Translations under genes and position numbers: made by a program
Notes under the pieces: model-generated
The model's database searches: none
The model's input: the letters and a program-made list of their open reading frames with translations, nothing else
What the model was told of the DNA's origin: nothing
Part shown: one piece after another, positions 1-64,000 of the stretch
Layout: the number at the start of each line of letters is the position of its first letter
Position numbering within the stretch: position 1 is the first letter of the stretch
Source: Candidatus Harrisonbacteria bacterium RIFCSPHIGHO2_02_FULL_42_16
GTDB lineage: Bacteria; Patescibacteriota; Minisyncoccia; UBA6257; 02-FULL-45-10c
NCBI GenBank assembly: GCA_001818695.1
Contig: MHJG01000009.1
Span: 309-64,308, forward strand
DNA length: 64,000 nucleotides
Direction of reading: 5' to 3'

Positions 1-357
1 TACCGCGCTGGCGGCCAACAGCAAGGACTTTCCGGCGCAAGAGAAGCGCATCCGTTCTGCCAAGGAGTAATTTCCGGCAAAATTACCATTAATACTGATA
101 TAAAATTTACGGGTCCGGCGACAGATGTAATCAGAGCGCAAATTCCTTCTGGTTCTGTTTCCGGATCTGTCTGCACCAGCTGTAAAAATAACGCCAGCCA
201 AAAAGAAGTCCGCGGCGAATGCTCTTGCAACGAAGGTTACTTTGGATTCATTGATTCTATCCAAAGCGGAAGCAGTAAATGCCTAACCCAAGACGAGTGC
301 AAAAACAAAGGATATGTAATCGGTGCCGACGGCAAAAAATGCATACCGAAACCATAA
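1..357 (+). CDS. 3' partial CDS: cysteine-rich secreted protein C-terminus (EGF-like Cys spacing)
   Basis: Frame 1 is open from base 1 to TAA at 355-357. Repeated C-x-x-C / C-x-C spacing is present (..CTSCKNN..CSCNEGYFG..KCLTQDECKNKGY..KCIPKP*). The track ORF 279..572 is in a different frame. Confidence 0.35.
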   Translation, partial: YRAGGQQQGLSGAREAHPFCQGVISGKITINTDIKFTGPATDVIRAQIPSGSVSGSVCTSCKNNASQKEVRGECSCNEGYFGFIDSIQSGSSKCLTQDECKNKGYVIGADGKKCIPKP

Positions 358-363
358 TAAATT

Positions 364-1452
364 ATGAACTGGAAAGCTTATATAAAAATATTTTTAATAA
401 TAGCCATTCTCGCAGTAATCGCATTGGCGGCCTATTGGTTTTTCTCCCAGCCGAATACTCTGCAAAGCATAAATTCAGCTTTATTCGGCCAGAAAGAAAC
501 GCCAACCGGCAACGGAAAATCTTCCGTGGAAACCGGCGGGTTGAACCAGCTGACCGCCGAACCGATTTTTGATTATTGGATTAACGATAAGGATAATTCC
601 GTTTATTATTTGAACGAAGCCGGAAGCGTTTATAAAATTTCCGGAACAGAAAACAAATTAATTAATTCCCAAACCCTCGGCGGACTTAATAAAATCCAAC
701 GTTCGCGCGACGGCAATAAAATTTCCGCGAAGTTCAATTATCCGAATTTTCCGATTTTCAGCATTTTTGACGCTTCCTCCGCCAGCTGGCAGCCGATTCC
801 CGGAAATATATTGTCGCTTGCCTGGTCGCCGGTCTCCGATGAAATTATGTATCTGGACCATAACTCACTCAATATTTTAAATTTGACCACCCAAAAACCC
901 AAAAAATTGCTTGATATGACGCAAAAGGACTTAGAACTTAACTGGCTTTCCGACACCAAAGCGCTGTTTTCCACTACTCCGACTATATATATGCCGACTT
1001 CTGTTTGGACGCTGGACACCAATACAAAAACTATTACGGCTGTTGTCCAAAATGAATACGGCCTGACAGTAAATTGGCTCAAAAACGGTTCTGTTGGTAT
1101 TAAACTTAATAATATCCAAAGAAATCCGGTTCTTAGCGCCATAGACAAAGACGGCAACGCGCTGGCGACTTTTACCTTTGTAACCCTGCCGTCAAAATGC
1201 GCCGGCGAACTGGAAAAAATTTATTGCGCCATTCCCAAAAATATCCCCGAGGGCGCAAAACTGCCGGATGATTACTATAAAAAGGCGGTTTATTTTGACG
1301 ATGCTATCTACGCCATTGATATCAAGGCGGACACCGCCGAGCTGCTCTTTGACGAAAAATCCATTGACGCGGAACACCTGGAATTATTTAATAATACGCT
1401 CTTATTCAAAAATCGTTTGGACGAAAAATTATACAGCTTAAAAATAAAATAG
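364..1452 (+). CDS. hypothetical membrane-anchored protein (N-terminal TM helix, possibly beta-propeller-like periplasmic part)
   Basis: 362-aa ORF with one N-terminal hydrophobic helix (IFLIIAILAVIALAAYWFF). No recognisable catalytic motif. Confidence 0.55.
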   Translation: MNWKAYIKIFLIIAILAVIALAAYWFFSQPNTLQSINSALFGQKETPTGNGKSSVETGGLNQLTAEPIFDYWINDKDNSVYYLNEAGSVYKISGTENKLINSQTLGGLNKIQRSRDGNKISAKFNYPNFPIFSIFDASSASWQPIPGNILSLAWSPVSDEIMYLDHNSLNILNLTTQKPKKLLDMTQKDLELNWLSDTKALFSTTPTIYMPTSVWTLDTNTKTITAVVQNEYGLTVNWLKNGSVGIKLNNIQRNPVLSAIDKDGNALATFTFVTLPSKCAGELEKIYCAIPKNIPEGAKLPDDYYKKAVYFDDAIYAIDIKADTAELLFDEKSIDAEHLELFNNTLLFKNRLDEKLYSLKIK

Positions 1453-1474
1453 AATAGAATAGGATTTTCTTGCG

Positions 1475-1900
1475 TTAAAGCGGTTTTATTACTATGCGGC
1501 GGGCGGGTCCTTCGCCGATGCTTTCGGTCTTTAAGTCCGGCCTAGTAGCAAGCTCAATATGAACCAAACGCCTTTCATAAGCGTTCATCGCCGGCAATTC
1601 TATTGCTTCTTTTTGAAGCAAGGCCTTCCGCGCAGTTGCCTTGGCCAACTCGGTAATCAATCTTTCTCTTTCCTTTTTGTAATTATTTACGTCAACGCTT
1701 ATTTTTTCCAACTGCAATTTTTTTGCCATAATATTCACGATATGGTCCAAATCAAAAACCAATTTCGGCAATGATTCTTTTTCCGCGCTTTCATCGTGGA
1801 TAAAAATCCTAACCCGACGGGAATCAGAATCCAAATCAACCGAAAAATCAAATCCGCCGGCAGTAAGCAGTTCTTCAATTTTTTGTTTCAATAATTCCAT
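1475..1900 (-). CDS. jag: Jag/KhpB-type RNA-binding protein (KH + R3H domain)
   Basis: C-terminal R3H signature (YERRLVHIELA...GEGPARRIVIKP). Sits in the conserved position downstream of yidC. Confidence 0.7.
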   Translation of the reverse strand: MELLKQKIEELLTAGGFDFSVDLDSDSRRVRIFIHDESAEKESLPKLVFDLDHIVNIMAKKLQLEKISVDVNNYKKERERLITELAKATARKALLQKEAIELPAMNAYERRLVHIELATRPDLKTESIGEGPARRIVIKPL

Positions 1901-2606
1901 GTTCTTGTTTCTCTTTCTCTAAATTAAGCGTCTTATTTATATAAATCTGCTGGACTATGGAAAAGACCCCGGTTACCAGCCAATAAAGCCCGATAGCGGT
2001 AGGTAAACTGCTTAAAATAACAACGGTTAATATCGGGCCGAAATACACCATTTGCCTGCCAATTCTTTCCGGAGGCGATAATTCCTGCCCTTTCTTAATT
2101 TCCGGAAGCGTCAGCCGGCCCTGCCAATATTGCGCAATCGCCGCTAAACCAACCATAAGGATACTTCGTTTTTCCAAATCAATCAAGCCCAAAAACATAG
2201 GATTCAAGTGGGCAGGACTAACAATAAAACTATATAAATGAACAAAAATATCGGGAGAGAGTCCCTGTAAAAATACCTGATATAAAGCGATTAAAACCGG
2301 CAATTGAATAATAATCATCAAAAAACCGGAAAAAGGGTTTACTTCGTGCTTTTTATATAAATCCATCATCGCCGCAGCTTGTTTTTCCTTATTATCCTTA
2401 TGAGCATGCTGGATTTTTTTAATTTCCGGCTGAAGACGCTGTAAAATAATCTGATTCTTGGCGCTTTTATAAAAAAGCGGGGCAAAAATAAGCCGGATAA
2501 AAACAGTAAGCAGAATAATCGCTATTCCCAAGTCCTGAAAAGCGACGGTGTTGTATAAAAATACCAGCGCATTAATCAACGGATTATATAAAATTGTTTG
2601 AAACAT
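1875..2606 (-). CDS. yidC: membrane protein insertase YidC (short form)
   Basis: 243-aa multi-TM protein with YidC/Oxa1-like core, placed in the rpmH-rnpA-yidC-jag operon. Confidence 0.85.
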   Translation of the reverse strand: MFQTILYNPLINALVFLYNTVAFQDLGIAIILLTVFIRLIFAPLFYKSAKNQIILQRLQPEIKKIQHAHKDNKEKQAAAMMDLYKKHEVNPFSGFLMIIIQLPVLIALYQVFLQGLSPDIFVHLYSFIVSPAHLNPMFLGLIDLEKRSILMVGLAAIAQYWQGRLTLPEIKKGQELSPPERIGRQMVYFGPILTVVILSSLPTAIGLYWLVTGVFSIVQQIYINKTLNLEKEKQEHGIIETKN

Positions 2607-2629
2607 ATTTTGCGAATTTATTATTTGCG

Positions 2630-2980
2630 TTATCCGTTAGGCAGTATCTTACTTATGTATTCTTTTAATTTTTCTCCAACCTCTTCTTTTTTTAATTCTT
2701 TTATTGCCGGCGAAATAATTATCAAATAATCTTTGCCGCCTATTTTTTTACTATACGGCCTAACCAGAGAAAAAACCAGTCGGCGCAATTTATTCCGCCG
2801 TACCGCCAGACGCGCGATTTTCTTGCTGACAATTACGCCAAAGCGGCTGTAAGGAAGGGAATTTCTAAAGATTTTTATTAGAAAATACGGCGTTTTTACC
2901 GCCGTACTTTTTTCCTTCAACATTTTTTGTATCGGTAAACGGTATTTTTTTGACAGCATAAACCGCGCAACGCCGAACAA
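2630..2980 (-). CDS. rnpA: ribonuclease P protein component
   Basis: Small basic protein (KKYRLP..., RRNKLRRLVF...) immediately downstream of rpmH. The true start may be the internal Met (MLSKKYRL). Confidence 0.75.
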   Translation of the reverse strand: MFGVARFMLSKKYRLPIQKMLKEKSTAVKTPYFLIKIFRNSLPYSRFGVIVSKKIARLAVRRNKLRRLVFSLVRPYSKKIGGKDYLIIISPAIKELKKEEVGEKLKEYISKILPNG

Positions 2981-2988
2981 ATTAAATT

Positions 2989-3123
2989 TTAAACCGTCAA
3001 CCGCCGCCTTCCTTTTCTGCGCCTTCTGGACAAAACTCTGCGGCCCCCAAAAGTGCGGGCTCTCTTTAAAAATCCATGGACGCGCGCCCGTTTTTTCTTT
3101 CTTGGCTGGTAAGTTTGAGACAT
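2989..3123 (-). CDS. rpmH: 50S ribosomal protein L34
   Basis: Hand translation of the minus strand gives [44 protein letters not shown] (44 aa), a classic L34. It is not in the ORF track because it is under 60 aa. Confidence 0.85.
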
Positions 3124-3469
3124 AAATAATTATTAATTATAAAATGGTTATATTCCTTATTTACAGTATACGCTTATTCCTTAAAATTTTGCAAATTATT
3201 GAGCATCTCGCTGAAATTACTCGTGATTTCCCAATGTTTTTATGTTTTTGGCAATAAAACATGAACAAAAAGTGGGGTGTCGTTGCATAATTGTAAAAAG
3301 CGCGCTTTTTTCTTTTAAAAAATGTTTTCAACAGAAAATTAACAGCTTGTTCCATTTTTGCCATTTGACTATTAGGACGCTATAAAAGTAAAATTAAAAT
3401 ACTTGCGTAAATTTTTATCGGCTGCTTAAATACTTAAATTTTCTAAACCAATAACATCGTTGAAAAAAT

Positions 3470-4834
3470 ATGGAACACAATAAACTTTGGCAAACCGCTC
3501 TCGGAGAAATAGAGCTTCAAATTTCCAGGCCCAATTTTGTGACTTGGCTTAAAAACAGCCAGCTTATTGACAAACAAGACGGGGTCGCGTTAGTCAGCTT
3601 GCCGAATAATTTTTCTAAAGAATGGGTAGAAAATAAATATCAAAAAATAATCCTTGCCGCCATAAGAAATCTGGACGAAACAACAAAAACAATTAAATTT
3701 ACAGTCCATGGAAATTCTTCAAACGCAGGCTCTCTGAAAAATAAAAATTTGCCCGCTTCCGAAAAATATAAAGAGCAATCGTCTTTTGACGAATTAATAA
3801 TCAATCCGGACACCAATCTGAATCCGCGTTATAAATTAAGTTCTTTTGTGGTGGGAAAATCCAACGAATTGGCTTTCGCTGTCGCTACGGCAATAGTGGA
3901 AAATGTGGGTAAAAAATATAATCCTCTTTATGTTTACGGCGGCGTAGGCCTTGGAAAAACTCATTTAATCCAAGCGATAGGAAATGAAGTGTTGAAAAAA
4001 TACGACAACAAAGTCCGGGTTAAATATGTAACTTCTGAAAAATTTACCAATGATGTTATTTACGGCCTCAAAAATAGAAGGATGGAAGATATGAAAGATA
4101 AGTATAGAAGCGTGGACGTGCTGATTATTGACGATATCCAATTTATAGGCGGAAAAGCGGCAACCGAAGAAGAATTTTTCCATACTTTTAACGCGCTTTA
4201 CGATAATAATAAACAAATTATAATCTCTTCCGACCGGCCCCCGAAATTTCTTCCGGACTTAGACGAACGCCTCAAATCAAGATTTGAAGGCGGCATGAAG
4301 GCGGACATTGTTTTGCCGGATTACGAACTCCGAACCGCGATATTAAAAACTAAGCTATCGGAAAAAAATGAAGATTTACCGGAAAATATAATTGAATTAA
4401 TCGCCAATAAAATACAAAGAAACCTTCGGGAATTAGAGGGGGTTTTAAACCGGGTTATTTTCTATAAAAAAACGAAGTCGGCCGTTTCTTTAAAAATCGT
4501 TGAAGATATCATAAGCGATACCGTTAAACAACCGACTAAAAATATTAATCCGAACCAGATTATTAAAGCAGTTGCCGATTATTTTGATGTTTCTTCTGAA
4601 GAGTTAGCTGGCCGTTGCCGAAAAAAGAATATCGTTGAACCAAGACAAATAGCAATCTATCTTTTAAGGGATGTTTTGAATTTATCTTATCCTTATATTG
4701 GTGAACGGCTTGGAAAAAGAGACCATACTACCGCCATTTACGCCTATAAAAAACTTTCCGAAGAAATAAACAGAAATACCGATTTAAACCAAAAAATTAT
4801 GGCTATTAAAGATTTAGTTTATAAAGAAATATAA
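3470..4834 (+). CDS. dnaA: chromosomal replication initiator DnaA
   Basis: Walker A GVGLGKTHL, AAA+ box DDIQFIGGK, and a C-terminal DnaA-box-binding domain. Confidence 0.95.
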   Translation: MEHNKLWQTALGEIELQISRPNFVTWLKNSQLIDKQDGVALVSLPNNFSKEWVENKYQKIILAAIRNLDETTKTIKFTVHGNSSNAGSLKNKNLPASEKYKEQSSFDELIINPDTNLNPRYKLSSFVVGKSNELAFAVATAIVENVGKKYNPLYVYGGVGLGKTHLIQAIGNEVLKKYDNKVRVKYVTSEKFTNDVIYGLKNRRMEDMKDKYRSVDVLIIDDIQFIGGKAATEEEFFHTFNALYDNNKQIIISSDRPPKFLPDLDERLKSRFEGGMKADIVLPDYELRTAILKTKLSEKNEDLPENIIELIANKIQRNLRELEGVLNRVIFYKKTKSAVSLKIVEDIISDTVKQPTKNINPNQIIKAVADYFDVSSEELAGRCRKKNIVEPRQIAIYLLRDVLNLSYPYIGERLGKRDHTTAIYAYKKLSEEINRNTDLNQKIMAIKDLVYKEI

Positions 4835-5074
4835 AACTGTTAAATAATGTATTAAATAACTGTTGAAAACCAATATAAAATAATGTCAGTGATATCCGCT
4901 ATAAAATTAACTTAAATCTAAGCTCAATTTAAAAAAACAGGTTATGCACAAAAAACTGTCCGAATTTCCCCTGAATATAAATTAATTTTTGAAGGATTTT
5001 CATATTAAAACCGGGTTTTCCACAGAAATAACCGTTTACTACTACAACTACTTTTTATATAAACTAATAAATTT

Positions 5075-6181
5075 ATGAAAGTAATAATTTTAAAAGATAA
5101 TTTTCGCGATGGCTTAAACGCTGTGGAAAAAACAACAGCCGAAAACGTAAACTTGCCGATTTTAAAAAATGTTTTAATAAAAACATTTAATAATAGAATT
5201 CAAATATCAGCCACCAATTTAGAGTTAGCCGTTACAAAATTTATTTCCGGAAAAATAATTGAAGACGGAAGCATTACTGTCCCGTTATCGGCGCTACTTT
5301 CAATAATAAATAATTTAAACGCGGAAAGGGTAAATTTGGAGGTAAAAAATAATATCTTAACTTTAAAAACTGACAACTACGAAGCGATTATTCAAGGATT
5401 GCCGGAAGAAGAATTTCCAATTATTCCTAAAATAGAAAATACGGAAAATTATTTACGGCTGGATAATGAAATTCTTAAGGAAGGCCTTTTAAAAGTTATT
5501 AATGCCGTTCAGATTTCGGAATTAAGGCCGGAGCTTAGCGGTATCCTTCTGGATTTTCAAATAACCAATTTTAAATTAGCCGGAACGGATAGTTTCCGAT
5601 TAGCAGAAAAAACAATCAATGAAAATAATTTTAAATGCAATTTTTCTAAAGGATTTAAAATAATTATTCCTTTAAAAACAATCCAGGAATTTCTAAGAAT
5701 ACCAATTAGCGGAGAGATTACAATTTTAACCGACTTAAACCAGATATTATTTAAAAATGACGATTTGGAAATTATTTCCAGATTGATAAGCGGGAATTAT
5801 CCGGATTACGAACAAGTAATTCCCAAAACTTTGGAAAGCGAAGTAATTTTTGAAAGAGAGCAATTGCTAAGCGCGGTAAAATTAGTCAGCACTTTTAGCG
5901 GAAAAATAAACGATATAAAAATTAACGCGAAAGAAGGAAAAAAGTCGCTTGAAATTTATTCGGCAAACCAGTATTTGGGAGAAAATAAATATTTAGTGCC
6001 GGTGAAAATGAAAGGCGAAATTTTTAATCTATCGTTTAATTGGCGTTATTTTGTGGATGGATTAAAAAACTTTAACAACAGTGAGATTTTTCTTGGGGTT
6101 AGTGAAGGCAATCATCGGAGCATAATTAAAGACCCGAAAGACGCTTCGTATTTTTATATTTTAATGCCAATAAACCCTTAG
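5075..6181 (+). CDS. dnaN: DNA polymerase III beta sliding clamp
   Basis: 368-aa protein with three-domain clamp architecture, directly after dnaA. Confidence 0.9.
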   Translation: MKVIILKDNFRDGLNAVEKTTAENVNLPILKNVLIKTFNNRIQISATNLELAVTKFISGKIIEDGSITVPLSALLSIINNLNAERVNLEVKNNILTLKTDNYEAIIQGLPEEEFPIIPKIENTENYLRLDNEILKEGLLKVINAVQISELRPELSGILLDFQITNFKLAGTDSFRLAEKTINENNFKCNFSKGFKIIIPLKTIQEFLRIPISGEITILTDLNQILFKNDDLEIISRLISGNYPDYEQVIPKTLESEVIFEREQLLSAVKLVSTFSGKINDIKINAKEGKKSLEIYSANQYLGENKYLVPVKMKGEIFNLSFNWRYFVDGLKNFNNSEIFLGVSEGNHRSIIKDPKDASYFYILMPINP

Positions 6182-6193
6182 GCAGGAATCGCA

Positions 6194-8692
6194 TTATCTA
6201 AATAAAATAATTTCTTTTCTGTATTCTTTATCGGATATATCTGTTATTTTTAAAACCAAAGAGTTTTGTAATTCCGTATTTTTTGGCGAAATATCAAATT
6301 GATAAGAAACAACTTTCCCAAAATTTCCCAGTCGCTGGTCAACTAACTCATTATTAAAATAAAGTTGAATAGCCGCCACTTCGGTATTATTGACAATTTG
6401 CGCCCGAACAAGGACTTTTCCGCTATTAATAAATTCGCCGCTTTTGGGAGACAATAAATTTATGGTTATTTGTTCAGGGCCGGAATCGCTGATTTTTGCG
6501 CCTATCGGCAGGGGTTGGTTATAGTTTATAGAGAAATTTTCTATGGTTTGTTTTCCCCATTTTAGTATCGGAATCTCCCAATTTTTAAATTGAGAATCAT
6601 TTTCCGGTTTTTTTGGTTCAGGTCCTTGAGGATTATTTTTATCCAAATAATAAAGTATGGTATGGAGTTGGAGATATTCTTTTCCGCCGAAGTTATAATT
6701 TACCGCGTATTTTCCGTTTAAAACCGGCTTTTCATTTATGATGGGGTCGGGTTTATTAAATGAAATAAATTTATATTCTTTTAAGGCCTCTCTCATAAAA
6801 GAGCTCCAGATGGGGATAGCGGCTAAAATACTGGAACCGCTCCTTTCCATTTGGGTATTATCATTATTTCCCGCCCATACTCCTGCCACAAGCTGAGAGG
6901 TGTAGCCAATAGTCCAAGCATCGCGGTAATCATTGGTAGTTCCGGTTTTAAGAGCTACCTGATGGCCTGGAAAAATAGTTAAAGGCAAGCTAGAAATAAA
7001 AAGACCGGAACGCGCTTCGGTATCCGAAAGAATATCGTTAATCAGCCGGGCGTATTGTGAATCTAATGCTTGAGCCGGAGAGTCCTTGTATTCTTCAATT
7101 AAATTTCCGTCAGAATCCGTTATTTTAAGAATCATCGTTTGCCGGTGTTTTGTTCCGTCTTGGGCAAATACCGAATAAGCGCCCACTAATTCTTTTAAGG
7201 TTATTTCTCCTCCGCCCAAAACCAGCGACAGCCCATAACGTCCCCGTTCAGTTAAAGAATTAATCCCGAAATTTTTCGCTAATGCCAGCACTTTATCAAT
7301 GCCGGCTAAATAAAGCGTTTTTACGGAAGGTATGTTGATTGACTGGGCAAGCGCCGTACGAAGGGTAACTGGTCCGCGGAATTTGTTGTCAAAATTTTGC
7401 GGATGGAAACACTCTTTTTTTTCGTTGGAAAAATCAACTTCCAGCGGACAGTTCGGATTATCGGCCGAAAATTCGGTCGGAAGGTCAAATAACACGGTGT
7501 CCGGAGTAAATCCTTTTTCAAAAGCGGCGGCGTAAGCGAATGGTTTCATTGCCGAACCCGGCTGGCGCAGGCCCTGGGTAGCGACATTAAAATTGCCCTC
7601 AAACAAGCAGTTTTTTCCAGGCAGGCAATTTTCCGGTTCCGGCTCGCCGAAGTAATTTTTTGACCCAACCATAGCCAATATCTGGCCGGTAACAGCGTCT
7701 TGAGCCACCAAGGCCGCATTATGCCCTTTATAAAGGTCGGTATTTCTTTTAGCGCCTTCGGATACGGCTTTTTCAGCGATTTGCTGTAATTTCCAGTCAA
7801 GGGTGGTGATAACGCGCAATCCGGCGCTTTCCGTGTATTGCTCTCCGTATTTATTGTTCAGGTATTCCTGCGTTTCTAATACAAAATGGGTAGCTTTAAT
7901 TCCGGTAACCTGTTGTTCGAATGTCAGCTCAACTTTTTTAGCCCTGCCTTTTTCTTCGTCATCTATGTAGCCAAGCTGATTCATTTTTTCTAAAACATTG
8001 TCTTTTCTTTTAAATAATTCATCTAAATGTCTTCCCCAGGGAGAATAGTAAGTTGGCGCTTTTGTTAAACTGGCTAAAAGCGCCGATTCTGCCAAAGAAA
8101 GATTTTTGGCGGGCTTGTTAAAAAATGTTTGAGAAGCCGCTTCAATACCGTAAGCATTTCCTCCATAAGGTATTTGGTTTAGATAAAGATTTAAAATTTC
8201 GTCTTTGGAATAGCGTTTTTCCAATTCAAAAGCGATTACCAGCTCTTTGATTTTTCTGATTATAGTTTTTTCCGGAGACAAAAAAGCGTTTTTAGCAAGC
8301 TGTTGGGTAATGGTTGACCCGCCCTGCACCACCTTTCCTTTTATTAAGTCGGTTATTAAAGCGCGCAAAATAGCCCGCCAGTCAAATGCGGGATTGTTAT
8401 AAAAATTATCGTCTTCAATGGCAATAGTCGCCCATTTCACGTAATCGGGTATTTCTTCAAAAGGAATTACCGTCCTTTTTTCTTCGCCGTGGATTTCATA
8501 AAGAAGGGTTTCTCCGGTTCGGTCGTAAATTTTCGTGGACTGGGCAATCTGGCGATTTTCAAATTGTTCCGGATCCGGCAAGTTTTTTAAAATAACCGCA
8601 AAAATTACCAGCCCGGAAGTAAGCAAAAAAACCGTTATTAACAATAACGTCAGGGACAAGGAAATTGGTTTATTGCCGCGCGTTTTCGCCAT
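6194..8692 (-). CDS. class A penicillin-binding protein (glycosyltransferase + transpeptidase)
   Basis: N-terminal TM, GT51 motifs (EDxxFYxHxG-like: IAIEDDNFYNNPAFD), a transpeptidase region with SxxK (SAMKPF), and a C-terminal extension. Confidence 0.85.
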   Translation of the reverse strand: MAKTRGNKPISLSLTLLLITVFLLTSGLVIFAVILKNLPDPEQFENRQIAQSTKIYDRTGETLLYEIHGEEKRTVIPFEEIPDYVKWATIAIEDDNFYNNPAFDWRAILRALITDLIKGKVVQGGSTITQQLAKNAFLSPEKTIIRKIKELVIAFELEKRYSKDEILNLYLNQIPYGGNAYGIEAASQTFFNKPAKNLSLAESALLASLTKAPTYYSPWGRHLDELFKRKDNVLEKMNQLGYIDDEEKGRAKKVELTFEQQVTGIKATHFVLETQEYLNNKYGEQYTESAGLRVITTLDWKLQQIAEKAVSEGAKRNTDLYKGHNAALVAQDAVTGQILAMVGSKNYFGEPEPENCLPGKNCLFEGNFNVATQGLRQPGSAMKPFAYAAAFEKGFTPDTVLFDLPTEFSADNPNCPLEVDFSNEKKECFHPQNFDNKFRGPVTLRTALAQSINIPSVKTLYLAGIDKVLALAKNFGINSLTERGRYGLSLVLGGGEITLKELVGAYSVFAQDGTKHRQTMILKITDSDGNLIEEYKDSPAQALDSQYARLINDILSDTEARSGLFISSLPLTIFPGHQVALKTGTTNDYRDAWTIGYTSQLVAGVWAGNNDNTQMERSGSSILAAIPIWSSFMREALKEYKFISFNKPDPIINEKPVLNGKYAVNYNFGGKEYLQLHTILYYLDKNNPQGPEPKKPENDSQFKNWEIPILKWGKQTIENFSINYNQPLPIGAKISDSGPEQITINLLSPKSGEFINSGKVLVRAQIVNNTEVAAIQLYFNNELVDQRLGNFGKVVSYQFDISPKNTELQNSLVLKITDISDKEYRKEIILFR

Positions 8693-8799
8693 ATTTAAGA
8701 ATTACTTTATTATACTTTATTTTTTTCTGGAACATAAACAGCGCGGCCTTTGGCCGCGCTGTTTAATAAAACTGTTTTATATTGAATAAATAATATAAT

Positions 8800-8934
8800 T
8801 TATTCGGTTTCTTCCAGGTCTAAATCAGTATTCGAACCATCTTCTGTTTCGGTAGAATCCGGGGATTCAGCATCTCCTTCATCCCAACCGTCTTCTTTTT
8901 TTAATACCGGAGAAAAATCAGTTTCTAATAACAT
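8800..8934 (-). CDS. possible small acidic protein (44 aa)
   Basis: Minus-strand ORF MLLETDFSPVLKKEDGWDEGDAESPDSTETEDGSNTDLDLEETE between PBP and ruvC. No homology is recognisable. Confidence 0.2.
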   Translation of the reverse strand: MLLETDFSPVLKKEDGWDEGDAESPDSTETEDGSNTDLDLEETE

Positions 8935-9005
8935 TGCATTATAAAAAATATATTGCGACCTTTATTTACAGGATGTCTTATAGCAATTATTAAGTGAAAT
9001 ATATA

Positions 9006-9494
9006 TTAACGGAATAATTTGTCAACCCCCGTATCCGGCCTTTTTATGGCGGCGGTTATCGCTGTTGCTAAGGCATCTGACGCATCGTCGTAGCCGGTGA
9101 TATTATTCAAATTAAGGATTTTTGCGACCATTTTGGAAACTGCTTTTTTGTCGGCAAAACCGTAACCGGTAACGGCCAACTTTATTTCGTTCGGACCCAG
9201 TTCTTTTATGGGAATGCCGCGTTTGGCGATTTCCAGCATCAGCGCTCCCCGGGTTTGGGCAACTGCGATGCCGGTTTTAATGTTTTTGGAAAAATAAATT
9301 TTTTCAATGCCCGCCAAGCCAGGTTTGTATTTATTTAATAGTTTAGAAACTTTTTTTGAAATTTCCAGAATTGATTTGGCGGGCTCCCCTTTTGTTTCCA
9401 GAACTCCGTAATCCAAAAGTTTAAAATTTTTTCCGGATAAAATAAGGCCGTAACCGACTCGCTTACTGCCCGGGTCAATTCCAAGTATTACCAT
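9006..9494 (-). CDS. ruvC: Holliday junction resolvase RuvC
   Basis: MVILGIDPGSKRVGYG... catalytic acidic residues of RuvC. Confidence 0.9.
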   Translation of the reverse strand: MVILGIDPGSKRVGYGLILSGKNFKLLDYGVLETKGEPAKSILEISKKVSKLLNKYKPGLAGIEKIYFSKNIKTGIAVAQTRGALMLEIAKRGIPIKELGPNEIKLAVTGYGFADKKAVSKMVAKILNLNNITGYDDASDALATAITAAIKRPDTGVDKLFR

Positions 9495-9504
9495 AACTAA
9501 TTAT

Positions 9505-10029
9505 TTAGCCAATATTAGCTGTAATATTTTGTACATCGTCGTGCTCTTCCAGCGCCGCGATTAAATCCGACAATTTTTTCTTATTTTTATCGGAAATTTG
9601 TTGCGGGAATTTTGGCTTCCACTCCCCGTCTTTTTTTTCGAAGGCCCAGAGAACGGTTCCGGGATTCGCTATCTTAGCGCCGTTTTCAGACAAAATATGT
9701 TTTATTTCTGAAATAGTGCGGTTGCGATTGTCGGTAATCGCTTCAATTATCAAGGCTGCGCCTTCCGGGCCGTAGGCCTCAACGGTTAGGTCTTCCAGAT
9801 TTTTTTCTTCCGATGCTTTGCTGATTGCTCTTTCAATATTTTCCTGCGGCACATTGTTTTCCTTGGCTTTTTCCATAGCGGAACGGAGCCGGGGATTGAA
9901 ATCCGGATTGGATTCGGTTTTCGCCGCCGCCGAAATTGCTTTAAGCAGTTTGGAAAAAAGTTGGCCGCGTTTTTTGTCAGCCACGCCTTTTTGGTTTTTG
10001 ATTTGAGACCATTTATTATGTCCAGACAT
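9505..10029 (-). CDS. yebC: YebC/PmpR family protein (shortened, 174 aa)
   Basis: HNKWSQIK.. N-terminus and ..HDDVQNITANIG C-terminus typical of YebC. The middle region is shorter than canonical (about 240 aa). Confidence 0.8.
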   Translation of the reverse strand: MSGHNKWSQIKNQKGVADKKRGQLFSKLLKAISAAAKTESNPDFNPRLRSAMEKAKENNVPQENIERAISKASEEKNLEDLTVEAYGPEGAALIIEAITDNRNRTISEIKHILSENGAKIANPGTVLWAFEKKDGEWKPKFPQQISDKNKKKLSDLIAALEEHDDVQNITANIG

Positions 10030-10057
10030 ACTATTATTATATATTATATAAAATAAA

Positions 10058-10092
10058 AAACCCCCGCCATTAACTAATTGGCGGGGGCGGGT
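10058..10092 (-). terminator. intrinsic terminator (GC hairpin CCCCCGCC..GGCGGGGG + U-run) after lipoprotein gene
   Basis: aaaaaacccccgccattaactaattggcgggggcgggtt. On the minus strand the hairpin is followed by a T-run. Confidence 0.5.
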
Positions 10093-10104
10093 TATTGGGA
10101 AAGG

Positions 10105-10629
10105 TTACCATCCCCAACCCCAACCGGTTTTGCCGCATTGTTCCGAAAGATATCCCTGTGTTTCAACGTAATGCAGTTCGCGTTTTCCGAAATGAATATC
10201 CACGGAGACATCACGGTCAGGCGGCACATCAACATAACAGGTATAAGTGCCGATGAATTTTCCGGCTTTTTTAATCTCCAAAGATAAGGTTTCCCGGCGA
10301 TACTGCCCGGTTCCGTTCCAGGGCAGTGGCAGAGAATAATGATTTCCAAAACTTAACATCACTGCTTTTTGGTTAAGTTTTTCTCTGCCGAGCCATAATG
10401 ATTTCGGGTCTCTTTTTCCCGCAGTGTATTCAGAAATTATTCCATTGCCTCTGTAGAGCGGTTTTGCGGTGGTGCGCGGCGCGTCATTGTGAATCGTGAG
10501 CCAAGAGCGATACAGCGAGAACCCCGTTGTTGCTATCTTGACTCGCGTTCCTTGCTGAAGCGTTCCGCAACCAGTCATTCCCATTCCCAACAAAGCGAAC
10601 ATCAGAAGCCCAGTTAATTTTCTTTTCAT
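10105..10629 (-). CDS. lipoprotein (signal peptide with lipobox MTGC), C-terminal GWGWGW tail
   Basis: MKRKLTGLLMFALLGMGMTGC lipobox. No known domain is recognised. Confidence 0.55.
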   Translation of the reverse strand: MKRKLTGLLMFALLGMGMTGCGTLQQGTRVKIATTGFSLYRSWLTIHNDAPRTTAKPLYRGNGIISEYTAGKRDPKSLWLGREKLNQKAVMLSFGNHYSLPLPWNGTGQYRRETLSLEIKKAGKFIGTYTCYVDVPPDRDVSVDIHFGKRELHYVETQGYLSEQCGKTGWGWGW

Positions 10630-10760
10630 TTTGTTCCTCCTATTAAGAACCACTATAATAGTATCATAATGCAGAAGATTTGTCAAATTACGCCGGAAAA
10701 CCGCTATTTATTAACATTTTTATTTGCTTTTTGAATTAGCTTGGGAGTAATATACGGATA

Positions 10761-12449
10761 ATGGTTCAGGAAAACGATAGCGCTAAGCTAAAGGTTATTT
10801 TAGAAAAATCTCGGAGAGAAGCAGAGGAGCGGGACGCGCAACGACGCGCCGTTAAGGCGGGTGTTTTGTATATTAATTTGGCGGCCCAGCCGGTTGAGAC
10901 CGACGCTTTGGAATTGATTCCGGAAAAAACAGCCAGAGATGTTCAAGCGGCCACCATAGAAAAAAAAGGAGACCGGGTGGTGTTGGCGGCGTTCAATACG
11001 GACGAGCCAAAAACAAAAAAACTTATTGAGGGGCTCGCTTTTAATGGCTTAAAACTTAAATTATTTATTTCTTCATTGTCCAGCTTGGAACGGGCTTGGG
11101 AATTTTATAAATATACCGTTAAAAAAACCGGACCAATTACCGGGCGGATTGATATTGACAAAGAACGGCTCGCGGGCTTGGTTAAAAGATTGGTTGAACT
11201 GCCGATTGTCAAAAAAGAGATAGATAATTTTGATTTCAAAAAGTTGCCTACCGCCCAGATATTGGAAATTGTGCTGGCCGGCGCGCTTAGCAGTAGGGCT
11301 TCCGATATTCACTTTGAGCCCTCCCGTCTGGCAGTCAAGCTCCGTTATCGGATTGATGGCGATTTGAATGATGTAATGGATAATTTAAAATTACCCATTT
11401 ATAACCATATTGTGTCTCGCGTAAAATTATTGTCTAATTTAAAACTTAATGTCCGGGATGAGGCGCAGGACGGGCGATTTACCATCGGACTGGGAAAAAA
11501 AGAAATAGAGCTTAGGGTGGCGGTAGCGCCTTCGGAATTCGGCGAAGTGATTGTGATGCGCGTATTGGACCCGGACGCCATCAATTTAAGTTTGGAGGAT
11601 TTGGGATTTCGAAAAGATGACTTGGAAATAATTTTGTCCGAACTTAAAAGGCCTAACGGCATGATTCTTAATACCGGTCCGACTGGTTCCGGCAAAACTA
11701 CCACCCTTTACGCGTTTTTAAAATATAAAAATTCTCCGGAAATAAAAATTATTACCATAGAAGACCCGATTGAATATCATTTGGACGGCATTGAACAAAC
11801 CCAGGTTGATTTGAAAGCGAATTATAATTTTGCCAATGGCCTTAAATCCATAATGCGTCAAGACCCGGACGCCATTCTTATTGGCGAAATTCGGGATAAA
11901 GAAACCGCCGCTATCGCTATTCAATCCGCGCTTACCGGACATTTGGTTTTTTCCACGGTGCACGCCAATCAGGCCGCCGGCGCCATTCCCCGGTTGATTG
12001 ATTTGGGAGTAAGGCCGACCAGCATCGGACCATCGCTTAATTTGATTATTGCCCAACGTTTGGTTAAAAAATTATGCCCGAAATGCAAAATCGGGAAGAA
12101 ATTAGAGCCAAAAGAAAAATCCGCTTTGGAAAAATTTTTGGCTCATTTGCCGAAAAGAGTTAACCGGGACGGATATAAAAATTTTTCCGTTTTTGAATCG
12201 GCGGGCAAGAAAAATTGCAAAGAATGCGCCGGCGTCGGCTATAAAGGAAGAGTCGGCATTTATGAATTATTGCAGGTTACCAAAGAAATTGAGAATTTAA
12301 TGAATAAAAAAGCCGGCGAAGCGGATATTTATGATTTTGCCGTTAACCAAGGAATGGTGACTATGCAGCAGGACGGAATTTTGAAAGTGATTTCCGGAAT
12401 CACTACAATGGAAGAGGTTGAAAAATTAACCGGCCCGATAAATATATAA
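10761..12449 (+). CDS. GspE/PilB family type IV pilus / type II secretion assembly ATPase
   Basis: Walker A NTGPTGSGKTTTLYA, GspE_N-like N-terminus, C-terminal tetracysteine (CPKC...CKEC). Confidence 0.85.
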   Translation: MVQENDSAKLKVILEKSRREAEERDAQRRAVKAGVLYINLAAQPVETDALELIPEKTARDVQAATIEKKGDRVVLAAFNTDEPKTKKLIEGLAFNGLKLKLFISSLSSLERAWEFYKYTVKKTGPITGRIDIDKERLAGLVKRLVELPIVKKEIDNFDFKKLPTAQILEIVLAGALSSRASDIHFEPSRLAVKLRYRIDGDLNDVMDNLKLPIYNHIVSRVKLLSNLKLNVRDEAQDGRFTIGLGKKEIELRVAVAPSEFGEVIVMRVLDPDAINLSLEDLGFRKDDLEIILSELKRPNGMILNTGPTGSGKTTTLYAFLKYKNSPEIKIITIEDPIEYHLDGIEQTQVDLKANYNFANGLKSIMRQDPDAILIGEIRDKETAAIAIQSALTGHLVFSTVHANQAAGAIPRLIDLGVRPTSIGPSLNLIIAQRLVKKLCPKCKIGKKLEPKEKSALEKFLAHLPKRVNRDGYKNFSVFESAGKKNCKECAGVGYKGRVGIYELLQVTKEIENLMNKKAGEADIYDFAVNQGMVTMQQDGILKVISGITTMEEVEKLTGPINI

Positions 12450-12597
12450 AAACCTTTGTTCTGTGGGCAAGTCCCGTTAAGGGAAAAGTGGAACTTTTTT
12501 AAATAAATTTAAAAAAGGTTAGAATTGTCTTAAGGATAGACCTCGCCTGAGCCAAGTCGTCCATTAAGAATAATTCCCGCCCACAGAACAAAGGTTT
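12449..12597. repeat. 19-bp perfect long-range inverted repeat (AAACCTTTGTTCTGTGGGC / GCCCACAGAACAAAGGTTT) enclosing about 110 nt with internal palindromes
   Basis: Read directly at 12449-12468 and 12579-12597. The interior contains CTTTTTTAAATAAATTTAAAAAAG near-palindrome. Confidence 0.6.
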
Positions 12598-12665
12598 CTA
12601 TAAAATAAAAACTTAAACTGCTATTTTGGTAGTATAGCATAAAAAAAGTAGTATGTCAACCCCCA

Positions 12666-13673
12666 ATGCAAGTTAAAAAAGTCATAAATAAAACAGATAA
12701 TTTCCATGTTGATTTGGCGCTTCGGCCAACGAAGTGGTCGGATTATATCGGGCAGGAAAAGATAAAAAAGAATTTGCGCGTAATTTTGGATGCCGCCAGA
12801 AAACGGGAAGAACCAAGCGACCACCTTTTGTTTTACGGGCAGGCGGGATTGGGAAAAACCACGCTCGCCCATCTGGTTGCCAAAGAAATGAATGCCAGCT
12901 TGAAAGTTACTTCCGGCCCGGCGCTGGAAAAAATGGGGGATTTGGCCGCCATTTTAAGCAACCTGGAAAAAGGCGAAGTGCTTTTTATTGATGAAGCCCA
13001 TCGTTTGAACCGACAAATTGAAGAAGTGCTTTATCCTGCGCTGGAGAGCCGAAAACTTCATTTGATAGTCGGCAAGGGTCCGGGGGCGCGGATGCTGGCT
13101 TTGGATTTGCCTCCTTTTACTCTGATTGCCGCCACTACCCGGGCGAATTTGCTTTCCGGGCCGCTTCGTTCCCGTTTTGGCGCTTCGTTTAAGCTGGATT
13201 ATTACGAAGTTGCGGATGTGGAAGAAATTATTCGGCGTTCAGCCCAGCTTTTGAAAATGAATGTTTCCGGTGGCGCTGTTTCGGTTATCGCCAGAGCGGC
13301 TCGTTTTACGCCCCGGGTTGCCAATCGTCTTTTAAGACGGGTTAGGGATTATTCGGAAGTCAATAATTTAAACGAAGTTAATGAAGCGGTGGCGCAGGAC
13401 ACGCTGGCAATGCTGGAAGTTGATAATTTGGGACTGGAACCGACTGATCGCCAGCTTTTGAAAATTATCATAGATAAATTCCACGGCGGACCGGTAGGCA
13501 TCCAGACCTTGGCTGCCGCCCTGAATGATGACCAGGGAATTATTGAAGATGTTTATGAACCGTATCTTATGGCTATCGGGCTTTTGAACCGCACTCCGGC
13601 CGGCCGGATGGCAACTTCGGCGGCTTATAAGCATCTGGGCTATAAAGTAAGCGAGGAAAATTCATTAGTTTAA
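12666..13673 (+). CDS. ruvB: Holliday junction branch migration helicase RuvB
   Basis: Walker A GQAGLGKTTLA, sensor motifs, and a winged-helix C-terminus. Confidence 0.95.
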   Translation: MQVKKVINKTDNFHVDLALRPTKWSDYIGQEKIKKNLRVILDAARKREEPSDHLLFYGQAGLGKTTLAHLVAKEMNASLKVTSGPALEKMGDLAAILSNLEKGEVLFIDEAHRLNRQIEEVLYPALESRKLHLIVGKGPGARMLALDLPPFTLIAATTRANLLSGPLRSRFGASFKLDYYEVADVEEIIRRSAQLLKMNVSGGAVSVIARAARFTPRVANRLLRRVRDYSEVNNLNEVNEAVAQDTLAMLEVDNLGLEPTDRQLLKIIIDKFHGGPVGIQTLAAALNDDQGIIEDVYEPYLMAIGLLNRTPAGRMATSAAYKHLGYKVSEENSLV

Positions 13674-13708
13674 TTTATAAAAATTAGAACATAATTAAAT
13701 CAAATTAA

Positions 13709-14329
13709 ATGTTAAAGTCATCAGAAAAACCGGAATTTAAACAGAAATCTGCTGAATTATCGGAAAATCCGATAGAAAGATTGCGTCAGATAGCCGGGAC
13801 ACGGGAGAAAACGGAAACGCAAGAACAGGCGCTTCCAATGACCATTGGCAGAATGGAAGAATTTCATAATTTTATATTAAAATTAAGTCAAGATAAATTT
13901 TTAGGAGGAGACCTCCCTAATTATTATTCGAAATTTAACGAACCCCCTCAACGAACAACAGAAAAGCTTTATGAATTGGCAGAAGTAGAAGATTTTTGTA
14001 GAGAATTTTTAAATGCCAAAGAAAGCTTAGATTCTAATACTAAAAGAAAACTTTGGGAAAAAATTTATAAAGAAAATTGGCAGCCATATTTACAAAATAC
14101 TTTTACTATTCTTAAAAATGATTTGCAGGAATTAGAACTTAAGAAGAAAATGCGCCGTTCGCCAGAACAAGAAATATCTACGGAAGAATTGAATTTCCTA
14201 AGGTCAAACAAAAGCGACAAGCATTTAATTAATGAATTAAGTTTTGGAATCAGCCAACTCAAAAAATTCAGTTTTCCGGAAGAAAAATTAAAAGAGCTGG
14301 AAAATCAATTTAAAAAAGTTAAAAAATAG
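13709..14329 (+). CDS. hypothetical protein (charged, coiled-coil-like)
   Basis: 206-aa K/E-rich ORF. No known motif. Confidence 0.45.
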   Translation: MLKSSEKPEFKQKSAELSENPIERLRQIAGTREKTETQEQALPMTIGRMEEFHNFILKLSQDKFLGGDLPNYYSKFNEPPQRTTEKLYELAEVEDFCREFLNAKESLDSNTKRKLWEKIYKENWQPYLQNTFTILKNDLQELELKKKMRRSPEQEISTEELNFLRSNKSDKHLINELSFGISQLKKFSFPEEKLKELENQFKKVKK

Positions 14330-14390
14330 AAACTTGCATTATCACCATTGCTATTGACACCAAGTTTATCTTAAAGTAAACTTACATTAT

Positions 14391-14609
14391 ATGAATAATA
14401 TAGTCGGGTTAAAAGAATTAAGGCAAAATGTTGAACGTTATGCTTTGGCAATTCAAAAAGGCCAATCTTTTGTGATTGTCCGAAAATCTAAGCCGATTTT
14501 CAAAATTACTCCTTTTAAAGCAGAGGAAGGAGAGTGGGAAGAAGTCATTGATTTTACAAAAATCAAAAAAGGCGGGGTGAAAATTGACGACCTTTTGAAA
14601 AGAATATAA
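14391..14609 (+). CDS. type II antitoxin, Phd/YefM-like
   Basis: VGLKELRQNVERYALAIQKGQSFVIVRKSKPIFKITP matches the Phd/YefM pattern. Its stop overlaps the start of the next gene (TAATG). Confidence 0.55.
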   Translation: MNNIVGLKELRQNVERYALAIQKGQSFVIVRKSKPIFKITPFKAEEGEWEEVIDFTKIKKGGVKIDDLLKRI

Positions 14610-14854
14610 TGGATAAAATTGAAAAGGCCTTGAACAAATTGAGTGAAAAAGAAAAGGAGGCGATAAAAGAAATTTTGACCCAGCTACAAACTGGGTCTTT
14701 TAAAAATTTGGATATTAAAAAATTGAAAGGCAGAAACGATATTTTTCGGGCCAGAAAAGGTAAAATCAGGATTATTTATGCTATTGATAAAAATAAGGAA
14801 ACCCGTATTTTAGCTATTGAGCGTTGTTCCGAGAAAACTTATAAAAATTTATGA
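14609..14854 (+). CDS. type II toxin, RelE/ParE family
   Basis: LKGRNDIFRARKGKIRIIYAIDKNKETRILAIERCSEKTYKN matches the RelE/ParE core (..yRlRvGdyRiiY..i..I.hRk..Y). Confidence 0.55.
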   Translation: MDKIEKALNKLSEKEKEAIKEILTQLQTGSFKNLDIKKLKGRNDIFRARKGKIRIIYAIDKNKETRILAIERCSEKTYKNL

Positions 14855-15354
14855 TTATCAAAGAATTTCTTCCCAATCCGGTTGGTAGCGATAAAGAAGG
14901 AGAATATATAAAGATTTTTAATGACGGCGTGCCGCAAAATCTAAATGGTTGGCAAATTAAAGATGCCGCCGGAAAAAGTTTTAATTTAAGCGGCGAGCTG
15001 GCCTCTGGCCAAGAATTGATTTTGCCGTATTTCCAAACAAGAATTTCTTTAAATAACAACGGCGAGAAACTATTTTTGTACGATGCAACCGGAAAATTGG
15101 CAAATGAATTAAGTTATATCGGGCAGGCAAGTGAGGGGCGGGTGATAACTAAACAACAAATAACCACAGTAAACGACAAAATAACCACCAACGGCCTGAC
15201 TATGGATAATAACCAATTATTTAATTACCAAATTGCCAATTACCCGATTTCCAGGCCCCTTTTTATAGATTTTTTAATTGCCATAATTTTGGCTGGATTG
15301 GGGTTGTATATAATTTTACAATTAGAAAAGAAATTAGACATTAAACTATTTTAA
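14851..15354 (+). CDS. lamin-tail-domain (LTD) protein with C-terminal TM anchor
   Basis: EFLPNPVGSDKEGEYIKIFNDG...NLNGWQIKDAAGKSFNL matches the LTD consensus. Ends in a hydrophobic helix. Confidence 0.6.
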   Translation: MIIKEFLPNPVGSDKEGEYIKIFNDGVPQNLNGWQIKDAAGKSFNLSGELASGQELILPYFQTRISLNNNGEKLFLYDATGKLANELSYIGQASEGRVITKQQITTVNDKITTNGLTMDNNQLFNYQIANYPISRPLFIDFLIAIILAGLGLYIILQLEKKLDIKLF

Positions 15355-15407
15355 TTTTTTAAACACTCCCCGCTTTAACGCGTTAAAGTGTCGGAGTTTA
15401 GGTAAAT

Positions 15408-15917
15408 ATGTTAAGTAAATCAAAAATTCAAACCCAAAAATTGGCGGTTCGTTTTGCCAAAAAAATTCTACACTTTACACTTCACACCCCACACCCTAAA
15501 GCAAGTATAATTGCTCTTCACGGCGACTTGGGCGCCGGCAAGACCACCTTTATTCAGGGATTTATGAAAGCGCTTGGAGTAAAACAGCATATCACCAGCC
15601 CCACATTTGTGATATTTAGAAAATATTCAATAAGGGTTAGGGGTAGGGCCAAAAGCCAAAAGAAAAAATTTTTATCCCCTACCCTATTGGCTAGACCCTA
15701 TGAAAATGCATATCATTTTGACCTTTATCGTATTCATAAACCAAAAGAAATTTTAAATTTAGGATTCAAGAAAATCATAAGCGACCCGCGGAATATCATT
15801 TTAATTGAGTGGCCGGAAAGAATTAAAAAACTCTTGCCGAAAAATACCATTTGGATTTATTTTGAGCACGGGAAAAATGACAAAGAAAGGATTGTAAAAA
15901 TAAATAACAATTTGTAA
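15408..15917 (+). CDS. tsaE: tRNA t6A37 biosynthesis ATPase TsaE (with in-frame repeat insertion)
   Basis: P-loop GDLGAGKTTF, ..SPTFVIF..YHFDLYR..ILIEWPE TsaE motifs. An extra 25 aa (SIRVRGRAKSQKKKFLSPTLLARP) is encoded by the G-rich repeat at 15633-15698. Confidence 0.75.
   Translation: MLSKSKIQTQKLAVRFAKKILHFTLHTPHPKASIIALHGDLGAGKTTFIQGFMKALGVKQHITSPTFVIFRKYSIRVRGRAKSQKKKFLSPTLLARPYENAYHFDLYRIHKPKEILNLGFKKIISDPRNIILIEWPERIKKLLPKNTIWIYFEHGKNDKERIVKINNNL
15633..15698. repeat. G-rich TAGGG-type repeat element with imperfect terminal inverted repeats, in-frame inside tsaE
   Basis: agggttaggggtagggcc...aaaagccaaaag...tcccctaccctattgg. Confidence 0.7.
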
Positions 15918-15947
15918 TTAAGATTAGATATTGGTATCATAATAAAT

Positions 15948-16163
15948 ATGAAGAAACAATTTACCGCTGTCTATAAAAAAACTGGCAAATGGTATTCGGC
16001 TTGGGTGGAAGAAGTTCCTGGCGTAAATACTCAGGGCAAAACCCTTAAAGAAGCGAGGGAGAATCTTATTGATGCATTAAAAATTACCATTGAAACAAAT
16101 CGGCTTTTAACTTCCCGCGCTAATAAGGGTTTAGTTCGCGAAGAAATTGCAGTTTCGGTTTAA
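15948..16163 (+). CDS. type II antitoxin HicB-like (UPF0150)
   Basis: YSAWVEEVPGVNTQGKTLKEARENLIDALKITIE is the HicB fold signature. Confidence 0.6.
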   Translation: MKKQFTAVYKKTGKWYSAWVEEVPGVNTQGKTLKEARENLIDALKITIETNRLLTSRANKGLVREEIAVSV

Positions 16164-16359
16164 TGATTTAATGAAGAGAGTAAATTTTTTAAAGCATCTT
16201 AAAAAGGAGAAATGTCTTCTTTTGCGGGAAGGCGCTAGGCACAGCGTCTTTTTTAATCCAAAAATCAGACAAACATCAACGGTTCCAAGACATAATGAAA
16301 TTAATAATTTTCTCGCCAGAAAAATTTGTCGCGATTTAGGAGTAAGAGAGGTAAAATAA
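16147..16359 (+). CDS. type II toxin HicA-like mRNA interferase
   Basis: LKHLKKEKCLLLREGARHSVFFNP..STVPRHNEI...ICRDLGV is a HicA/YcfA pattern with Gly-x-His. It overlaps hicB by 17 nt. Confidence 0.6.
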   Translation: MQFRFNDLMKRVNFLKHLKKEKCLLLREGARHSVFFNPKIRQTSTVPRHNEINNFLARKICRDLGVREVK

Positions 16360-16364
16360 TTTAT

Positions 16365-17255
16365 ATGAAGAAGTTATTGCTTATTGACGCCAATTCGCTT
16401 ATTCATCGGTGTTTTCACGCGCTTCCTCCGCTGACCACGCCTAAGGGTGAGCCGATTAACGCGGTGTACGGGTTGTCCAGCATTCTTTTGAAGATTTTGC
16501 GGGAGCACCAGCCGGATTATGTGGCGGCGGCTTTTGACCGGCCGGAACCGACTTTTCGAGACGAGATTTTTAAAGAATATAAAGCCCATCGTCCGCCGAC
16601 CGCCGATACTCTTGTGCCGCAGCTTAAAGAAGCCCACAAAACATTTGAAAAATTTGGAATCAAAGTGGTGGAAAAAGCCGGTTTTGAGGCGGATGATGTC
16701 GTGGGAACGTTGGCCGAGCGATTTAAGGATTCGGAAGCCCTTCGGCAAGCTCAGGGTGATGACTTTGAGCTCAAAGTCATCATATTCTCCGGCGACAAAG
16801 ATAATTTACAGCTTATAGACGACGACAGAGTAGTGGTGGAACTTTTGAAAACTGGCGTCAGTAAAACCGTTACTTATAACAAGGCATTTTTTCTCCAGAC
16901 CTACGGATTTTCTCCGGAGCAATTAGTGGATTATAAGGCGCTGGTGGGCGACGCTTCGGATAATATTCCGGGCGTGATGGGAATCGGCCCGAAGGGCGCG
17001 ACCGATTTAATTAAGGAATACGGCTCGGTAGAAAAAATTTATGAAGAAGTCGGCTTGATTTCCAAAAAGGTTTTGCAGGAAAAATTGGAAAAAAATCGCG
17101 ACAGCGCTTTTTTATCAAAAAAATTGGCAACGATAAAACGCGATGTGCCGTTGGAAATAAATTTGAATGACTTAAAACAAGGCAGAATGAGCAAGGAAGA
17201 ACTCAAAAAATACTTTGAAGAGTTGGGATTTAAGAGTTTGACAGAAAGATTGTAA
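16365..17255 (+). CDS. 5'-3' exonuclease (Pol I N-terminal FEN domain as a stand-alone ORF)
   Basis: LLIDANSLIHRCFHA..., FEADDVVGTLA, IFSGDKDNLQL, and a helix-hairpin-helix region. Start taken at MKKLLL (SD upstream). Confidence 0.85.
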   Translation: MKKLLLIDANSLIHRCFHALPPLTTPKGEPINAVYGLSSILLKILREHQPDYVAAAFDRPEPTFRDEIFKEYKAHRPPTADTLVPQLKEAHKTFEKFGIKVVEKAGFEADDVVGTLAERFKDSEALRQAQGDDFELKVIIFSGDKDNLQLIDDDRVVVELLKTGVSKTVTYNKAFFLQTYGFSPEQLVDYKALVGDASDNIPGVMGIGPKGATDLIKEYGSVEKIYEEVGLISKKVLQEKLEKNRDSAFLSKKLATIKRDVPLEINLNDLKQGRMSKEELKKYFEELGFKSLTERL

Positions 17256-17306
17256 CGGTTTATATTTTGTTAAGTTGCACTTTGACCTGAAAACACGGAG
17301 GAAAAG

Positions 17307-17588
17307 ATGAAAAAAGCGGCGCTGGCAGTAGTTTTTGGATTGATGGTTTTAGTGTCGGTTCCGTCTGGTTTTTGCTTAAATAATAACAACCTGGAATCGC
17401 TTGAAAATCTTGAAAATGATGTCCTTCAACTTAAAAAAGAAATTGATAATCTTATTAAAGAAGTTAATAATCTTAACCTTAAAGTTAATAATCAGTTAAT
17501 AATCAGGAAAAAACTACTATTTTTCCCGTATGGGTCAATTATGACATTTCTGTGGAATCATTGGTTGTCCAGGGGAAATATGATTTGA
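17307..17588 (+). CDS. possible small secreted coiled-coil protein
   Basis: Signal-peptide-like N-terminus, then LESLENLENDVLQLKKEIDNLIKEVNNLNLKVNN heptads. The C-terminus runs into low-complexity sequence. Confidence 0.3.
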   Translation: MKKAALAVVFGLMVLVSVPSGFCLNNNNLESLENLENDVLQLKKEIDNLIKEVNNLNLKVNNQLIIRKKLLFFPYGSIMTFLWNHWLSRGNMI

Positions 17589-17983
17589 AGAGTAACGTCA
17601 TTACCGGTGAAAATTTTCCGACCACCAGAAAAGGCGAAGCCAACCTCATCTTGGAATTTGTGCAAGTTAGTAGCGAGGCGGTCACTTATGAAGAGGTGAT
17701 TGCCGGGCTTAAAAAGCGCGGTTTCCGGCCCGCCGAACTTCGCGAATTGCTCTCTTTTGGGGTTCAATACCCAAAGAAGTAGAGAAGAGATTACATTGTG
17801 GCGCTTGGTTCAGTTTGGCAGGACTGGCGTGGCGACCGGATCGTCGCATGTATCTACGGCGGTGCTGGCGGGCGTGGCCTGCTCTCGTGCTACCTCGATG
17901 GCAGGTGGAGCGGGAACTATTTGTTCTTGGTTACTCGCGAGTCCCAGTAAATTGGACTTTTGGAATATCGGACTTTTTTAAAA

Positions 17984-18020
17984 TTTTTTAAAACGGCTTG
18001 CTTCGGCAGCCGTTTTTTGT
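17984..18020 (+). terminator. intrinsic terminator (cggctgcttcggcagccg + T-run)
   Basis: aaaacggcttgcttcggcagccgttttttgtttttt. Confidence 0.5.
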
Positions 18021-18024
18021 TTTT

Positions 18025-18074
18025 TATAAATTATCTACTATCTATGCGATCGCATAGATAGTAGATAATTTATA
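18025..18074. repeat. 50-bp perfect palindrome (left copy) TATAAATTATCTACTATCTATGCGATCGCATAGATAGTAGATAATTTATA
   Basis: Read directly. The core 38 bp is identical to the right copy except at one central base. Confidence 0.9.
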
Positions 18075-18094
18075 GGAGACCAATTTTTCAATAC

Positions 18095-18676
18095 TTATTG
18101 CAATTGTTTTATAGTTCCGGTTTTGCTTATGGCAAAAATTTCTATATAAGGAAGAATATTCCAGCGCTGAAGATCGTTAAAAAATTCTTCCGGCAAAATT
18201 GTTTTTCCAATCCAAACGCTTTTTTGGAGCATTCTAAATTTCAGATTTTTTAATGCCTCTCTTAACCAATTACGCCCCATCTTTTTAGTTTCTGGTATAT
18301 CAAAGGCGACTATTTTAATTTCATTTGATCGTTCTATTTTATAATTTGGTTTGGAATTATATTTTTTCTTTATCATTTCACTTTTACCCCTTTCTGTAAT
18401 TTTCCAAAAAGTGGCGCCGGTTTTATTTTTTTCCTTTATAATTAAGCCAGCAGTTTTTAATTTGCATAGCAATTTACTGATTCGCTGTCTTTCTTCTAAG
18501 TTTTTAATAGTTTTTTGTAAAATTTGTTTCCTTTCCGGAATAAGAGATTTCATGCCCTTCATCCTTCGATATGTTTCGGTGTAACCAAAATAAGATATGG
18601 TATTTAAAATATCTTTGGTAATCATATCCCCAGCTTGAATTAACTTTAGAATCGTTAATGTTATATCGCCTTTCAT
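18095..18676 (-). CDS. hypothetical DNA-binding protein: N-terminal winged-helix, C-terminal Cas2/VapD-like motif (tentative, PaaX-like architecture)
   Basis: 193 aa. The C-terminal KIVAFDIPETKKMGRNWLREALKNLKFRMLQKSVWIGK resembles the Cas2 core (YDI...RR..L...G.R.Q.SVF). The gene is flanked by the two palindromes. Confidence 0.45.
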   Translation of the reverse strand: MKGDITLTILKLIQAGDMITKDILNTISYFGYTETYRRMKGMKSLIPERKQILQKTIKNLEERQRISKLLCKLKTAGLIIKEKNKTGATFWKITERGKSEMIKKKYNSKPNYKIERSNEIKIVAFDIPETKKMGRNWLREALKNLKFRMLQKSVWIGKTILPEEFFNDLQRWNILPYIEIFAISKTGTIKQLQ

Positions 18677-18724
18677 AGATTGATGTTAAAATTAATTTAA
18701 AATCATATTATCATAGAGTTATTA

Positions 18725-18766
18725 AATTATCTACTATCTATGCGACCGCATAGATAGTAGATAATT
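18725..18766. repeat. 42-bp near-perfect palindrome (right copy) ..TTATCTACTATCTATGCGACCGCATAGATAGTAGATAA..
   Basis: Read directly. One central mismatch relative to the left copy (GCGATCGC vs GCGACCGC). Confidence 0.9.
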
Positions 18767-18793
18767 ACTATTCTAATAAATTTTTATTAACGT

Positions 18794-20317
18794 ATGTTTG
18801 CAGATTTTAATCTTAAAGAAAAATTTAAAGAACTGAAAAAACAAGACAAGAAAATTCCAAAAGACCCCTCGGCCGCGCTCGGGGCAAGTTATTTTGATTT
18901 GGGCGTGGCATTTTGGATGCTTAATCCCGACGAAAAAGAATATACAGCGGAATTTTTAAGCAAGAAATATCTTAATAAAGAATACAACCCTTCGGTTGGC
19001 TCAGGGTTAAAGCAACTTTATGAAGTTGCTTTAAAAAAGTTAAAAGAATATAAATTGGAAGGGCTTTTTTATGATGTGGAAATGCCGCTGATTGAGGTAT
19101 TGGCGGAGATGGAATCGTTGGGCGTGAAGTTGAATGTGGGTGGCTTGAATAGCTTGGAAAAGAAATTAGAAAAAAATTTAAGCGAGCTGGCGAAGAAAAT
19201 TTATAAAGAAGCCGGCGCGCCGTTTAATATCAATTCGCCGAAACAGTTGGGAGAAATGCTTTTTCAAAAACTTGGCATTGACGCCGCTGGCGTTAAAAAA
19301 ACCAAAGGCGGCGCGATTTCTACCGACGTAGATACGCTTTTGACTATCAAGGACCGCCATCCGGTTGTTAAATATCTTTTGGAATATCGCGAATTATTCA
19401 AATTGCAAACAACTTATGTTCGGCCATTGCAGGCGCTCGCAGACAAAAAAGGCAGAGTGCGTACAACCTATATCCAAACCGGGACTTCTACCGGCCGGTT
19501 AAGTTCGCAGAACCCTAATTTACAAAATATACCGATTGGAAATAATTTAGCAACGGAATTGCGGAAATGTTTTGTGGCGGAAAAAGGATATTCGTTTATT
19601 TCTTTTGATTATTCGCAAATTGAATTGAGGGTATTAGCTTCGCTTTCCGGCGACCCCAAAATGATGGAAGCGTTTAATAATGATTTGGATATTCATAAAA
19701 TGACGGCGGCAAATGTTTTTAATAAACCGTTAAGAGAAGTTACGCCGGAAATGCGGCGGCTGGCGAAGACATTAAATTTCGGAGTGGTGTATGGAATGGG
19801 CGCGAACGCGTTTGCTAAAACCAGCGGTTTAAGCGTAACCGAAGCCCGTAAATTTATAGATGAGTATTTCAACGATTTTAAAAAAATAAAAGTATGGCAG
19901 GAAGAAATTAAAGCGCAGGCGCGGACTTTTGGTTATGTTACTAATCTAAATGGCCGCCGCCGATGGCTTTTGCAGGCGACCTCAATGTTCCGCGGAGAAG
20001 CCGCGGAAGCCGAACGGGCGGCAATCAATATGCCAGTGCAGGGATTGGCGGCGGATATTATTAAAATCGCGATGGTAAAAATATCAAAAGAAATTAAAAA
20101 ACAGAAATTAGAAAACAGCATAAAAATGCTTTTGACGATTCACGACGAATTGCTGTTTGAAATTAAGGACGAGGCGCTGGAAGAAGCCGTAAAAATTATT
20201 TCCGGAATAATGGAATCCGCTTATGAATTAGAAGTGTCGGTAAAAGTAACGGTTAAGGTTGGCAAGAACTGGGGAGAATTAAGCGCTTTTTTGAAAAGTG
20301 ATATTTTGATGATATAA
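18794..20317 (+). CDS. polA: DNA polymerase I, polymerase domain (with vestigial 3'-5' exo remnant) as a separate ORF
   Basis: Motif A DYSQIELR, motif B RRLAKTLNFGVVYG, motif C HDELLFE, O-helix. The N-terminal roughly 110 aa match only the end of the 3'-5' exo-like domain. Confidence 0.85.
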   Translation: MFADFNLKEKFKELKKQDKKIPKDPSAALGASYFDLGVAFWMLNPDEKEYTAEFLSKKYLNKEYNPSVGSGLKQLYEVALKKLKEYKLEGLFYDVEMPLIEVLAEMESLGVKLNVGGLNSLEKKLEKNLSELAKKIYKEAGAPFNINSPKQLGEMLFQKLGIDAAGVKKTKGGAISTDVDTLLTIKDRHPVVKYLLEYRELFKLQTTYVRPLQALADKKGRVRTTYIQTGTSTGRLSSQNPNLQNIPIGNNLATELRKCFVAEKGYSFISFDYSQIELRVLASLSGDPKMMEAFNNDLDIHKMTAANVFNKPLREVTPEMRRLAKTLNFGVVYGMGANAFAKTSGLSVTEARKFIDEYFNDFKKIKVWQEEIKAQARTFGYVTNLNGRRRWLLQATSMFRGEAAEAERAAINMPVQGLAADIIKIAMVKISKEIKKQKLENSIKMLLTIHDELLFEIKDEALEEAVKIISGIMESAYELEVSVKVTVKVGKNWGELSAFLKSDILMI

Positions 20318-20327
20318 TAAATAGAAA

Positions 20328-21650
20328 ATGCGGAAGTTTTTCAAAAATTTTAGGCAATATCTGAAATCGCCGGAGGTGAAAATGATGTGGCTGTTTTTGT
20401 TTTTGGTGTTGTTGATCGTGGCGATTGATATTTTTTTTCTTGAGCCGCTTTGGGCTGGCGTCAGCGCAACCATTTTAGTTTCCGCAGGCATTGTTATTTT
20501 GTTTGTTAATTTCCGTTCGGCAAAAACCACCGTTCAATTGCGGCTGGAAAAATCGCGGCTGGATAATGTAATCGCCGGCATAGATGATGGAATTATTATT
20601 TATGATGAAAATTTTCAGGTTTTGCTTTTTAATCCGGCCGCCGAAAAGATTTTTAATGTTAAAAAAGAAGCGTTGACAAGCGGCAAGCTTTCTCCGGAAA
20701 GCGTTCAAAATCCGAATTTATCCGTTTTAGCCAAAGTAATTTTTCAGTCGCTGGCGCCTTTGGTTGTGCTTCAATCGCCGGAGGGGGTCTATCCGCAGGT
20801 GGCGGATATTTCTTTTGAAGAACCGCGGCTTCAATTAAGAGTGTTAACCGACAGGATATTGGATGAAAACGGGCAAGTAACGGCATTTATAAAAATTGTC
20901 CGCGATCAGACACGGGAAGTGGAACTTTTGCAATCCAAAAGCGATTTTATCACCGTTGCCGCCCATCAGCTTAGAACGCCGCTTTCGGCGGTTAATTGGT
21001 CATTGGAATCGCTACAAAAAGAAAATCTTAATGGCGGCCAGAAGGAACTGGCGGAAACCGGATTAAGCGCCGCGAGAAATCTTTCCAAAATCGTGGAGGA
21101 TTTGCTTAATGTTTCTAAAATTGAAGGCGGCAAGTTCGGTTATAATTTTCAGCAGCTGGATATAGTGAAATTTTTGCAGTCGGCAGTTGAGCAGGCCTCT
21201 GTTGTCGCTAAGGATTATAAGGCGAGCGTTTATTTGGAGCCGCCGAAAGAACCGTCCATTATTTTGGAAGCCGATTTGGAACGGTTGGGTTTGCTGATGT
21301 CTAATCTTTTGGAAAATGCCATAAAATACAATGTGGAAAACGGCAAGGTGACGGTTAGCGTTGAGCGTAGGACAGACGCCCCCTTTATTCAAGTTAATGT
21401 CGCTGATACCGGAGTGGGCATTCCTCAGGAAGCGATGAATAAGATTTTCACTAAATTTTTCCGGGCGGAGAATGTGGCGGAAAAAGAAACAGAAGGGTCC
21501 GGTCTCGGCTTATATATCGCAAAAAATGTCGTCAATCGGCACGGTGGCCAGATTTGGGCGGAATCGGTTGAAGGACGGGGCGCGATTTTTCACTTTACTT
21601 TGCCAACCGACCCGCGATTGATACCGCAACGCGAGATAGCCAATAGTTAA
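20328..21650 (+). CDS. sensor histidine kinase (2 TM, PAS-like, HisKA + HATPase)
   Basis: H-box AAHQLRTPLSAV, N-box NLLENAIKYN, G-boxes DTGVGI / GSGLGLYIAK. No adjacent response regulator. Confidence 0.85.
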   Translation: MRKFFKNFRQYLKSPEVKMMWLFLFLVLLIVAIDIFFLEPLWAGVSATILVSAGIVILFVNFRSAKTTVQLRLEKSRLDNVIAGIDDGIIIYDENFQVLLFNPAAEKIFNVKKEALTSGKLSPESVQNPNLSVLAKVIFQSLAPLVVLQSPEGVYPQVADISFEEPRLQLRVLTDRILDENGQVTAFIKIVRDQTREVELLQSKSDFITVAAHQLRTPLSAVNWSLESLQKENLNGGQKELAETGLSAARNLSKIVEDLLNVSKIEGGKFGYNFQQLDIVKFLQSAVEQASVVAKDYKASVYLEPPKEPSIILEADLERLGLLMSNLLENAIKYNVENGKVTVSVERRTDAPFIQVNVADTGVGIPQEAMNKIFTKFFRAENVAEKETEGSGLGLYIAKNVVNRHGGQIWAESVEGRGAIFHFTLPTDPRLIPQREIANS

Positions 21651-21713
21651 GGTATAAGTTTTAAGTTTTGTCCCGTTTAACTTATAACTTAAACTTTTAT
21701 AACTTATAAAACT

Positions 21714-22640
21714 GTGCCCGAACTTCCAGAAGTACAAACAATTGTTAATGATTTAAATAAGAAAATTATCGGGTGCCGGATAACCGGCGTTTGGTTTGAT
21801 TGGCCGAAAATGCTGAAAGACCCGTTAGACCAGCAGCGAAATAAGGTGGCGCATAAGCAGGTGGCGGTTTTTGAAAAAACAATTAAAGGAAAGAAAATTT
21901 TAAGCGTCCAGCGCCGGGCAAAAAACCTTTTATTTTCGTTATCAAATAATTTGATGATGCTCATTCACCTTAAAATGACCGGACATCTTCTTATAGGAAA
22001 GTGGAATGTAGAGAAGCGACAAGGTAAAGAAAAAGCAATTCCGATTGAGCCGAAAGAAGCAGTTAATGACCCATATAATCAGTACATTCATCTGATTTTT
22101 TATTTGGATAACGGGAAAATGCTGGCGTTTTCGGATTTGCGGAAGTTTGGAAAAGTTATTTTGGGAACTAAAGAGCAGATTGAAAATTTGCCGGAATTGC
22201 GTAAGCTGGGGCCAGAACCATTAGATAAGAGTTTTAAGTTTGAGACGTTTGTAAGTTTAATGAGGGCAGAAAAACGGAAGGTTAAACAAGTTTTGATGGA
22301 CCAGGAAGTGATTGCCGGAATCGGCAATATCTATTCCGATGATATTTTATGGAAAGCAAGAATTCATCCTTTTAAGCCGGCGAATAAATTGAGTGGCAAA
22401 GAAATAAGAGACCTGTATAAGGCGACGAAACAAATTTTAGTTAAAGCGTTAAAGCTTCGGGGCACTTCCACCAGTGATTATCGTGATACGGCTGGCAAAG
22501 AAGGCGGCTATACCGATTATCGTTTAGTTTATCAGCGGGAAGGTGAACCCTGCCAAAGATGCAAAACTAAAATTAAAAGAGTAAAAATAGGAGGGAGGTC
22601 GGCGCATTTCTGTTCTAGATGCCAGAAATTAGGTAGATAG
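21714..22640 (+). CDS. mutM: formamidopyrimidine-DNA glycosylase
   Basis: N-terminal PELPEV (catalytic Pro2/Glu3), H2TH, C-terminal zinc finger CQRC...CSRC. Confidence 0.9.
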   Translation: MPELPEVQTIVNDLNKKIIGCRITGVWFDWPKMLKDPLDQQRNKVAHKQVAVFEKTIKGKKILSVQRRAKNLLFSLSNNLMMLIHLKMTGHLLIGKWNVEKRQGKEKAIPIEPKEAVNDPYNQYIHLIFYLDNGKMLAFSDLRKFGKVILGTKEQIENLPELRKLGPEPLDKSFKFETFVSLMRAEKRKVKQVLMDQEVIAGIGNIYSDDILWKARIHPFKPANKLSGKEIRDLYKATKQILVKALKLRGTSTSDYRDTAGKEGGYTDYRLVYQREGEPCQRCKTKIKRVKIGGRSAHFCSRCQKLGR

Positions 22641-22734
22641 AATTGAGAGGTTTAGACGGGTACGGGTACTTTACAAAAAAAATTTGTTGGTATAATATGA
22701 TATTAGTTATTTAATTTGATAGTAGGAGATAGCA

Positions 22735-23130
22735 ATGACTATTTTATTGAGCTATTTTTTCTTCTTTCTGGCTATGGTTTTATTATTATTGATTGTTGCC
22801 GGGTTGTTTGAAAAACGAGAAAAAAGGAAAAGAGCTCAATGCGAAAACGAAGGAGAGTTTATTGAATCTTCGGCTATGAGCCACCAAGATGAACTTGAGT
22901 CGGCGTTTGGAAGTTTGGTGTCAGAAATTATGTGGGATACTTTGCGGGATAGACGGAAATCGCGTGGTACAAAAAAAGAAGTCGGGACAAAATTTGGTGT
23001 AGAAGCCGCGTTTTTAGAAGCGGTTAAAGAAATTAATCTTGCGGAATCGCGGCGGGCTTGTTGTGATGAAACAACGCTTCTCAAGAGAATTCAAGATTTG
23101 GGGAAGAAATATAAAAACCAAACGCCCTAA
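22735..23130 (+). CDS. hypothetical membrane-anchored protein
   Basis: N-terminal TM (FFFFLAMVLLLLIVAGLF). Extended -10 (TGGTATAAT) and SD upstream. An intrinsic terminator follows. Confidence 0.45.
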   Translation: MTILLSYFFFFLAMVLLLLIVAGLFEKREKRKRAQCENEGEFIESSAMSHQDELESAFGSLVSEIMWDTLRDRRKSRGTKKEVGTKFGVEAAFLEAVKEINLAESRRACCDETTLLKRIQDLGKKYKNQTP

Positions 23131-23150
23131 CCAGGCGTTTTTTGTTTTCA
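23116..23150 (+). terminator. intrinsic terminator (aacgccctaaccaggcgtt + T-run)
   Basis: aaaaaccaaacgccctaaccaggcgttttttgtttt. Confidence 0.5.
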
Positions 23151-23197
23151 CAACTTATCCGTTGTAAGTTATAAGTTGTTTGTTATAAGTTAGAGGT

Positions 23198-24004
23198 ATG
23201 CTGATATTTTTGTATGGTCATGATTCTTATCGGCGGCAGGAAAAATTAAAAGAATATCTGGATAGATACAAGGTGAAGTATTCCAGTTTTTCTTGCGAAC
23301 GCTTTTATATTGAAGAAGACGGGCAATTTAACGCTTTGAAAGAATTTGCGAAATCGCAATCCCTTTTTGACAGCTCCCGGCTGGGAATAATTGTTGGTGA
23401 TTTGCCGGAAGAAAATAAATCCGAACGGAAGGAGCTCCGCCAATTATTAAAAGATAATTTGGAATCCAAGGACTTAACTTTATTGCTTATTTGGGATAAA
23501 AAACCGGCGGCCGATTTCAGTTTCTTATTAAAGAAGCCGGTTGTCGCGGAACAGTTTGAAAATTTAACCGGCGGCGAATTTTCGGATTTTTTGCAAAGCG
23601 AAGCAAGAAAACGGGGCATAAATTTAGACAAAGAAAGCCAAAGTTTATTGGCGCAAGTTTATAATGGCGATAGCTGGGGATTGGCCACCGAATTGGATAA
23701 ATTGTCGCTTTTTGACGAAAGAGATATTACTTTATCTATATTAAAGAAACACTTGCAGGCGGCATTTTCCGTAAATGTTTTTAACGAAATCCGTGGATTG
23801 AATTATTCGCGGGATTTCGGAGAGCGGCTTGGCATTTTAGAAAAGCTGTTCAGTTCCGGCGCCGATTCCGGAAAGTTATTCAATCTGGCGGCGGCATTTA
23901 TGAATTCGCCGGAAAGCAAAATTAAAGCCGCGGATTATGATGTGGCGGTAAAGTCCGGAAAATTGGAATACGAAGAGGCGTTAATTAGCTTAGTAATTGA
24001 GTAA
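23198..24004 (+). CDS. holA: DNA polymerase III delta subunit (probable)
   Basis: N-terminal IFLYGHDSYRRQEKLKEYL resembles the HolA start. Sits next to rpsT in the conserved holA/rpsT convergent arrangement. Confidence 0.55.
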   Translation: MLIFLYGHDSYRRQEKLKEYLDRYKVKYSSFSCERFYIEEDGQFNALKEFAKSQSLFDSSRLGIIVGDLPEENKSERKELRQLLKDNLESKDLTLLLIWDKKPAADFSFLLKKPVVAEQFENLTGGEFSDFLQSEARKRGINLDKESQSLLAQVYNGDSWGLATELDKLSLFDERDITLSILKKHLQAAFSVNVFNEIRGLNYSRDFGERLGILEKLFSSGADSGKLFNLAAAFMNSPESKIKAADYDVAVKSGKLEYEEALISLVIE

Positions 24005-24029
24005 CCGGGTAATTAAGTAATTAGAATTA

Positions 24030-24278
24030 CTAATTTATTAATTTTGTCAGCCGAGATTTAAGCCGCGCCGCTTTGTTCGGCTTTATGACTCCGGCTTTGG
24101 CGGTTTTGTCCAGCGCTTTATAGACATTGGATAGTTCGTTTTTAGCAGCCGCTTTATTGCTTGCCGCCATTTTTTTATAGTTTTTCAGAATTTTATGAAG
24201 CGTGTTTTTGCGCTGGAGATTTCGCGCTCTATGCCGCAGATTTTGCCTATATGCTTTTTTTGCTGATTTGGTAATCAT
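24030..24278 (-). CDS. rpsT: 30S ribosomal protein S20
   Basis: SAKKAYRQNLRHRARNLQRK... is a typical S20 sequence. Confidence 0.85.
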   Translation of the reverse strand: MITKSAKKAYRQNLRHRARNLQRKNTLHKILKNYKKMAASNKAAAKNELSNVYKALDKTAKAGVIKPNKAARLKSRLTKLIN

Positions 24279-24295
24279 AGTATGCGAATAATTAT

Positions 24296-24328
24296 TTAGG
24301 GTATAGGGTTTAGGGTATAGGTTATAGG
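24296..24328. repeat. G-rich TAGGG-type repeat block (intergenic copy)
   Basis: ttagggtatagggtttagggtataggttatagg. Confidence 0.7.
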
Positions 24329-24342
24329 AAAAAGAGTCAATG

Positions 24343-24371
24343 TTGACAAATAATTTTTAGTATGATATAAT
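24343..24371 (+). promoter_or_regulatory. consensus sigma70-type promoter (TTGACA - 17 nt - TATAAT)
   Basis: ttgacaaataatttttagtatgatataat: -35 at 24343-48, -10 at 24366-71. Followed by a G7 Shine-Dalgarno (aaggggggtga) and ATG at 24413. Confidence 0.5.
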
Positions 24372-24412
24372 TATACTGTTGTTTAAAAATTAAAAAAAAG
24401 GGGGGGTGATAT

Positions 24413-24625
24413 ATGGCGGATAATCAGAAGGGGAAGAAAAAAAAGGATGGTGGGAAGAAGGCCGGCCGGAACAAACGCTCCGTGGAGCGTTATTACAATT
24501 TCGGCGGATACGGCGGCGGTCCGGTGGCGCGCAAGCTTCGGCGGATTATCCGGTCGTCCGGTTTCGCCGAAGCGATGCGCTGGGCCGAGGAGCGCGGCGA
24601 AGTGGGAACGCTCCGCCATTTATAA
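24413..24625 (+). CDS. small basic Lys/Arg/Gly-rich protein encoded in a GC-rich (GC3-rich) patch; function unknown
   Basis: MADNQKGKKKKDGGKKAGRNKRSVERYYNFGGYGGGPVARKLRR... Codon third positions are mostly G/C, unlike the rest of the window. Consensus promoter, strong SD and terminator. Confidence 0.4.
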   Translation: MADNQKGKKKKDGGKKAGRNKRSVERYYNFGGYGGGPVARKLRRIIRSSGFAEAMRWAEERGEVGTLRHL

Positions 24626-24716
24626 GCAGAAAGGAAATTCGGTTCGCTGGATCGAACGCGCGGAGAAGCGCGCGTATGAGAAGTAGAACAAGGTTGCGTC
24701 CGCCTAAGACGTAATA

Positions 24717-24773
24717 AAAGCCCTTCCGACATTACCGTTACGGTAATCGTTCGGAGGGGCTTTTTGTTTTTTT
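24717..24773 (+). terminator. strong intrinsic terminator (GCCCTTCCGAC...GTTCGGAGGGGC + T9)
   Basis: aaaagcccttccgacattaccgttacggtaatcgttcggaggggctttttgttttttt. Confidence 0.6.
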
Positions 24774-24806
24774 AAATTAGTTTAGAAATCATATATAATA
24801 AGATTA

Positions 24807-25385
24807 ATGATTTATTCCGTAAAAGGATTGCTACGTCTTAAGAAACCTTCTTTTTTTGTGGTGGAGGTTGGCGGGCTGGCGTTTAAAATAAACAGTTCGG
24901 CTAATGCGCTGAAAAGTTTGCCGCGAGAAGGAGAAATAGTCAATGTTTTTACTTATCTTCATGTGCGCGAAGATGCTTTGGAGCTATACGGATTTTTAGA
25001 CGAAGCCGAACTTAATTTATTTTTATTGCTAATCGGAATTTCCGGAATCGGACCCAAATCCGCGCTTAGCATTTTGGGAATTGATAAAATAGAAAAATTA
25101 AAATCGGCGATTATTGAAGGCCGGCCGGAACTTTTGACTAAGGCGTCCGGAATAGGAAAAAAGACCGCTGACCGGATTATTTTGGAGCTTCGGACAAAAC
25201 TTAAACAGGAAGGAGCGGGCAGGATAGTCGGGCTGATGGAATCGGACCAGGACATTATTGAGGCGCTTTGCAATCTTGGCTATGCCAGAAACCAAGCCAG
25301 AGAAGCGCTTTCCAAAATTGATTCTCAAATTACCGCCGTAGATGAAAGAATTAAATTGACGTTAAAATTGTTGAAAAAAAATTAG
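24807..25385 (+). CDS. ruvA: Holliday junction DNA helicase RuvA
   Basis: OB-fold N-terminus IYSVKG..., two HhH motifs (GIGPKSA, GIGKKTA), domain III. Confidence 0.9.
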   Translation: MIYSVKGLLRLKKPSFFVVEVGGLAFKINSSANALKSLPREGEIVNVFTYLHVREDALELYGFLDEAELNLFLLLIGISGIGPKSALSILGIDKIEKLKSAIIEGRPELLTKASGIGKKTADRIILELRTKLKQEGAGRIVGLMESDQDIIEALCNLGYARNQAREALSKIDSQITAVDERIKLTLKLLKKN

Positions 25386-25395
25386 CAATTAATAT

Positions 25396-26616
25396 ATGAA
25401 ATTATTGCGTTCCTTATATCATTATTTATTGGCTTGGCTGGGTAGTGTCTGGTATGGCCATCCTTCCCGGCAGATTTTTGTTTTGGGCGTTACCGGCACT
25501 AAGGGCAAATCCACCGTTATTGAACTTATTAATTCTATTTTAACGGCCGCCGGAAAAAAAACCGCCGTTGTTTCTTCAGTGCGTTTTAAAAATGACACTT
25601 TAAGTAATCCTAATTTAACCGGAATGACTATGCCGGGAAGGTTTTTTATTCAAAAATTTTTGAAAGAAGCAGTAGAAAACAGTTGCGATTACGCTGTTAT
25701 TGAAGTTACTTCTCAAGGAATCCTTCAATATCGCCATAAATTTATTGATTTTGACGCGGCGCTTATTACTAATTTGGAAGCGGAGCATATTGAAGCGCAC
25801 GGTTCTTATGAAAATTACCGCAACAGCAAATTAAAATTTTTTGATTATGTCGCCAATAATTCCAAAAAAACACCGAGATATTTTTTTGTTAACGTTGACG
25901 CGCGGGATAATCAGTATTTTTTAAAGGCAGGGGAAGGGCGCGGACGCCTGATGCCTTACAGCCGGAAAGATGTCGCGAAAATAAAAATTAAGACCAAATT
26001 GCTGGGACAGTTTAATTATGAAAATATCGCCGCCGCCGTTGCTTTTGCCCGTTCGCAGGGTATTGATTGGGAGACCATTAAAAATGCCGTGGAGACATTT
26101 GACGGCGTTCCGGGCCGTTTGGAATTCGTCCAAAAAATTCCGTTTTCGGTGATTATTGATTACGCGCATACGCCGGATTCGCTGGAAAAAGTTTATCAGA
26201 CGGTTAAAAAAGCCGCCGCCAGAAGAAAAAACGCCGGCAGATTGATTTGTGTTTTTGGGGCGGCCGGTGGCGGCCGGGATGTTTGGAAACGGCCGGTAAT
26301 GGGGGGCATTGCCGCCAAATATTGCGATAGCATTATTTTGACCAACGAAGACCCGTTTGACGAAAATCCGGAGGAAATTTTGAATCAGATAGAAGCAGGG
26401 GTTTCTTTGATGGATAAGAAACCGATTGTGCAGAAAATAATTGACAGAAGAAAAGCGATAAGGCGCGCGATTCAAATGGCGAAAAACGGCGATACGGTGA
26501 TTATTACCGGCAAGGGGTCTGAGCCGTATATGCGAGTGGCTAACGGAAAGAAAATTTTTTGGAACGAGCGGGATATTGCGCTTAAAATTTTAAATAACGA
26601 AAAAATAGAAATATGA
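25396..26616 (+). CDS. Mur ligase family protein (MurE/MurT-like; N-terminal domain reduced)
   Basis: P-loop GVTGTKGKSTV, Mur ligase middle-domain motifs (ITNLEAEHIEAHGSYENY, NxxNA). Confidence 0.65.
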   Translation: MKLLRSLYHYLLAWLGSVWYGHPSRQIFVLGVTGTKGKSTVIELINSILTAAGKKTAVVSSVRFKNDTLSNPNLTGMTMPGRFFIQKFLKEAVENSCDYAVIEVTSQGILQYRHKFIDFDAALITNLEAEHIEAHGSYENYRNSKLKFFDYVANNSKKTPRYFFVNVDARDNQYFLKAGEGRGRLMPYSRKDVAKIKIKTKLLGQFNYENIAAAVAFARSQGIDWETIKNAVETFDGVPGRLEFVQKIPFSVIIDYAHTPDSLEKVYQTVKKAAARRKNAGRLICVFGAAGGGRDVWKRPVMGGIAAKYCDSIILTNEDPFDENPEEILNQIEAGVSLMDKKPIVQKIIDRRKAIRRAIQMAKNGDTVIITGKGSEPYMRVANGKKIFWNERDIALKILNNEKIEI

Positions 26617-27974
26617 AATTAACTTTTTACGGCGGCGTTAAGGAGGTGGCGGGAGCGAATTACCTTTTAGAGGCAAGTGACCCCTCGACAAGCTCGGGGC
26701 AAGCAAGAATTTTAATTGACTGCGGACTTCGCCAGGGTGGCGGTTTTTCCGAGAAGCGCAACTGGGAGCCGTTTAAATATAATCCAAAGGATATTTCGGC
26801 GGTTTTTGTCACTCATCCGCATATTGACCATATCGGACTTTTGCCGAAATTGGTAAAAGACGGGTTTGTCGGAAAAATTTATTCCACGCCGCCAACCAGG
26901 AACTTTGCCAATTTGCTTCTTCTTGATTCAGAGCATATTTTGATGCAGGAGGCGGAACGGCATAAGAAATCCCCGCTTTACGGAGTGCGGGAAGTGGAGG
27001 AAACGATGGCGCGCTGGGAGGGTCTACTTTATCACCAAGAAATTAAGCTCGGGCCGTTTAAAATTATTTTTTATAATGCCGGGCACGTTCTCGGGTCGTC
27101 CATTATATCTATTGAAGCTGATGGCAAGAAGGTGGTTTTTTCCGGCGATTTGGGAAACAGTCCGGCGCCGATTATCGGCAATAAGGAATTTTTGGACGAG
27201 GCGGATTATTGCGTTATAGAATCAGCTTACGGCAATCGCCTGCACGAAACTCTTCAAGACGGATTTATTGAGGATTTAATTGAAGAAGCCGTAAAATCAG
27301 GCGGCGCGCTGATAATTCCGGCTTTTGCGATGGAGCGCACCCAAAAATTGCTTTTTGACATCAACGAATTGGTGGAAAACGGCCGCGTGCCGAAGATTCC
27401 GATTTTTTTGGACAGCCCGCTGGCGATTAAAATTACCGAGGTTTATAAAAAATACGAAAATTATTTTGACGAAAACACCAAAAATTTGTTGAAAGGCGAC
27501 AATTTCCTTTTTGATTTTCCGGGACTTAAAAAAACTTTGACTGCCGAAGAATCCAAGGCGATTAATGCCGCGCCGCCGCCGAAAGTGATTATCGCTGGTT
27601 CGGGAATGATGCAAGGGGGCCGGATTTTGCATCACGCCAAACGGTATCTGCCGGACCCGAAAAGCGCGATTTTATTTATCGGTTATCAGGCGAAAAATTC
27701 TTTGGGCCGGCAGATTTTGGAAGGCGCCAAAGAAGTTAAAATTCATGGCGAAAAAATAGCGGTTCGCTGTAAGGTGGTAAATGTGGAGGGTTATTCCGCT
27801 CATGCCGACCAAAAACAATTATTAGAATGGCTAAGTCCGATGAGGTTGGGCCTAAAAAGGGTTTTTGCAGTGCAGGGCGAAGAAGAAGCGTCGGGCGTTT
27901 TAGTCCAAAAAATAGTCAACAATTTGGCGGTGCGGGCGGAGATTCCTCCGGAAAATCAAGCTATTGACATTTAA
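26613..27974 (+). CDS. metallo-beta-lactamase / beta-CASP ribonuclease (RNase J-like)
   Basis: HxHxDH = THPHIDH, beta-CASP motifs. Carries the GC-rich DPSTSSGQA patch at 26680-26704. Confidence 0.75.
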   Translation: MKLTFYGGVKEVAGANYLLEASDPSTSSGQARILIDCGLRQGGGFSEKRNWEPFKYNPKDISAVFVTHPHIDHIGLLPKLVKDGFVGKIYSTPPTRNFANLLLLDSEHILMQEAERHKKSPLYGVREVEETMARWEGLLYHQEIKLGPFKIIFYNAGHVLGSSIISIEADGKKVVFSGDLGNSPAPIIGNKEFLDEADYCVIESAYGNRLHETLQDGFIEDLIEEAVKSGGALIIPAFAMERTQKLLFDINELVENGRVPKIPIFLDSPLAIKITEVYKKYENYFDENTKNLLKGDNFLFDFPGLKKTLTAEESKAINAAPPPKVIIAGSGMMQGGRILHHAKRYLPDPKSAILFIGYQAKNSLGRQILEGAKEVKIHGEKIAVRCKVVNVEGYSAHADQKQLLEWLSPMRLGLKRVFAVQGEEEASGVLVQKIVNNLAVRAEIPPENQAIDI

Positions 27975-28183
27975 GATGTTGATAAAGTAAATTGAAACAA
28001 GAAGATTGATTTAAGAAAAGGAGATAAAAATGAGTAGGCGGGAAAATCCGATTCAAGCGGCTATTGAAAAAATTAAAGAAGCGGCTAAAACACTCACGAG
28101 TAGTGTTTTTTTGTTGGTTTGCCGAGCGAGAAATCAGTCATTACTTGATAATTTATTTAATTATTTGTGATATACTTATATTT

Positions 28184-28786
28184 ATGGCAACTAAACTTAC
28201 TCGCCGACAGCATTTAAAATATAAAATCTGCATTTCCGGAGCCGCGGACACCGGCCACTGCGCGATTGATGCGTCGGAAAAAGCCGAAGAAATGGGCCGG
28301 GAAATCGCCCGTCGGGGAATGGTATTGGTAACCGGCGCCACTGTCGGCATACCTTATTGGGCCGCTAAGGGAGCCAAAGAAGAGGGCGGAATTGTCATCG
28401 GGCTTTCGCCGGCCGCTTCGGAAGCCGCTCATGTTAAGTCCTATAAACTTCCCACGGATTATCATGATTTAATTATTTATACCGGTTTTGAGTATTCCGG
28501 CCGGAATTTGCTTTTGACCCGTTCCGCGGACGCAGTAATCAATATCTGCGGCCGGATGGGAACGCTTAACGAATTTACTATTGCTTTTGAAGACGAGAAG
28601 CCGATTGGCGTTTTGGAGGGCACCGGAGGAACCGCGGATGAACTTCGGGGAATTGTCGGGAAGATGCACCGCGGTCCCGGAAAAGTGGTATACTCAAAAG
28701 ACATAAAAGAATTGCTGGATAAAGTAGTGGCGGAAATAGACAAAGAAAAAAATAATAAAGGCGTCAGCAGATATACAAGGGGATAA
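28184..28786 (+). CDS. LOG / TIGR00725 family Rossmann-fold protein
   Basis: GGxGTxxE-like CGRMGTLNEF and a glycine-rich nucleotide-binding loop. Start taken at MATKLT (28184). Confidence 0.65.
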   Translation: MATKLTRRQHLKYKICISGAADTGHCAIDASEKAEEMGREIARRGMVLVTGATVGIPYWAAKGAKEEGGIVIGLSPAASEAAHVKSYKLPTDYHDLIIYTGFEYSGRNLLLTRSADAVINICGRMGTLNEFTIAFEDEKPIGVLEGTGGTADELRGIVGKMHRGPGKVVYSKDIKELLDKVVAEIDKEKNNKGVSRYTRG

Positions 28787-28808
28787 TAAGGTCGATATTA
28801 AATCTATA

Positions 28809-29114
28809 ATGAAGCGTATGTTAAAAAAATTATTAAAAGCGTTGGGTTTTTCTAAAAAAGTTTCAAGGCAGGACAAGCCGATTGGCGAAGTTACGCATTA
28901 TTATGGCAATTTAAAAGTTGCCATAGTCAGATTCAGTCAGGAAGTGCCGGCTGGCAAGAATGTTACTTTTCAGGGCGTTACTTCTGATTTTTCTCAAGAC
29001 CTTTCTTCAATGGAATTTGACCATAAGCCGGTTGTTTCCGCTCCGGCAGGAAAAGAAGTCGGCATTAAGGTTAAGGAGAAAGTCAGGGAAGGAGACAAAG
29101 TTTATTTGAATTAA
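28809..29114 (+). CDS. hypothetical small beta-barrel protein (EF-Tu domain-2-like pattern)
   Basis: GEVTHYYGNLKVAIVRF...AGKNVTFQG...GDKVY. Weak similarity only. Confidence 0.35.
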   Translation: MKRMLKKLLKALGFSKKVSRQDKPIGEVTHYYGNLKVAIVRFSQEVPAGKNVTFQGVTSDFSQDLSSMEFDHKPVVSAPAGKEVGIKVKEKVREGDKVYLN

Positions 29115-29116
29115 CC

Positions 29117-29575
29117 GTGGAGTATTTTGACCAGCATACTTTATCAATTTTTGGACGGCTGCTATTGGCGGCGGTTTTGGGCATTATTATCGGCATAGAA
29201 CGGGAATTAGCCCATAAATCCGCAGGAATGAGAACGCATTCTTTTGTCGCTTTGGGTTCGGCTTTGTTTTCCATTATTTCTATGTCGTTCAGCAGTCCCA
29301 CCGTTGACCCGACTAGAATCGCGGCTCAAATTGTAACCGGTATAGGTTTTTTAGGCGCGGGCATTATTATTTTTCATGATTCTCGGGTTCAGGGCCTGAC
29401 TACCGCCGCCGGCATCTGGGTGGCGGCGGCAATCGGAATGGCGATTGGATTTGGATTTTTAAAAATAGCGTTATTTACGGCCGCCCTAACCGTTTTTATT
29501 TTTGTCGTTGTCTGGCCGATAGAACAGCGTTTCGTAAAAAAATTCGCCAAAAATGAACGGAAAGATTTGGATTAG
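29117..29575 (+). CDS. MgtC/SapB family membrane protein
   Basis: IFGRLLLAAVLGIIIGIERE is the MgtC signature. Confidence 0.8.
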   Translation: MEYFDQHTLSIFGRLLLAAVLGIIIGIERELAHKSAGMRTHSFVALGSALFSIISMSFSSPTVDPTRIAAQIVTGIGFLGAGIIIFHDSRVQGLTTAAGIWVAAAIGMAIGFGFLKIALFTAALTVFIFVVVWPIEQRFVKKFAKNERKDLD

Positions 29576-29595
29576 GGAGGAACCAATTTTAATTT

Positions 29596-30723
29596 ATGTA
29601 TAAGAATATTATTCTGCCGGCCAGTATCTTGGCGGGAACAATTATCGGGGCAGGGATTTTTTCTCTGCCGTTTGTTTTTAATGCCGCCGGAATGCCCGCC
29701 GGCCTGTTCTATTTGTTATTTTTTTCCGTAATTTATATTTTTATCTATATTTTTTACGCCGATGTTATGTTAAGGACTTCGGGCGAGCACCGGTTTGTCG
29801 GCTATGCGAGGATATATTTTGGCAACTGGGGATTTTGGGCGGCGCTTTTATTCGGATTAGCCCAATTATTTTTTGTTTTGACGATCTATTTGATTCTGGC
29901 GCCCAGTTTTTCCGGATTATTTTTTCCGGACGATTATTTATCCCAGCTTCTGATTTTTTGGTTTCTTGGGTCAGCCGCGATTTTGTTTGACACCAAAAGA
30001 GTCGCTTCGCTGGAATTCATAATTGTGGCCGGAATTATCACAATTATTTTTTTGATTTTCGGTTTGGGCGCAAAAAGCGTTTTTTTCGTTAACTGGAGCA
30101 TTATTGGAGATTTTTCTTCTCGGAGCTTAGTTTTATTCGGGCCGGTTTTGTTCGCCTTATCTGGAAGTTTAGCGGTTCCGGAAGTGGTAAGTTATTTTAG
30201 GGAGTCAGGAATATCAATTTCTTTTTTAAAAAAGTCATTAATTCTCGGCAGTTTTTTGCCGGCGTTCATTTATGCCGCTTTTGTAGTTGGGATTTTGGGA
30301 TTATCGCCGAAAGTGTCTGAAGACGCGGTTTCCGGATTGGTTGGTTATGCGCCCTCATATATCTTGGTGTTCTTGGGGATTTTGGGATTTTTATCCCTAA
30401 TCAGTTCTTATATCGTGGCGGGACTTAATGCGAGAAGGGTTTTGCAATATGATTTGAATTTATCCGGCCGGTTGAGCAGATTTTTGGTAATTTTAATTCC
30501 TCTTGCCCTTTATTTTTTAGGATTTCAGAATTTTCTTGGATTGGTTACTTTTGTGGGGGCGGTATTTTTGCCGTTGGAAAGCATTTTTATAATATTTATG
30601 TGGTTGAGAGCCGATAAAGGGGCGGAAGCGCCGCCGATTTTAGTGGGCAATTTTGTTAGAACATCTATTCCGTTTCTGATTTTAGTTTTTTTAACAGGAT
30701 TGATTTATGTAATAATAAAATAA
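29596..30723 (+). CDS. amino-acid permease-like polytopic membrane protein (HAAAP-like)
   Basis: About 11 TM helices, N-terminal GAGIFSLP motif. Confidence 0.55.
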   Translation: MYKNIILPASILAGTIIGAGIFSLPFVFNAAGMPAGLFYLLFFSVIYIFIYIFYADVMLRTSGEHRFVGYARIYFGNWGFWAALLFGLAQLFFVLTIYLILAPSFSGLFFPDDYLSQLLIFWFLGSAAILFDTKRVASLEFIIVAGIITIIFLIFGLGAKSVFFVNWSIIGDFSSRSLVLFGPVLFALSGSLAVPEVVSYFRESGISISFLKKSLILGSFLPAFIYAAFVVGILGLSPKVSEDAVSGLVGYAPSYILVFLGILGFLSLISSYIVAGLNARRVLQYDLNLSGRLSRFLVILIPLALYFLGFQNFLGLVTFVGAVFLPLESIFIIFMWLRADKGAEAPPILVGNFVRTSIPFLILVFLTGLIYVIIK

Positions 30724-30729
30724 TAATTT

Positions 30730-30801
30730 GTCCTCATAGTACAATGGATAGTACATAGCCCTCCGAAGGCTGAGATTGTGGTTCAATTCCACATGAGGAC
30801 A
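30730..30801 (+). tRNA. tRNA-Arg (anticodon CCG)
   Basis: Folded by hand. Acceptor GTCCTCA/TGAGGAC, D-arm GTAC-AATGGATA-GTAC, anticodon stem TAGCC/GGCTG with loop CTCCGAA, T-arm TGTGG-TTCAATT-CCACA. 72 nt, CCA not encoded. Confidence 0.8.
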
Positions 30802-30805
30802 CAAA

Positions 30806-31243
30806 ATGTTTAAATTTTTAACCAAATTATTTTTTATCAGTTTTTTGCTTAATTTTGTTTGGGAAATAACTCAAATGCCGCTTTATGGCGAGATGGGAAT
30901 GGGTCTGCGGGATAATTATTTGGAGTTTTTAAAAATTCATTGGGAAGTGTCATTAAAAGACGCATTGATGGTAGTAGTAGCGTATTTGCTGATAGGATAT
31001 TTAGTTAAAAATTGGGAATGGGCTAAAACTTTTAATCACGGCTGGGTTTTGCTTTGGATTTCCTTGCCTTTATGGCAAGGAATCATTGAGTATTATTCGG
31101 TTTATATCTACTTCCGTTGGGAGTATGCGGAATCAATGCCGTTAATTTTCGCCATTGGCATATCGCCAATTTTACAAATGCTCATTTTGCCAAGTTTGGC
31201 TATTTTATTGTTTCGTCAAACCTTCTCTAATTCGATCGAATAG
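30806..31243 (+). CDS. hypothetical membrane protein (4 TM, Trp-rich)
   Basis: 145-aa hydrophobic ORF immediately after the tRNA. Confidence 0.45.
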   Translation: MFKFLTKLFFISFLLNFVWEITQMPLYGEMGMGLRDNYLEFLKIHWEVSLKDALMVVVAYLLIGYLVKNWEWAKTFNHGWVLLWISLPLWQGIIEYYSVYIYFRWEYAESMPLIFAIGISPILQMLILPSLAILLFRQTFSNSIE

Positions 31244-31279
31244 TTGAATAGTTAAAGTTAATTTGTTAAAATAAAATTT

Positions 31280-31540
31280 ATGAAAGATTTAGAGAAATTA
31301 TTAAAGGCGTTAGCTAATCGGCGCCGGCTGGCAATTTTAAAATATTTAAAAGATAACCGTGAAGCATCAGTGGGCGATATTGCGGCAGCGATTCACCTTT
31401 CATTTCAAGCAACTTCTAAGCATTTAAGCAGATTGTCGGCGGTGGATATTGTTGACAAAGAACAGCGAAGTTTGCAGATGTTTTATTTTTTAAATAAAGA
31501 GCAAAAAGCGGCTGTCCAACGTATACTTTTTCTTCTTTAA
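31280..31540 (+). CDS. ArsR/SmtB family transcriptional regulator
   Basis: LKALANRRRLAILKYLKDNREASVGDIAAAIHLSFQATSKHLSRL is an ArsR-type wHTH. Confidence 0.7.
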   Translation: MKDLEKLLKALANRRRLAILKYLKDNREASVGDIAAAIHLSFQATSKHLSRLSAVDIVDKEQRSLQMFYFLNKEQKAAVQRILFLL

Positions 31541-31612
31541 CTATTTTCTAATTATATCTAATAGTTGAATAGATAATATAGTTTATAGTTTACAGATATT
31601 TAAAATAGTTTA

Positions 31613-32548
31613 ATGGTGAAAATTAAAAAAAACATTTCTCTTAAAAATCTTTCCACTTTTAAAATCGGCGGACGGGTCAGGTTTTTTTGCGAAGTTAGAA
31701 ATGATAAAGAATTATTGGAATCGTTACGAATGGCAAAAAAGCTTAGGATTCCTTATAAGATTATTGCCGGCGGAAGCAATGTGGTATTTCCGGATAAAAT
31801 TTTAAATTGTTTGTTGATAAAAATAAAGAGCAATAGATTAAAAATAATAAAAAATAAAATTATTATTGATGCCGGCGTATCGCTCTTGCGCGTTATAGCG
31901 GCAGCCAATAGGCGCGGTTTGCGCGGATTAGAGACCTTAGCCGGTATTCCGGGAACTATCGGCGGCGCGATTGTCGGCAATGCCGGCGCTTACGGACATT
32001 CCATTTCGGAAGTAGTGGAACGGGTAGAAATGTTAAATGAGACAGGCGACAAGCGATGGGTTACAAATCGTAATTGTAAGTTTGAGTATCGAGAAAGTGT
32101 TTTTAAGAAAAAACCTTATATTATTTTGCGGGCGGTTTTTAATTTTCAAAAAGGCCTGCCTGCCGACGGGCGAGGCAATCCGGAAAAATTGCAGAAAATA
32201 TCGCGGAATATTATTAAAATCCGCCTTAAAAAATATAAGCCGGGACTTCGTTGTCCGGGGAGTTTTTTTAAGAATGTTTTAATATCCGGCATCTCTAAAA
32301 AATCTTTGGCGTTGATTGATAAAAACAAGATAATAGACGGAAAAATTCCCGCCGGCTATTTATTGGAGGAAGTCAGCGCCAAGGGAATGAAATTGGGCGG
32401 CACAAAAATCGCTGATTTTCACGGGAATTTGTTCGTTAATACCGGCGGCGCTAAGGCGGCCGAGGTAGAAAGATTGGCAAAAATTTTAAAAAGCAAAGTC
32501 CAAAAAAAATTCCATATTAATTTGGAAGAAGAAATCCACTATTTTTGA
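31613..32548 (+). CDS. murB: UDP-N-acetylenolpyruvoylglucosamine reductase
   Basis: FAD-binding N-terminus (LSTFKIGG..., IIAGGSNVV) and MurB C-terminal domain. Confidence 0.85.
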   Translation: MVKIKKNISLKNLSTFKIGGRVRFFCEVRNDKELLESLRMAKKLRIPYKIIAGGSNVVFPDKILNCLLIKIKSNRLKIIKNKIIIDAGVSLLRVIAAANRRGLRGLETLAGIPGTIGGAIVGNAGAYGHSISEVVERVEMLNETGDKRWVTNRNCKFEYRESVFKKKPYIILRAVFNFQKGLPADGRGNPEKLQKISRNIIKIRLKKYKPGLRCPGSFFKNVLISGISKKSLALIDKNKIIDGKIPAGYLLEEVSAKGMKLGGTKIADFHGNLFVNTGGAKAAEVERLAKILKSKVQKKFHINLEEEIHYF

Positions 32549-32620
32549 ATCAAATTGACAATTTTAATTTTTTAGATTACTATTTGTATAGATTTTGTAC
32601 CTTGTAAGGGAGAATAATCG

Positions 32621-34054
32621 ATGGAGCTTTTAGACGGGATTTTAATTTTTCTGCTGGCGCTGGCCGGCGCCGTTGTTTTATTTGTTTTGAGCGCGTTGGC
32701 TTGGATTGTCCGCAATTTTTTGAGATGGTCTTTCGTATTTTTATTTTTTTATGCCGTTATCATATGCTATAAAGCGCCATTTCAGAGCATTTATGTTCCA
32801 GAACCTGCGGCAGTTCCTGATAGATTATTCCGTTACGAGCAGGATAATTTTGGAGCTCAAATAAAAGCTGGTTTCGCGAAGCGGGATATTACTCCGCCGA
32901 GATTTTCTTGGCTGGCTGGTTATTACCCGCCGCACCCGGGAATTTTTATCCGGGAATGGCTTTGGGTAAAGAGTTTGGCGCTGAAAGACAGCGGTGGAAA
33001 CCGAATTGTAATTGTCTCCTGCGATTTAATCGGGCTTTTGCCGGATGAAATAGAAAAAATAAAAAATTTGGTGAAAAAAGCCGCGCCGGATTCCATATTT
33101 ATAAGCGCTACTCATACTCATTCCGGTCCGGACACCATAGGGCTTTGGGGAATACCGCCGTTTACCGGAAAAAATGAGAAATATATGGAATTTTTGCGCC
33201 GGCAAATAGCGGAAGTAATTGATGAATCAGTTTCTGATTTAAGCCAAGGGACAATCCGTTTTGGAGAAGGAGAATTTTCCGGATATGTTGGTGGACGCGA
33301 AGGAAATCCCCCGGACCCGGCTGTTTCGGTTATGCAGGTTTTGCTTTCGTCCGGCATTCCGGTAACTCTGGTTAATTTTGCCAGTCATGCGGATGTAATG
33401 AAAAGTTTTCGCATTTCCGCTGACTTTCCTTATTATCTTTATGAACGGTTGGGAAAATTGACGGGCGGAGAAGTTATTTTTATTCCGGGCGCCATTGGCG
33501 GAGTTCAGCCGAAAAGAAACGGAAATAAAAATAACCAAGACCGGTTTTTGGAAAGAGGATTGGGAGAAGATTTAGCTGACAGAGTATATAAAATTATGGA
33601 AAAGCCGATTGTTTCCGAAAACGCCAGTATTGCCGTAAAACAGGTTAAGATAATGGCTTCGCTTGAAAATAAAAAATTTTCTCAGGCGGCACGAATTGGA
33701 ATAGTATCTGATTTAGAAATTCCTATAAAAATTTCAGGGAAAATTAGCAATGATTTGTTTTATGCCGTTGAAGTGAAAGCAGTGGAAGCTCGGCTGGCAC
33801 AAATTAAAATAGGACCGGCGGAAATTATAACTATTCCCGGAGAATTGTTTCCGAGCATCTGGTGGGCGATAAAGCCGAAAATGCGCGGCAAACCGAAATT
33901 TATTTTTGGATTGACCAACGGCGAGCTTGGTTATATTCTTTCTCCAAAAGATTTTGATTCCGGGAAACATCCATATCATCAAGGAATGTCAATAGGAAAA
34001 GAATCGGGAGATTCCGTTGAAAAAGCTTTAGAGATACTATTAGACGGAAAATAA
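32621..34054 (+). CDS. membrane-anchored hydrolase, neutral/alkaline ceramidase-like (tentative)
   Basis: N-terminal TMs then GFAKRDITPP...SATHTHSGPD. Assignment is weak. Confidence 0.4.
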   Translation: MELLDGILIFLLALAGAVVLFVLSALAWIVRNFLRWSFVFLFFYAVIICYKAPFQSIYVPEPAAVPDRLFRYEQDNFGAQIKAGFAKRDITPPRFSWLAGYYPPHPGIFIREWLWVKSLALKDSGGNRIVIVSCDLIGLLPDEIEKIKNLVKKAAPDSIFISATHTHSGPDTIGLWGIPPFTGKNEKYMEFLRRQIAEVIDESVSDLSQGTIRFGEGEFSGYVGGREGNPPDPAVSVMQVLLSSGIPVTLVNFASHADVMKSFRISADFPYYLYERLGKLTGGEVIFIPGAIGGVQPKRNGNKNNQDRFLERGLGEDLADRVYKIMEKPIVSENASIAVKQVKIMASLENKKFSQAARIGIVSDLEIPIKISGKISNDLFYAVEVKAVEARLAQIKIGPAEIITIPGELFPSIWWAIKPKMRGKPKFIFGLTNGELGYILSPKDFDSGKHPYHQGMSIGKESGDSVEKALEILLDGK

Positions 34055-34112
34055 TCCCGCTTGGCGGGATTTTTTATTGCGTAAAATTAAGACGGGTATT
34101 ATAGTAAGATTA

Positions 34113-35378
34113 ATGAAATTTTTCGCTGACCTGCATATTCATTCTAAATACTCCCGCGCGGTTTCCAAGAGCATGGTTCTTGAAGAATTAGACCGCTGGG
34201 CGGATGATAAGGGAATTTTGGTAATGGGTACCGGTGATTTTACTCATCCGGCTTGGTTTAAGGAATTAAAACAGAAATTGGAACTGGCCGAGCCGGGGCT
34301 TTTTAAGCTAAAAAAGAAATTTAAATTGAAAACAATAAAAGGCACTTTTGCGGAAACCCGTTTTATGCTGACGGTGGAAATTTCCTGCATTTATACCCGC
34401 GGCGGCAGGGGGCGACGCGTGCATCATATTGTTTTTGCGCCGGATATTGAGACAGCAGAAAAAATCAACACCCAGCTTTCTTGGATTGGCAATTTGGCTT
34501 CGGACGGCCGTCCGATAATCGGTCTTGATTCCGAAGAGCTGGCTAAAATTGTTTTTAATGCTAATCCGCGTGCGGTTATTGTTCCGGCGCACGTCTGGAC
34601 GCCGTGGTTTTCGGTATTCGGCTCAATGTCCGGATTTGATTCGTTGGAAGAATGTTTCGGGGAATACGCCAAGAATATCTTTGCTATTGAAACCGGGCTT
34701 TCTTCTGACCCGCAGATGAATTGGCGGGTGAAAAGTTTGGATAAAATCGCTTTAATTTCCAATTCGGATTCTCATAGCTTGCAGCGCATCGGACGGGAGG
34801 CGAATGTTTTTGACACGGAATTATCTTATTCAGGAATTATGGACGCAATAAAATCACGCAATCCTAAAAAATTTTTAAATACCATAGAATTTTTTCCGGA
34901 AGAAGGAAAGTATCATTATGACGGGCATCGGGCTTGCGGCGTGGTGATGCCACCGAAAGAAAGCAAAAAGTTGAAAGATATATGTCCAAAGTGTGAAAAA
35001 AAGATGACACTTGGGGTAGTTTATCGAGTGGATCAACTTGCTGATTCTAAGAGGCCGGAAGGATATCAAGACCCAAAAAGAGTTCCCTATAAAAATTTAG
35101 TAACTTTGGATTCTATAATTGGAGAAGCGTTGGATGTCGGAAAGGCGGCGAAATCGGTGATGAAAGAATATGAAAAATTAATTAAGAATTTTAAGTCCGA
35201 ATTTAATATTTTGCTTAATGCTTCGGTTAAGGAAATTGCGCTTGCGTCCAAGCCGGAAATTGCCGAAGGGGTGGCAAGGGTGCGAGGCGGAAAATTAACC
35301 ATTAAGCCCGGCTATGACGGCGAGTTTGGCGTAATTAAGATATTTTCTGACGAAGACAGGAAAAAAATAGGCAGCTAA
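34113..35378 (+). CDS. PHP-domain nuclease, endonuclease Q (EndoQ)/TIGR00375-like
   Basis: ADLHIHSKYSRAVSK, GTGDFTHP, RRVHHIVFAP, PAHVWTPW, SNSDSHS...IGREANVF, and a zinc ribbon CPKCEKK, all colinear with the archaeal EndoQ motifs as I recall them. Confidence 0.55.
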   Translation: MKFFADLHIHSKYSRAVSKSMVLEELDRWADDKGILVMGTGDFTHPAWFKELKQKLELAEPGLFKLKKKFKLKTIKGTFAETRFMLTVEISCIYTRGGRGRRVHHIVFAPDIETAEKINTQLSWIGNLASDGRPIIGLDSEELAKIVFNANPRAVIVPAHVWTPWFSVFGSMSGFDSLEECFGEYAKNIFAIETGLSSDPQMNWRVKSLDKIALISNSDSHSLQRIGREANVFDTELSYSGIMDAIKSRNPKKFLNTIEFFPEEGKYHYDGHRACGVVMPPKESKKLKDICPKCEKKMTLGVVYRVDQLADSKRPEGYQDPKRVPYKNLVTLDSIIGEALDVGKAAKSVMKEYEKLIKNFKSEFNILLNASVKEIALASKPEIAEGVARVRGGKLTIKPGYDGEFGVIKIFSDEDRKKIGS

Positions 35379-35388
35379 AACGTGTTTT

Positions 35389-38300
35389 TTAGATTTTTTT
35401 GACCCCAATCCAAATTGGCTCTTCGTTAAGTTTTGAATTTAATTCCGCGTCAAATTTTCCGGTTTTTTTAAATTCAATTGATTTTGCGCCCACTTCTTTT
35501 TTAAGAAAATTCGCATTTTTTTCCAGCGTGGTCTTATACGCCTGGGTATCAATCATTAGCGCGATGGTGTCTTTGGGAATATAATTCGCGTCATGCCTGA
35601 GGCCCTGCACCATTCGTGCCAATTCTCTTAACAGTCCCTCTTCCTGAAGTTCGGGCGTAATTTTAAAATCCAGATTAACTTCATTTTTAATAACCATATT
35701 CCAATTAACTTTTTTTACGTTCACTTCATTTTTTATAACTTCTATCAATTCCGTGTCTCTTGCGTCAATTTTTGAACTTTTAATTTCCAGTGTTTGAAGC
35801 GGCTGGCGGACTTTAACGCCTTTTTCAGCGCGGAGCGCTAAGGCCAGGCCGGAAATTCGCCTAACTTCCTCCATTTTTTCCAAAAGCGAATAATCCATTT
35901 CTTTTTCATCGGCTTTGGGCCAGGCATCTAAATGTACCGAGTTTTTAATTTGCTGATTTTTATTTTTTGTTAAAGAAAGATAAAGAGCTTCAGCAAAGAA
36001 CGGCGTGAACGGAGCGATTAATTTGCTCAAAACAAAAAGCGAATAATAAAGGGTTTCGGAAGCCGATTTAAAGTCATTTTTATTTTTCGGTTTCTGCAAT
36101 CGGCTTCGGGAGCGCCGGATATACCACCTAGAAAGGTCGTCTACGAAGATTTCAATTGACTTGGCAGAGCCGCTAATGTCGTATTTTTCTAAATTTTCGG
36201 TTGCGTCCGCGGCGGTTTTATTAAGTTTTGATATAATCCAGCGGTCTAAAATATTTGTGCTTGGAGTCGGAAGCCGGGAGTTAGAAGTTTTTTCCGCGTA
36301 GGTATTCCAGAATACGAATGAATTATAAATAATCATTATAAATTTTCGCAAGGTTTTTCCCAAATCTAATTCGTCAAACACTTTCGGTTCTCCCGGAATC
36401 GTTTGGGTATAAAAATACCAGCGCAGGGTGTCTGCTCCGTATTTGTCCATCATTTCCCGCGGATTTATTGCATTACCTCTGGATTTAGACATTTTTTTTC
36501 CGAATTTGTCCAAAATATGGCCTTGAGTAACCACATTTAAATAGGGCGTGTTTTTTTTCAAAAGAGTGGCAATCGCCAGCAGGGAGTAGAACCAGCCGCG
36601 AGTTTGGTCGATTCCTTCGCTGATATAATCTGCCGGAAAAGCGAGCTGCTTATCAATTAAATCTTTATTTTCAAATGGGTAATGCCATTGGGCGTAGGGC
36701 ATGGCGCCGGAATCAAACCAGATATCGGCAACCTCTTTGACCCTTATCATTTTTCCGTCGCATTTAGCGCATTTTAAATGAATTTTATCCATATAGGGCC
36801 TATGTAAATCTAATTCTCCAACAGGATTATACGGCCAGTTATGCAATTCGGTTTTTTTAGCTATGCCATTAACTTTTATATAATTTAGCTTTAAAATTTC
36901 TTCATTGGATAATCCCCGCATCGCTCCTTCCAAAACCCAAAGCGGGTCGCCATGACTGACAATCAAAATATTTTTTCCATTATAACGGGAATTGATGTCT
37001 ATAATCGCTTCCAGCATTCTTTTTTTCACTTCATTTAAATTTTCTCCGCCCGGACAAATTTTAGTAAAGCGTTCCAGGTCGTTTTTGTGAAACTTATGGT
37101 GTTCTTCAACCGGGCGCCAATTAAAAATTCCGCAGTTTATTTCCGAAAGCCGTTTATCTATTATTACTCTGGATTTTGTGATTTTGGCGGCTATTTTTGC
37201 GGTTTCTTTGGTGCGGTTATACGGGGAAGCAAAAATAAAATCCAGTTTTTTATTGCCAAGCTCCTTTTTTAAATTTATAGCCGCCGATTCCGCGTTTTTT
37301 TTGCCTTTTATGGTAAGCCGGGAAATGTTTTTTCCGTGTTCCGGTCCGGAGGCGATAAGGTTGTTTAAATTATGTTCCGCTTCTCCATGCCGAAGTAGCC
37401 AAAAATTATTTTGGGAATATCTTAATTTGTCCAAATCCTCCAAACTTCCGATTACTTCCGTATGTCCACACTGTTCTTTTGTTCGCATGGGCGCGTTCGC
37501 ATTTCGCGAGGCCTTAGCCGAGCGAGCGCCATTCGCGTGCTGCCAGATTGGCAACGGCGTGCCCCAATAGCGATTTCTGGAAATTGACCAGTCCTTTACT
37601 TCCTTAAGCCATTCGCCGAACCGCCCCTGTTTTATATGTTCCGGAACCCAGTTAATTTTTTTGCCGTTGGCAATGATTTCATCGCGAAGCTTGCTCATTT
37701 CTATAAACCAGGAAAATTTCGCCATATAAAGAAGAGGGGTGTCGCATCGCCAGCAGAACGGATATTCGTGTTCATAACTGCCCGCTTTTAAAAGCGCTTT
37801 GGTTTTTTCTAAATGGCTGACAATATCCCGGTCGGCTGTTTTGGCCGGTTTGCCGGCTCCGGGCAAACCCTTTGCAACCATACCCCTGTCATCTACTGTA
37901 ATTGGGATATCATTAATTTTTAACTTTTCGCTTTTAACGCTTAATACTTCCTGCATAAGTTTCATATCGTTTTCGCCGAAAGCCGGAGCGATATGTACCA
38001 AGCCGGTGCCTTCTTCAGTAGAAACGAAGTCGGCGCCGCATACTTTAAAAAATTTGCTGTTTTTTTGCCAAGCCCCTTTTACGTTAAATAGCTGTTTATA
38101 TTTTAAGCCGATTAGTTTTTTTCCGGACATTTTTTCAATCACTTCATATTTAACATTATCTATTGTCGGCGGAGCGTTATATGACCACAAATATTCATTG
38201 CCTATCTTATATTTGGTATAGGTAAGCTTCGGATTAACCGCAATAGCGACATTTGCCGGCAAAGTCCACGGCGTGGTGGTCCAAATCAAAAGGTATTCAT

Positions 38301-38991
38301 TACCTTTTGATTTGCCCGCCGAAGCTTTAGTGAGGGAGGGTTTTAATTCAAATTTTACATATACTGACGGGTCTTTCACCTTATGATACGCGCCAGGCAT
38401 TCCAAGTTCGTGGCTGGAAAGAGGCGTTTGGCAGCGGGTGCAGTAGGGAACAATTTTAAATGATTGGGTTAGCAGGCCGCGCTTGGCGATTTCTTTGAAA
38501 ATCCACCACAAACTTTCTATATAATCTGGCTTATAAGTAATATAAGGATTTTTTAAGTCCAGCCAAAAGCCGATTCGGTCCGTAAATTTTTCCCATTCGT
38601 CCTGATATTTCCAAACCGACGCCTTGGCTTTTTCATTGAATTCCGCGATGCCGAATTTTTCAATTTCTTGTTTATTTTTCAAACCCAGCTCTTTTTCCAC
38701 CTCAATTTCTACCGGCAATCCTTGCGTGTCCCAGCCGGCTTTCCGGCGGACAAAAAATCCGCGCATGGTTTTATACCGGCAAATAATATCTTTAAAGGCG
38801 CGGCCTTCCGCGTGGCCCATGTGCGGCTGGCCGTTGGCTGTCGGTGGCCCTTCAAAAAACCTGAATACTTTCCGCGTTAATCCGCGCATATCCGCAGTTT
38901 GAGTTTTCTCAAAAATCTTATTTTCCTTCCAGAATTTAAGGACTTTTTCCTCTATCTCCGGCAATTTAAATTCTTTAAGCTTTTGTAACAT
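35389..38991 (-). CDS. ileS: isoleucyl-tRNA synthetase (type 2) with an in-frame histidine-phosphatase (PGAM-like) domain insertion
   Basis: HMGH (PHMGHAEGRA), CP1 editing domain, KMSKS (KMSKSRGN), anticodon-binding C-terminus. 1200 aa. Insert of about 237 aa lies between RYWGTPLPIWQHANG and ELDLHRPYMD. Confidence 0.9.
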   Translation of the reverse strand: MLQKLKEFKLPEIEEKVLKFWKENKIFEKTQTADMRGLTRKVFRFFEGPPTANGQPHMGHAEGRAFKDIICRYKTMRGFFVRRKAGWDTQGLPVEIEVEKELGLKNKQEIEKFGIAEFNEKAKASVWKYQDEWEKFTDRIGFWLDLKNPYITYKPDYIESLWWIFKEIAKRGLLTQSFKIVPYCTRCQTPLSSHELGMPGAYHKVKDPSVYVKFELKPSLTKASAGKSKGNEYLLIWTTTPWTLPANVAIAVNPKLTYTKYKIGNEYLWSYNAPPTIDNVKYEVIEKMSGKKLIGLKYKQLFNVKGAWQKNSKFFKVCGADFVSTEEGTGLVHIAPAFGENDMKLMQEVLSVKSEKLKINDIPITVDDRGMVAKGLPGAGKPAKTADRDIVSHLEKTKALLKAGSYEHEYPFCWRCDTPLLYMAKFSWFIEMSKLRDEIIANGKKINWVPEHIKQGRFGEWLKEVKDWSISRNRYWGTPLPIWQHANGARSAKASRNANAPMRTKEQCGHTEVIGSLEDLDKLRYSQNNFWLLRHGEAEHNLNNLIASGPEHGKNISRLTIKGKKNAESAAINLKKELGNKKLDFIFASPYNRTKETAKIAAKITKSRVIIDKRLSEINCGIFNWRPVEEHHKFHKNDLERFTKICPGGENLNEVKKRMLEAIIDINSRYNGKNILIVSHGDPLWVLEGAMRGLSNEEILKLNYIKVNGIAKKTELHNWPYNPVGELDLHRPYMDKIHLKCAKCDGKMIRVKEVADIWFDSGAMPYAQWHYPFENKDLIDKQLAFPADYISEGIDQTRGWFYSLLAIATLLKKNTPYLNVVTQGHILDKFGKKMSKSRGNAINPREMMDKYGADTLRWYFYTQTIPGEPKVFDELDLGKTLRKFIMIIYNSFVFWNTYAEKTSNSRLPTPSTNILDRWIISKLNKTAADATENLEKYDISGSAKSIEIFVDDLSRWYIRRSRSRLQKPKNKNDFKSASETLYYSLFVLSKLIAPFTPFFAEALYLSLTKNKNQQIKNSVHLDAWPKADEKEMDYSLLEKMEEVRRISGLALALRAEKGVKVRQPLQTLEIKSSKIDARDTELIEVIKNEVNVKKVNWNMVIKNEVNLDFKITPELQEEGLLRELARMVQGLRHDANYIPKDTIALMIDTQAYKTTLEKNANFLKKEVGAKSIEFKKTGKFDAELNSKLNEEPIWIGVKKI

Positions 38992-39144
38992 ATCTTTATA
39001 TAATAGGGAAAAATTAGCTTATTTTCAAATAAAAAACCGCTTCGCGAGAAGCGGCGTTACTTTGGAATTCTTTTATGCGCTTTTTTAAGACGCGCAATGA
39101 CTTTGTATAATCTTTTAAGCAGTTTAATTTCATCCTTTATAGAT

Positions 39145-39276
39145 TTAAAGATTACGAAATACTCTTTGGCTTTTCTCGCTTAAAGTATGATGAACTGCAA
39201 CATTTATTTGGGCCGCATCCACTTTATTGGGATGAGGAAAATTTATGATACTCCGACGTATTATTTCTTTTTTCAT
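39145..39276 (-). CDS. small hypothetical protein (43 aa) with G-rich SD and own terminator
   Basis: MKKEIIRRSIINFPHPNKVDAAQINVAVHHTLSEKSQRVFRNL. SD GAGGGG four nt upstream. Terminator at 39033-39067. Confidence 0.3.
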   Translation of the reverse strand: MKKEIIRRSIINFPHPNKVDAAQINVAVHHTLSEKSQRVFRNL

Positions 39277-39376
39277 TTGCCCCTCACTTTTGAGTTCTAA
39301 ATACAATAGTATATTGTTATGCCTATTTGTCAACAAAAAACCGCCTATTTAGAAAGCGGTTAAATTTGGAAGTGGT

Positions 39377-39682
39377 CTAATCAACTGTAAATAATCCCAT
39401 ATCTTCTTGTGATACTTTTCCGATGACAAGGCCTAAAGAGTTATCCCTCTCCAAATATTTATCAAGAGCTTCGTAGGATTTGCTGTAGGCAATTAAATAT
39501 TGGTATTTTTCTTCTTTCAAAAGAACTTCATACCAGCCAGTATGTTTAAAGTTTTTAAGTTTTTTGTATACTTGTTTGGATTTTCTTTGTCTTGATTGCG
39601 CGGATTCTTTTGGGTTCCACCGAAGCACAAAAACATCGGCTTCTCCGGTCGCATATCTTACTCTAACTCTTTTTTCTTTCAT
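39377..39682 (-). CDS. small basic hypothetical protein (about 101 aa)
   Basis: MKEKRVRVRYATGEADVFVLRWNPK... SD AGAGGGGGT. Own terminator at 39336-39362. Confidence 0.4.
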   Translation of the reverse strand: MKEKRVRVRYATGEADVFVLRWNPKESAQSRQRKSKQVYKKLKNFKHTGWYEVLLKEEKYQYLIAYSKSYEALDKYLERDNSLGLVIGKVSQEDMGLFTVD

Positions 39683-39791
39683 TTTTACCCCCTCTTTCGA
39701 AATTAATAGCAAAGACCTAATTTAATAATAAGGCAGATATTATTTTTGTCAAATAAAAACCGCTCTCATGGAAGCGGCGTTAAATATTACT

Positions 39792-40040
39792 TCAAACAAA
39801 TTCTTTTCGGATTGTTTTGGCTATTCTAATGAACGTAGCTTTATTCACCCACTGACCGTTATATTTTTTATGAAATCGCCACCAAGATTTATTTTTTCTA
39901 AGCGTTAAAAATCTAATCTCTCCTATATTATAATTTTCATCCTGAGTCCAAACTTCTATTCTGCCAGCAACATAACCAAAATAATTTTTATTCAATACTG
40001 CCTCTTCCACAAAAACGAGTAGATACTTACCTTTTTTCAA
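39792..40040 (-). CDS. small basic hypothetical protein (82 aa, TTG start)
   Basis: (M)KKGKYLLVFVEEAVLNKNYFGYVAGRIEVW... SD GGGAGGGG. Own terminator at 39750-39784. Confidence 0.4.
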   Translation of the reverse strand: MKKGKYLLVFVEEAVLNKNYFGYVAGRIEVWTQDENYNIGEIRFLTLRKNKSWWRFHKKYNGQWVNKATFIRIAKTIRKEFV

Positions 40041-40105
40041 TTTTAACCCCTCCCTACTAAGACGCTACATTCATTTAATCACGAAATTTAAATTTTTCAA
40101 AATTA

Positions 40106-41716
40106 CTACATTTTCTTCGGCTTGCTGATGCCGAGGATGCTAAATAGATTTTCCAGCGCGATTTTTGTCGCGGAAACGAGCGCGAGGCGCGCTTGAGCTG
40201 TCTCTGGCTCGGCATCAATAACCCGTTCTTTTTCATAAAAGTTATGGAATGAACGCGCCAGCCGGGCGGCGTATTCTGTTAACCGATGCACTTGGTAATC
40301 TTTCACGGTTTGCGCCAAAACATCCGGAAATTTCATCAATTCCAGCATAAGCTTAATTTCAGTGATAGAATTTAGCATTTTTAAATTATTATTTGTCGCT
40401 TGTCGCTTGTCGCTTGTCGCTTTTCGTAAGATGTGTAAACATCTTACGAAAGCGTACTGAACATAATAAACCGGATTTTTCTGCGAACGTTCTTTTGCCA
40501 AATCCATATCAAAATCCATATGCGTGTCCAAAGAGTGCATTAAAAAGAAAAATCTGGCGGCATCCAAACCGACTTCTTTTAGCAAATCATCCAGCGTTAC
40601 AAATTCACCGGCGCGCTTGGACATCTTCACTTCTTTTCCTTTGCTTATCAGCCGCACTAATTGGGTAATTAAAATTTTAAGCCGTTTCGGTTTTACGCCC
40701 AGCGCTCTAATGCCGCTTTCCATTCGCGCTTTATAGCCGTGGTGGTCTGCTCCCCAGATATCAATCGCCAAATCAAATTTTCTTTTTAAAAATTTATCGT
40801 AATGATAAGCCAAATCCGCTAAAAAATAAGTCGGATTGCCGTCGGATTTTATCAAAACAGCATCTTTTAGCCACATAGCCCCATCTTTTTCATAAACCAC
40901 CTTTTTTCCCTTGAGAAATTTTAATGTTTTTTTGAGCTCTCCTTTTTTATGTAAATTTTTATCTTCCGAAAACCAAATATCGTGCTTGATGCCCGCATTT
41001 TTAAGAGATTTTTTTATTTCTTTAAATAAAATTTTAGCCGCTTCTTTTCCGATTTTTTCGCCATCGTAATTTTTTACTTTTAACTTTAAACTTTTAACTA
41101 AGTCCTTGACGTATTCTCCTTTATAATACTCATCTTTCCAGGGAATTTTTCCTTCAGCCGCCAAAATGCTTTCTCCCAAGAGCTTGATTTGATTGCCGGC
41201 ATCGTTAATATAGTATTCTCGCGTTACTTTATGGCCGGAATTTTCTAATACATTCGCCAGAACATCGCCATAAAATCCGGCGCGGCCGTTGGCCATAGTC
41301 AGCGGACCGGTTGGGTTGGCGGAAACGAATTCAAGGTTTATTGTTCGATGTTTGGTGTTTGGTGTTTGGTGTTTTAAACTGCCATATTTATTTTTTTGTT
41401 TTAGTATTGCTTTCAGTTCATTCTGCAGAATTTCCGGTTTCAGCCAAAAATTTACGAAACCCGGCGACACCGCTTCGATTTTAGCAAAAATCGATTTTGA
41501 GCTTGTTGGGGGGCTACTTAATTTTGATGCTATTTCTTTTGCGATTTCAAACGGCGTCTTTCCCGCCATCCCCGAAGAAGCTTTGTTTGTCGGGGTAAAC
41601 TTAAAAGCCATATTTGTAGAATAGTGTCCAAAATTTTCCTTTTCGGAAGCAAAAACTTCAATACCTATTTTTTCTTTAATTGCTTTTTGAAGCTGGTTTT
41701 TGATTTGCTCAATCAT
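40106..41716 (-). CDS. argS: arginyl-tRNA synthetase
   Basis: ArgRS N-terminal add-on domain, catalytic core SANPTGPL(TMAN)GR in place of HIGH, KMSKR, DALR anticodon-binding domain. Confidence 0.9.
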   Translation of the reverse strand: MIEQIKNQLQKAIKEKIGIEVFASEKENFGHYSTNMAFKFTPTNKASSGMAGKTPFEIAKEIASKLSSPPTSSKSIFAKIEAVSPGFVNFWLKPEILQNELKAILKQKNKYGSLKHQTPNTKHRTINLEFVSANPTGPLTMANGRAGFYGDVLANVLENSGHKVTREYYINDAGNQIKLLGESILAAEGKIPWKDEYYKGEYVKDLVKSLKLKVKNYDGEKIGKEAAKILFKEIKKSLKNAGIKHDIWFSEDKNLHKKGELKKTLKFLKGKKVVYEKDGAMWLKDAVLIKSDGNPTYFLADLAYHYDKFLKRKFDLAIDIWGADHHGYKARMESGIRALGVKPKRLKILITQLVRLISKGKEVKMSKRAGEFVTLDDLLKEVGLDAARFFFLMHSLDTHMDFDMDLAKERSQKNPVYYVQYAFVRCLHILRKATSDKRQATNNNLKMLNSITEIKLMLELMKFPDVLAQTVKDYQVHRLTEYAARLARSFHNFYEKERVIDAEPETAQARLALVSATKIALENLFSILGISKPKKM

Positions 41717-41797
41717 GATTAAATTGTATCACTGCTTGACATTAAAATTAAACTTCAATAAACTACTAAATAGTTCAACAAATATTAGGAGTAGTGT

Positions 41798-41926
41798 GTG
41801 CCAAAAACATTGCCTAAACTGAATCGTGTAAAAAGAAAAAAGAGGGGATCAACTAAACGTAAGTTAAAAGATAAAGAAACTTTCTCAATCCTGCGTCAAA
41901 TGCTTACACATTCGGGTCTGCCCTGA
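41798..41926 (+). CDS. possible small basic protein (42 aa, GTG start)
   Basis: VPKTLPKLNRVKRKKRGSTKRKLKDKETFSILRQMLTHSGLP. AGGAG six nt upstream. Stop sits inside terminator hairpin TCTGCC..GGCAGA + T6. Confidence 0.3.
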   Translation: MPKTLPKLNRVKRKKRGSTKRKLKDKETFSILRQMLTHSGLP

Positions 41927-41968
41927 CCGGCAGATTTTTTATTCTCTCAAATAGCTTACAATAAAGGT

Positions 41969-42409
41969 ATGAAATATTTATCGGAAAATCGGCGAGTGCG
42001 GTTTGATTACGAGATTTTGGAGACATTTGAAGCGGGAATGGTTTTGACCGGACAGGAAGTGAAATCCATAAAATCCGGACGCGCGAACTTAACCGGCGCT
42101 TATGTGGTCGTAAAGCCGGATAACGCTGTACTTTTAAATTGCCAGATTTCTCCATATCAGCCGAAAAATATGTCAGTTGATTATAAGCCAGACAGAACCC
42201 GCCAACTGCTTTTAAACAAAAAAGAACTTGATTATTTATTCGGAAAAACCAAAGAAGGTTTGACGATTGTGCCGTTGTCGCTGTATAATAAAGGTCGTCG
42301 AATTAAACTATCTATTGGCCTCGCGCGGCACAAGAAAAAACAGGATAAAAGGGGTAGTATAAAGAAAAGGGAATTTGAAAGAGAACGGGGAAGAACTTTA
42401 AAATCTTAA
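41969..42409 (+). CDS. smpB: SsrA-binding protein
   Basis: Typical SmpB sequence with a basic C-terminal tail. Confidence 0.9.
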   Translation: MKYLSENRRVRFDYEILETFEAGMVLTGQEVKSIKSGRANLTGAYVVVKPDNAVLLNCQISPYQPKNMSVDYKPDRTRQLLLNKKELDYLFGKTKEGLTIVPLSLYNKGRRIKLSIGLARHKKKQDKRGSIKKREFERERGRTLKS

Positions 42410-42412
42410 AAC

Positions 42413-42753
42413 GGGAGTGAAAAGCTTCGACAAATTATTTTCTATCAAATTAGCAAGCGGAGTGGCAACCTCATTAAAAGTTGCAAAACAATAAGTGCAA
42501 ACTTATTCAACAAACAGCCAGCTTTAGCTTACGCTTAACTGGCCATCGCTCAACTAAAGCTTGATAAGTTATTAAGCGGTGTCAAACATCAAGCTCTGCC
42601 TTGATACGCTGATATTCAAGGCGAAACTAATCAGCACAAAGTTTAAAGTGTTTTGTTAGATTATAGCTTTAAATTTTTCAAAATAATCTGACTAAGCTTG
42701 TAGAAAATTTGATAGTAATAATTTGGACGCGGATGCAATTTCCGCCACTTCCA
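42413..42753 (+). ncRNA. ssrA: tmRNA (transfer-messenger RNA)
   Basis: Starts 4 nt after the smpB stop. 5' GGGAGUG pairs with 3' CACUUCC (G3:U wobble as in tRNA-Ala), then discriminator A. T-arm GCGGA-UGCAAUU-UCCGC. Tag ORF GCA AAC UUA UUC AAC AAA CAG CCA GCU UUA GCU UAC GCU UAA (ANLFNKQPALAYA*) has the same ..AAUARGUNGCAAAC.. context as E. coli. Confidence 0.65.
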
Positions 42754-42825
42754 CTCCTTCGCTAAAACTACGGAGTGCGAGCACTACTTCAATAAAAAGT
42801 GCGAGCATTATTAGCTTTACCAAAA

Positions 42826-42856
42826 AATCTCGGCATTACCGAGATTTTTTGTTTTG
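42826..42856 (+). terminator. intrinsic terminator after tmRNA (atctcggcattaccgagat + T-run)
   Basis: aaaaaatctcggcattaccgagattttttgtttt. Confidence 0.6.
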
Positions 42857-42897
42857 CGAAGGAGTGTCCTCCGAAGCCTTGGCGTAGGAGGACAACT

Positions 42898-43153
42898 ATG
42901 TTAATAATTCTGTATGTCCTACGTCTATATTTTATAAAGCCAAAAAGATAAAAGTTATTACACTGGTGTTACAGAAAATTTGTCAGAAAGATTAAAAGCC
43001 CATAACTGGCAGACAGTAAAAATAACTAAATCAAAAACTCCTTATGAAATAGTTTGGTTTTGCGCTTTTGTAGATAAAAATAAAGCAATGGATTTTGAAA
43101 AATATTTAAAATCTGGATCAGGCATAGCCTTTCGTAATAAACATTTACTTTAA
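42898..43153 (+). pseudogene. GIY-YIG (UPF0213/YhbQ-like) nuclease-family gene interrupted by a frameshift in an A5 run
   Basis: Frame A: MLIILYVLRLYFIKPKR* (42898-42951). The -1 frame continues KDKSYYTGVTENLSERLKAHNWQ...SGSGIAFRNKHLL* to 43153. GIY..YIG..N.E.RL..H is the family signature. Confidence 0.5.
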
Positions 43154-43315
43154 TAAAACTTTATTTATCGCTTATTTTGGGTTTTCCAGAATTTACAAAA
43201 GATATCTAAATAAAGAGGAATGATTGACAAGAGTTTAATTTATAACACTTAAATCTTGACTTATAAAATTATCTAAGCTAATCTGTAAAAAGGATCATTT
43301 ACAAAATAACATTGA

Positions 43316-43771
43316 ATGAAACAGAAAAAAGAATATTGGATTTCTTGTTTAGTAAATAAAAATCCTGCGCCAGTTGTGTTTTCAAGCGAAAGAATGGTTG
43401 TGATAGATTATTTAGATAGAAATCAACCGCAGTGGATTATCATTCAGTTAAGAAATGTAATCGAAGCAGGAAACTTTAGTAAGTTTTCCGACGAACTCAA
43501 TTTACTTATTCCGGCTTATATTTTAGTAACGCCAACGCAAAAAGATAAAAAAAATGTTTTTGTTTTTTTACATGATATTGATTGCCGCTCTGTCTGCTTA
43601 CCTATAAAACTTTTAATTCATGAAACAAGAGAAAATTTGCAACGATTACTAAATGTTTTAGATTCCGTTGAATCGTTTACTAAAAAATGGTCTAAAAATA
43701 ATATTCAAATAGTTAATTCTGATTTAGTATTTGATTTACAAAAAGGTAAATTGAAAAGAAAAAGAGCTTAA
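43316..43771 (+). CDS. hypothetical protein (ORFan, AT-rich islet)
   Basis: 151-aa ORF in a very AT-rich stretch downstream of ssrA. No recognisable domain. Confidence 0.4.
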   Translation: MKQKKEYWISCLVNKNPAPVVFSSERMVVIDYLDRNQPQWIIIQLRNVIEAGNFSKFSDELNLLIPAYILVTPTQKDKKNVFVFLHDIDCRSVCLPIKLLIHETRENLQRLLNVLDSVESFTKKWSKNNIQIVNSDLVFDLQKGKLKRKRA

Positions 43772-43998
43772 AACTCTTTTTTATTTTATTTATCGCATAT
43801 ATAATACAAAAACATTAAACAAAATCCGACCCCGTGTATCCCAAGACAAGGAATTCATAAATCTCCCGAACGCTTCGACTTGGTTCGACTTAGCTCACCA
43901 CGAGTAGCTCAGCGCAAGCAAAAGTTTTCCACCCACCCCGATTCATTCCATAAAAATATCTAAAAGAAAAAATAAACAGGTCTTATCGTCGCTGCTTA

Positions 43999-44024
43999 GC
44001 TTGGTTCTAATATTAGAACCAAGC
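43999..44024. repeat. 26-bp perfect palindrome GCTTGGTTCTAATATTAGAACCAAGC (candidate operator) upstream of 44178 ORF
   Basis: Read directly. Confidence 0.8.
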
Positions 44025-44177
44025 AATAAATGATCGATGAGAAATTAACCCTCTCTATATACAAAATAAATTTTAATCTTATTTATCACAATTCGCGTAG
44101 AGATTTGACTTTATTTTTGATATGGAAGTAATATAGCAGGTAGTTTATTTCTAGTAGAAAAGGAGGAAAAGAGCGCT

Positions 44178-44459
44178 ATGAAATTTCCTGAATTTGCCGA
44201 TGCGATGGAAAAAGTTGGTTTTCGGAACGATGAGCCGCTTGCGCCGAAATTTAAGCTGAATAAAAGTGATCTGCAGGACCTCGCATTCAAAGATAGCCAT
44301 ACTAAAGTGGTCGGTTTTTATCGTGTCATAAGTATTTGGTCCGAAGGCGGAGAAGTTGCGTTATGGGCCCAAGAAGACAAGAGCGGCACCAAACTTTTTC
44401 CTTTCCAAAAAGAAGAGGTTGAATTTTTGGTCAAAAGAAACAAATTTAAGAAAAACTAA
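44178..44459 (+). CDS. hypothetical protein (93 aa) with strong SD
   Basis: aaaaggaggaaaagagcgct ATG. No recognisable domain. Confidence 0.45.
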   Translation: MKFPEFADAMEKVGFRNDEPLAPKFKLNKSDLQDLAFKDSHTKVVGFYRVISIWSEGGEVALWAQEDKSGTKLFPFQKEEVEFLVKRNKFKKN

Positions 44460-44591
44460 GGCATTATATTAATTTTTGCTCCTGACTTCGGTTGGGGGCT
44501 TTTTCTTTTTATCCCGAACAAAATCTAACTCTGTGTATTCTAAAAGAAAGAGGGCTATACAAACAAAAACAATTTTGCTATAATTTCTTAA

Positions 44592-45089
44592 TTGATTAGA
44601 ATAAACGAAAAAATAATCGCGACAGAATTATTGGTAATTGATGAGGCCGGCGAGAAGGTTGGCGTATTGCCGTTGGCGGAAGCGTTGGCGCTGGCTAAAG
44701 AGAAGGGCCTGGATTTGATTGAGGTGGCGCCGATGGCGAATCCTCCGGTGGCGAAGATAATGAATTTTGACAAGTATCGCTATCAGGAAATCAAGAAACA
44801 AAAAAAACAGCGCGCCCAGCAGAAAGTTCAGGAATTGAAACAAGTAAGAATCAGCGGCCGTTCCGCCCAGCACGACCTTGAGGTTAAAGCCAAAAGAGTA
44901 GATGAATTTTTAAACGAAGGCAACTTGGTAGAAATTCAATTGACGCTTAAGGGCAGGGAAAAGGCCCACAAGGACTGGGCGAAACAAAAATTGCTGGACT
45001 TCATTAAAATGATTAATCCTGAACATAAAGTGATTTTAGAGCCGAGATACGGCGGCAGGGGTTTTAGCATGCAGGTGATTAAAAAATAA
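44592..45089 (+). CDS. infC: translation initiation factor IF-3
   Basis: INEKIIATELLVIDEAGEKVGV... is IF3 N- and C-domain sequence. Non-ATG (TTG) start, as usual for infC. Confidence 0.85.
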   Translation: MIRINEKIIATELLVIDEAGEKVGVLPLAEALALAKEKGLDLIEVAPMANPPVAKIMNFDKYRYQEIKKQKKQRAQQKVQELKQVRISGRSAQHDLEVKAKRVDEFLNEGNLVEIQLTLKGREKAHKDWAKQKLLDFIKMINPEHKVILEPRYGGRGFSMQVIKK

Positions 45090-45204
45090 TGACCGATTCA
45101 AACTTACAAACTTTTATCCAAATCTACAAACGGTATGTGAATGGCTTAATAAATGGCCATATCTTTGTAGATTCGGATGTTGTTTGTAGGTTTGGATCGC
45201 TACT

Positions 45205-45378
45205 ATGAGAAAAAGTTTTAAAAAAAGATTAAAAATAACGAGAACCGGAAAATTGGTGCGGAGGAAGATGGGTCAAGGCCATAATCGCGCCAAAAAAAGC
45301 GGAAAGCAGATACGCAATAAAAGAAAAGAATTGTCTTTAGGGACATCGTTTGTTAGAATTTTTAAAAAATACACCTAA
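45205..45378 (+). CDS. rpmI: 50S ribosomal protein L35
   Basis: Hand-translated MRKSFKKRLKITRTGKLVRRKMGQGHNRAKKSGKQIRNKRKELSLGTSFVRIFKKYT (57 aa). Missing from the track because it is under 60 aa. Confidence 0.8.
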   Translation: MRKSFKKRLKITRTGKLVRRKMGQGHNRAKKSGKQIRNKRKELSLGTSFVRIFKKYT

Positions 45379-45381
45379 TTT

Positions 45382-45726
45382 ATGAGCAGAGTAAAACGGG
45401 GCGTAATTGCCAATAAAAAAAGAAAAAAGATATTAAAATATACCAAGGGGTTTCGATGGGGCAGAAAGTCCAAAGAACGCGCCGCCAAGGAGGCCCTGCT
45501 TCATGCTTGGAGTCATGCGTTTCGCGGCCGTAAAGAAAAAAAGCGGAATTACCGCCAGCTTTGGAATGTTCAGATAAACGCCGGCGCGCGCGCCAATGGA
45601 ATGAAATACAGCGAATTGGTTAATAAGCTGAAAAAGGCGAAAGTTAAGCTGGACAGAAAAATACTTGCGGAGCTTGCCCGAACCGAACCGAAAGTGTTTG
45701 CGAAAGTATTAGAGGCAGTAAAGTAA
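45382..45726 (+). CDS. rplT: 50S ribosomal protein L20
   Basis: MSRVKRGV...KRKKILK..KGFRWGRK is a typical L20. Followed by terminator AACCGC..GCGGTT. Confidence 0.9.
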   Translation: MSRVKRGVIANKKRKKILKYTKGFRWGRKSKERAAKEALLHAWSHAFRGRKEKKRNYRQLWNVQINAGARANGMKYSELVNKLKKAKVKLDRKILAELARTEPKVFAKVLEAVK

Positions 45727-45751
45727 AAACCGCTCTAAAAATAGGGCGGTT

Positions 45752-46939
45752 TTATGTCAAAAGAGCTTTAGTAAGAAATTCTTTCGCGTCTTCTAAGTTC
45801 TTTTTTCCAAAAATATCAAAATCTTTTTCCATGGTTTCTTTATTAAAACCCAAAAGGCCAAGATTGGGCATCGGATATTTTGGCGTGATAAGAATTACTT
45901 TTTTATGTTGTTTTTCAATGCCTTCCGGGCGTTTAATATCTTTTAGATATTTTGGGAGATGGGAAATTTTTGATGACTTATTAAACGGGTCATCCGAACG
46001 GGGGTCGGGATTATCAATTTTAGAAATAACCGAGTCCGGATTATTGCAGAAAATTTTATATCCATTGGCATGGGCATAATTTAATTCTTCAACCAGGCGG
46101 GAATTAATAGTGGTATGGAAATTTGATATTAGCCGTTGCAGTATAGTTTGCTTGGAAACTATTTCTTCGGTAAGCGTACGGGCTAATTGACCGCCGAAAA
46201 ATACGATAATTGTTTGGTATCCTTCGGCAATAAATTCGCTTAAAATCAGCTCTTGTCCATCCGTGTGCACTTCTCCGAAAATGATTTTGTGTTCAACGGC
46301 TGGTACCAAACACATGGTTCCGACCATAACATCTCTTAATATGTTTGGGCTTACCCATGGGTCGCGGGTAGACCAGATTGTTGGTCCGCAACGGGTTTCG
46401 TTTCTGGTGATAATTTGAAGTTCTGGTAAATTTGGATTAACTAATTTGGTAAAATCAATTTGCAAATCTTCATCAATAAGCCGTTCTAACGGTTCGTGAG
46501 AAAGTAAATATGGTTTTTGATAGGCCTTTAACAAGCCCTTAACTCTTTGCATTTGTTCCAGCAGATTTGCATATTCTTTAAAATTCGTTAATTTTTTAAT
46601 GCCCTTAAAAGTTAATCCATCCAGATTGAATTTAGATATGTATTCAATAGACATTTCTACCGAGTTAATTAATTCGTATAACTCCTTAAAGACATTAGGC
46701 CCGCCGGCAATAACTTTTCTTAAGATTTTATTTATTTCTATTAAATTGAAGTTGGTTTCTATGAGTTTTGCGCCTAACAGCGCGCCAGAAGATACGGTTT
46801 GAATAACATCAACCGAAACTCCAAGTTCCGCAATTGCAGCGGTTAACCAGAAAATTTCCAAAATACTGTATCCGCCGCCGCTAATCCCAACTAAGGTTTT
46901 ACCGGTTTGTTTAATAAAGCATTTGTCCGGGGATTCCAT
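45752..46939 (-). CDS. patatin-like phospholipase family protein with about 100-aa C-terminal extension
   Basis: GxSxG nucleophile elbow (VGISGGGYS) near the N-terminus and a downstream DG(Q) motif (EVHTDGQ) consistent with the Ser-Asp dyad. Confidence 0.6.
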   Translation of the reverse strand: MESPDKCFIKQTGKTLVGISGGGYSILEIFWLTAAIAELGVSVDVIQTVSSGALLGAKLIETNFNLIEINKILRKVIAGGPNVFKELYELINSVEMSIEYISKFNLDGLTFKGIKKLTNFKEYANLLEQMQRVKGLLKAYQKPYLLSHEPLERLIDEDLQIDFTKLVNPNLPELQIITRNETRCGPTIWSTRDPWVSPNILRDVMVGTMCLVPAVEHKIIFGEVHTDGQELILSEFIAEGYQTIIVFFGGQLARTLTEEIVSKQTILQRLISNFHTTINSRLVEELNYAHANGYKIFCNNPDSVISKIDNPDPRSDDPFNKSSKISHLPKYLKDIKRPEGIEKQHKKVILITPKYPMPNLGLLGFNKETMEKDFDIFGKKNLEDAKEFLTKALLT

Positions 46940-47045
46940 TGCTCCTCCTAAATTTTCAACGAACTTTATATTACCTATAAAATAGCTCTTTTAAAATAAA
47001 AAATCAACTCCGCAAAACGGGGTTGATTTTTAACATATTATTTCC

Positions 47046-47552
47046 TTACTCAAACTTAACTTTTAATTTTTTTGTTTTTTGGCGGTTGAGCTTCGGTAAT
47101 TTTATGGTTAGGACCCCGTTTTTAATCACGGCGGTGGAATTATCGGCGTCCACTTCCTGCGGAAGGATGATGGAGCGGGAAAATTTACCCCAATAGCATT
47201 CCTGATAAAAATAATCTTCTTCCGAAACCCGTTTTTCTTTAACTCGTTTGCCGCGGATAGTTACGGATTCGTTGGTGATGTCCACATCCAAGTCCTCCGG
47301 ATTAACTCCGGCAATAGTGGACTCCACCACTATTTCATTGGGCGTTTGGTAAACATCAATAGTCAGCTGGCCTTCGCCTTCGTCTAAGAGTTCTGATAAA
47401 TCTTCCGAGCTTGAAATAGCCCTTGAAGATTTTTTTTCTTTAACTGGCAAAGACACCGAAGCAAGGTTTGCTTCCGGCTCCAAAGACGTCACTTTATTTT
47501 CTTCTCCCACCTGGGAAAGTTCTTCAAAAAATTTTTCGGTTTCTTTATCCAT
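47046..47552 (-). CDS. Hsp20/alpha-crystallin small heat-shock protein
   Basis: ACD core ...VTIRGKR...GKFSRSIILP...AVIKNGVLTIKLPK. Own terminator downstream. Confidence 0.85.
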   Translation of the reverse strand: MDKETEKFFEELSQVGEENKVTSLEPEANLASVSLPVKEKKSSRAISSSEDLSELLDEGEGQLTIDVYQTPNEIVVESTIAGVNPEDLDVDITNESVTIRGKRVKEKRVSEEDYFYQECYWGKFSRSIILPQEVDADNSTAVIKNGVLTIKLPKLNRQKTKKLKVKFE

Positions 47553-47639
47553 GCGTTTCTCACTCGAATGATTATCTAATAATAACGAATTGAGATCTAA
47601 TAAATTAATAGTTCGGTAGATATTAAATTATATTCGTAT

Positions 47640-48302
47640 TTATTCGAGCGACGTTCGTTTTTTTAGTTTTTCAAAATCGTAGAGGATAAATATGGCTAAA
47701 ATTGTCAGGAAGATAGTCGGAATAACCGATGGTTCATATCTGATTATAAGGGAATTGAAGAAAGCATGCAAGGCCGTAGCCAGTGCAAAACCTGTTAATA
47801 ATAGCCATTTTTTATTCAATGACATGGCTTTTGCCCAGTAATATCCCAATAAGCCGGAGCTTAGGGTATGAAGGAGGGTTGCTCCTATGAATCTTAAGGT
47901 GGTGGTCTCAAATGCCAGCGAACCGGTTTTAACAGCGGCGGCGACATTTTCCACGGCGGCAAAGCCCAAAGCGGCGACTATCATATAAATCATTGCGTCC
48001 ACCGGCTCGTCAAAGTCCTTTGGGTGTTTGCCGATTACCAGCCGCGCCGCCCCGAATTTAAAAAATTCTTCAATGCCCGCCAAAACTATAAAAGAAATAA
48101 AGCTGTATTTTATTATGCCGTTAAAATTAGCCCAGTCGTTAAATAAAATCTGAACCTGGAGAACGATAAAGGTGCTTAGGGCTCCGGCTAAGAAGACCTC
48201 AAAAAGAAGTTTTTTCGGCTCTGGATGCGGGTCTTCTTCCAAATAAAAAATCAGCCAAGCAAATGACGGCAGAAGGCCAAGTATGAGAGGGAGAGTTACC
48301 AT
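47640..48302 (-). CDS. PrsW-family intramembrane metalloprotease (M82-like)
   Basis: EExxK (IEEFFK), FxxxE (FAAVE) and HxxxN (HAFFN) motifs within TM helices. Confidence 0.55.
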   Translation of the reverse strand: MVTLPLILGLLPSFAWLIFYLEEDPHPEPKKLLFEVFLAGALSTFIVLQVQILFNDWANFNGIIKYSFISFIVLAGIEEFFKFGAARLVIGKHPKDFDEPVDAMIYMIVAALGFAAVENVAAAVKTGSLAFETTTLRFIGATLLHTLSSGLLGYYWAKAMSLNKKWLLLTGFALATALHAFFNSLIIRYEPSVIPTIFLTILAIFILYDFEKLKKRTSLE

Positions 48303-50437
48303 TTTTCTATCATTAAAAATTCTTTATTTTTATTCGGCAGGTTTTGATAAATTTCTTCCGTAAGATGCGGCATAAACGGATGGAGCATTTTTATGACTTC
48401 TAAAAGCGCGTTATTCAAAACTATTTTTACTTCTTCGTCATTTCGCCCCTTGCTTGATTCAATATATTTATCCGCGAATTCATGCCAGACAAAATCATAT
48501 AAAGAATGAAGCGCTTGTCCGAATTCATAAGTGTCAACTTGTTTAGAAACCTGTTTTTTAGTTGTATTAAGTTTTTTAATAAATTCTTTATCTTCATCAA
48601 ACGCTGATTTGCTCGGATTGCCGCGCTGATTTTCGCCGATATTTTTTCCGCGTGTATCCGCATTTGAGTCCGTGTTAATCTGCGAAGGTTTATTCATTAG
48701 AATAAATCTGGCAACATTCCATACCTTATTCGCGAATTTTTTTCCCGCTATAACCGCATTTTCATCCCAGTGGATATCTTGATTGCCCATGGCCTGCCAG
48801 ATTAAGCCGAAACGGGTGGCATCCGCTCCGTATTTTTCAATTAAAATCATCGGGTCAATGCCGGTGCCGAGCGACTTGGACATCCGTTTGCCGTCTTTGG
48901 TGAGAATGGTGCCGTGGATAATTACATCGGAGAACGGTTTTTGTCCCGTGAATTCTAAGCCGGAAAAAATCATTCTGGCTACCCATAAATTTATAATATC
49001 TCGGGCGGTGGAAATGACTTGGGTTGGATAAAATTCTTTTAAATCTTTGGTTTTGTCCGGCCAGCCAAGCGTGGCAAACGGCCAAAGCGCGGATGAAAAC
49101 CAGGTATCCAAAACATCTGTTTCTCCTTCAAGCGGAATTTTGTGTCCCCACCATATTTGGCGGGAAACATTCCAGTCGCGGATATTTTCCAGCCAGCTAA
49201 AATATATTTTTTCCCAATTTTTCGGATGGAATTTCACTTCGCCGCTTTTTACCGCTTTAATCGCCAGCTTCGCCAATTCGTTCATTTTTAAAAACCACTG
49301 CAAGCTCGGCTGGGGTTCAATCACGCCGTTACAGCGATAACAAACCGCGACATTGTGATTATAGTCCTCTTCCTTTTCAATTAGATTTTGGTTTTTTAAT
49401 TCTACCATTACTTTTTCGCGGCACTCTAAAACTTTCAGTCCGGCGCAAAGCTGGCCGGCTTCCGGCGCCATTTTCCCTAGCGGGCCGATTACTTTATATA
49501 CGGGCAGTTTATGTTTTTCTCCTATGCGCGCGTCCAATAAATCATGAGCCGGCGTTAATTTTACCGCGCCGGTTCCGAATTCCATGTCAATTTCTTCATC
49601 GGCGATAATCGGAATTTCGCGATTTTGAATCGGCAGTAAGACCTTTTTACCGATTAAATTTTTATACCGCTTATCTTTTGGATTAACCGCTATCGCGGAA
49701 TCGCCGAGCATCGTTTCCGGCCGAGTGGTGGCAACGATAATAAATCCTTTTTCGTTTAATAGCGGATATTTGATATGCCATAATTTACTTCTCTCCTCCT
49801 TATATTCAAGTTCCAAATCTGACAAGCTGGTTTGGCACCGGACGCACCAGTTGATTACCCGTTCGGCTTTGTAAAGCCATCCTTTTTTATAGTAACGCAG
49901 AAACGCCTCATTGACCGCTTTCTGGTATTGCTCATCCATCGTGAAACGGACGCGCGACCAATCCATAGAACAGCCGAGTTTTTTGAATTGATTTAAAATA
50001 ATGCCGCCGTATTTTTCTTTCCATTCCCAGACCTTTTCTAAAAATTTTTCCCGCCCCAAATCATGGCGAGATACATTTTGTTTTTTCAGTTCTTTTTCCA
50101 CGACATTCTGGGTGGCAATGCCGGCGTGGTCAGTGCCCGGAAGCCAGAGGGTCTTATAGCCCTCCATCCGTTTTTTCCGGATTAAAATATCCTGAATGGC
50201 CGCGTTAAGCGCGTGTCCCATATGGAGCGAGCCAGTCACATTCGGAGGCGGCACGACAATAGTATAGCTTGACACTTGTTGCTTGATGCTTGATGCCGCC
50301 GGAAGATTGTCCGGATTAAAATAGCCGGATTTTTCCCAAAGCTGATAAATTTTATCTTCTACTTCTTTCGGATTGTAGGTCTTGCTTAATTCTTTTGGCA
50401 TTGATATAATCTTAAAAGATTTTTTATTCTTTAACAA
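48296..50437 (-). CDS. valS: valyl-tRNA synthetase (short form lacking C-terminal coiled coil)
   Basis: HMGH (SLHMGHALN), KMSKS, ValRS-type N-terminus YNPKEVEDKIYQLWEKSGYF, CP1 editing domain. Confidence 0.85.
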   Translation of the reverse strand: MLKNKKSFKIISMPKELSKTYNPKEVEDKIYQLWEKSGYFNPDNLPAASSIKQQVSSYTIVVPPPNVTGSLHMGHALNAAIQDILIRKKRMEGYKTLWLPGTDHAGIATQNVVEKELKKQNVSRHDLGREKFLEKVWEWKEKYGGIILNQFKKLGCSMDWSRVRFTMDEQYQKAVNEAFLRYYKKGWLYKAERVINWCVRCQTSLSDLELEYKEERSKLWHIKYPLLNEKGFIIVATTRPETMLGDSAIAVNPKDKRYKNLIGKKVLLPIQNREIPIIADEEIDMEFGTGAVKLTPAHDLLDARIGEKHKLPVYKVIGPLGKMAPEAGQLCAGLKVLECREKVMVELKNQNLIEKEEDYNHNVAVCYRCNGVIEPQPSLQWFLKMNELAKLAIKAVKSGEVKFHPKNWEKIYFSWLENIRDWNVSRQIWWGHKIPLEGETDVLDTWFSSALWPFATLGWPDKTKDLKEFYPTQVISTARDIINLWVARMIFSGLEFTGQKPFSDVIIHGTILTKDGKRMSKSLGTGIDPMILIEKYGADATRFGLIWQAMGNQDIHWDENAVIAGKKFANKVWNVARFILMNKPSQINTDSNADTRGKNIGENQRGNPSKSAFDEDKEFIKKLNTTKKQVSKQVDTYEFGQALHSLYDFVWHEFADKYIESSKGRNDEEVKIVLNNALLEVIKMLHPFMPHLTEEIYQNLPNKNKEFLMIEKW

Positions 50438-50727
50438 CGGAGGGATTATGGAATTAAAATCTCAAACTAGATTTTTGCAGGTTCGCATTGAAGACGACCA
50501 AGGCGAGAGGGTGGTTATTTCTGCAAGGTAAAAGGATGCAACGCCGATGTACGGCGATGTTTCTAAAAGCCAGCTTCAAGCCAATTTATTGCCGGTGAAG
50601 ATTTTGAAAGAAACAGAAACCGATGCGCTGATTAGCTGGCCGGTTCAATGCTGCCGGATGGATGATAATTGCTGCGGCTGTGAATTTTGGGTAGATAAAA
50701 AATTCCTCATCTGAAGAGGAATTTTTA

Positions 50728-50952
50728 TTAATTTTTAAAGCGGTTATTGGGCCGCTTTTTCCTTTTGAATAATATTTTACGGGAAGCCGCCAATGCTTGT
50801 CTTTTGGTAAAAGTTACGTGTCCGCATTTTGAACACAACATTGCCCACACCCTATCAATCAATTTTAATATATTAACGTTCGTGATTAAGTTTGTGGCAA
50901 CCCAGTTTGATTTAAATAATCCGCCACAGCCGCATCTAAGCTTTTTTCTCAT
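50728..50952 (-). CDS. small zinc-ribbon protein with basic tail (hypothetical)
   Basis: CGCGG...CSKCGH Cys4 arrangement. Bidirectional terminator ttcctcatctgaagaggaa at its 3' end. Confidence 0.35.
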   Translation of the reverse strand: MRKKLRCGCGGLFKSNWVATNLITNVNILKLIDRVWAMLCSKCGHVTFTKRQALAASRKILFKRKKRPNNRFKN

Positions 50953-50998
50953 TCTACCCCCTCTTTTATGTTCTGATTATAGAATCATACTTTCTTTT

Positions 50999-52252
50999 TT
51001 ATAATGTCAAATTGCCGTTAGCTACTAATTGAAGACCTTTTTTCTTTTTTTGTAGTAAATTTATATACGCCGCGGCGGCAATCATGGCGGCGTTGTCGGT
51101 ATTATATTCATAGTCGGGGACTACAAAATTTAGTTTTAAGTCAAAAGTTGTAAGTTTTAAGGTTTCGCGCAAAGCGCGATTGGCGGAAACTCCGCCGCAT
51201 AATAATACGGATTTTGCTTTGAATTCTTTAGCGGCGCGGAGAGTTTTTTGCGTTAATACATCAATTACCGCTTTTTGGAAACTGGCGGCTACATTAGCAA
51301 GAAAATTATTTTTTTCCGAAACCTCCACAGCCGGCTTGGCGCGGCCCCCGCTATGCTGGGCAAGGCGGCGAGGACTAGCGAGTGAGTCGCTGGATGAACG
51401 AAGCGGGTTGAGGGAAGAATAATTTTCTTGCGAATGATCGCGGAGATAATAGAGAACCGAAGTTTTTAATCCCGAGAAACTGAAATTATACACATCTTTT
51501 ACATTTTTAGGATTTAGTAATGGGCGGGGGAATTTAATCGCGTCGGGATTGCCCCTGGCGGCGAGTTTCTGTATTTCCGGGCCGCCGGGATAAGGAAGTT
51601 TCAGCATTCGCGCCACTTTATCAAAGGCCTCTCCGGCAGCGTCATCCAATGTCTCGCCGAGCTTGGTCCATTTTGTGATGCTTTTCATATTTAATAAAAT
51701 AGTGTGCCCTCCGCTTACAATCAAGGCGACGGCGGGGAATTTTATTTTAGGGTTTAGGGTAGAGGGTTTAGGGTAGAGGGTTTTTGTATTTTTTTTAGAA
51801 ATTAGAAATTTGGAATTAGAAATTTCAGCTGTTTTTTTTGGTAAAAAACAGCTGTATAGATGCCCTTCCATATGGTTTACTCCGATAAGCGGCTTATTTA
51901 GTTTTTTGGAAAGTTCTTCGGTAAAATTGATTCCGGTCCAAAGCGCCGGTTCCAATCCGGGCCCGACAGTGGCAGCGATATAATCGGGGTTTAGGCCATT
52001 CGGCTCTGAGAGCCTCAGGCTCGTAGAGGTAGAGGGTTTAGGGTTTAGGGTTTTAAAAATTTTAGGCAAATTTTTCAGATGTTCTCTTTTCGCCAAATTT
52101 GGCACCACGCCGCCGAATGGGCGATGAACCGCTATTTGGGAAGAAACGATATTTTTTAGAACTTGAAATTTCGGGGATTTTAAACCGCCGCCGCATTTTA
52201 CCAAAGCGATGGATGTTTCATCGCAAGATGTTTCTATAGCAAGAATTTTCAT
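50999..52252 (-). CDS. tsaD: tRNA N6-adenosine threonylcarbamoyltransferase TsaD (Kae1/Gcp family) with two in-frame repeat insertions
   Basis: IETSCDETS, HMEGHL, ALIVSGGHT, DDAAGEAFDK and other conserved motifs. 417 aa instead of about 340. Extra loops NPKPSTSTSLRLSEPNGLNP and PKKTAEISNSKFLISKKNTKTLYPKPSTLNPKIK are encoded by the G-rich repeats. Confidence 0.85.
   Translation of the reverse strand: MKILAIETSCDETSIALVKCGGGLKSPKFQVLKNIVSSQIAVHRPFGGVVPNLAKREHLKNLPKIFKTLNPKPSTSTSLRLSEPNGLNPDYIAATVGPGLEPALWTGINFTEELSKKLNKPLIGVNHMEGHLYSCFLPKKTAEISNSKFLISKKNTKTLYPKPSTLNPKIKFPAVALIVSGGHTILLNMKSITKWTKLGETLDDAAGEAFDKVARMLKLPYPGGPEIQKLAARGNPDAIKFPRPLLNPKNVKDVYNFSFSGLKTSVLYYLRDHSQENYSSLNPLRSSSDSLASPRRLAQHSGGRAKPAVEVSEKNNFLANVAASFQKAVIDVLTQKTLRAAKEFKAKSVLLCGGVSANRALRETLKLTTFDLKLNFVVPDYEYNTDNAAMIAAAAYINLLQKKKKGLQLVANGNLTL
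51748..51784. repeat. TTTAGGG/TAGAGGG G-rich repeat block inside tsaD (copy 1)
   Basis: ttagggtttagggtagagggtttagggtagagggttttt. Confidence 0.8.
52025..52053. repeat. TTTAGGG/TAGAGGG G-rich repeat block inside tsaD (copy 2)
   Basis: agaggtagagggtttagggtttagggtttt. Confidence 0.8.
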
Positions 52253-52256
52253 TTAG

Positions 52257-52328
52257 TAGTCCCGACGGGAATCGAACCCGTATTCCCACCGTGAAAGGGT
52301 GATGTCCTAGCCGTTAGACGACGAGACC
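52257..52328 (-). tRNA. tRNA-Glu (anticodon UUC)
   Basis: Minus strand GGTCTCG-TC-GTCT-AACGGCTA-GGAC-A-TCACC-CTTTCAC-GGTGG-GAATA-CGGGT-TCGATTC-CCCGT-CGGGACT-A. Anticodon loop CUUUCAC. 72 nt. The 3' end is 5 nt from the tsaD start. Confidence 0.75.
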
Positions 52329-52410
52329 GTGTTTTTTTACATCCTGGTCTCCATAATAAGGGAGTTTTATCAGATTTTCAATCCCACTATTTTAATCCTA
52401 TGATATAATG

Positions 52411-52680
52411 GGAGAGCCGGATTCAAACTAACATCAATTTAGTGAGCCAATTCCCGTCCAGATTCAAGGCACGAGGAAGCGCAGTGTGCCAGTAGGCACA
52501 TAAGCGACGAGCAACGAAGAAGATGGATTGGAATTGGCTCACCCGAAGGGAAGAGAGAATTTGGCCAATTTCTTTGTCACTCCTCGTCGGGGTGCTTACT
52601 AGCACGACCCCCTCGTCGTTCCTAGAACTTGGCTTAAATTATCTCTTTTAAATTTGACGGTAGTTTGAATTCGGCTCTCC
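52411..52680. ncRNA. candidate structured non-coding RNA (unknown class) with nested inverted repeats; strand undetermined
   Basis: Outer IR GGAGAGCCGGATTCAAACTA / TAGTTTGAATTCGGCTCTCC (1 mismatch), inner IR GTGAGCCAATTCC / GGAATTGGCTCAC, hairpin GGGGTGCT-tact-AGCACGACCCC, CUUCGG tetraloop on the minus strand. GC well above background. Ends 6 nt before the eno start. Confidence 0.3.
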
Positions 52681-52685
52681 TAAAT

Positions 52686-53936
52686 ATGAAAGCCGTGATA
52701 AAAAATATTTTTGCCGAAGAAATTTTGGACTCGCGTGGCAATCCTACTTTGAGGGTGGGGGTGGCAACCGGCGCCGGAACGGGCATTTTTTCCGTTCCTT
52801 CCGGAGCGAGTACCGGCAAATACGAAGCGCTGGAAAAGCGGGACAACGACCCAGAGCGATTCCGCGGATTGGGAGTTAAAAAGGCGCTTGCCGCGATTGA
52901 AAAGGAAATCGCGCCTTGTTTGAAAGGATTTTCGGTTTTAGAACAAAAAAAAATTGACCGGGCAATGATAAAATTGGACGGCACCCCAAATAAGCGGCGC
53001 TTGGGCGGAAATGCTCTTATTGGCGTCAGTATCGCGGTTGCCAAAGCTGGAGCTTTAGCGAGCAAAAAACCGTTGTATAAATATCTGCATGATTCTTTTT
53101 TCCCGAAAGAAAAAATGGTCGCGCCGAAATTGTATATGAATTTAATCAATGGCGGCAAGCACGCGAAGAATAATCTGGCTTTTCAGGAATACTTGGTTGT
53201 TCCGCAAACCAATTTCGTAAAGGATGCGTTGAAATTCGGTTGCCGGGTTTTGGCGGAATTAAAGAAAATCGTTGTCAAGAAATATGGTAAGGCATCTTTT
53301 GAGATTGGAGACGAAGGTGGATTGGCTCCGGCAATTAGCGATGTTGAAGAGCCGTTGCGTTTATTGGCGGAGGCGGCGCGCAAGGTCGGCGGATTAAAAT
53401 GGAAATTGGCGCTGGATGTGGCCGCCACCAGTTTTTATAAAAATAAAAAATACACCATTGCCGGAAAAAAATTACCTGCGGAAAAATTACTGGAATTTTA
53501 TAAAAAAATAATAAATAAATATCCTTTACTTTCAATTGAAGACCCTTTTCAGGAGGAGGATTTTAAAAATTTTTCCAGATTTAAAAAAGAAACGGAGAAA
53601 AATGGAGTTTTTATTGTTGGCGACGACCTCACCGTTACCAATCCCAACCGTTTGCGGAAGGCAATCTTTGAGCAAAGCATCGGCGGGGGGATTATTAAGC
53701 CGAATCAGATTGGCACCCTGACCGAAACAATTGAAGCGATAAATTTAGCTAAAAAAAATAGAATTAAAATAATAGTCAGCCATCGGAGCGGCGAAACCAA
53801 TGACGATTTTATCGGGGATTTGGCGTATGCCTGCGGAGCGTTTGGGATTAAAGCCGGCGCGCCCCAGCCAAAGGAACGGCTCGCAAAATATAACCGCTTA
53901 TTGGAGATACAACGAATAACGAATGTGTACGAATAA
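52686..53936 (+). CDS. eno: enolase
   Basis: MKAVIKNIFAEEILDSRGNPT..., SGASTGKYEA, and catalytic motifs. Start taken at the internal Met at 52686. Confidence 0.9.
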   Translation: MKAVIKNIFAEEILDSRGNPTLRVGVATGAGTGIFSVPSGASTGKYEALEKRDNDPERFRGLGVKKALAAIEKEIAPCLKGFSVLEQKKIDRAMIKLDGTPNKRRLGGNALIGVSIAVAKAGALASKKPLYKYLHDSFFPKEKMVAPKLYMNLINGGKHAKNNLAFQEYLVVPQTNFVKDALKFGCRVLAELKKIVVKKYGKASFEIGDEGGLAPAISDVEEPLRLLAEAARKVGGLKWKLALDVAATSFYKNKKYTIAGKKLPAEKLLEFYKKIINKYPLLSIEDPFQEEDFKNFSRFKKETEKNGVFIVGDDLTVTNPNRLRKAIFEQSIGGGIIKPNQIGTLTETIEAINLAKKNRIKIIVSHRSGETNDDFIGDLAYACGAFGIKAGAPQPKERLAKYNRLLEIQRITNVYE

Positions 53937-54082
53937 ACGAATATACTAATATATTAATAATAAAATGCTTAAAACTATTGTTAAGAAACAAGATTTGTTG
54001 TATCCGGAACTCAGTTATAAAATTATAGTTGATTCGTTTATTCGTAAATTAGTAATAATTCGTTATTCGATGATTTTATAAT

Positions 54083-54877
54083 ATGGCGTCAGTTGCGCAA
54101 ATAATCGCGACCATCGGGCCCGCGAGTAAAAATAAAAAAGCGATTAAAGAGATGATAAAACATCAAATGGATGCGGCGCGGCTTAATTTTTCCCACGGCA
54201 CTTATAAAGAACACGCTTATTACATAAAAACTATCCGGGCGGCCGCCAAAGAATTGAAAAGAAAGATTCTGATTATTCAGGATTTATCCGGGCCGCGGAC
54301 ACAGAGAGGCAAAGAACATTTTTTCAATAAAAAATCAAAGTCCTTGATAACCGCCAAAGATAAAAAGGATTTGCGGTTCGGATTGGAAAACGGCATTGAT
54401 TATGTCGCGATGTCTTATGTCGGCGGCGCGGAAGACATAAAATCCTTGCGGGCGCTGATGAGGTCATTTAAAAAAAATAAGCCGGTTATCGCTAAAATTG
54501 AACGGCGGGAAGCGGTAAAAAATATAGATGCCATTATTAAATCCGCGGACGCGATTATGGTGGCGCGCGGCGATTTAGGCAATGCTTTTCCGTTAGAAAA
54601 ACTGCCGTTTCTTCAGAAAATGATTATTCGGAAATGCAAAAAAGCGGAAAAGCCGGTGATTACCGCGACCCAAATGCTGCTCTCTATGGCGGAAAATCCG
54701 GAACCGACCCGCGCGGAAGTGGAGGATGTGGCGCAGGCAATTTTGGACGGTTCGGATGCAGTGATGCTTTCGGAAGAAACTGCTATCGGAAAATATCCGG
54801 CGGAAGCCGTGCGAGTGATGGAAAGGATTGTTTTGGAATCGGAAAAACACGAGCGATTTAAAATTCATAAATTATAA
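54083..54877 (+). CDS. minimal pyruvate kinase-like protein (TIM-barrel A domain only; no B-domain lid, no C-terminal domain)
   Basis: [33 protein letters not shown] motifs. Only 264 aa. Confidence 0.65.
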
Positions 54878-54880
54878 CTT

Positions 54881-56467
54881 ATGGCAAAACCAGTAGTGCT
54901 TACAATTTTAGACGGTTTCGGAATTTCTTTTGAAAAAAAAGGCAATGCCCTTGCTTTGGCAAAGACGCCGAATTTTGACGAAATCAGCGAAAATTATCCG
55001 GGCGCGCTTCTTCAGGCGTCCGGCATTGAAGTCGGGCTGGATTGGGGAGAGATGGGCAACTCGGAGGTTGGACACGCTAATATCGGTTCCGGAACAGTGG
55101 TTTATCAAAATTTGGCGCGAATCAATTCGGCGATTAAAGACAAAAGTTTTTTTGATTTTCCGGTTTGGAAAAAAGCCGTTGCCCATGCGGAGAAAAATAA
55201 TTCCGCCATCCATTTAATCGGCCTTTTATCCAACGGCGGCGTTCATTCCCATATTACCCATTTGTTTGCGATTTTGCGGGCGATTAAGAATTTGGAATTC
55301 AGCGGCAGGGTTTTTATCCATATTTTTACGGACGGCCGGGACACGGCGCCGAAATCAGCGGAAAAATTCATCGGTTTATTGGAGGAAGAAATGGGAAGAT
55401 TAAAAATCGGAAAAATCGCCAGCATTGCCGGTCGTTACTACGCGATGGACAGGGATGAAAATTGGGAGCGAACCGGAAAGGCCTATCAAATTTTGATTGG
55501 CGGCGGAGGAGAAAAAGCCGCAAGCGCGCCAGCGGCGGCAGAAAATTTCTATAAAAATGGTTTGAGCGACGAGATGTTTGAGCCGACGACAATAATAGAA
55601 AAAGAAAATCAGCCGGTGGGCGCGGTACAGGACAACGACGCGGCGATTTTCTTTAATTTCCGGCCGGACCGCGCCCGCCAGCTGACGCAAGCGTTCATTG
55701 CTCCGGAATTTGGCGGATTTAAGAGAAAAAAACTGGATAATTTGCTGTTTGTAACTTTGACCCGATATGCCGATGATTATTCAGCGGAAATTGTTTTTGA
55801 ACCGCAGTATATCGCGGAACCGCTGGCTAAAGTTATTGCCGATGCCGGAAAAACCCAGCTGCATATCGCCGAGACGGAAAAATACGCCCACATCACTTAT
55901 TTTCTGAACGGCGCTACGGAAAAGGAATTTTCCGGCGAGGTTCGGATTTTAATTCCGTCCAAAAAAGTAAAAAGTTTTGACGAACAGCCGGAAATGAGCG
56001 CGTCGGAAATAACCGAAAAAATTATAGCGGCGATAAAAAAACAAGAATATGATTTTATCGCGGTTAATTTTGCCAATGCCGATATGGTGGGGCATACCGG
56101 CAATCTGGAGGCAAGCGTGAAAGCGGTAGAATTCTTGGATGAATGCGTCGGCAGGATAAAAAACGCGGTTTTGGAAGCGGGCGGGGTTTTGGCGATTACC
56201 GCTGACCACGGCAATGCGGAAGAAATGCTTAATTTGGCAACCGGGGAGATTGACAAGGAACACTCTACCAATCCGGTGCCGTTTTGGATTGTGGGCGCGG
56301 ACAATAAAATTACCGAAGGCCAAAAAAATTCTTTTCAGACAACGCCGCAGGGGATTTTGGCGGATGTGGCGCCGACTATTTTGGAAATTATGGAGTTGCC
56401 CAAGCCGAAAGAAATGACCGGCAATAGTTTGCTGAAAGGAATGAGCCGGTGTCCCCTGCCAAAATAA
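54881..56467 (+). CDS. gpmI: 2,3-bisphosphoglycerate-independent phosphoglycerate mutase
   Basis: VLTILDGFG..., NSEVGHAN, ITADHGN and metal-binding residues of iPGM. Confidence 0.9.
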   Translation: MAKPVVLTILDGFGISFEKKGNALALAKTPNFDEISENYPGALLQASGIEVGLDWGEMGNSEVGHANIGSGTVVYQNLARINSAIKDKSFFDFPVWKKAVAHAEKNNSAIHLIGLLSNGGVHSHITHLFAILRAIKNLEFSGRVFIHIFTDGRDTAPKSAEKFIGLLEEEMGRLKIGKIASIAGRYYAMDRDENWERTGKAYQILIGGGGEKAASAPAAAENFYKNGLSDEMFEPTTIIEKENQPVGAVQDNDAAIFFNFRPDRARQLTQAFIAPEFGGFKRKKLDNLLFVTLTRYADDYSAEIVFEPQYIAEPLAKVIADAGKTQLHIAETEKYAHITYFLNGATEKEFSGEVRILIPSKKVKSFDEQPEMSASEITEKIIAAIKKQEYDFIAVNFANADMVGHTGNLEASVKAVEFLDECVGRIKNAVLEAGGVLAITADHGNAEEMLNLATGEIDKEHSTNPVPFWIVGADNKITEGQKNSFQTTPQGILADVAPTILEIMELPKPKEMTGNSLLKGMSRCPLPK

Positions 56468-56492
56468 TATAATTTCTGCTAAACTGACAGTA

Positions 56493-58154
56493 ATGCAAAC
56501 AAAAAAACCATCTTTTTTATTCTATGGCGTTTTGTTGGCGATTTTAGCATTGGCAGGCATTGGAAAAATTGATTTAATTGGCCGTAAATCGCCTTACTCT
56601 TTGCTTACCGCTCAAGTCGTGGACCTTGACACTTCTGGCGCGGAAGATATTAATATTGGCGCCCCTCCTTCTTCATCGACTGATTTAACCGCGAGAAAAT
56701 GGGAAATCGGAACCGCTAAAATTATTAAATGGGAATGGCAAGACCTTGAAGAAGGCAAACGGTTTGATGTTGTGCTGGAGCCGGTTACGGCCGAAGAAGC
56801 GGAGGTAATTGTTGTAATAGAGGAAAAGAAAAAAGATGATTTTCCGATAATTGAAGACAAACTGCCAATAATAATAGATGATACTAAAAACGATTTTCCG
56901 ATAATTGAAGACAAACTGCCAATAATAATAAATGACCTTAATGACAAGGCAGAAGAACTTATTAAGGAAATCTGCAAGGAAGAAAAGTCATTTTTAAATG
57001 TTATTAGCGGCGGTTTGCTTGGAATATCTAAATGCGTAATTAAAGACACTCCGGAAACAATTGAAAAAGAAAAGCAATTGGAAAAGATTCTTGAGGAACG
57101 GCAAGATAAGCTGATTGATTTGATTAAAACCGACCCGGAAAAAATATCGGAAATAACTAATTTAGAAAAAGAGCGCGAAAAACTGCCGGATAATCTTAAA
57201 GATTTAATTGAAAAAGAAGTAAAAATTAATGGAGTATTGGAAATCGTTGGAGAAAAGTTTTCCATAATCAGGACCGACACGCCTGCGGGGAAGAAAAGAA
57301 TATGGATTTATTTTACCATTTCTCCCAAACTTGCTCCCGGAAGTAAAATTGAGGTTGTCGGAAAAGAGATAGGCGGCAATATTATTGTTTCTGCTTATAA
57401 AATTATTACCGGTCCCGAGCCGGAGACGCCGCAGATAATCGGCCTTGCTCCGTTCGGCGAGGTATTAGCCGGAACGGAAACATTGATTCGCTGGGAAAAT
57501 ATCGGCGAAGTTACGGATATAGTAAATATCTATCTTGTGAAAGTCGGTAGGGATTACAAGAACTCAATAAAGACCCTTTTATATTTTGAAATATACAATA
57601 GCGGAGAGGCGCTTTTGGATAAGGCAGTTTGGAACAAAATCGACAAAATAGAATCCGGAGAAAATTATTATCTCGCCGTGGAATGCGCGCCGTCCGTTGC
57701 TTGCGAGGGCTCTTTCTATTTTTTTACCATTAAGCCGGCGTTGCAGACAATTCTTTCTACCAAAGCAATTTTTACCAAGACAAAAGAAGAGCACAGATTT
57801 ATAGCTGTGAATTTACCCGCTAACAAGGGCTTTGATTTGGAAGAAATTAAGGCCGCGCAGAAGAATCCAGAATTGGAGAAAAATTTAAAAGGATTTGATA
57901 TAGGATTTGGGCCCAGCGCGGTATTGTTTGGATTCGGTGAATATGAATCAGATGGCTCAGTATTATTTGGAGGTCATTGCGGACCGGAAGTTCTTGGTTT
58001 TCAGAGTTACGCGCCTAAATTATGCCCGTGGTCAAAGTGTATTAGTACGGATTACAGTACCGATGAAATTACTAATAATTTAAGTATGGATTACGCAATG
58101 CCCATTTGGGAAGAAATTCGCAAAACTTACGCTTGCGAAGATAAAAATAATTAG
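56493..58154 (+). CDS. large hypothetical secreted/membrane-anchored protein with internal 45-nt tandem repeats
   Basis: N-terminal TM. DDFPIIEDKLPIII(D/N)D repeated (DNA 56835-56935). No known domain. Confidence 0.5.
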   Translation: MQTKKPSFLFYGVLLAILALAGIGKIDLIGRKSPYSLLTAQVVDLDTSGAEDINIGAPPSSSTDLTARKWEIGTAKIIKWEWQDLEEGKRFDVVLEPVTAEEAEVIVVIEEKKKDDFPIIEDKLPIIIDDTKNDFPIIEDKLPIIINDLNDKAEELIKEICKEEKSFLNVISGGLLGISKCVIKDTPETIEKEKQLEKILEERQDKLIDLIKTDPEKISEITNLEKEREKLPDNLKDLIEKEVKINGVLEIVGEKFSIIRTDTPAGKKRIWIYFTISPKLAPGSKIEVVGKEIGGNIIVSAYKIITGPEPETPQIIGLAPFGEVLAGTETLIRWENIGEVTDIVNIYLVKVGRDYKNSIKTLLYFEIYNSGEALLDKAVWNKIDKIESGENYYLAVECAPSVACEGSFYFFTIKPALQTILSTKAIFTKTKEEHRFIAVNLPANKGFDLEEIKAAQKNPELEKNLKGFDIGFGPSAVLFGFGEYESDGSVLFGGHCGPEVLGFQSYAPKLCPWSKCISTDYSTDEITNNLSMDYAMPIWEEIRKTYACEDKNN

Positions 58155-58159
58155 AAATT

Positions 58160-58531
58160 ATGATTAAGTCACTTGCTAAAAAACCAATTGTTTTTATGGG
58201 CGCGCTATCGGCGGTTTTGTTCGCGTCGGCGGTTATTTGGGCTGTTTTTGCCGCGCAATTAGTTGCCGGTCAAACTGAAACGCCGGCGGATTTTAAAATC
58301 GGCGAATTTCCTCAAAAAAAGGACTCAGGCAAGGCAAGAGAAAAAATTACGCTTCCCAATAACGCGCCCTTTGGATTTTATCGCGTTAAAGTAATTAGCT
58401 ATGGCGCAACCGGAACGCCGATTGCTTCTATCGTCGGTCAGGAAATATTTTCCGTTACGCCGTCTGATGATAAACTCCCCGAGGATAAACGTTACTCCGA
58501 GGATAAACGTTACCGCGAGCCACTTAATTAA
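58160..58531 (+). CDS. hypothetical small membrane-anchored protein
   Basis: N-terminal TM. C-terminal duplicated PEDKRYSEDKRYRE. Confidence 0.4.
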   Translation: MIKSLAKKPIVFMGALSAVLFASAVIWAVFAAQLVAGQTETPADFKIGEFPQKKDSGKAREKITLPNNAPFGFYRVKVISYGATGTPIASIVGQEIFSVTPSDDKLPEDKRYSEDKRYREPLN

Positions 58532-58538
58532 AGAAAGA

Positions 58539-61235
58539 TTATTGATTTAGCGACCGCATTTTAATATCAAAGGCGGCGAGTTGGGATTTAGAGATTTCCA
58601 AGCCAGCGGAACGGTATTCCTGATAGCCGGATTTGAAGCAGGTTAGGTAGTATTTGCCCGGCGCCACCAGGAAATTGAATCTACCTTGTTCGTCGGTAGC
58701 TTTGGTGGCGAGCAGCATATTTTTTTCTTGAGCAAAAATTCTTACCACTGCCAGCGATAACGGCGCTTGGGTAGTTTGGTCCAGAACTTTTCCGAACGGT
58801 TTGATGAGGTGGAAAGCGAAATAAATTTTCAGCGCATCCAGGATAATATAAACGGCAAATATGGCGTAATTCAGCCAGGTCGGGACGATAATCGCGGCGG
58901 TTAAGCTGATAATCGTTCCGAACGCCAGCAGGTAAGGATTGATTAAGTCAATAAATCTTTTGAGTGCGTCCAGAATTTTTATCCGCCAGATGTATTTCAG
59001 GTCAAATTCTTTTTGAATCGGCGTAAGGAAAAATTCCAGGTTTAAAATCTGGTCCGGTGAAGCGATATTTACGGTTTCGCTTTGTAATGGCTGGTAGCCG
59101 TCTTTGATTATTTTGAGATAGTAATTTCCCGGCGTTATCGTCGCTTCAAACCGGCCTTCGCCGTCGGTTACCCGCGTATCTTTGAGTTTTTGATATTCAG
59201 CGTCATAGATATAAACTACTGCCGAGAGTATTGGCTTATTGCTTAGTTTATCAAAAACTATGCCCCAGGGTTTTCTTTTTCGGAATCGCAAAAATCCGAA
59301 TAAATAAAATCGCGACAGATTTATAAATTGTGTTATTTGGGACAGTAAAGAAGCGGCGGTAGCGCTACCAGTGGAAGCGGCTACGACAAGCGAGCTGGCG
59401 CCGACCGCGGAAACAGCGACCGAGGCCGGAATCGCTACCTCTTTTACGGTATTAACCACCACCGGATTGGAGCGCAGTTCTCGGGTGACTCTTACTGCTT
59501 CTTTGGTAATTTCTTTATTAACTTTTTTTATTGCTTCAGGAACATCAGTGAGTTTAGTAATTGTTCCGGTCGCGATTATATTTTGGATTATTCCACCTCC
59601 TCCACCTCCGCCCCCGCCTCCTCCACCGCCGATTGTCTGAATAATAGTAATGATAGTTGTTATAACATCTGTATCCGCTTCATTATTATCCGAAACGCTT
59701 AAACATCCCGGGTCGTTCGGATAGTCAATTTTTCCGTCTCCGTCATTATCTTTGCCGTCAGAACATTGAAATACGGGCGGTGGAATAATTAAACAATCCG
59801 CCGAACAGTTTAGCGAAGTTTCTCCTTTATCTACTTCGCAGATATTATTGCCGCAAATAGTTTGTTGGCTGGCTACGCATTTATTGTTTTTGCATAGAAA
59901 ATCGGACGGACAATCGGAATCTTTAGTACAGGACGGCGCCGCTGCGCAATCCGTTGTGCAATTTAAATTGGTTTCGTCAGCTTCACAGACAAGATTGCCG
60001 CAAACAGATTTAGTGATATCTTGCGGGCATTCTGATGTGTTTTCATCTAATTCGCAAATAATCAACGCTCCAAGAAAAGGTTTTTTTGGTGGCGGGATCG
60101 GGTCGGTTTCGTCATTATCTGAAGCGCCGCCCGAGCATCCCGGGTCAGCCTTATCAATCAGGCCGTCGCCGTCATTATCTTCGCCATCGGAGCATTGGAA
60201 ATTAATAATGGCAACACAATCCCCGCATAGCCGAGTTTCCCCAGATTCGCAGATATTATTGTTATTACAAGATAGAGGAATTATTATATCGGTCTCATCA
60301 TTGTCAGTAGCAGAAGAACATCCCGGGTCATTTGGATAATCAATTTTTCCGTCGCCGTCATTGTCTTTGTTATCGGAGCATTGATAAGTAGGTGGAGGAG
60401 GGCAATCTGTGGTGCAACCACCTCCTTTGTTATGCGCCAGTATTCCTTCCGCGAAATAATTTTCTGTGTTTGAAACATGGAAATTGTACACTGCTATATT
60501 TTTTTCTATCCGTTGAAAATTTATGATTTCATCTGGGACAAGTTCGTCGTTGTTTAGGAAGAAAATAACATTACCATTTTGGAGTTCTTTAACCCGTCTA
60601 TAACCGGTTGACGTATAAAGCGGATGTTCCGCAGTTACGAAGATTTTCCTGCCGCTTGCCGTAGAAATATCGTAATAATGGTCGGATAGCCGCTTAAACG
60701 TTCTCAAGACCGTTACTTCTCTGGATTTGTTTGCGCTTAAATCATAGCCGATTACGCTATCGCCAATAAGCACATCTTCTACATTTTTAGTTCCGGTAGG
60801 GATAAGTATTTTTGTTCCTGCCAAAAAACTACCGTCCCCGCCCCCTTCAACCGTACAAACATTAGAACTTACATTTACGGTAATGTTTATAGTGCCGGCG
60901 CCGGACATAGAGCCGGTATCAATGGTCGCCGAAGATTCGGAAAGGGAGCAAGAGCGGCCGGTGTAGCCGGTGGTATTGGGGTCAAAAGTTAAATCCCGCC
61001 GGTCTGCAGACCTAACTTTCAGGTATTGGCCGGCGGCCATAGTAACCGTAAAACTGTTGCCGCTAAAAGTAATTTGATTTAGGGTGCCGGCGCTTCCTTG
61101 CACATCTAAAAGAACGCCATTCACGCTAAGCTGAATTTCGCCGGAATTTAACAGTAAATCCGCTAAAGCATTTTGAAAATAAAAAAGAGCGAAAATTAGA
61201 ACAATTATCCCCAAAAATCGTTTTTTAAGTTTCAT
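58539..61235 (-). CDS. large surface protein: signal peptide, Hint/bacterial-intein-like (BIL) domain, TSP3-like Ca-binding Cys repeats, poly-Gly linker, TM segments, two CarboxypepD_reg-like domains
   Basis: Hint blocks SFLAGTKILIPTG...TAEHPLYT...YNFHVSNTENYFAEGILAHN (ends HN, no +1 nucleophile). DNDGDGKIDYPNDPGC repeats x3. G13 run. VTDGEGRF..PGNYYLKIIKDGYQ x2. Confidence 0.65.
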   Translation of the reverse strand: MKLKKRFLGIIVLIFALFYFQNALADLLLNSGEIQLSVNGVLLDVQGSAGTLNQITFSGNSFTVTMAAGQYLKVRSADRRDLTFDPNTTGYTGRSCSLSESSATIDTGSMSGAGTINITVNVSSNVCTVEGGGDGSFLAGTKILIPTGTKNVEDVLIGDSVIGYDLSANKSREVTVLRTFKRLSDHYYDISTASGRKIFVTAEHPLYTSTGYRRVKELQNGNVIFFLNNDELVPDEIINFQRIEKNIAVYNFHVSNTENYFAEGILAHNKGGGCTTDCPPPPTYQCSDNKDNDGDGKIDYPNDPGCSSATDNDETDIIIPLSCNNNNICESGETRLCGDCVAIINFQCSDGEDNDGDGLIDKADPGCSGGASDNDETDPIPPPKKPFLGALIICELDENTSECPQDITKSVCGNLVCEADETNLNCTTDCAAAPSCTKDSDCPSDFLCKNNKCVASQQTICGNNICEVDKGETSLNCSADCLIIPPPVFQCSDGKDNDGDGKIDYPNDPGCLSVSDNNEADTDVITTIITIIQTIGGGGGGGGGGGGGIIQNIIATGTITKLTDVPEAIKKVNKEITKEAVRVTRELRSNPVVVNTVKEVAIPASVAVSAVGASSLVVAASTGSATAASLLSQITQFINLSRFYLFGFLRFRKRKPWGIVFDKLSNKPILSAVVYIYDAEYQKLKDTRVTDGEGRFEATITPGNYYLKIIKDGYQPLQSETVNIASPDQILNLEFFLTPIQKEFDLKYIWRIKILDALKRFIDLINPYLLAFGTIISLTAAIIVPTWLNYAIFAVYIILDALKIYFAFHLIKPFGKVLDQTTQAPLSLAVVRIFAQEKNMLLATKATDEQGRFNFLVAPGKYYLTCFKSGYQEYRSAGLEISKSQLAAFDIKMRSLNQ
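59594..59632. repeat. 13 consecutive glycine codons (CCN/GGN homopolymeric-like tract) inside the BIL-domain protein gene
   Basis: ccacctcctccacctccgcccccgcctcctccaccgcc on the plus strand = G13 on the minus strand. Confidence 0.8.
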
Positions 61236-61304
61236 AGAAAATGATATAATTAACAATGGATTATTATGCCTGTCAAATTGTGATATTGAAATTATAACAT
61301 TACG

Positions 61305-63611
61305 ATGCCTCATCAGAAAATAAATTTGTTAAAACCGCGTTCGCTGAAAAACAGCCCCTTTCCATATTGGGCCAGAATTTTAGCGTTTATTTCATCGGCA
61401 ACGCTCGCGACTTTATTTATCGTTTCGGTTATCGCCGCCAATACCACTATCGGCAATAATATTGAAACCAGCGGCACTTTGACAGTGGGGGGCGCTACTT
61501 CAACTATTGCCACTGCTTTGGGGGTAGCCACCACTTCCCCGTGGGGCATTTTTTCAGTGGAAATGGGCACAGTGAATCCCTCTTTTGTCGTATCTAATAA
61601 CGGCAGTTCTACTCCTTCTTTTTGGATTGGCGGCGTTAATCAAAACGGTTATATCGGCATTGGCACCACTTCCCCCAATCAAGCGCTGACAGTTGTTGGG
61701 AATATTTACAATACCGGAATTATTGGAATAGGAACAACAACCACCGACAGGGCTTTGTCAGTCCATGGCAATGCTTTATTTTCCGGCACTGTTATGGTGG
61801 CTAATTTAATCGCTACCGGGACGTTGACTTTAAGCGGCACTGGCACGACAACTTATTCAGGGGCATTGGGAGTGGCGAGCAGTACTCCTTGGGGCACCTT
61901 ATCTGTAGAAATGGAAGTCAACAACCCTTCTTTTATAGTTTCTAATGCCGGCAGTTCCAGTCCTTCTTTATGGGTTGGCGGAGTCAATCAAAATGGTTAT
62001 ATTGGTATCGGCACTTCTACGCCTAATGAAGTGTTGACCGTAGCCGGAAACATTGCTAATTTAGCCGCCACTTCAACAATGAAGTTAAGAGGTAGCGCAA
62101 CTCTTGGCAATACCCCAACCTCAATTAAAGTTGCGGGTCGTTATGCTTACGTGATAGATCGTGGCACCAGTGATTTAAGAATTTTTGACGTGTCCAGCAC
62201 TACCCCGGCTTTTGCCGGTTCAATAGGTTTAGACCTTACCCCTCAAGATATATATATTTCCGGCCGATACGCTTATGTAGTAGATGGTGCCAGCGATGGC
62301 CTTAAAATTATTGATATTTCTAATCCAGCCGCTTTATCAATAATGAGTTCTACCAGTTTAGCAACAATTGGGGACGGGAGCAGTAATCCGTTGGGGATTT
62401 ATATTTCTGGCCGATATGCGTATGTGGTAGATAGTGGCGATGGTTATCTTAAAATTATTGATGTTTCTGATCCGGTTAGGCCATCAATCGTATCTATGTT
62501 GACGGCGGGTTCTGGACCGACGAGCGTATTTGTGTCCGGCCGTTACGCTTATGTGGCTGGTCAACAAAATAGTAGTAGTATAATTATAGATATATCCGAC
62601 CCATTTAATCCAAAAAATATGGGAAGCATCACTAGAACATCTCAGGGCATCAATCTTGACATTAAAATTTCGGGAAACTATGCCTATGTAAATGATAATC
62701 CGAATTTACGAATTATAGATGTTTCTGACCCAGCTAATTCGCAATCAATAGCAACTATATCTTTGGGCGTCAGCCCCACCTTATCTAATTTACAGGTATC
62801 CGGACGCTATGTTTATGTATTTAATTCTGGAGATGGTAAAAAAGAACTTATTGCCATTGACGTTTCTATACCGGATTCACCGGTGATTGTTTCCAGATTA
62901 AATATCGCCGTAGGGGGAACTTCTCCGTATTTATATGTTTCTGGTCGATATGCTTATGTAGCAAATGGCACCAATTTTTCAGTAATAGATATTTCCGGCA
63001 TAGAAACTACTTCTGCCATTATTCATTCTTTAGAGGCCGGCAATCTTCAGGTTAGGAGCGATGTTTTAGTTGGTAATCAGCTTACAGTAACCGGCGGATT
63101 AACTGTTGGGCAGGGCGGAATCTTATCCACTGGGCCATTGGCAGTCAGCGCCACCACTTCCAAAAGTGTTATTTTAGGCGGTTTGATAATCGGCACTTCT
63201 ACTCCGGCTACCACCTCGCCAAACTCGCTTGCTTTTTATCAGTCCGTTTTTTTGGTGGAAGCTACTTCTTCTGCGTCTATTCCATTTACTATCCGAGGCG
63301 CCGGCACCCAGTTAGGAAATTATTTGCAAATTCAAAGTTCTACCAATACCAGTCAGTTGGTGCTTAGCAGTTCTGGAAGGTTGGGTATCGGCACTTCTAC
63401 TCCGGCAACGGAATTAGCAATTTCTTCTTCTGCCACTACCACTATTTATCTTGATTCCTCCGTTACTACCAAAGGCAGTTGTATCCAATTAAAGTCAGCT
63501 ACCAGTTCGGCGGTTTATCATCTGTACATTGGCGCCAATGATGTGGCATCCACTACCTCTGACGGCCGGTCCGGCTTAATTCCGATATTTGAATTTGGCG
63601 CTTGCAAATAA
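61305..63611 (+). CDS. LVIVD-repeat beta-propeller surface protein with N-terminal TM and GIGTTSP (tail-fibre-like) repeats
   Basis: About 7 repeats of SGRYAYVVD..DGLKIIDISNP.. (LVIVD consensus). Upstream IGIGTT(S/T)PNxALTVxGNI repeats. Confidence 0.7.
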   Translation: MPHQKINLLKPRSLKNSPFPYWARILAFISSATLATLFIVSVIAANTTIGNNIETSGTLTVGGATSTIATALGVATTSPWGIFSVEMGTVNPSFVVSNNGSSTPSFWIGGVNQNGYIGIGTTSPNQALTVVGNIYNTGIIGIGTTTTDRALSVHGNALFSGTVMVANLIATGTLTLSGTGTTTYSGALGVASSTPWGTLSVEMEVNNPSFIVSNAGSSSPSLWVGGVNQNGYIGIGTSTPNEVLTVAGNIANLAATSTMKLRGSATLGNTPTSIKVAGRYAYVIDRGTSDLRIFDVSSTTPAFAGSIGLDLTPQDIYISGRYAYVVDGASDGLKIIDISNPAALSIMSSTSLATIGDGSSNPLGIYISGRYAYVVDSGDGYLKIIDVSDPVRPSIVSMLTAGSGPTSVFVSGRYAYVAGQQNSSSIIIDISDPFNPKNMGSITRTSQGINLDIKISGNYAYVNDNPNLRIIDVSDPANSQSIATISLGVSPTLSNLQVSGRYVYVFNSGDGKKELIAIDVSIPDSPVIVSRLNIAVGGTSPYLYVSGRYAYVANGTNFSVIDISGIETTSAIIHSLEAGNLQVRSDVLVGNQLTVTGGLTVGQGGILSTGPLAVSATTSKSVILGGLIIGTSTPATTSPNSLAFYQSVFLVEATSSASIPFTIRGAGTQLGNYLQIQSSTNTSQLVLSSSGRLGIGTSTPATELAISSSATTTIYLDSSVTTKGSCIQLKSATSSAVYHLYIGANDVASTTSDGRSGLIPIFEFGACK

Positions 63612-63640
63612 AAAATCCGGCGATATTTTATCGCCGGAAA

Positions 63641-64000
63641 TTACTCTGTTTTCCTTCTATTTTTTTTACAGTCCTCGTCGGTATTTTCTAAGGAATTTCT
63701 TTGAGCCACTCCATTATTATTGAAATATTCATCAGTGATAGTGGTATATAGCTTTAGATCGCCGGTTTCTATCATTTTGCAGTGGTCAAAGGTGTTGATA
63801 TTCCCGAATTCTTTTATTAAATTGACGCACTCGGTCATATTATAAAAATTTTGGCAATGCTTATCCGCAGAGACGCCTTTTTCTTTGTTCAAATACCCGT
63901 GTTCTTTTTTATAAACATCATCATAATTCGCATGAAGCAGTTCGTGGATGCCCGTATTGTAAACCTGCGCTTCAAAGGTATTTTGGTCCCAGTTGTATTT
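63641..64000 (-). CDS. 5' partial CDS: HExxH zinc metallopeptidase (continues beyond window)
   Basis: Minus-strand frame open to the window edge: ...NTGIHELLHANYDDVYKKEHGYLNKEKGV... contains HELLH. Confidence 0.45.
   Translation of the reverse strand, partial: KYNWDQNTFEAQVYNTGIHELLHANYDDVYKKEHGYLNKEKGVSADKHCQNFYNMTECVNLIKEFGNINTFDHCKMIETGDLKLYTTITDEYFNNNGVAQRNSLENTDEDCKKNRRKTE

Follow-up and report, generated by a model that had tools for sequence, protein, structure and literature searches.

Three small open reading frames (ORFs) fill the 1.1-kb spacer between argS and ileS in the genome of a groundwater bacterium of the Paceibacteria (Parcubacteria, CPR), and they raise the question of what has been repeated there, the genes themselves or only the signals between them, and of how the genes came to be at this site. 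The 64,000-nt stretch of DNA that was analyzed is referred to as the window, and the spacer with its three ORFs as the islet; argS, ileS, and the features between them are all on the minus strand. argS (40106..41716; 536 aa; Pfam domains Arg_tRNA_synt_N, tRNA-synt_1d, and DALR_1, as found in an identical contig) is the conserved upstream flank and ileS (35389..38991; 1200 aa) the conserved downstream flank, in a neighborhood that also includes smpB, tmRNA, infC, and rplT. From argS to ileS, the spacer holds ORF A (39792..40040; 82 aa, TTG start, pI 10.1), ORF B (39377..39682; 101 aa, pI 9.6), and ORF C (39145..39276; 43 aa in its present form). A first-pass annotation had reported three minus-strand ORFs of 43, about 101, and 82 aa between ileS and argS, which are confirmed here, and had read them as a tandemly duplicated expression module, possibly ribosome- or RNA-associated or toxin-like.

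The islet is 100% identical across all overlapping public contigs, the sole "differences" being a run of Ns in contig L006, so population variation neither dates nor orders the events that produced it. No prophage, phage gene, integrase, transposase, or recombinase was found within 6 kb on either side, and an Rfam search of the spacer (T-boxes, leaders, and sRNAs) gave no match at the gathering score; the only match at E ≤ 1, to a Bacteroides sRNA, was rejected as spurious (24 bits against a 229-bit cutoff).

A Variable Spacer With Foreign-Looking Content

Across Paceibacteria, the argS–ileS spacer is hypervariable. In 54 of 80 GTDB relatives, argS and ileS are found in this order on one strand, with spacers of ~0 to 3.8 kb (<100 nt in 12) whose contents are mutually unrelated. 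At the position of the islet, seven of the closest relatives (L023, L013, L016, L137–L139, and L141) have instead a homologous gene, absent from the window, whose antitoxin-like (Xre/MbcA/ParS_C-like) assignment is a sub-threshold Xre_MbcA_ParS_C match; L140 has a 3′ fragment of this gene, its contig starting within it. ORFs A, B, and C are encoded in none of 160 related loci.

By GC3 and use of Shine-Dalgarno (SD) sites, the islet is foreign-looking. Its GC content is 31–35% and its GC3 23–30%, compared with 40.8 ± 4.3% and 41 ± 6% for the genes of the window, and the GC profile has a trough at 39000–40000. All three islet ORFs are led by a strong, G-rich SD site, and in a genome in which only 5 of 51 large genes have an SD such use is unusual, as had been said earlier of their strength (p = 0.002 by Fisher's test); these sites, GGGAGGGG for ORF A (40047..40054), AGAGGGGGT for ORF B (39687..39695), and GAGGGG for ORF C (39280..39285), lie 3–8 nt ahead of their start codons. 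Elsewhere in the window, −10 boxes cluster 5–9 nt ahead of start codons. An SD site does not by itself mark foreign genes in the window, where the other five SD-led genes show no unusually low GC3. SD-led translation is a minority mode here, used by the apparently acquired genes, and because the islet leaders are SD-led while most genes of the genome are SD-less or leaderless, efficient translation of the islet by a different initiation route is predicted.

Repeated Terminator-Promoter Modules

The signals that separate the genes are organized as three modules, in each of which a putative intrinsic terminator is followed within a few nucleotides by a putative promoter; terminators and promoters alike were called as consensus matches, and their activities are predictions. 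T1-P1 (39715..39790) comprises a hairpin (39778–39759), a T-tract, and −35 (TTGACA, 39752–39747) and −10 (TATTAT, 39730–39725) boxes; T2-P2 (39296..39375) has the same layout (hairpin 39361–39339, T-tract, −35 TTGACA 39333–39328, −10 TACTAT 39311–39306), as does T3-P3 (38992..39070; hairpin 39055–39036, T-tract, −35 TTGAAA 39028–39023, −10 TATTAT 39005–39000). Spacing between the boxes is 16, 16, and 17 nt, respectively, and the ileS ATG comes 8 nt after the end of the −10 box of P3, an arrangement of the leaderless type. Promoter boxes between the genes had been proposed earlier, and TTGACA or TTGAAA does follow each hairpin, but no promoter is recognizable for ORF A, which has a terminator only. 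Nor does any terminator separate ORF A from argS, whose 3′ end lacks one in the present genome. Since its own promoter is not recognizable, ORF A is not an autonomous unit.

Intrinsic terminators were defined by a GC-rich stem of at least 5 bp, a loop of 3–8 nt, a U-tract immediately after, and a position at a gene 3′ end, and all three hairpins are predicted to be of this kind (stems of 7–8 bp, loops of 4–7 nt, 5–6 U). Folding energies of the T1, T2, and T3 RNA hairpins are −9.9, −11.3, and −14.8 kcal/mol, and their z-scores range from −2.1 to −3.3. The hairpins are built as CCGC…GCGG with a T-tract and contain the repeated sequence TAACGCCGCTTC…GCGGTTTTTATTTGA; of the GCGG(CGTTA) tail that had been ascribed to all three, CGTTA is present in two, while the third has GTTAA. 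The claim that each gene is followed by a terminator needs a similar adjustment: the three T-tract hairpins are there, but the 43-aa ORF C ends ~90 nt before T3.

The resemblance among modules was measured by motif counts, with expectations derived from shuffles, and by alignment. AAAACCGC-N4-16-GCGG occurs at four window sites, three of them in the islet (5 matches vs. 0.41 expected, a count in which one palindromic hairpin is scored on both strands); the junction motif GCGGTTTTT-N1-4-TTGAMA occurs three times in the window, always in the islet (0.03 expected); and TTGACA-N16-18-TAYTAT occurs four times, twice in the islet (0.07 expected). Promoter-like sites overall show no excess over shuffles in the region (9 vs. 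5.7 ± 2.6). Among 245 pairs of terminator modules in the window, T1 and T3 give the highest alignment score (53, where the median is 16 and the 95th percentile 25), and the T1-T2 and T2-T3 scores (33 and 30) also exceed the 95th percentile. The likeness of T2 to other copies (scores of 30–39) is only modestly above background. The first-pass annotation had named, as a refutation of its reading, a likeness due to the generic GC hairpin of terminators in this genome; this alternative fails for T1 and T3 and is only weakly excluded for T2.

Comparison with relatives identifies the ancestral copy. T3-P3 aligns with the ileS-upstream modules of L023 (score of 66) and L016 (59) across the hairpin, T-tract, −35 box, spacer, −10 box, and ATG, and the composite motif, present three times in the islet, has just two occurrences in 1.01 Mb of DNA from related loci, each of them at the ileS-upstream site. 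T3-P3 is the ancestral copy, orthologous to the ileS-upstream module of the closest relatives; T1-P1 is a paralogue of that module, and T2-P2 appears to be a more diverged one, both being present only here. Terminator modules inside the spacers of relatives are mutually dissimilar (scores of 14–24), so the triplication is lineage-specific; module repetition was not seen in these spacers as a general property of the site. The duplicated unit, as judged from these alignments, is the ~65-nt terminator-promoter punctuation alone, derived from the ileS-upstream module of the clade. The proposed tandem duplication stands for this punctuation, in units that look built for separate expression, but the genes are not part of what was duplicated.

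Three Apparently Unrelated Proteins

A loose likeness that had been seen between the 101-aa and 82-aa proteins did not survive alignment. BLASTP of ORF A against ORF B gave no alignment at E ≤ 100; in a permissive all-against-all comparison an ORF A-ORF B alignment covered 14 residues at E = 6.3, the matches among the three ORFs were low-complexity and K-rich only, and no pair was significant. With filters off, an HMM of the ORF A family matched neither ORF B nor ORF C. By these comparisons the three ORFs appear mutually unrelated, and their histories differ: ORF A is a phage-family member, ORF B a strict orphan, and ORF C probably a decayed ORF. The suggested ribosome- or RNA-associated or toxin-like role likewise found no support, as searches of the islet ORFs against Pfam, NCBIfam, PHROGs, and PADLOC returned nothing above threshold, with no significant match to any toxin, antitoxin, or defense family in Pfam, NCBIfam, or PADLOC.

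ORF A is a diverged member of an uncharacterized, phage-borne family of ~80–86-aa proteins with the motifs SFVEE, GGRIEV, and EEIRFLT. A single-sequence search matched P0003 (E = 7.6e-5), a profile search recovered more than 100 family members (none with a Pfam domain except P0097), and a leave-one-out family HMM (alignment A3) matched ORF A end to end (residues 1–81; 87 bits, E = 2.4e-23). ORF A retains all seven invariant columns of the family (E13, G26, R27, E29, E41, R43, and F44) and carries substitutions at three of the six positions that are nearly invariant (S9V, R57H, and D61N). The family is widespread and unannotated, with no Pfam or PHROG entry found for it, and its fold is confidently predicted (pLDDT 93 for the AF2 model of ORF A) and without a structural neighbor: structure searches with the ORF A model gave no significant match, as was also the case for PDB sequence searches with the ORF A family and ORF B. 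P0097, a longer protein (124 aa), has leucine-rich-repeat matches, and one possible HNH fusion was seen in the family.

Homologues of ORF A are neighbors of lysozyme, DNA polymerase A, capsid, HK97-gp10-like, primase-helicase, and SbcCD-like genes, and the family is found in 35 IMG/VR contigs; a tblastn search of GenBank phage records with ORF A and P0044 gave no match. The family often adjoins terminase genes: in 17 of 42 loci, genes for DUF5681 and the terminase large subunit follow ~0.9–1 kb downstream of it. Beyond this proximity no conserved functional neighbor was found, the immediate neighbors lacking Pfam matches. Phage copies of the family sit in tightly packed operons of phage-like contigs, often upstream of the terminase genes, and have no consistent SD, whereas ORF A is chromosomal, outside any phage context, stand-alone, and SD-led.

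ORF B is best classed as a strict orphan, since only ORF B itself was recovered, both by a word search of 5.8 billion proteins and by phmmer run exhaustively against 1.84 billion representatives. Its coding score in frame 0 (0.357) is clearly the best of its frames and typical of the genes of the genome (mean of 0.374), its stop codon lies 15 nt ahead of T2, and AF2, run on the single sequence, gave a poor model (pLDDT 55). Matches to YccV-like (E = 0.007), YtkA, and ZorD proteins were all sub-threshold and were rejected.

No homologue of ORF C, or of the 72-aa fusion described below, was found in viral contigs or 216 loci, and its coding score is weak (0.087). The stretch between ORF C and T3 (39057..39146) is open for 29 codons in the +1 frame (KSIKDEIKLLKRLYKVIARLKKAHKRIPK), with a coding score of 0.40 against −0.05 and 0.13 in the other frames, and its stop abuts T3. 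This continuation is probably what remains of a gene of ~72 aa, ORF C having been truncated by a frameshift, and ORF C may be a dead gene. An assembly error is an unlikely source of the frameshift because all public contigs that overlap the sequence agree on it.

Origin of the Islet and Alternative Explanations

We regard it as probable that this is a moron-like islet, that is, a set of insulated, separately transcribed, lineage-specific accessory genes, horizontally acquired in appearance, at the variable argS–ileS spot. The gene order in relatives suggests an ancestral arrangement of argS, one small gene, a terminator hairpin with its T-tract, the ileS promoter, and leaderless ileS. The ancestral small gene is absent from the present genome, with ORF A now at its position, and the AT-rich ORFs B and C, the latter probably truncated, would be further additions, each added gene bringing an extra ~65-nt terminator-promoter copy as the array grew by unequal or homologous recombination between module copies. 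Transcription that enters through argS and ORF A would stop at T1, P1 and T2 would delimit a monocistronic mRNA for ORF B, the ORF C transcript would run from P2 to T3, and transcription of ileS from P3 would be unchanged; ileS expression should be undisturbed by the insertions because P3 would drive it as before. Acquisition from phage or other foreign DNA, like the order of events, is what we infer from this arrangement. As ORFs B and C have no homologues, it is their composition that points to a foreign or phage origin, and their AT-richness is also compatible with genes born de novo from the spacer.

Triplication of a whole promoter-SD-gene-terminator module, leaving diverged paralogues that keep a common function, perhaps a toxin-like one or the binding of ribosomes or RNA, would account for the repeated punctuation, the G-rich SD of all three genes, and the basic nature of all three proteins (pI 9.6–11). 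Lys-rich proteins from AT-rich DNA are expected to be basic anyway, however, and pairwise similarity is lacking by BLASTP, all-against-all comparison, and the ORF A HMM; ORF A has more than 100 homologues and ORF B none in 1.84 billion representatives, and the predicted secondary structures of the two differ. This idea is largely refuted, and we give it almost no credence. It is also very unlikely that nothing was duplicated and that unrelated genes merely carry generic GC-rich terminators, with promoters following terminators genome-wide and any resemblance due to convergence or chance. CCGC/GCGG stems do occur in other terminators of the window (e.g., at 34053, 45730, and 50737), a terminator followed by a promoter is found elsewhere in it (e.g., at 63638 and 10088), and T2 scores little above background, but the T1-T3 alignment spans 65 nt, beginning at a TAAC ahead of the stem and reaching the −10 box; 12 identical nucleotides make up the left flank and arm, and the matches go on past what the structure needs. 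That this pair tops all 245, that the junction motif is confined to the islet, and that the composite motif is otherwise limited to the orthologous ileS site of relatives argue further against chance.

Whether all three ORFs are genes is a separate matter, and an unlikely reading is that ORF A alone is functional, ORFs B and C being chance ORFs, relics, or proto-genes and the modules leftover copies of the ileS promoter. ORF B has no homologue anywhere in the 5.8-billion-protein and 1.84-billion-representative searches and models poorly, the 216 loci and the viral contigs gave none for ORF C, which looks frameshifted and scores weakly as coding, and the GC content of both is near that of intergenic DNA; yet an open run of 101 codons in 35%-GC DNA is improbable (an estimated ~0.1% per start), the coding score of ORF B approximates the genome mean, its stop falls 15 nt from T2, and both ORFs have consensus promoters and strong, well-spaced SDs, which are rare in the genome. 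Capture of promoter-ready small genes as cassettes, inserted and excised at hairpin modules acting as recombination sites (attC-like, or a homologous landing pad), would explain why the modules form direct repeats on either side of each gene and why the content of this hot spot varies across the clade, and T2, being closer to the modules of L139 (39) and L023 (37) than to T1 (33) or T3 (30), might have been imported with its gene. Hairpins of 20–23 nt with U-tracts have the anatomy of terminators, however, and not of 55–140-nt attC sites; the cassettes bear promoters, there is no integrase within 6 kb on either side, the multi-gene spacers of relatives lack repeated modules (scores of 14–24), and cassette content is invariant across overlapping public contigs, so that this mechanism seems exceedingly improbable. 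Quite improbable, too, is the broader notion that the module is a reusable expression adaptor or landing pad on which small, SD-privileged ORFs, foreign or newborn, are stacked by module recombination, some copies being imported; ORF B could then have arisen as a gene recently, and the product of ORF C could be a 72-aa protein made by a +1 frameshift at CUU-UAA.

If the moron-like reading holds, the islet illustrates, on a small scale, how an ultra-small genome of the CPR adds accessory genes and leaves an essential neighbor undisturbed, a copied ileS terminator-promoter insulating the newcomers while ileS keeps its native leaderless promoter. It is a case of ordinary gene acquisition at a variable spot and does not overturn current understanding.

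Comparison With Known Systems

In bacterial genomes, integration hot spots are spacers of variable content flanked by conserved core genes. The islet resembles them in its conserved, syntenic argS and ileS flanks and in content that is variable, unrelated, and often AT-rich across relatives, but it is very small (1.1 kb, three genes) and has no integrase, tRNA, or mobile-element signature. Integron cassette arrays and CALINs likewise string small ORFs together in tandem, with an imperfect inverted repeat behind each and the repeats related to one another; the islet repeats, however, are short U-tract terminator hairpins fused to promoters, its cassettes are not promoterless, and its hairpins (20–23 nt) differ from attC sites, which span ~55–140 nt and have R″, L″, L′, and R′ boxes.

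A moron has its own promoter and terminator, deviates in GC content, and is inserted between otherwise adjacent genes (PMC3594210), as exemplified by gene 15 of phage HK97 (Cumby, Davidson, and Maxwell, 2012; PMC3594210). Like phage morons, the islet places small genes between genes that are adjacent in related genomes (argS and ileS lie <100 nt apart in 12 of 54), deviates in GC content, and includes, in ORF A, a member of a phage-borne family. Morons are expressed apart from the operon around them by a σ70-type promoter and an intrinsic terminator of their own; in the islet, consensus promoters and T-tract hairpins that may act in this way are present for ORFs B and C, and ORF A has a putative terminator only. 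Unlike phage morons, the islet lies in a bacterial chromosome between argS and ileS and not in a phage or prophage, and its promoter-terminator elements appear to be copied from a resident host module rather than imported; because the neighbors are chromosomal and no phage genes occur within 6 kb, it is moron-like and not a moron. A role of the islet in phage-host interaction is our best guess from the moron analogy and the ancestry of ORF A, and a doubtful one.

The end of ORF C recalls another known element. The programmed +1 frameshift site of prfB (RF2) is CUU UGA C. ORF C ends in CUU UAA A (CTT TAA A in the DNA), and from there the +1 frame runs open to the terminator through 29 more codons whose coding statistics are good; unlike prfB, however, it has a different stop codon, no SD-like stimulator 3 nt upstream, and no homologues, and a simple frameshift mutation is more likely than programmed frameshifting of the prfB type.

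Organization and Composition of the argS-ileS Spacer

The spacer between argS (41716-40106) and ileS, both on the minus strand, holds three small ORFs of the same orientation: ORF A (40040-39792; 82 aa, TTG start, SD GGGAGGGG), ORF B (39682-39377; 101 aa, SD AGAGGGGGT), and ORF C (39276-39145; 43 aa, SD GAGGGG). The 65-nt spacer between argS and ORF A lacks a terminator. Each ORF is followed by a terminator-like hairpin with a T-tract, namely T1 (39778-39759), T2 (39361-39339), and, after an untranslated stretch of about 90 nt, T3 (39055-39036), with folding energies of -9.9, -11.3, and -14.8 kcal/mol, respectively (z-scores of -2.1 to -3.3 against shuffles). Promoter-like sites follow on the same strand: P1 (39752-39725; TTGACA-16-TATTAT), P2 (39333-39306; TTGACA-16-TACTAT), and P3 (39028-39000; TTGAAA-17-TATTAT). 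The coordinates and motifs of the first-pass annotation are correct, with three qualifications: the CGTTA tail that it gave to all three hairpins is present in T1 and T3 and missing from T2; no recognizable promoter of its own was found for ORF A; and P3 is simply the ileS promoter, the ileS ATG (38991) lying 8 nt past its -10 box. If these signals are active as predicted, argS and ORF A would be co-transcribed to T1, P1 would drive a monocistronic ORF B mRNA ending at T2, P2 an ORF C transcript ending at T3, and P3 a leaderless ileS mRNA, as in the ancestral arrangement.

ORFs A-C have a GC content of 31-35% (GC3 23-30%) vs. 40.8 ± 4.3% (GC3 41 ± 6%) for the 51 large genes of the window, and GC dips to 0.33 at 39000-40000, against 0.40-0.44 in the flanks; this composition may be read as a foreign signature. 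An SD-like motif (GGAG, GAGG, AGGA, or GGGG, 3-11 nt before the start codon) precedes only 5 of the 51 large genes vs. all three small ORFs (Fisher p = 0.002); the genome is largely SD-less. In 13 of the 51 genes a -10-like hexamer ends 4-12 nt ahead of the start codon, with a peak at 5-9 nt, a pattern suggestive of widespread leaderless mRNAs, that of ileS included. Across the window SDs do not generally mark low-GC genes, and those of the islet are not inherited from the phage family described below, because ORF A homologues have no consistent SD. Pfam gave no significant match for three of the five SD-led large genes and only a single sub-threshold one for a fourth (22735, 30806, 45752, 32621).

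Repetition and Origin of the Terminator-Promoter Modules

The repetition of this punctuation is real and non-random, its similarity exceeding chance. The 64 kb hold four sites with the pattern AAAACCGC-N4-16-GCGG, three of them in the islet (five matches, one palindromic hairpin being counted on both strands, vs. 0.41 expected); GCGGTTTTT-N1-4-TTGAMA occurs three times, always in the islet (0.03 expected), and TTGACA-N16-18-TAYTAT four times, twice in the islet (0.07 expected). Modules of about 80 nt (from 12 nt 5' of the stem to 45 nt 3' of it) from 23 terminator-like sites of the window were aligned in 245 pairs. T1-T3 gave the maximum score, 53 (median 16, 95th percentile 25), with an alignment that starts at TAAC 5' of the stem and takes in the T-tract, ATTTGA, and the spacer before reaching CCTTATTAT-TAAA; T1-T2 (33) and T2-T3 (30) also exceed the 95th percentile.

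The T3-P3 unit aligns with the ileS-upstream modules of two relatives, L023 (score 66) and L016 (59), over the hairpin, T-tract, TTTGAAAATA, AATTTTTCC-TATTAT, and ATG, and is by sequence the orthologous, ancestral copy. The composite pattern CCGC-N6-16-GCGG-T5-8-N0-3-TTGA[AC]A is found three times in the window, always in the islet, and twice in 1.01 Mb of DNA from relatives, both times at the orthologous ileS-upstream site. T1 is a recent paralogue, since its best match is T3; T2 is more diverged, and modules of relatives match it about as well as local copies do (L139, 39; L023, 37; T1, 33; T3, 30). Homology among the copies stops just past the -10 box, thus each unit consists of a copied terminator and promoter followed by a unique SD leader and a unique ORF. 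In the multi-gene spacers of relatives, the terminator modules show no mutual likeness (scores 14-24, against a between-locus background with a median of 16 and a 95th percentile of 24), and the triplication is therefore a lineage-specific event and not a hot-spot property.

Host Genome and Related Loci

ArgRS of the window is 61-68% identical to that of Harrisonbacteria and Paceibacter-type MAGs, which places the window in a Paceibacteria (Parcubacteria, CPR) genome; a strain 100% identical across the islet region recurs in groundwater metagenomes. Same-strand argS followed by ileS is found in 54 of 80 GTDB relatives, with spacers of about 0 to 3.8 kb (<100 nt in 12, at least 600 nt in 22) and unrelated contents, including small membrane proteins and, encoded on the opposite strand, a signal-peptide protein of 240 aa. 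In L017, L070, and L020 the latter protein (about 240 aa, MKALLVLAIL...) has an N-terminus resembling a signal peptide and looks beta-rich in the manner of outer-membrane proteins, which is unexpected in CPR bacteria.

Seven of the closest relatives share a homologous gene of 95-128 aa between argS and ileS (L023:8653-8940, L013:8703-9074, and L016:8894-9280 among GTDB relatives; L137:3645-3935, L138:3015-3398, L139:1856-2143, and L141:91-399 in JGI metagenomes, with IleRS N-terminal regions 72-80% identical to the window's); L140, a contig starting inside the gene, holds its 3' end only. In L023, L016, and L013 alike, the gene gives sub-threshold Pfam matches to Xre/MbcA/ParS_C (antitoxin toxin-binding C-terminal), with no toxin gene beside it. 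On its 3' side lies a hairpin of the form CCGCTTCC...GGCGG, then a T-tract and an ileS promoter of the leaderless type. The gene is missing from the window's genome, and genes like ORFs A, B, or C occur in none of 160 related loci. In L016 (about 10235-10400), ~170 nt of extra sequence between the conserved ileS promoter with its original ATG and the real ileS start has the look of a small insertion placed precisely at the start codon.

The Encoded Proteins

A single-sequence search with ORF A returned one relative (82 aa, 36% identical), and a profile built from the two widened the family to more than 100 proteins, about 80-86 aa long. Pfam has no entry for the family, which also lacks a structural neighbour; the only member with Pfam matches is the longer, 124-aa P0097 (leucine-rich repeats). 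In a 68-member alignment, ORF A keeps all seven invariant columns (E13, G26, R27, E29, E41, R43, F44) and is substituted at three of six nearly invariant positions; the AlphaFold2 model built on it has a beta-beta-beta-alpha-beta-alpha topology (pLDDT 93, pTM 0.81). All long contigs examined that carry relatives are phage-like, encoding lysozyme, DUF3310, and family-A DNA polymerase with UDG (L092-L095), SNF2 helicase and an Mre11/SbcC-like pair (L096), capsid and an HK97-gp10-like gene (P0026 contig), or RNA ligase and primase-helicase (L135), and the family occurs in 35 IMG/VR viral contigs. Neighbour clustering of 42 loci placed a DUF5681 protein and the terminase large subunit about 0.9-1 kb downstream in 17 and small membrane proteins beside the gene in 13-14, an arrangement noted for the phage-like loci L098-L136; at L101:3563-4234 the ORF A-type reading frame runs continuously into an HNH endonuclease. 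The family has no PHROG entry and no match in GenBank phage records, and so is known only from uncultivated phages. Because its relatives are phage-borne, ORF A is a member of a phage family that has been left isolated in a bacterial chromosome.

ORF B matches only itself in a word search of 5.8 billion proteins and an exhaustive phmmer search of 1.84 billion cluster representatives and is, by these searches, a strict orphan; its single-sequence structure model is poor (pLDDT 55). ORF C ends in the context CTT TAA A (39145-39150), beyond which the +1 frame stays open for 29 further codons (KSIKDEIKLLKRLYKVIARLKKAHKRIPK) to a TAA that abuts T3, placed as are the ends of ORFs A and B, 14-15 nt before their own hairpins. 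Under this genome's codon model the continuation scores 0.40 vs. -0.05 and 0.13 in the other frames, and the 43-codon ORF itself only 0.087. The region is identical in every overlapping public assembly, which argues against assembly error, and we read ORF C as what is probably left of a ~72-aa gene after a frameshift. A programmed +1 shift of the prfB type is a formal possibility, the stop context having the same form and the +1 frame being open with a good coding score; however, the prfB site has an upstream SD-like stimulator that ORF C lacks, and the resemblance is probably coincidental to a frameshift mutation.

Interpretation of the Islet

Chance or generic terminators as the source of the repeated punctuation are contradicted by the motif counts and by the top score of T1-T3; this match reaches well past the hairpin constraint, so a generic GC hairpin is refuted for T1 and T3, and for T2 it is only weakly excluded (33, 30). 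Triplication of whole modules with paralogous proteins, the tandem duplication proposed in the first-pass annotation, holds for the punctuation and is essentially refuted for the genes: the supposedly loosely similar ORFs A and B give no BLASTP alignment at E ≤ 100, permissive all-against-all comparison of the three yields short or Lys-rich matches only, and the ORF A family HMM, with filters off, matches neither ORF B nor ORF C. For an integron-like or landing-pad mechanism there is no attC architecture, no recombinase within 6 kb on either side, no module repetition in relatives, and no population variation in overlapping public assemblies. The view that ORF A alone is a genuine gene stays plausible as far as ORF C is concerned. 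For ORF B it is less convincing, since the coding score of this ORF is typical (0.357), its SD is strong, its promoter fits the consensus, and its terminator lies where it should.

The anatomy of the islet, its statistics, the orthology and paralogy of the modules, and their distribution and composition are shown by the tool results. The best-supported reading is a moron-like islet of small acquired genes with deviant composition and their own predicted promoter-terminator punctuation. Morons are genes inserted between genes adjacent in related genomes, with deviant composition and their own promoter and terminator (PMC3594210), and the islet shares the first two features, with consensus promoters and terminator-like hairpins for ORFs B and C and such a hairpin only for ORF A; however, a true moron sits in a prophage, whereas the islet lies in a chromosome and its terminator-promoter signals are copied from the host's own ileS module, and it is therefore not filed as a moron. 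In the moron-like reading, ORFs B and C would also be of foreign (phage) origin, and the array would have grown by recombination between module copies; the order of events, like the activity of the signals, is inferred. The islet is a new, well-documented example of an already familiar type of event, its passengers being an orphan gene and an unannotated family of phage proteins. Searches for toxin-antitoxin, defence, and RNA-family evidence found none, leaving the suggested toxin-like role unsupported; a part in phage-host interaction is our best guess at function, though a doubtful one.

Neighboring Features

IleRS (35389-38991, minus strand; 1200 aa) contains a complete histidine-phosphatase domain (PGAM-like, PF00300; E = 1.4e-28) at residues 530-703 (about nt 36883-37404), inserted within the class-I catalytic domain ahead of the KMSKS motif. 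Many Paceibacteria relatives have the insertion (full-length 1200-aa alignments); it is absent from L032, L042, L076, and L082, whose split alignments omit about residues 524-706. A full-text search found no literature on this combination. Directly 3' of tmRNA (42413-42756), a second islet (42980-43771; GC 27-31%, GC3 17-20%), more AT-rich than that between argS and ileS, encodes a GIY-YIG nuclease fragment (57 aa) and a protein of 151 aa without Pfam or PADLOC match, and has the appearance of a relic left by an element that integrated at ssrA.

Follow-up and report, generated by a model that had tools for sequence, protein, structure and literature searches.

A tmRNA gene-infC insertion in a groundwater Harrisonbacteria genome contains a dead copy of a leader and GIY-YIG nuclease module found at tRNA and tmRNA 3' ends

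The palindromic elements to which the present locus can be compared are REPtrons (REP sequences with a RAYT protein), Rickettsia palindromic elements, and IS200/IS605, whose insertion is guided by hairpins. A REPtron is a HUH/Y1 transposase gene flanked by cognate REPs, with many dispersed copies. Tyrosine integrases place genomic islands and prophages at the 3' ends of tRNA and tmRNA genes, as described by K. P. Williams and others. Among free-standing homing genes, the closest case is the GIY-YIG gene segB, which lies in the tRNA gene cluster of phage T4 (PMC2330249). The stand-alone Slx1-like/UPF0213 family, in turn, is treated as a vertically inherited repair-type nuclease (PMC1564403), and we found no publication that connects the UPF0213/YhbQ family with the flanks of tRNA or tmRNA genes or with a conserved leader.

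The locus described here is a 1.8-kb block between the tmRNA gene (ssrA) and infC of a groundwater Harrisonbacteria genome; the whole stretch of DNA that was analysed, 64,000 nt, is called the window. The block contains a module, a folded leader followed by a small GIY-YIG gene, that partly resembles each of these systems. Like SegB, it has an intergenic GIY-YIG gene adjoining tRNA-type genes, and, like SegB-like free-standing homing genes, it has apparently spread with its flanks and is patchy among relatives. However, SegB and I-TevI-type enzymes, which are of the UvrC-like branch, exceed 200 aa and have a DNA-binding domain at the C terminus, whereas the protein here is a bare 79-aa domain of the Slx1/UPF0213 type, the same domain family and size as the YhbQ-family proteins 1zg2 and 1ywl. 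Moreover, SegB has a phage host and the window module lies in a cellular genome (Patescibacteria), and, unlike SegB, the module gene always comes with a conserved structured leader abutting the last base of the RNA gene. With integrase islands the module shares an insertion site precisely at the 3' end of ssrA or of a tRNA gene, an atypical composition, and, in some related loci, direct repeats of 16-20 nt covering the T-loop to the acceptor end; unlike them, it lacks an integrase, measures only about 0.45 kb, and has a single nuclease gene, and in the window there are no such repeats. With REP/RAYT, Rickettsia palindromic elements, and IS200/IS605 it has in common short palindromic units, rich in GC, that stand alone, in inverted pairs, or in tandem beside a nuclease gene; at least one unit lies in frame inside a protein gene, and insertion is directly 3' of a short fixed sequence. 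Unlike a REPtron, the protein is GIY-YIG rather than HUH/Y1, the elements are confined to one side of the gene, and the 64-kb window contains just one further R1-type copy, a weak one (R1 being the covariance model of the leader).

The first-pass annotation, made from the sequence alone, had suggested comparing the ssrA-infC spacing with that of relatives. The gap is mostly short, and the block between ssrA and infC is a real accessory insertion. Among 69 related species, counted as those whose smpB and infC share a strand in the retrieved locus, the two genes are separated by a median of 472 bp, space enough for the tmRNA gene only; in this genome the gap is 2182 bp. In the closest genome (L023, SmpB 84% identical), which is without the block, the gap is 393 bp, and the conserved infC promoter, CTATACAAAT...TGTTATACT, comes straight after the end of ssrA, CCACTTCCAC. 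Because smpB, ssrA, and infC are tightly packed in most relatives and L023 has this direct junction, the 1.8 kb must have been inserted, and at a hotspot: more than 1 kb of unrelated cargo occupies the smpB-infC gap in 10 of the 69 species, and the cargo found there in relatives includes a LAGLIDADG endonuclease (L101) and GIY-YIG genes (L038).

The left border is set by ssrA, whose acceptor 3' strand is at 42746-42752 and whose discriminator A is at 42753, the CCA being unencoded. The gene belongs to the tmRNA family by a wide margin (136 bits, with a gathering score of 47 for RF00023) and was missed by ARAGORN run on the window. At the right border, a promoter scan reads the infC promoter region as TATACA-17-TATAAT; the motif also precedes infC in L023, L024, L026, L028, L029, and L031. 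The block is AT-rich against its neighbours, as the first-pass annotation had noted, with 32.5% GC over 42757-44552 and 40.2% for the whole window. GC is uneven along it: 27.9% in the GIY-YIG gene, 28.3% in ORF151 (the lowest 1.6% among 456-nt windows), 41% in the leader, 49% in the 128 nt of 43818-43945, and 40.4% in ORF93. The position of the block is precisely the ssrA 3' end; at the same site the closest relative has no such block, and the composition is atypical.

The insertion at this hotspot is layered (Table 1). The part closer to ssrA, about 42755-43153, with homology to the related locus L103 reaching 43264, is a copy of a small t(m)RNA 3'-end module. The remainder, 43265-44552, is lineage-specific cargo comprising ORF151, element-like debris with a tRNA-like fragment, a palindrome, and the ORF93 unit.

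Table 1. Features of the ssrA-infC insertion and its surroundings (window coordinates)
Feature	Position	Strand	Remarks	Evidence
Weaker copy of the palindromic element family	38278..38361	+		R1 26.9 bits, E 1.8e-7
smpB	41969..42409	+	Context; left anchor of the conserved smpB-ssrA-infC array	Pfam SmpB 6.2e-48
ssrA (tmRNA)	42413..42756	+	Full length	Rfam RF00023, 136 bits, E 4.5e-53
Conserved structured/palindromic leader of the GIY-YIG module	42748..42916	+		Covariance model R1 match, 99.6 bits
Stand-alone Slx1/UPF0213-type GIY-YIG nuclease gene	42914..43153	+	79 codons, inactivated	Translation, Pfam, alignment A2
ORF151	43316..43771	+	AT-rich (28% GC), small family; without a good Shine-Dalgarno	
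Direct repeat D1, copy 1	43818..43852	+	35 nt; brackets the palindrome and ORF93 unit with copy 2	
GC-rich debris	43873..43923	+	tRNA-like fragment, duplicated TTCGACTT, 17-mer GCTCAGCGCAAGCAAAA	
Perfect 26-bp palindrome GCTTGGTTCTAATATTAGAACCAAGC	43999..44024		154 nt before the ORF93 ATG	
ORF93 transcription unit	44105..44509	+	Promoter-like sequence, Shine-Dalgarno, ORF, terminator	
Direct repeat D1, copy 2	44517..44551	+	Immediately before the infC promoter	
Conserved infC promoter region, CTATACAAAC...TGCTATAAT	44553..44591	+	Right boundary of the inserted block	
infC	44592..45089	+	Context; right anchor	Pfam IF3_N 1.1e-27, IF3_C 4.4e-16

The GIY-YIG gene was at first read as split by a frameshift in an A5 run. 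Both halves in fact share one reading frame, which is interrupted by an in-frame TAA at 42935-42937, codon 8. The consensus residue at this codon is Q in alignment A2, so the change is from CAA to TAA, a single C>T transition. The reading frame is thus not intact; all 19 invariant columns of A2 are kept, including Y5, Y16, G18, R26, H30, and E62, and with them the conserved motifs and catalytic residues (GIY, YIG, Arg, Glu). Once the stop codon is replaced, the Pfam GIY-YIG model (PF01541) scores 58 bits (cutoff 22.6, E 1.2e-15). The protein has 834 homologs, which among the matches listed are mostly 78-80 aa long; one intact homolog, P0003, is 90% identical. A profile search of PDB gives UPF0213 proteins (1zg2, 6.5e-15; 1ywl, 1.2e-7) and then SLX1 structure-specific endonucleases (8e-5). 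The protein belongs to the stand-alone Slx1-like/UPF0213 (YhbQ) branch, being a single domain with no auxiliary domain; all 79 aa are catalytic domain, there is no C-terminal DNA-binding domain, and intron-endonuclease models match weakly and only in the N-terminal part.

In at least 10 samples (JGI, ENA, Logan), the assemblies agree at 100% identity over 41901-45100, the TAA included. Since these assemblies are independent, the TAA is not an assembly error: the nuclease gene was killed by a single C>T at codon 8, and the change is fixed in the sampled population. That the interruption might be a sequencing or assembly error, or a slippage-prone run, in a functional gene had been the alternative of the first-pass annotation, and beyond that suggestion it has in its favor the A5 run, 5 nt downstream of the stop codon. 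It is hardly credible, as the defect is a substitution and not a change in length, recurs identically in all of these assemblies, and has the same TAA that also ends smpB, infC, and ORF151 in this window.

Upstream of the gene is the leader of about 160 nt, which is built of inverted GAA-type hairpin elements. Its strand 1, CACTCCTTCGC (42752-42762), overlaps the final bases of ssrA and can pair with either a proximal partner, GGAGTG (42772-42777), or a distal one, GCGAAGGAGTG (42856-42866). In the window, the distal pairing encloses the ssrA terminator, and a terminator-like hairpin with a T run lies in the leader at 42821-42851. The second hairpin, which holds the GGAGG nearest the start codon, is hairpin c (42866-42893), with the stem GTCCTCC/GGAGGAC and an internal loop GAA/GTA (GAA/GAA in the family consensus); in several loci, the GGAGG within hairpin c is at Shine-Dalgarno distance. 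In a MAFFT alignment of 27 sequences (A4), the long-range helix, the proximal helix, and hairpin c have 93.6-98.4% of cells paired and 33-36 double-change cells (0/500 shuffles), and the RNA fold of the leader has z = -6.9. This covariation is compatible with RNA structure and with DNA inverted repeats alike. The R1 score of the window leader is that of one of the 27 sequences that built the model; loci outside the model score 47-106 bits. As for known RNA families, Rfam 15 gave sub-threshold chance matches only. The GEBRO motif was rejected as a candidate: it is a plasmid motif and not one linked to GIY-YIG.

Leader and gene recur together elsewhere, in a fixed relation to stable-RNA genes. 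Among metagenome loci (80 closest homologs, not phylogenetically independent), an R1 leader above 45 bits precedes the GIY gene in 72 of the 79 with upstream sequence. A tRNA or tmRNA gene lies upstream on the same strand in 61 of the 67 assessable GIY loci, its 3' end 66-382 nt away, with 1.8% expected by chance; in the other 6 loci none was detected. The upstream gene is a tmRNA gene in 41 loci (for the 38 measured, with its 3' end at a distance of 102-382 nt) and a tRNA gene in 20 (Ala, His, Ser, Ile, Tyr, Arg, Gly, and Pro, ending 66-202 nt upstream), so that the module is found behind at least nine different RNA genes. The junction between RNA gene and leader is always ...CCAC/T or CCA/CT, the slash marking the border. 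The window locus belongs to the same family, its R1 leader running from the last bases of ssrA to the ATG of the GIY gene. We therefore rejected the idea that this gene is random cargo; it is the signature gene of a module sitting at tRNA and tmRNA 3' ends.

This small module appears to be mobile in many related bacteria. GIY proteins that are 82-91% identical occur behind different genes, the upstream gene differs in 26 of 73 nearest-neighbour pairs, and the GIY protein tree is interleaved. The module is better conserved than the flanking housekeeping genes: between the window and L109, identity is 88% for the leader and 85% for GIY as against 70% for infC, and between the window and L103, 93% and 90%. 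Its distribution is patchy, since the closest genome and most of 80 related species are without it; an R1 leader is absent after 78 of the 80 tmRNA genes of related genomes, nearly all of which have no GIY gene there. Exact repeats of 16-20 nt of the 3' end of the RNA gene follow the GIY gene in 6 of 49 loci, and the modules with such repeats are only about 0.45 kb long, with the GIY-YIG protein as sole coding content. Leaders also occur alone, after tRNA-Ala in L136 and in L116, and as tandemly multiplied units. A partial survey of the literature on GIY-YIG genes with tmRNA or tRNA flanks, on COG2827/UPF0213/YhbQ, and on palindromic elements of the CPR yielded no prior description of the module.

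The weak second copy in the window consists of a hairpin with 14-bp arms and a hairpin-c-like CCCGCCGAAGCTTTAGTGAGGGAGGG. It lies in frame within ileS, which is on the minus strand, reading ...KPSLTKASAGKSKG..., and an alignment of ileS to T. thermophilus IleRS has a short extra loop at this place.

In the cargo, the GC-rich debris contains the tRNA-like fragment GGTTCGACTTAGCTCACCA at 43882-43900. The first-pass annotation had reported such a resemblance to a tRNA 3' end; the sequence is present, but 5 nt away from where it had been placed, and it is recognised by neither ARAGORN nor Rfam. Taken as a whole, 43873-43923 is unsupported as a tRNA, a tmRNA piece, or a decayed leader by ARAGORN, Rfam (E up to 5), R1, and a half-element HMM. 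The best match of the fragment to the ssrA 3' end of this genome is 14/20, which is at chance level. Beside it, the 17-mer GCTCAGCGCAAGCAAAA equals the sequence just after ssrA in the relative L025 (local alignment score 34 against a shuffle maximum of 27), and an alignment of the debris to the tmRNA 3' ends of 10 genomes gave just this match. That the fragment may be an att remnant, as the first-pass annotation suggested, has a parallel in the RNA-gene 3'-end repeats of 16-20 nt in 6/49 related loci.

The explanation that we favor, at a probability of roughly 60%, is that the block is a dead copy of a selfish t(m)RNA-3'-end module together with cargo captured at a hotspot; we infer its mechanism as follows. 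A structure-specific nuclease would cut stable-RNA genes at their hairpin-forming 3' end or close to it, and the module would be copied in when the cut is repaired, in a way resembling the homing of a free-standing endonuclease gene. Copies consisting of the leader alone would be derivatives without autonomy, and a site that is broken and repaired time and again would become a hotspot for the capture of other DNA. The leader probably also holds nuclease expression low by its terminator and a sequestered ribosome-binding site, and after loss of the nuclease the block would decay under AT-biased mutation. Several points count against this explanation. Cleavage, transcription, and transposition are things we infer from sequence; the 79-aa nuclease has no DNA-binding domain, unlike characterised GIY-YIG homing endonucleases; and the window is without a repeat of its own ssrA 3' end, such repeats occurring in just 6 of 49 loci. 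In addition, the Slx1-like stand-alone branch has been regarded as vertically inherited and non-selfish (PMC1564403). Also weighing against it are the 6 of 67 loci with no tRNA or tmRNA gene detected upstream, the phylogenetic dependence among the 80 metagenome loci, the ambiguity of the covariation between RNA and DNA, and, in the cargo, a tRNA-like fragment that no model recognises and a D1 repeat barely above chance.

A more far-reaching version, which we put forward tentatively and would sooner doubt than adopt, is that leader and 79-aa Slx1-like GIY-YIG gene represent a class of minimal autonomous mobile element, about 0.45 kb long, that has so far gone unrecognised. It would insert precisely at tRNA and tmRNA 3' ends by means of a structure-specific nuclease and not an integrase, the window containing a recently killed copy. 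Its targets would include tRNAs in rRNA spacers, in Patescibacteria and some other bacteria; leader-only copies and the hairpin copies inside protein genes would be its non-autonomous derivatives, and its activity would account for the ssrA-infC hotspot.

The two other explanations to be weighed concern the origin of the block and the role of the module. The block could be a classical island that an integrase, later lost, placed in the ssrA 3' end, with the tRNA-like fragment as a decayed attR. Its exact position at that end, its AT-richness, its absence from the closest relative, the match of the 17-mer to the L025 ssrA trailer, and the direct repeats of some related modules, which are a hallmark of att sites, all agree with this. 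However, neither an integrase ORF nor a remnant of a tyrosine or serine recombinase was found in 42757-44552 by the ORF list and domain searches, as the first-pass annotation had already observed, and none is among the 10 largest cargo ORFs at the same site in relatives. The repeat-bearing modules are small and encode the GIY-YIG protein alone, the ssrA 3' end of this genome is copied nowhere in the block (the best match in the window is 14/20, at chance level, z = -0.8), and the fragment is not tRNA-like by ARAGORN or Rfam. We consider such an origin quite improbable. The earlier description of a decayed integrated element holds as far as the block is accessory, lies at a hotspot, and has a nuclease gene with a nonsense codon, but a classical integrase island, with no integrase and no ssrA 3'-end repeat, is unsupported.

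Alternatively, leader and gene could serve the host. The substrate of the nuclease would be precursors of tRNA or tmRNA, or else the DNA at strongly transcribed RNA genes; the leader would be transcribed together with the RNA upstream of it and act as a cis-regulatory or processing RNA. What remains of the block would then be an unrelated intergenic gain. The constant orientation, the short spacing, and the precise junction at the discriminator or CCA fit such a function, as do traits typical of RNA, namely the non-complementary GAA/GAA internal loops, the alternative helices, and the GGAGG in hairpin c. Bacterial Slx1-like proteins have also been seen fused to a TrmH-type tRNA methyltransferase (PMC1564403). 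We nevertheless find a host function unlikely. The closest genome lacks the module, as do most of the 80 related species; where present, it stands behind at least nine RNA genes with an interleaved protein tree, and is more conserved than the housekeeping genes around it; there are solo leaders, tandemly multiplied leader units, and the in-frame copy inside ileS; and in this genome the gene is dead, its loss fixed in the population.

By itself, the islet is ordinary accessory DNA beside a tmRNA gene. The nuclease gene in it, however, points to a close association, apparently undescribed, of a conserved folded leader and a minimal GIY-YIG gene at exact stable-RNA 3' ends. Mobility of the module would mean that no integrase is needed to target tRNA and tmRNA genes, would give the enigmatic bacterial Slx1/UPF0213 family a testable role, and would offer a possible source of the GC-rich hairpin repeats and odd peptide insertions in the tiny genomes of the candidate phyla radiation. 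For annotation, where an R1 leader and a small GIY-YIG ORF follow a tRNA or tmRNA gene, they should be treated as one unit.

The perfect palindrome that the first-pass annotation had placed about 150 bp before the second ORFan was confirmed. The -35-like hexamer of ORF93 follows 81 nt downstream, and the palindrome may be an operator, as had been proposed. A search for its half-site, also suggested there, found no other copy within the window, and the palindrome is absent from viral contigs. A canonical terminator was rejected, the T run missing on both sides. The D1 copies are identical at 26 of 35 positions, only marginally above chance (the best of 60 shuffles gave 25), and 8 of the 9 differences are GC-to-AT transitions. 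They do not come from a tandem duplication, as the two 700-bp units share no other similarity.

The two proteins of the cargo were said to have no homology, which holds for ORF93 but not for ORF151. An exhaustive HMMER search found 12 distant homologs of ORF151 (103-162 aa, E 6e-14 to 2e-4; 27-35% identity in alignment A3), and these occur in unrelated contexts; Pfam, PHROG, NCBIfam, PADLOC, and PDB gave no match, and AlphaFold run without an alignment reached a pLDDT of 38. As judged from its sequence, ORF93 is a true ORFan, with no homologs in any search run, including Pfam, PHROGs, NCBIfam, PADLOC, and PDB sequences; AF2 without an alignment gave a pLDDT of 60, and Foldseek against PDB nothing below E = 1. 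The two proteins are unrelated to each other, and no viral relatives of either were found. ORF93 (44178-44459) is preceded by a promoter-like TTGACT-18-TAATAT at 44105-44134 and a Shine-Dalgarno sequence, AAGGAGG, at 44160-44166, and is followed by a terminator hairpin with a T run at 44478-44499.

In this Candidatus Harrisonbacteria (Patescibacteria/CPR) genome from Rifle groundwater, the 1.8-kb block between the tmRNA gene (ssrA) and infC contains three small reading frames and is an insertion in an otherwise conserved locus. In the SmpB-anchored loci of 80 related species, the array argS(-), smpB-ssrA-infC-rpmI-rplT is seen throughout Patescibacteria, and the smpB-infC gap has a median of 472 bp in the 69 species that have both genes on one strand of the locus, which leaves just enough room for the tmRNA. 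The gap exceeds 1 kb in 10 of these 69 species and measures 2182 bp in the window; comparison of this spacing shows the block to be accessory, as the first-pass annotation had supposed. In the closest genome (L023, SmpB 84%), the ssrA end ...CCACTTCCAC runs directly into CTATACAAAT...TGTTATACT, a promoter motif that is also present 5' of infC in the window and in other relatives; therefore, the inserted block spans approximately 42755-44552. The site is a hotspot: in the nearest relatives it is occupied by unrelated cargo, namely a PLP enzyme, hydrolases, a toxin-antitoxin-like pair, an HTH/IrrE-like protein, a LAGLIDADG endonuclease (L101) and GIY-YIG genes (L038). No integrase was found among the largest cargo ORFs of the relatives.

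Features of the window discussed in the text
Feature	Coordinates	Strand	Remark
Perfect 26-bp palindrome	16757-16782		TGATGACTTTGAGCTCAAAGTCATCA
Perfect 50-bp palindrome	18025-18074
193-aa ORF	18095-18676	-
42-bp palindrome	18725-18766		20-bp arms, 2-nt centre
polA-like gene	18794-20317
ileS	35389-38991	-	1200 aa
Hairpin-element copy	38278-38361		in frame inside ileS
argS	40106-41716	-
smpB	41969-42409	+
ssrA	42413-42756	+	Rfam 136 bits
GIY-YIG gene	42914-43153		in-frame TAA at codon 8
ORF151	43316-43771
tRNA-like string	43882-43900
Perfect 26-bp palindrome	43999-44024		no T run
ORF93	44178-44459
infC promoter motif	44553-44584
infC, rpmI, rplT			in that order, 3' of the block

Some peculiarities of this locus may be recorded here. 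ARAGORN did not call the window's tmRNA gene despite its Rfam score; the gene has a non-canonical T-loop, TGCAATT, of a type common to L023, L024, L026, L028 and the window, and does not encode CCA. In a Gribaldobacteria locus (L101:3522-4362), the LAGLIDADG ORF (Pfam 4.8e-6) starts with the final base of the tmRNA gene and occupies the space up to infC, so that a second kind of homing-endonuclease gene is known from this site. In L022 (NODE_51982, 2387 bp), ORF93-infC is followed by an opposite-strand ribosomal protein S8 gene rather than rpmI-rplT; this contig may be chimeric or a rearranged variant.

The block is indeed an AT-rich islet, although unevenly so. The GC content of 42757-44552 is 32.5%, against 40.2% for the whole window, and is low in the GIY-YIG gene (27.9%) and ORF151 (28.3%), but the AT-richness does not extend to the leader that precedes the GIY-YIG gene (41%), to ORF93 (40%) or to the 128 nt at 43818-43945 (49%).

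The GIY-YIG gene, previously described as split by a frameshift, is in fact a single reading frame that translates as MSYVYIL*SQKDKSYYTGVTENL... and, with the stop replaced, matches Pfam GIY-YIG at 1.2e-15. Its homologs number 834, most of those listed being 78-80 aa long, with Q as the consensus residue of codon 8; thus, the defect is a change of CAA to TAA. All 19 of the 19 invariant residues are kept. Contigs from no fewer than 10 independent assemblies are 100% identical over 41901-45100. The stop codon is accordingly real and, in that population, fixed, which also disposes of the suggested sequencing error. Stop-codon recoding was considered and is unlikely because TAA also ends smpB, infC and ORF151. 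Among solved structures, those of UPF0213 proteins and of the structure-specific SLX1 endonucleases come closest to the protein.

Taken by itself, the islet is unremarkable; of interest is the module to which it belongs, a folded leader of about 160 nt and a stand-alone GIY-YIG gene. The GIY-YIG gene is long established here and comes with a conserved companion. Its nearest intact homolog (L103, 90% at the amino acid level) lies in the order ssrA-leader-GIY, and those of L108-L110 (77%) in the order ssrA-leader-GIY-small ORF-infC; L105-L107 keep ssrA-GIY with a different left neighbour, and in L104 (smpB-GIY-ssrA-GIY) the tmRNA gene is flanked on both sides. We fetched 80 metagenome loci encoding homologs of 53-73% identity, 67 of which have at least 450 nt upstream. 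A same-strand tmRNA gene precedes the GIY-YIG gene in 41 of the 67 (in the 38 measured, its 3' end is 102-382 nt away), and a tRNA gene (Ala, His, Ser, Ile, Tyr, Arg, Gly or Pro) ending 66-202 nt upstream does so in 20; the chance expectation for an upstream RNA gene is about 1.8%, with the reservation that the loci are not independent.

The spacer between the RNA gene and the GIY-YIG gene has one architecture, independent of the upstream gene: T-N-CTTCGC right after ...CCAC, a small hairpin, TTCG-N'-AGTGCAAGCAC, a variable stretch that is often a terminator, GCGAAG-N'-AGTG, a second hairpin (hairpin c) of the form GTCCTCC-GAA-GC...GC-GAA-GGAGGAC, and an AT-rich stretch leading to ATG. In a MAFFT alignment of 27 leaders that was left unfitted, pairing amounts to 93.6% for the long-range helix together with hairpin c (36 double-change cells) and to 98.4% for an alternative proximal helix; none of 500 shuffles reached these values, and slid controls collapse. 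No Rfam family covers the leader. Our covariance model built from these leaders, including the window's, gives the window leader 99.6 bits and exceeds 45 bits before the GIY-YIG gene in 72 of 79 loci, some outside the model-building set. It has no match after the tmRNA in 78 of 80 related genomes, nearly all of which lack a GIY-YIG gene beside ssrA; therefore, leader and gene travel together.

Several observations suggest mobility. GIY proteins that are 82-91% identical sit behind different RNA genes, the upstream gene differs in 26 of 73 nearest GIY neighbours, and the closest genome by housekeeping genes has no module. The window and L109 resemble each other more in the non-coding leader (88%) and the GIY-YIG gene (85%) than in infC (70%); for L103 the leader is 93% and the gene 90% identical. 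In 6 of 49 loci, the 3' end of the RNA gene, from T-loop to acceptor, recurs as an exact repeat of 16-20 nt soon after the GIY stop. Leader units occur in tandem multiples in several loci, and complete leaders are found without a GIY-YIG gene in L116 and in L136, there after a tRNA-Ala(TGC) adjoining tRNA-Ile(GAT).

Layer 1 of the block (42755-43153, with similarity to L103 extending to 43264) represents one copy of this module, its nuclease gene only recently inactivated. We propose that the nuclease would drive insertion or homing at hairpin-forming RNA-gene ends, an activity that could make the site a hotspot. The leader would restrain its expression: the long-range helix encloses a terminator, and GGAGG is found in the 3' arm of hairpin c, 8-11 nt from ATG in several loci. 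The closest parallels include GIY-YIG homing endonuclease genes of the free-standing type, for example T4 segB within a tRNA cluster (PMC2330249), as well as integrase islands at tRNA/tmRNA 3' ends and REP/RAYT-type palindromic systems, but the module lacks what defines each of them, namely the homing enzyme's DNA-binding domain, the integrase and the HUH transposase.

The original idea of a decayed integrated element holds in that the block is accessory and decayed; inactivation was not by frameshift, and a decayed integrase island is quite improbable, the block containing neither an integrase nor an att repeat. That the module is instead a host RNA-processing or cis-regulatory unit is suggested by the RNA-like features of the leader and by the TrmH fusion reported in the family (PMC1564403); we consider it unlikely, given the patchy, interleaved distribution and the fixed loss of the nuclease gene here. 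We found no paper on small GIY-YIG genes or the leader at tRNA/tmRNA 3' ends in a literature search of incomplete coverage.

Related sequences occur in other settings. Genes of a second GIY-YIG subfamily are located 5' of the tmRNA, in the interval from smpB to ssrA, at L104:970-1233 (87 aa), L077:8465-8659 and L032:8450-8671; this subfamily is more distant, sharing 38-46% identity with the window protein. In L136:1789-2720, a module is located between tRNA-Ile(GAT) and tRNA-Ala(TGC), a pair typical of the 16S-23S spacer. In three of the six loci without a detectable tRNA or tmRNA (L172, L182, L153), a TATAAT box and some 50 nt of conserved sequence ending ...GAGAGGGACCCCAC precede the leader by about 130 nt; they may mark a small RNA, so far unrecognised, whose end is tRNA-like. 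Two further Patescibacteria have hairpin-element matches inside or directly adjoining their tmRNA genes (L033:8556-8689, L093:8582-8661), which suggests element insertions inside ssrA. A weaker copy of the element in the window's ileS, comprising a hairpin with 14-bp arms and CCCGCCGAAGCTTTAGTGAGGGAGGG, is translated as ...KPSLTKASAGKSKG... where the loop of T. thermophilus IleRS is shorter, recalling the Rickettsia palindromic elements in protein genes. Precomputed Pfam matches also place a His_Phos_1 domain between the tRNA-synt_1 segments of this IleRS, which is unusual for an aminoacyl-tRNA synthetase.

Layer 2 (43265-44552) is lineage-specific. Both of its proteins had been thought to lack homologs, which is true of ORF93, without relatives in every search run. 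It looks like a complete unit, with a promoter-like site, AAGGAGG 11 nt before ATG and a terminator. For ORF151, a word-indexed search returned only the self-match, but exhaustive HMMER searching found 12 proteins of 103-162 aa with common motifs (27-35% identity in their alignment, A3), encoded on short groundwater contigs among unrelated genes and without Pfam or PDB matches. Single-sequence AlphaFold models of the two ORFans were too poor for use.

The tRNA-like string is present, five nucleotides upstream of the reported 43887-43905. The GC-rich stretch around it, unrecognised by every model run, has a 17-mer and CTTCGACTT in common with the sequence directly 3' of ssrA in L025 (local score 34; shuffle maximum 27), and may, on a loosely held reading of this resemblance, represent an ssrA trailer that has been displaced or the decayed debris of an element. 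The palindrome and ORF93 are bracketed by a 35-nt direct repeat whose copies agree at 26/35 positions, barely above chance; eight of the nine differences are GC-to-AT transitions. The reported 26-bp palindrome, a putative operator, is exact, and its half-site has no second occurrence in the window. Arms of 13 bp are rare in shuffled windows, yet this genome has several such palindromes, including a second perfect 26-bp one in the window. By far the longest in the window are the 50-bp palindrome and the near-identical 42-bp one, 700 bp apart, which bracket the 193-aa ORF just upstream of the polA-like gene.

What the first reader, a model, noticed from the sequence alone, without database searches (positions are those of the whole stretch)
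51748..52053. Telomere-like TTTAGGG/TAGGG G-rich repeat blocks inserted in-frame into both t6A-biosynthesis genes (tsaD x2, tsaE x1) and one intergenic site
Four related G-tract repeat blocks were read. Two are in tsaD: ttagggtttagggtagagggtttagggtagaggg at 51748-51784 and agaggtagagggtttagggtttaggg at 52025-52053. One is in tsaE: agggttaggggtaggg...cccctaccctattgg with inverted ends, at 15633-15698. One is intergenic, upstream of rpsT (24296-24328). In tsaD and tsaE they add low-complexity loops (..PKPSTSTSLRLSEPNGLNP.., ..LYPKPSTLNPKIK.., ..RVRGRAKSQKKKFLSPTLLARP..) without breaking the frame or the catalytic motifs. Each block has four or more GGG runs, which is the requirement for G-quadruplex formation, in a genome that is otherwise AT-rich. 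It is striking that two functionally linked essential genes carry the same repeat family. This suggests either a small MITE-like element that tolerates or prefers in-frame insertion, or a regulatory G4 or RNA hairpin acting on t6A gene expression.
Basis: seen in the sequence. Interest (0 to 1): 0.65.

Follow-up and report, generated by a model that had tools for sequence, protein, structure and literature searches.

The report
Seven-base repeats inside t6A genes
The telomere-like G-rich blocks are real, but they are one flavour of short 7-base tandem repeats that pervade this tiny-celled (CPR/Parcubacteria) bacterial lineage. The repeats sit in frame in floppy surface loops of a few housekeeping enzymes, above all the two t6A tRNA-modification proteins TsaD and TsaE and valyl-tRNA synthetase.

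Summary
The four blocks exist at the stated places, and GGGTTTAGGG occurs 5 times against 0.15 expected. They are in-frame, lineage-specific loop insertions in TsaD and TsaE, assembled identically in independent metagenomes.

They are not a special telomere-like element. Period-7 tandem arrays are about 20-fold over-represented in the window (11 against 0.55), with many different units. Arrays also lie in argS, valS and intergenic hairpins.

In 1.9 Mb of related CPR DNA, period 7 again dominates (127 and 100 arrays). More than 80 different units were seen. Density is 6.8 per 10 kb in tsaD, 8.6 in tsaE and 2.4-4.2 in valS. It is zero in most neighbouring gene families.

The arrays recur at the same loops with different units. 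They are A-rich and G-poor on the sense strand, stop-free, and encode basic K/S/N/Q-rich peptides predicted to be disordered.

Only one block is a true G4 motif, and it lies on the template strand. The tsaD mRNA segments are unstructured.

Best reading: slippage or template-switch heptamer repeats, of the STRR / heptameric-SSR kind, filtered by protein-level selection in permissive loops. The G4, RNA-hairpin and MITE readings are not supported. The concentration in t6A genes is real and unexplained.

The parts
50999..52252 (-). tsaD (417 aa), host gene. It carries three loop insertions relative to T. maritima TsaD: +11, +28 and +40 aa.
   Evidence: The AlphaFold2 model has pLDDT <50 at aa 71-85, 139-168 and 278-307.
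51744..51794 (-). 51-nt lineage-specific insertion in tsaD loop 2. It is seven heptads plus 2 nt, with core CCCTCTA/CCCTAAA x5 on the sense strand. The + (template) strand reads TTTAGGG/TAGAGGG. It contains the only G4 motif of the window (51750-51780).
   Evidence: It is a clean gap in L005. The unit that would read CCC-TAA in frame is CCCTCTA.
51795..51824 (-). Second array in tsaD loop 2. The sense strand reads AATTTCTAATTCCAAATTTCTAATTTCTAA and encodes ISNSKFLIS. It is identical in relative L005.
52025..52053 (-). tsaD loop-1 array. The sense strand reads CCCTAAA CCCTAAA CCCTCTA and encodes TLNPKPSTS. A small palindrome, GAGCCTGAGGCTC, follows it.
51317..51436 (-). tsaD loop-3 insertion (aa 273-312). 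It has no 7-nt periodicity and is a different kind of low-complexity insert.
15408..15917 (+). tsaE (169 aa), host gene.
15469..15496 (+). tsaE N-terminal array, TACACTT x2 then CACACCC x2, encoding HFTLHTPH. It is homologous to CCCTATA/CCCTACA arrays in relatives L088 and L092.
15633..15698 (+). tsaE hairpin-loop insertion of about 22 aa between SPTFVIFRKY and YHFDLYR. The right arm, CCCCTACCCTA, aligns with CCCTCAA/CCCTAAA arrays of L088 and L092. The left arm, AGGGTTAGGGGTAGGG, occupies the place of their AAGTCCA/AAGTGAA arrays and is the inverse complement of the right arm.
24297..24328 (+). Intergenic array TAGGGTA x4.6. It lies 19-50 nt upstream of the rpsT start (rpsT 24030-24278, minus strand).
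40393..40426 (-). argS array, sense GCGACAA x4, encoding KATSDKRQAT.
41071..41099 (-). argS array, sense AAAGTTA type, encoding VKSLKLKVK.
41342..41374 (-). argS array, sense CCAAACA x4, encoding KHQTPNTKHRT.
50275..50296 (-). valS array, sense GCATCAA x3, encoding ASSIKQQ.
21648..21709 (.). Intergenic inverted pair of heptamer arrays (TAAGTTT... / ...TAACTTA) forming a hairpin between the histidine-kinase gene and fpg.
   Evidence: The fold is -12.9 kcal/mol, z = -2.1.
23161..23192 (.). Intergenic array GTTATAA x4.6, downstream of a terminator-like hairpin.
31577..31592 (.). Short intergenic array TATAGTT x2.3.

Best explanation
The blocks are heptanucleotide simple-sequence repeats. This is the same kind as cyanobacterial STRR and the heptameric SSRs of Xanthomonas and Nostoc. 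They are endemic to this Parcubacteria/Paceibacteria (CPR) lineage.

How they arise (inferred): strand slippage and intrastrand template switching during replication, in a 7-nt register. Arrays appear both between genes, often as inverted pairs that make hairpins, and inside genes.

How they survive inside genes: only where four conditions hold.
1. The total added length is a multiple of 3.
2. No stop codon arises in any of the three frames the array is read in.
3. The sense strand is the A-rich, G-poor one, so the peptide is hydrophilic and basic (K/S/N/Q-rich, poor in D/E/G).
4. The site is a disordered surface loop.

A few loops are such permissive sites: three in TsaD, one or two in TsaE, and several in ValRS, ArgRS and other aaRS. 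At these sites arrays persist and turn over. Related genomes therefore carry different units at the same position.

The telomere-like TTTAGGG look is one unit family among more than 80. It is shared by several sites of this genome and by tsaE of its closest relatives.

The arrays most likely have no G4 or RNA-structure role. They add tolerated, possibly mildly useful, basic linkers.

What is shown: the periodicity, the distribution, the frame, stop and composition filters, the insertion status and the predicted disorder. What is inferred: the slippage and template-switch origin, and near-neutrality.
For: Periodicity:
- Window: 11 period-7 arrays against 0.55 expected. Periods 4-12 otherwise sit at chance.
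- 80 tsaD-centred loci from GTDB genomes (1.22 Mb): 127 period-7 arrays, against 3, 28, 16 and 9 for periods 5, 6, 8 and 10.
- 80 tsaE-centred metagenome loci (0.70 Mb): 100 arrays, against 8 and 17 for periods 6 and 8.
- The four non-CPR loci hold one array.

Diversity: 82 canonical units among 127 arrays.

Distribution:
- tsaD holds 59 arrays in 87 kb, in 39 of 78 genes.
- The valS/ileS family holds 33 in 140 kb.
- Class-II aaRS hold 4, the CCA-adding enzyme 2 and argS 3.
- No arrays occur in PrsW (40 genes), HSP20 (39), a glycosyltransferase-like family (35), DUF11 (26), RecO (24), NusA (16), M16 (15), RecG (10) or H+-PPase (10).
- tsaE holds 32 arrays in 37 kb, in 25 of 76 genes. Nearly all lie in one hairpin loop.
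- PilB 0/35, RuvB 0/35 and PolA 2/47 genes carry arrays. MreB, PBP1, MurA, FtsH, IF-2 and GyrB carry none.

Filters:
- Sense-strand composition of the arrays is A41 C20 G11.5 T27.5, against a background of A28 C22 G24 T26.
- Net charge is +13 per 100 aa against +0.7. Only 1 of 113 arrays has an in-frame stop.
- Stop avoidance alone predicts T-rich units and +6 per 100 aa.
- In both tsaD CCCTAAA arrays, the unit read as CCC-TAA is CCCTCTA.

Insertion status:
- Gaps of 28 and 40 aa against T. maritima TsaD (6NAK), and 24 aa against HI0065 (1HTW).
- A 51-nt clean insertion relative to L005.
- pLDDT <50 with no secondary structure exactly at the inserts.

Template switching: in the tsaE alignment, the left arm of the window replaces a same-phase array of relatives with the inverse complement of the right arm. 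Many intergenic arrays are inverted pairs.

Not an artefact: the identical gene is found on 20 contigs from independent assemblies, 99.98-99.995% identical with no gaps.

Against: - No copy-number change of any array was seen. This holds among four assemblies of this population and among related contig pairs of 86-99.9% identity. Only one 7-nt indel was found, and it was not in an array. Slippage is therefore slow or strongly filtered, and its role is inferred, not observed.
- Density in tsaD (6.8 per 10 kb) and tsaE (8.6) exceeds that of non-coding DNA in the same loci (1.9 and 5.3). Simple 'tolerance' does not predict this.
- Essential genes are odd places for repeats in which a one-unit slip shifts the frame.
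- Arrays of one genome share units about twice as often as arrays of different genomes: 20% against 10% within one mismatch. This hints at copying between sites or a genome-specific bias that slippage alone does not explain.
- Counts across genomes are not phylogenetically independent. A few ancient founding events per loop could inflate the apparent hot spots.
- Genes were called with a crude longest-ORF rule, and families were named from one representative each.
Confidence: 0.58

Rival explanations
1. Adaptive appendages. The arrays are kept because the basic, flexible peptides they encode act as extra non-specific tRNA-binding arms on tRNA-handling enzymes (TsaD, TsaE, ValRS, IleRS, ArgRS, class-II aaRS, CCA-adding enzyme). 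This would resemble the lysine-rich extensions of eukaryotic aminoacyl-tRNA synthetases. The DNA repeat would be only the raw material.
For: - All 8 coding arrays of the window lie in tRNA-handling genes, which make up about 16% of its coding DNA.
- In the tsaD-centred set, about 102 of 114 coding arrays lie in tRNA-related families. In the tsaE-centred set the figure is 37 of 55.
- The peptides carry +13 net charge per 100 aa, more than stop avoidance alone gives.
- Density exceeds that of intergenic DNA.
- The 30-nt AATTTCT array is identical in the window and L005, although the genes are about 77% identical.
Against: - Arrays also occur in Fpg, UvrB, PolA, PrsW, YebC, SHMT, a Mur ligase and LTD proteins.
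- One class-II aaRS family (8 genes) and IF-2 have none.
- About half of tsaD genes and two thirds of tsaE genes have no detectable array.
- Peptide sequences are not conserved across lineages.
- The sampled neighbourhoods were centred on tsaD and tsaE, so other tRNA genes are poorly sampled.
- No binding data exist.
Confidence: 0.2
2. A small mobile element, MITE-like or like the Rickettsia palindromic elements or cyanobacterial small dispersed repeats. It would insert, or be copied, into many sites including ORFs and would tolerate in-frame insertion.
For: - The same TAGGG-type unit family occurs at four or five sites of this genome.
- Units are shared within genomes about twice as often as between genomes.
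- The loop-2 block is a discrete 51-nt insertion.
- Some copies are hairpins.
Against: - There is no common element sequence or length. Copies share only a 7-nt unit and differ in unit number and order.
- 82 unit types were seen across relatives.
- No target-site duplication is visible at any of the four blocks (read).
- No terminal inverted repeats exist apart from the tsaE case, which the alignment explains as conversion of an existing array.
- No transposase is associated.
Confidence: 0.08
3. A regulatory G-quadruplex (DNA) or RNA structure controlling expression of the t6A genes.
For: - 51750-51780 is a canonical G3N4 x5 motif and the only one in 64 kb.
- G-rich heptamer repeats of Xanthomonas and Nostoc form G4 in vitro (PMC4692102).
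- One array lies in the rpsT upstream region.
Against: - Three of the four blocks have only 3 GGG runs.
- The G-rich strand is the template strand of tsaD, so the mRNA is C/A/U only and unstructured.
- The tsaE hairpin is no more stable than shuffles.
- Arrays at the same loops in other genomes are mostly A/T-rich. Only 6 of 127 and 7 of 100 have CCC/GGG or CCCT/AGGG units. G4 potential is therefore not conserved.
Confidence: 0.05
4. Contingency loci. One-unit slippage (7 nt, a frameshift) switches tsaD or tsaE off and on, giving phase-variable t6A modification.
For: - A 7-nt unit shifts the frame.
- Arrays sit in both genes of one pathway.
- SSR-driven phase variation is well established in other bacteria (cited in PMC4692102).
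Against: - The arrays are short (3-5 units) and imperfect.
- They lie mid-gene in housekeeping enzymes.
- There are no length variants among four assemblies or among related contig pairs of 86-99.9% identity.
- The same arrays occur in valS and argS, where an off state should be lethal.
Confidence: 0.05
5. An assembly artefact, or contamination by eukaryotic (plant-type) telomere reads.
For: TTTAGGG is the plant-type telomere unit, and MAGs can be chimeric.
Against: - The blocks are in frame inside conserved genes.
- They are interrupted exactly where a stop would arise.
- They are present on 20 contigs from independent assemblies and samples.
- They are homologous to arrays in related genomes.
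Confidence: 0.01

Closest known systems
Heptameric simple-sequence repeats. These include the cyanobacterial STRR sequences (Calothrix/Nostoc) and the GGGAATC / GGGGA(C/T)T repeats of Xanthomonas and Nostoc (Rehm et al. 2015, PMC4692102, and the Mrazek-group surveys cited there).
   Same: - Tandem 7-nt units, strongly over-represented relative to other periods.
- Dispersed at many loci, typically 3-5 units long.
- Occasional inverted pairs that can form hairpins.
- The G-rich strand is avoided as the sense strand inside ORFs.
- One local copy is a G4 motif.
   Different: - Here most arrays lie inside ORFs, in frame: 8 of 11 in the window and 114 of 138 in the first set. The described cases are mainly intergenic.
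- There are dozens of mostly A/T-rich units rather than one or three G-rich ones.
- Arrays concentrate at fixed loops of a few genes (tsaD, tsaE, valS).
- The host is a CPR lineage, for which my literature searches found no description.
Rickettsia palindromic elements (RPE; from my own knowledge: Ogata et al. 2000).
   Same: Repeated DNA inserted in frame into essential housekeeping genes, adding surface peptide segments without destroying function.
   Different: RPEs are discrete 100-150-bp palindromic elements with a family consensus. Here there is no element consensus, only a 7-nt periodicity, and inserts are 20-80 nt.
Low-complexity inserts in Plasmodium falciparum housekeeping proteins, including aminoacyl-tRNA synthetases (from my own knowledge).
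   Same: Slippage-derived, hydrophilic (Asn/Lys-rich), disordered inserts at loop positions of conserved enzymes in an AT-rich reduced genome.
   Different: The Plasmodium inserts are codon-repeat (period 3) based and much longer. Here the DNA period is 7, so each array is read in all three frames.
Quasipalindrome-templated mutation, that is, intrastrand template switching (from my own knowledge).
   Same: The tsaE insert looks like an existing array converted into the inverse complement of the neighbouring array, making a more perfect hairpin.
   Different: Only this one case is documented here, by alignment of three relatives. No direct mutational evidence exists.

Membership tests
Heptameric SSR / STRR-type repeats | Head-to-tail tandem copies of a 7-nt unit | tested here: met
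   TRF and my own period scan. Units are in register in tsaD, tsaE, argS, valS and intergenic sites.
Heptameric SSR / STRR-type repeats | Genome-wide excess of period 7 over other periods and over chance | tested here: met
   11 against 0.55 in the window. 127 and 100 arrays in related loci, against 3-28 for periods 5, 6, 8 and 10.
Heptameric SSR / STRR-type repeats | Mainly intergenic location, as described for Xanthomonas and Nostoc | tested here: not met
   8 of 11 arrays in the window are inside ORFs. So are 114 of 138 and 55 of 100 in related loci.
Heptameric SSR / STRR-type repeats | Unit-number variation between related strains | tested here: not met
   No gaps among four assemblies. 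No 7/14/21-nt indels in arrays among related contig pairs of 86-99.9% identity. Unit replacement without length change was seen, for example L027 against L029 in valS.
G-quadruplex-forming repeats | At least four G3 tracts with loops of 1-7 nt | tested here: not met
   Met by only one of the four blocks (51750-51780). The others have 3 tracts.
G-quadruplex-forming repeats | G4 folding of the oligonucleotide in vitro | not testable with these tools
   Needs CD or thioflavin-T assays.
MITE / Rickettsia-palindromic-element-like mobile insert | Element consensus with defined ends, shared by the copies | tested here: not met
   The copies share only the 7-nt unit. There are 82 units in relatives.
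MITE / Rickettsia-palindromic-element-like mobile insert | Terminal inverted repeats and target-site duplication | tested here: not met
   No flanking direct repeats at the four blocks. Inverted ends occur only in tsaE, and explains them as arm conversion.
MITE / Rickettsia-palindromic-element-like mobile insert | In-frame insertion into conserved ORFs | tested here: met
Phase-variable contingency locus | Length polymorphism of the repeat within or between close populations | tested here: not met
   These are consensus assemblies only; read-level data were not available.
Telomere repeats | Long terminal arrays at the ends of a linear replicon | tested here: not met
   The blocks are 3-5 units long and internal to genes. 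The window contains dnaA and dnaN and ordinary chromosomal genes.

The most novel reading that the evidence does not exclude
In Paceibacteria and other CPR bacteria, heptamer arrays are not just tolerated junk. They would be a lineage-wide, site-specific system that keeps renewing short basic peptide loops in the t6A machinery (TsaD, TsaE) and in aminoacyl-tRNA synthetases. Two routes are possible: selection for extra tRNA affinity in these reduced cells, or a still unknown targeted repeat-generating or copying process that shares units between sites of one genome.
Probability: 0.2. Interest if true: 0.75.

Novelty: new variant of a known kind. Interest (0 to 1): 0.6.

Why it matters
- Annotation. 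Many odd low-complexity loops in CPR housekeeping proteins would be explained by one DNA-level process. These loops change protein lengths by up to 25% (TsaD runs from 330 to 437 aa). This matters for annotation, alignment, phylogeny and structure prediction of CPR proteins.
- Protein evolution. The arrays give a natural experiment in how a frame-independent repeat, read in all three frames, is filtered into acceptable peptide. The filters seen here are stop avoidance, strand choice and charge.
- An open question. The concentration in the two t6A enzymes and ValRS across dozens of species is unexpected. If it is adaptive, it would point to a cheap way for reduced genomes to tune tRNA binding.
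- A caution. It removes a tempting but wrong 'bacterial telomere-like G4 regulator' reading.

Tried and rejected
- Peptide search. I searched 5.8 billion proteins with array-encoded peptides (NFQFPIS x5 plus ATSDKRQ x5) to get an unbiased list of host gene families. It returned only short spurious ORFs over long intergenic heptamer arrays in Treponema, Xanthomonas, Burkholderia and cyanobacteria, so it was uninformative for the question.
- Indel search. I looked for plus or minus 7-nt indels between closely related contigs and found none in arrays. The main indels were instead 17-20-nt palindromes.
- RNA structure or RNA G4 in tsaD: rejected, because the mRNA segments have no G and no fold.
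- Telomere or contamination: rejected.
- MITE: rejected, because there are no target-site duplications, no terminal inverted repeats and no consensus.
- Weak period-7 signals. The signal at 51145-51165 lies in a conserved part of tsaD and is near chance (score 8), so it is not counted. The signal in ileS (37913-37938) is below threshold.
- Stop avoidance as the sole cause of the G-poor sense strand: rejected by simulation.
- Literature searches for a prior description in CPR or Patescibacteria found nothing. The library is incomplete, so this is weak negative evidence.
Full report
**1. Observation**

The sequences are as described.

- On the + strand, 51746-51783 reads TTTAGGG TTTAGGG TAGAGGG TTTAGGG TAGAGGG.
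- 52025-52053 reads AGAGGTAGAGGG TTTAGGG TTTAGGG.
- 15633-15698 reads AGGGTTAGGGGTAGGG...CCCCTACCCTATTGG.
- 24297-24328 reads TAGGGTA TAGGGTT TAGGGTA TAGGTTA.

The first two blocks lie in ORF 50999-52252 (minus strand). This ORF is TsaD: Pfam PF00814, thousands of homologues, and solved TsaD structures at E = 1e-70. The third block lies in ORF 15408-15917 (+), which is TsaE (PF02367). The fourth lies 19 nt upstream of the start of rpsT (S20).

Exact GGGTTTAGGG occurs five times against 0.15 expected.

Only 51750-51780 has four or more GGG runs, and it is the only G3N1-7 x4 motif in the window. The other blocks have three.

The organism is a Parcubacteria/Paceibacteria (CPR) bacterium (names of homologues). 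The window includes dnaA and dnaN.

The same tsaD is found on 20 contigs from independent assemblies. Four of them align to the window at 99.98-99.995% identity over 15-21 kb without a gap. The blocks are therefore not assembly artefacts.

**2. The blocks are insertions in surface loops**

Against T. maritima TsaD (6NAK), the protein aligns in three pieces. Residues 138-165 and 273-312 are unmatched, and there is an 11-residue excess at 69-89. Against H. influenzae TsaE (1HTW), residues 77-100 are unmatched.

In an alignment of 20 CPR orthologues (330-437 aa), all length variation sits at these loops. The catalytic motifs (HMEGH, SGGHT, TDN) are invariant.

An AlphaFold2 model gives pLDDT below 50 and no secondary structure at 71-85, 139-168 and 278-307. 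The core is modelled at moderate to high confidence.

DNA alignments with relatives show presence and absence directly.
- L005 (61% identical protein) has the neighbouring AATTTCT array, identical over 30 nt. It lacks a clean 51-nt segment (window 51744-51794) that contains the whole CCCTAAA/CCCTCTA block.
- L062 lacks both.
- Loop 1 has unrelated content in each of four genomes.
- The tsaE loop is short in L091 and long in the window, L088 and L092.

**3. The real pattern is a 7-nt periodicity, not a telomere-like motif**

Tandem Repeats Finder and my own scan show that period-7 arrays are the only over-represented short tandem repeats in the window. There are 11 against 0.55 expected, and periods 4-12 otherwise sit at chance.

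Their units differ. On the sense strand they are:
- CCCTAAA/CCCTCTA and AATTTCT in tsaD;
- TACACTT/CACACCC in tsaE;
- GCGACAA, AAAGTTA and CCAAACA in argS (40106-41716);
- GCATCAA in valS (48296-50437).

Intergenic arrays lie at 21648-21709 (an inverted pair forming a hairpin), 23161-23192, 24297-24328 and 31577-31592.

All eight coding arrays of the window lie in tsaD, tsaE, argS and valS. None lies in the roughly 55 other genes, which include dnaA, dnaN, a PBP, pilB, ruvB, polA, fpg, mur genes, RNase J and enolase.

**4. The pattern is lineage-wide and concentrated in a few genes**

*tsaD-centred set.* I fetched 80 loci (tsaD plus or minus 10 kb, 1.22 Mb, one genome per GTDB species).
- Period-7 arrays number 127, against 3, 28, 16 and 9 for periods 5, 6, 8 and 10.
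- They have 82 different canonical units.
- 56 of the 127 lie inside tsaD, which is 7% of the DNA. They recur at the same three or four loops with different units in different genomes.

With the window added, the 138 arrays divide as follows:
- tsaD: 59 in 87 kb;
- the valS/ileS family: 33 in 140 kb;
- class-II aaRS: 4;
- CCA-adding enzyme: 2;
- argS: 3;
- tsaE: 1;
- about 12 in all other coding DNA (about 0.9 Mb);
- 24 in 127 kb of non-coding DNA.

Conserved neighbouring families have none: PrsW, HSP20, a glycosyltransferase-like protein, DUF11, RecO, NusA, peptidase M16, RecG and H+-PPase.

*tsaE-centred set.* A second, independent set of 80 loci from metagenomes (0.70 Mb) gives 100 period-7 arrays, against 8 and 17 for periods 6 and 8.
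- 32 of them lie in tsaE, which is 5% of the DNA (25 of 76 genes).
- Nearly all are in the one hairpin loop between SPTFV..K[YF] and YH[FIL]D[CL]YR.
- valS again carries arrays: 5 arrays in 4 of 6 genes.
- Fpg, UvrB, PolA, PrsW, YebC, SHMT and lamin-tail-domain proteins have a few.
- PilB, RuvB, MreB, PBP1, MurA, FtsH, IF-2, GyrB and one class-II aaRS family have none.

*Caveats.* Genes were called by a longest-ORF rule, and families were named from one representative each. Several metagenome loci are near-duplicates. Counts across species are not phylogenetically independent.

**5. Filters acting on arrays in genes**

On the sense strand the arrays are A 41%, C 20%, G 11.5% and T 27.5%, against 28/22/24/26 for all coding DNA. 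The peptides have twice the usual K, S, N and Q, and a fifth to a half of the usual D, E and G. Net charge is +13 per 100 residues against +0.7. Only one of 113 arrays has an in-frame stop.

A simulation shows that stop avoidance alone would give T-rich units and +6 per 100 residues. There is therefore additional selection for the hydrophilic, basic orientation.

In both CCCTAAA arrays of tsaD, the unit that falls in the frame reading CCC-TAA is the variant CCCTCTA. This is direct evidence that the arrays are translated and shaped by the need to keep the frame open.

**6. Dynamics**

No array differs in unit number among the four assemblies of this population or among related contig pairs of 86-99.9% identity. 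The arrays are not hypermutable.

Unit replacement without length change does occur. One example is CAAATTC x3 against CAAATTC CAAGTTC CAAGTTC in valS of L027 and L029.

In tsaE, the right arm of the window (CCCCTACCCTA) is homologous to CCCTCAA/CCCTAAA arrays of L088 and L092. The left arm occupies the place of their AAGTGAA or AAGTCCA arrays, in the same phase, but has become the inverse complement of the right arm. This is what intrastrand template switching would produce.

Many intergenic arrays are inverted pairs around a short spacer.

Arrays within one locus share a unit (one mismatch or fewer) in 20% of pairs, against 10% for pairs from different loci. The sharing of the TAGGG family among tsaD, tsaE and the rpsT upstream region fits this modest genome-specific bias.

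**7. Structure-based readings**

The G-rich strand is the template strand of tsaD and of rpsT. The tsaD mRNA segments contain no G and fold at 0 to -2.9 kcal/mol. The tsaE segment can form a hairpin of -20 kcal/mol, but shuffles do as well (z = -0.6). Only the intergenic pair at 21640-21712 is somewhat better than chance (z = -2.1).

Arrays at the same loops in other genomes are mostly A/T-rich. Only 6 of 127 and 7 of 100 contain CCC/GGG or CCCT/AGGG units. G4 or RNA-hairpin regulation of the t6A genes is therefore not supported. A DNA G4 at 51750-51780 remains possible but would be incidental.

**8. Comparison with what is known**

Heptameric SSRs are known to be over-represented in many bacteria. 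Three heptamer families (STRR) were described in Calothrix. G-rich GGGAATC and GGGGA(C/T)T repeats were described in Xanthomonas and Nostoc. [quoted passage not shown]

The present case shares the defining periodicity, excess and dispersion. It differs in four ways:
- it is mainly intragenic and in frame;
- it uses dozens of mostly A/T-rich units;
- it recurs at fixed loops of tsaD, tsaE and valS;
- it occurs in CPR bacteria.

My searches found no description of this. The behaviour resembles Rickettsia palindromic elements and Plasmodium low-complexity inserts, both recalled from my own knowledge, but the defining features of those families are not met.

**9. Verdict**

The G4 and MITE interpretation is not supported.

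The best-supported explanation is slippage or template-switch heptamer repeats filtered into permissive protein loops (confidence about 0.58). An adaptive role as basic tRNA-binding arms is the main rival (about 0.2).

Two things remain unexplained: the strong concentration in the two t6A enzymes and ValRS, and the within-genome sharing of units. They are what makes the finding worth following.

Noticed in passing
window 35389-38991 (-): The 1200-aa isoleucyl-tRNA-synthetase-like protein carries a histidine-phosphatase domain (His_Phos_1, aa 530-703) inserted within the class-I synthetase domain.
   Followed up: no
window 18029-18072 and 18723-18766, ORF 18095-18676 (-): Two copies of a 44-nt perfect palindrome flank a 193-aa ORF with a PaaX_M/Cas2-like domain. 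The unit sits between a separate 5'-3' exonuclease gene (16326-17255) and a separate DNA_pol_A gene (18794-20317), whereas relatives such as L116 have one fused 886-aa PolA. It may be a mobile insertion that split polA.
   Followed up: partly
window 48578-48691 (valS, -): ValRS has a further insert, INTDSNADTRGKNIGENQRGNPSKSA, with no 7-nt period. Similar peptides (NTDSYADRRGK..NPR..RKSA) occur in TsaD loops of other CPR genomes (P0010, P0092), which suggests a second family of repeat-derived inserts.
   Followed up: partly
L110/L141, L103/L114/L146 (for example L110 5681 and 15986; L103 9500 and 10351): The main length differences between 87-99% identical CPR contigs are 17-20-nt palindromic insertions (CCTGCCTACCGGCAGGCAGG, GTCTACCTGCGTAAGCAG and similar). 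One of them lies in frame inside tsaE of L114 and encodes STCVSR. They look like very small mobile palindromes. tsaD loop 1 of the window has a similar small palindrome, GAGCCTGAGGCTC, at about 52000-52020.
   Followed up: no
window 52256-52328 (-): A tRNA-Glu(UUC) gene ends 3 nt upstream of the tsaD start codon on the same strand. A 30-nt inverted repeat (52411-52440 and 52651-52680) lies just beyond it.
   Followed up: no
window 51317-51436 (tsaD loop 3): This 40-aa insert (SSLNPLRSSSDSLASPRRLAQHSGGRAKPAVEV) is GC-rich, has no heptamer periodicity and contains a small hairpin (AGCGA-CTCAC-TCGCT). Its origin is unexplained.
   Followed up: partly
window 58539-61313 (-) and 61305-63611 (+): There are two large secreted-type proteins. 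One has a Hint/intein-like domain plus CarboxypepD_reg domains. The other has six LVIVD repeats, whose DNA repeats of about 126-147 nt show up at 62124-62973.
   Followed up: no
window 56815-56935: A 54-nt tandem repeat of 2.2 copies lies inside ORF 56493-58154.
   Followed up: no
proteins P0121-P0240: Long heptamer arrays with AATTTCC-like or GCGACAA-like units are annotated as short 'hypothetical proteins' in Treponema denticola, Xanthomonas, Burkholderia and filamentous cyanobacteria. The same units therefore form long arrays in unrelated phyla, and the short length of the ORFs suggests these arrays are intergenic.
   Followed up: no
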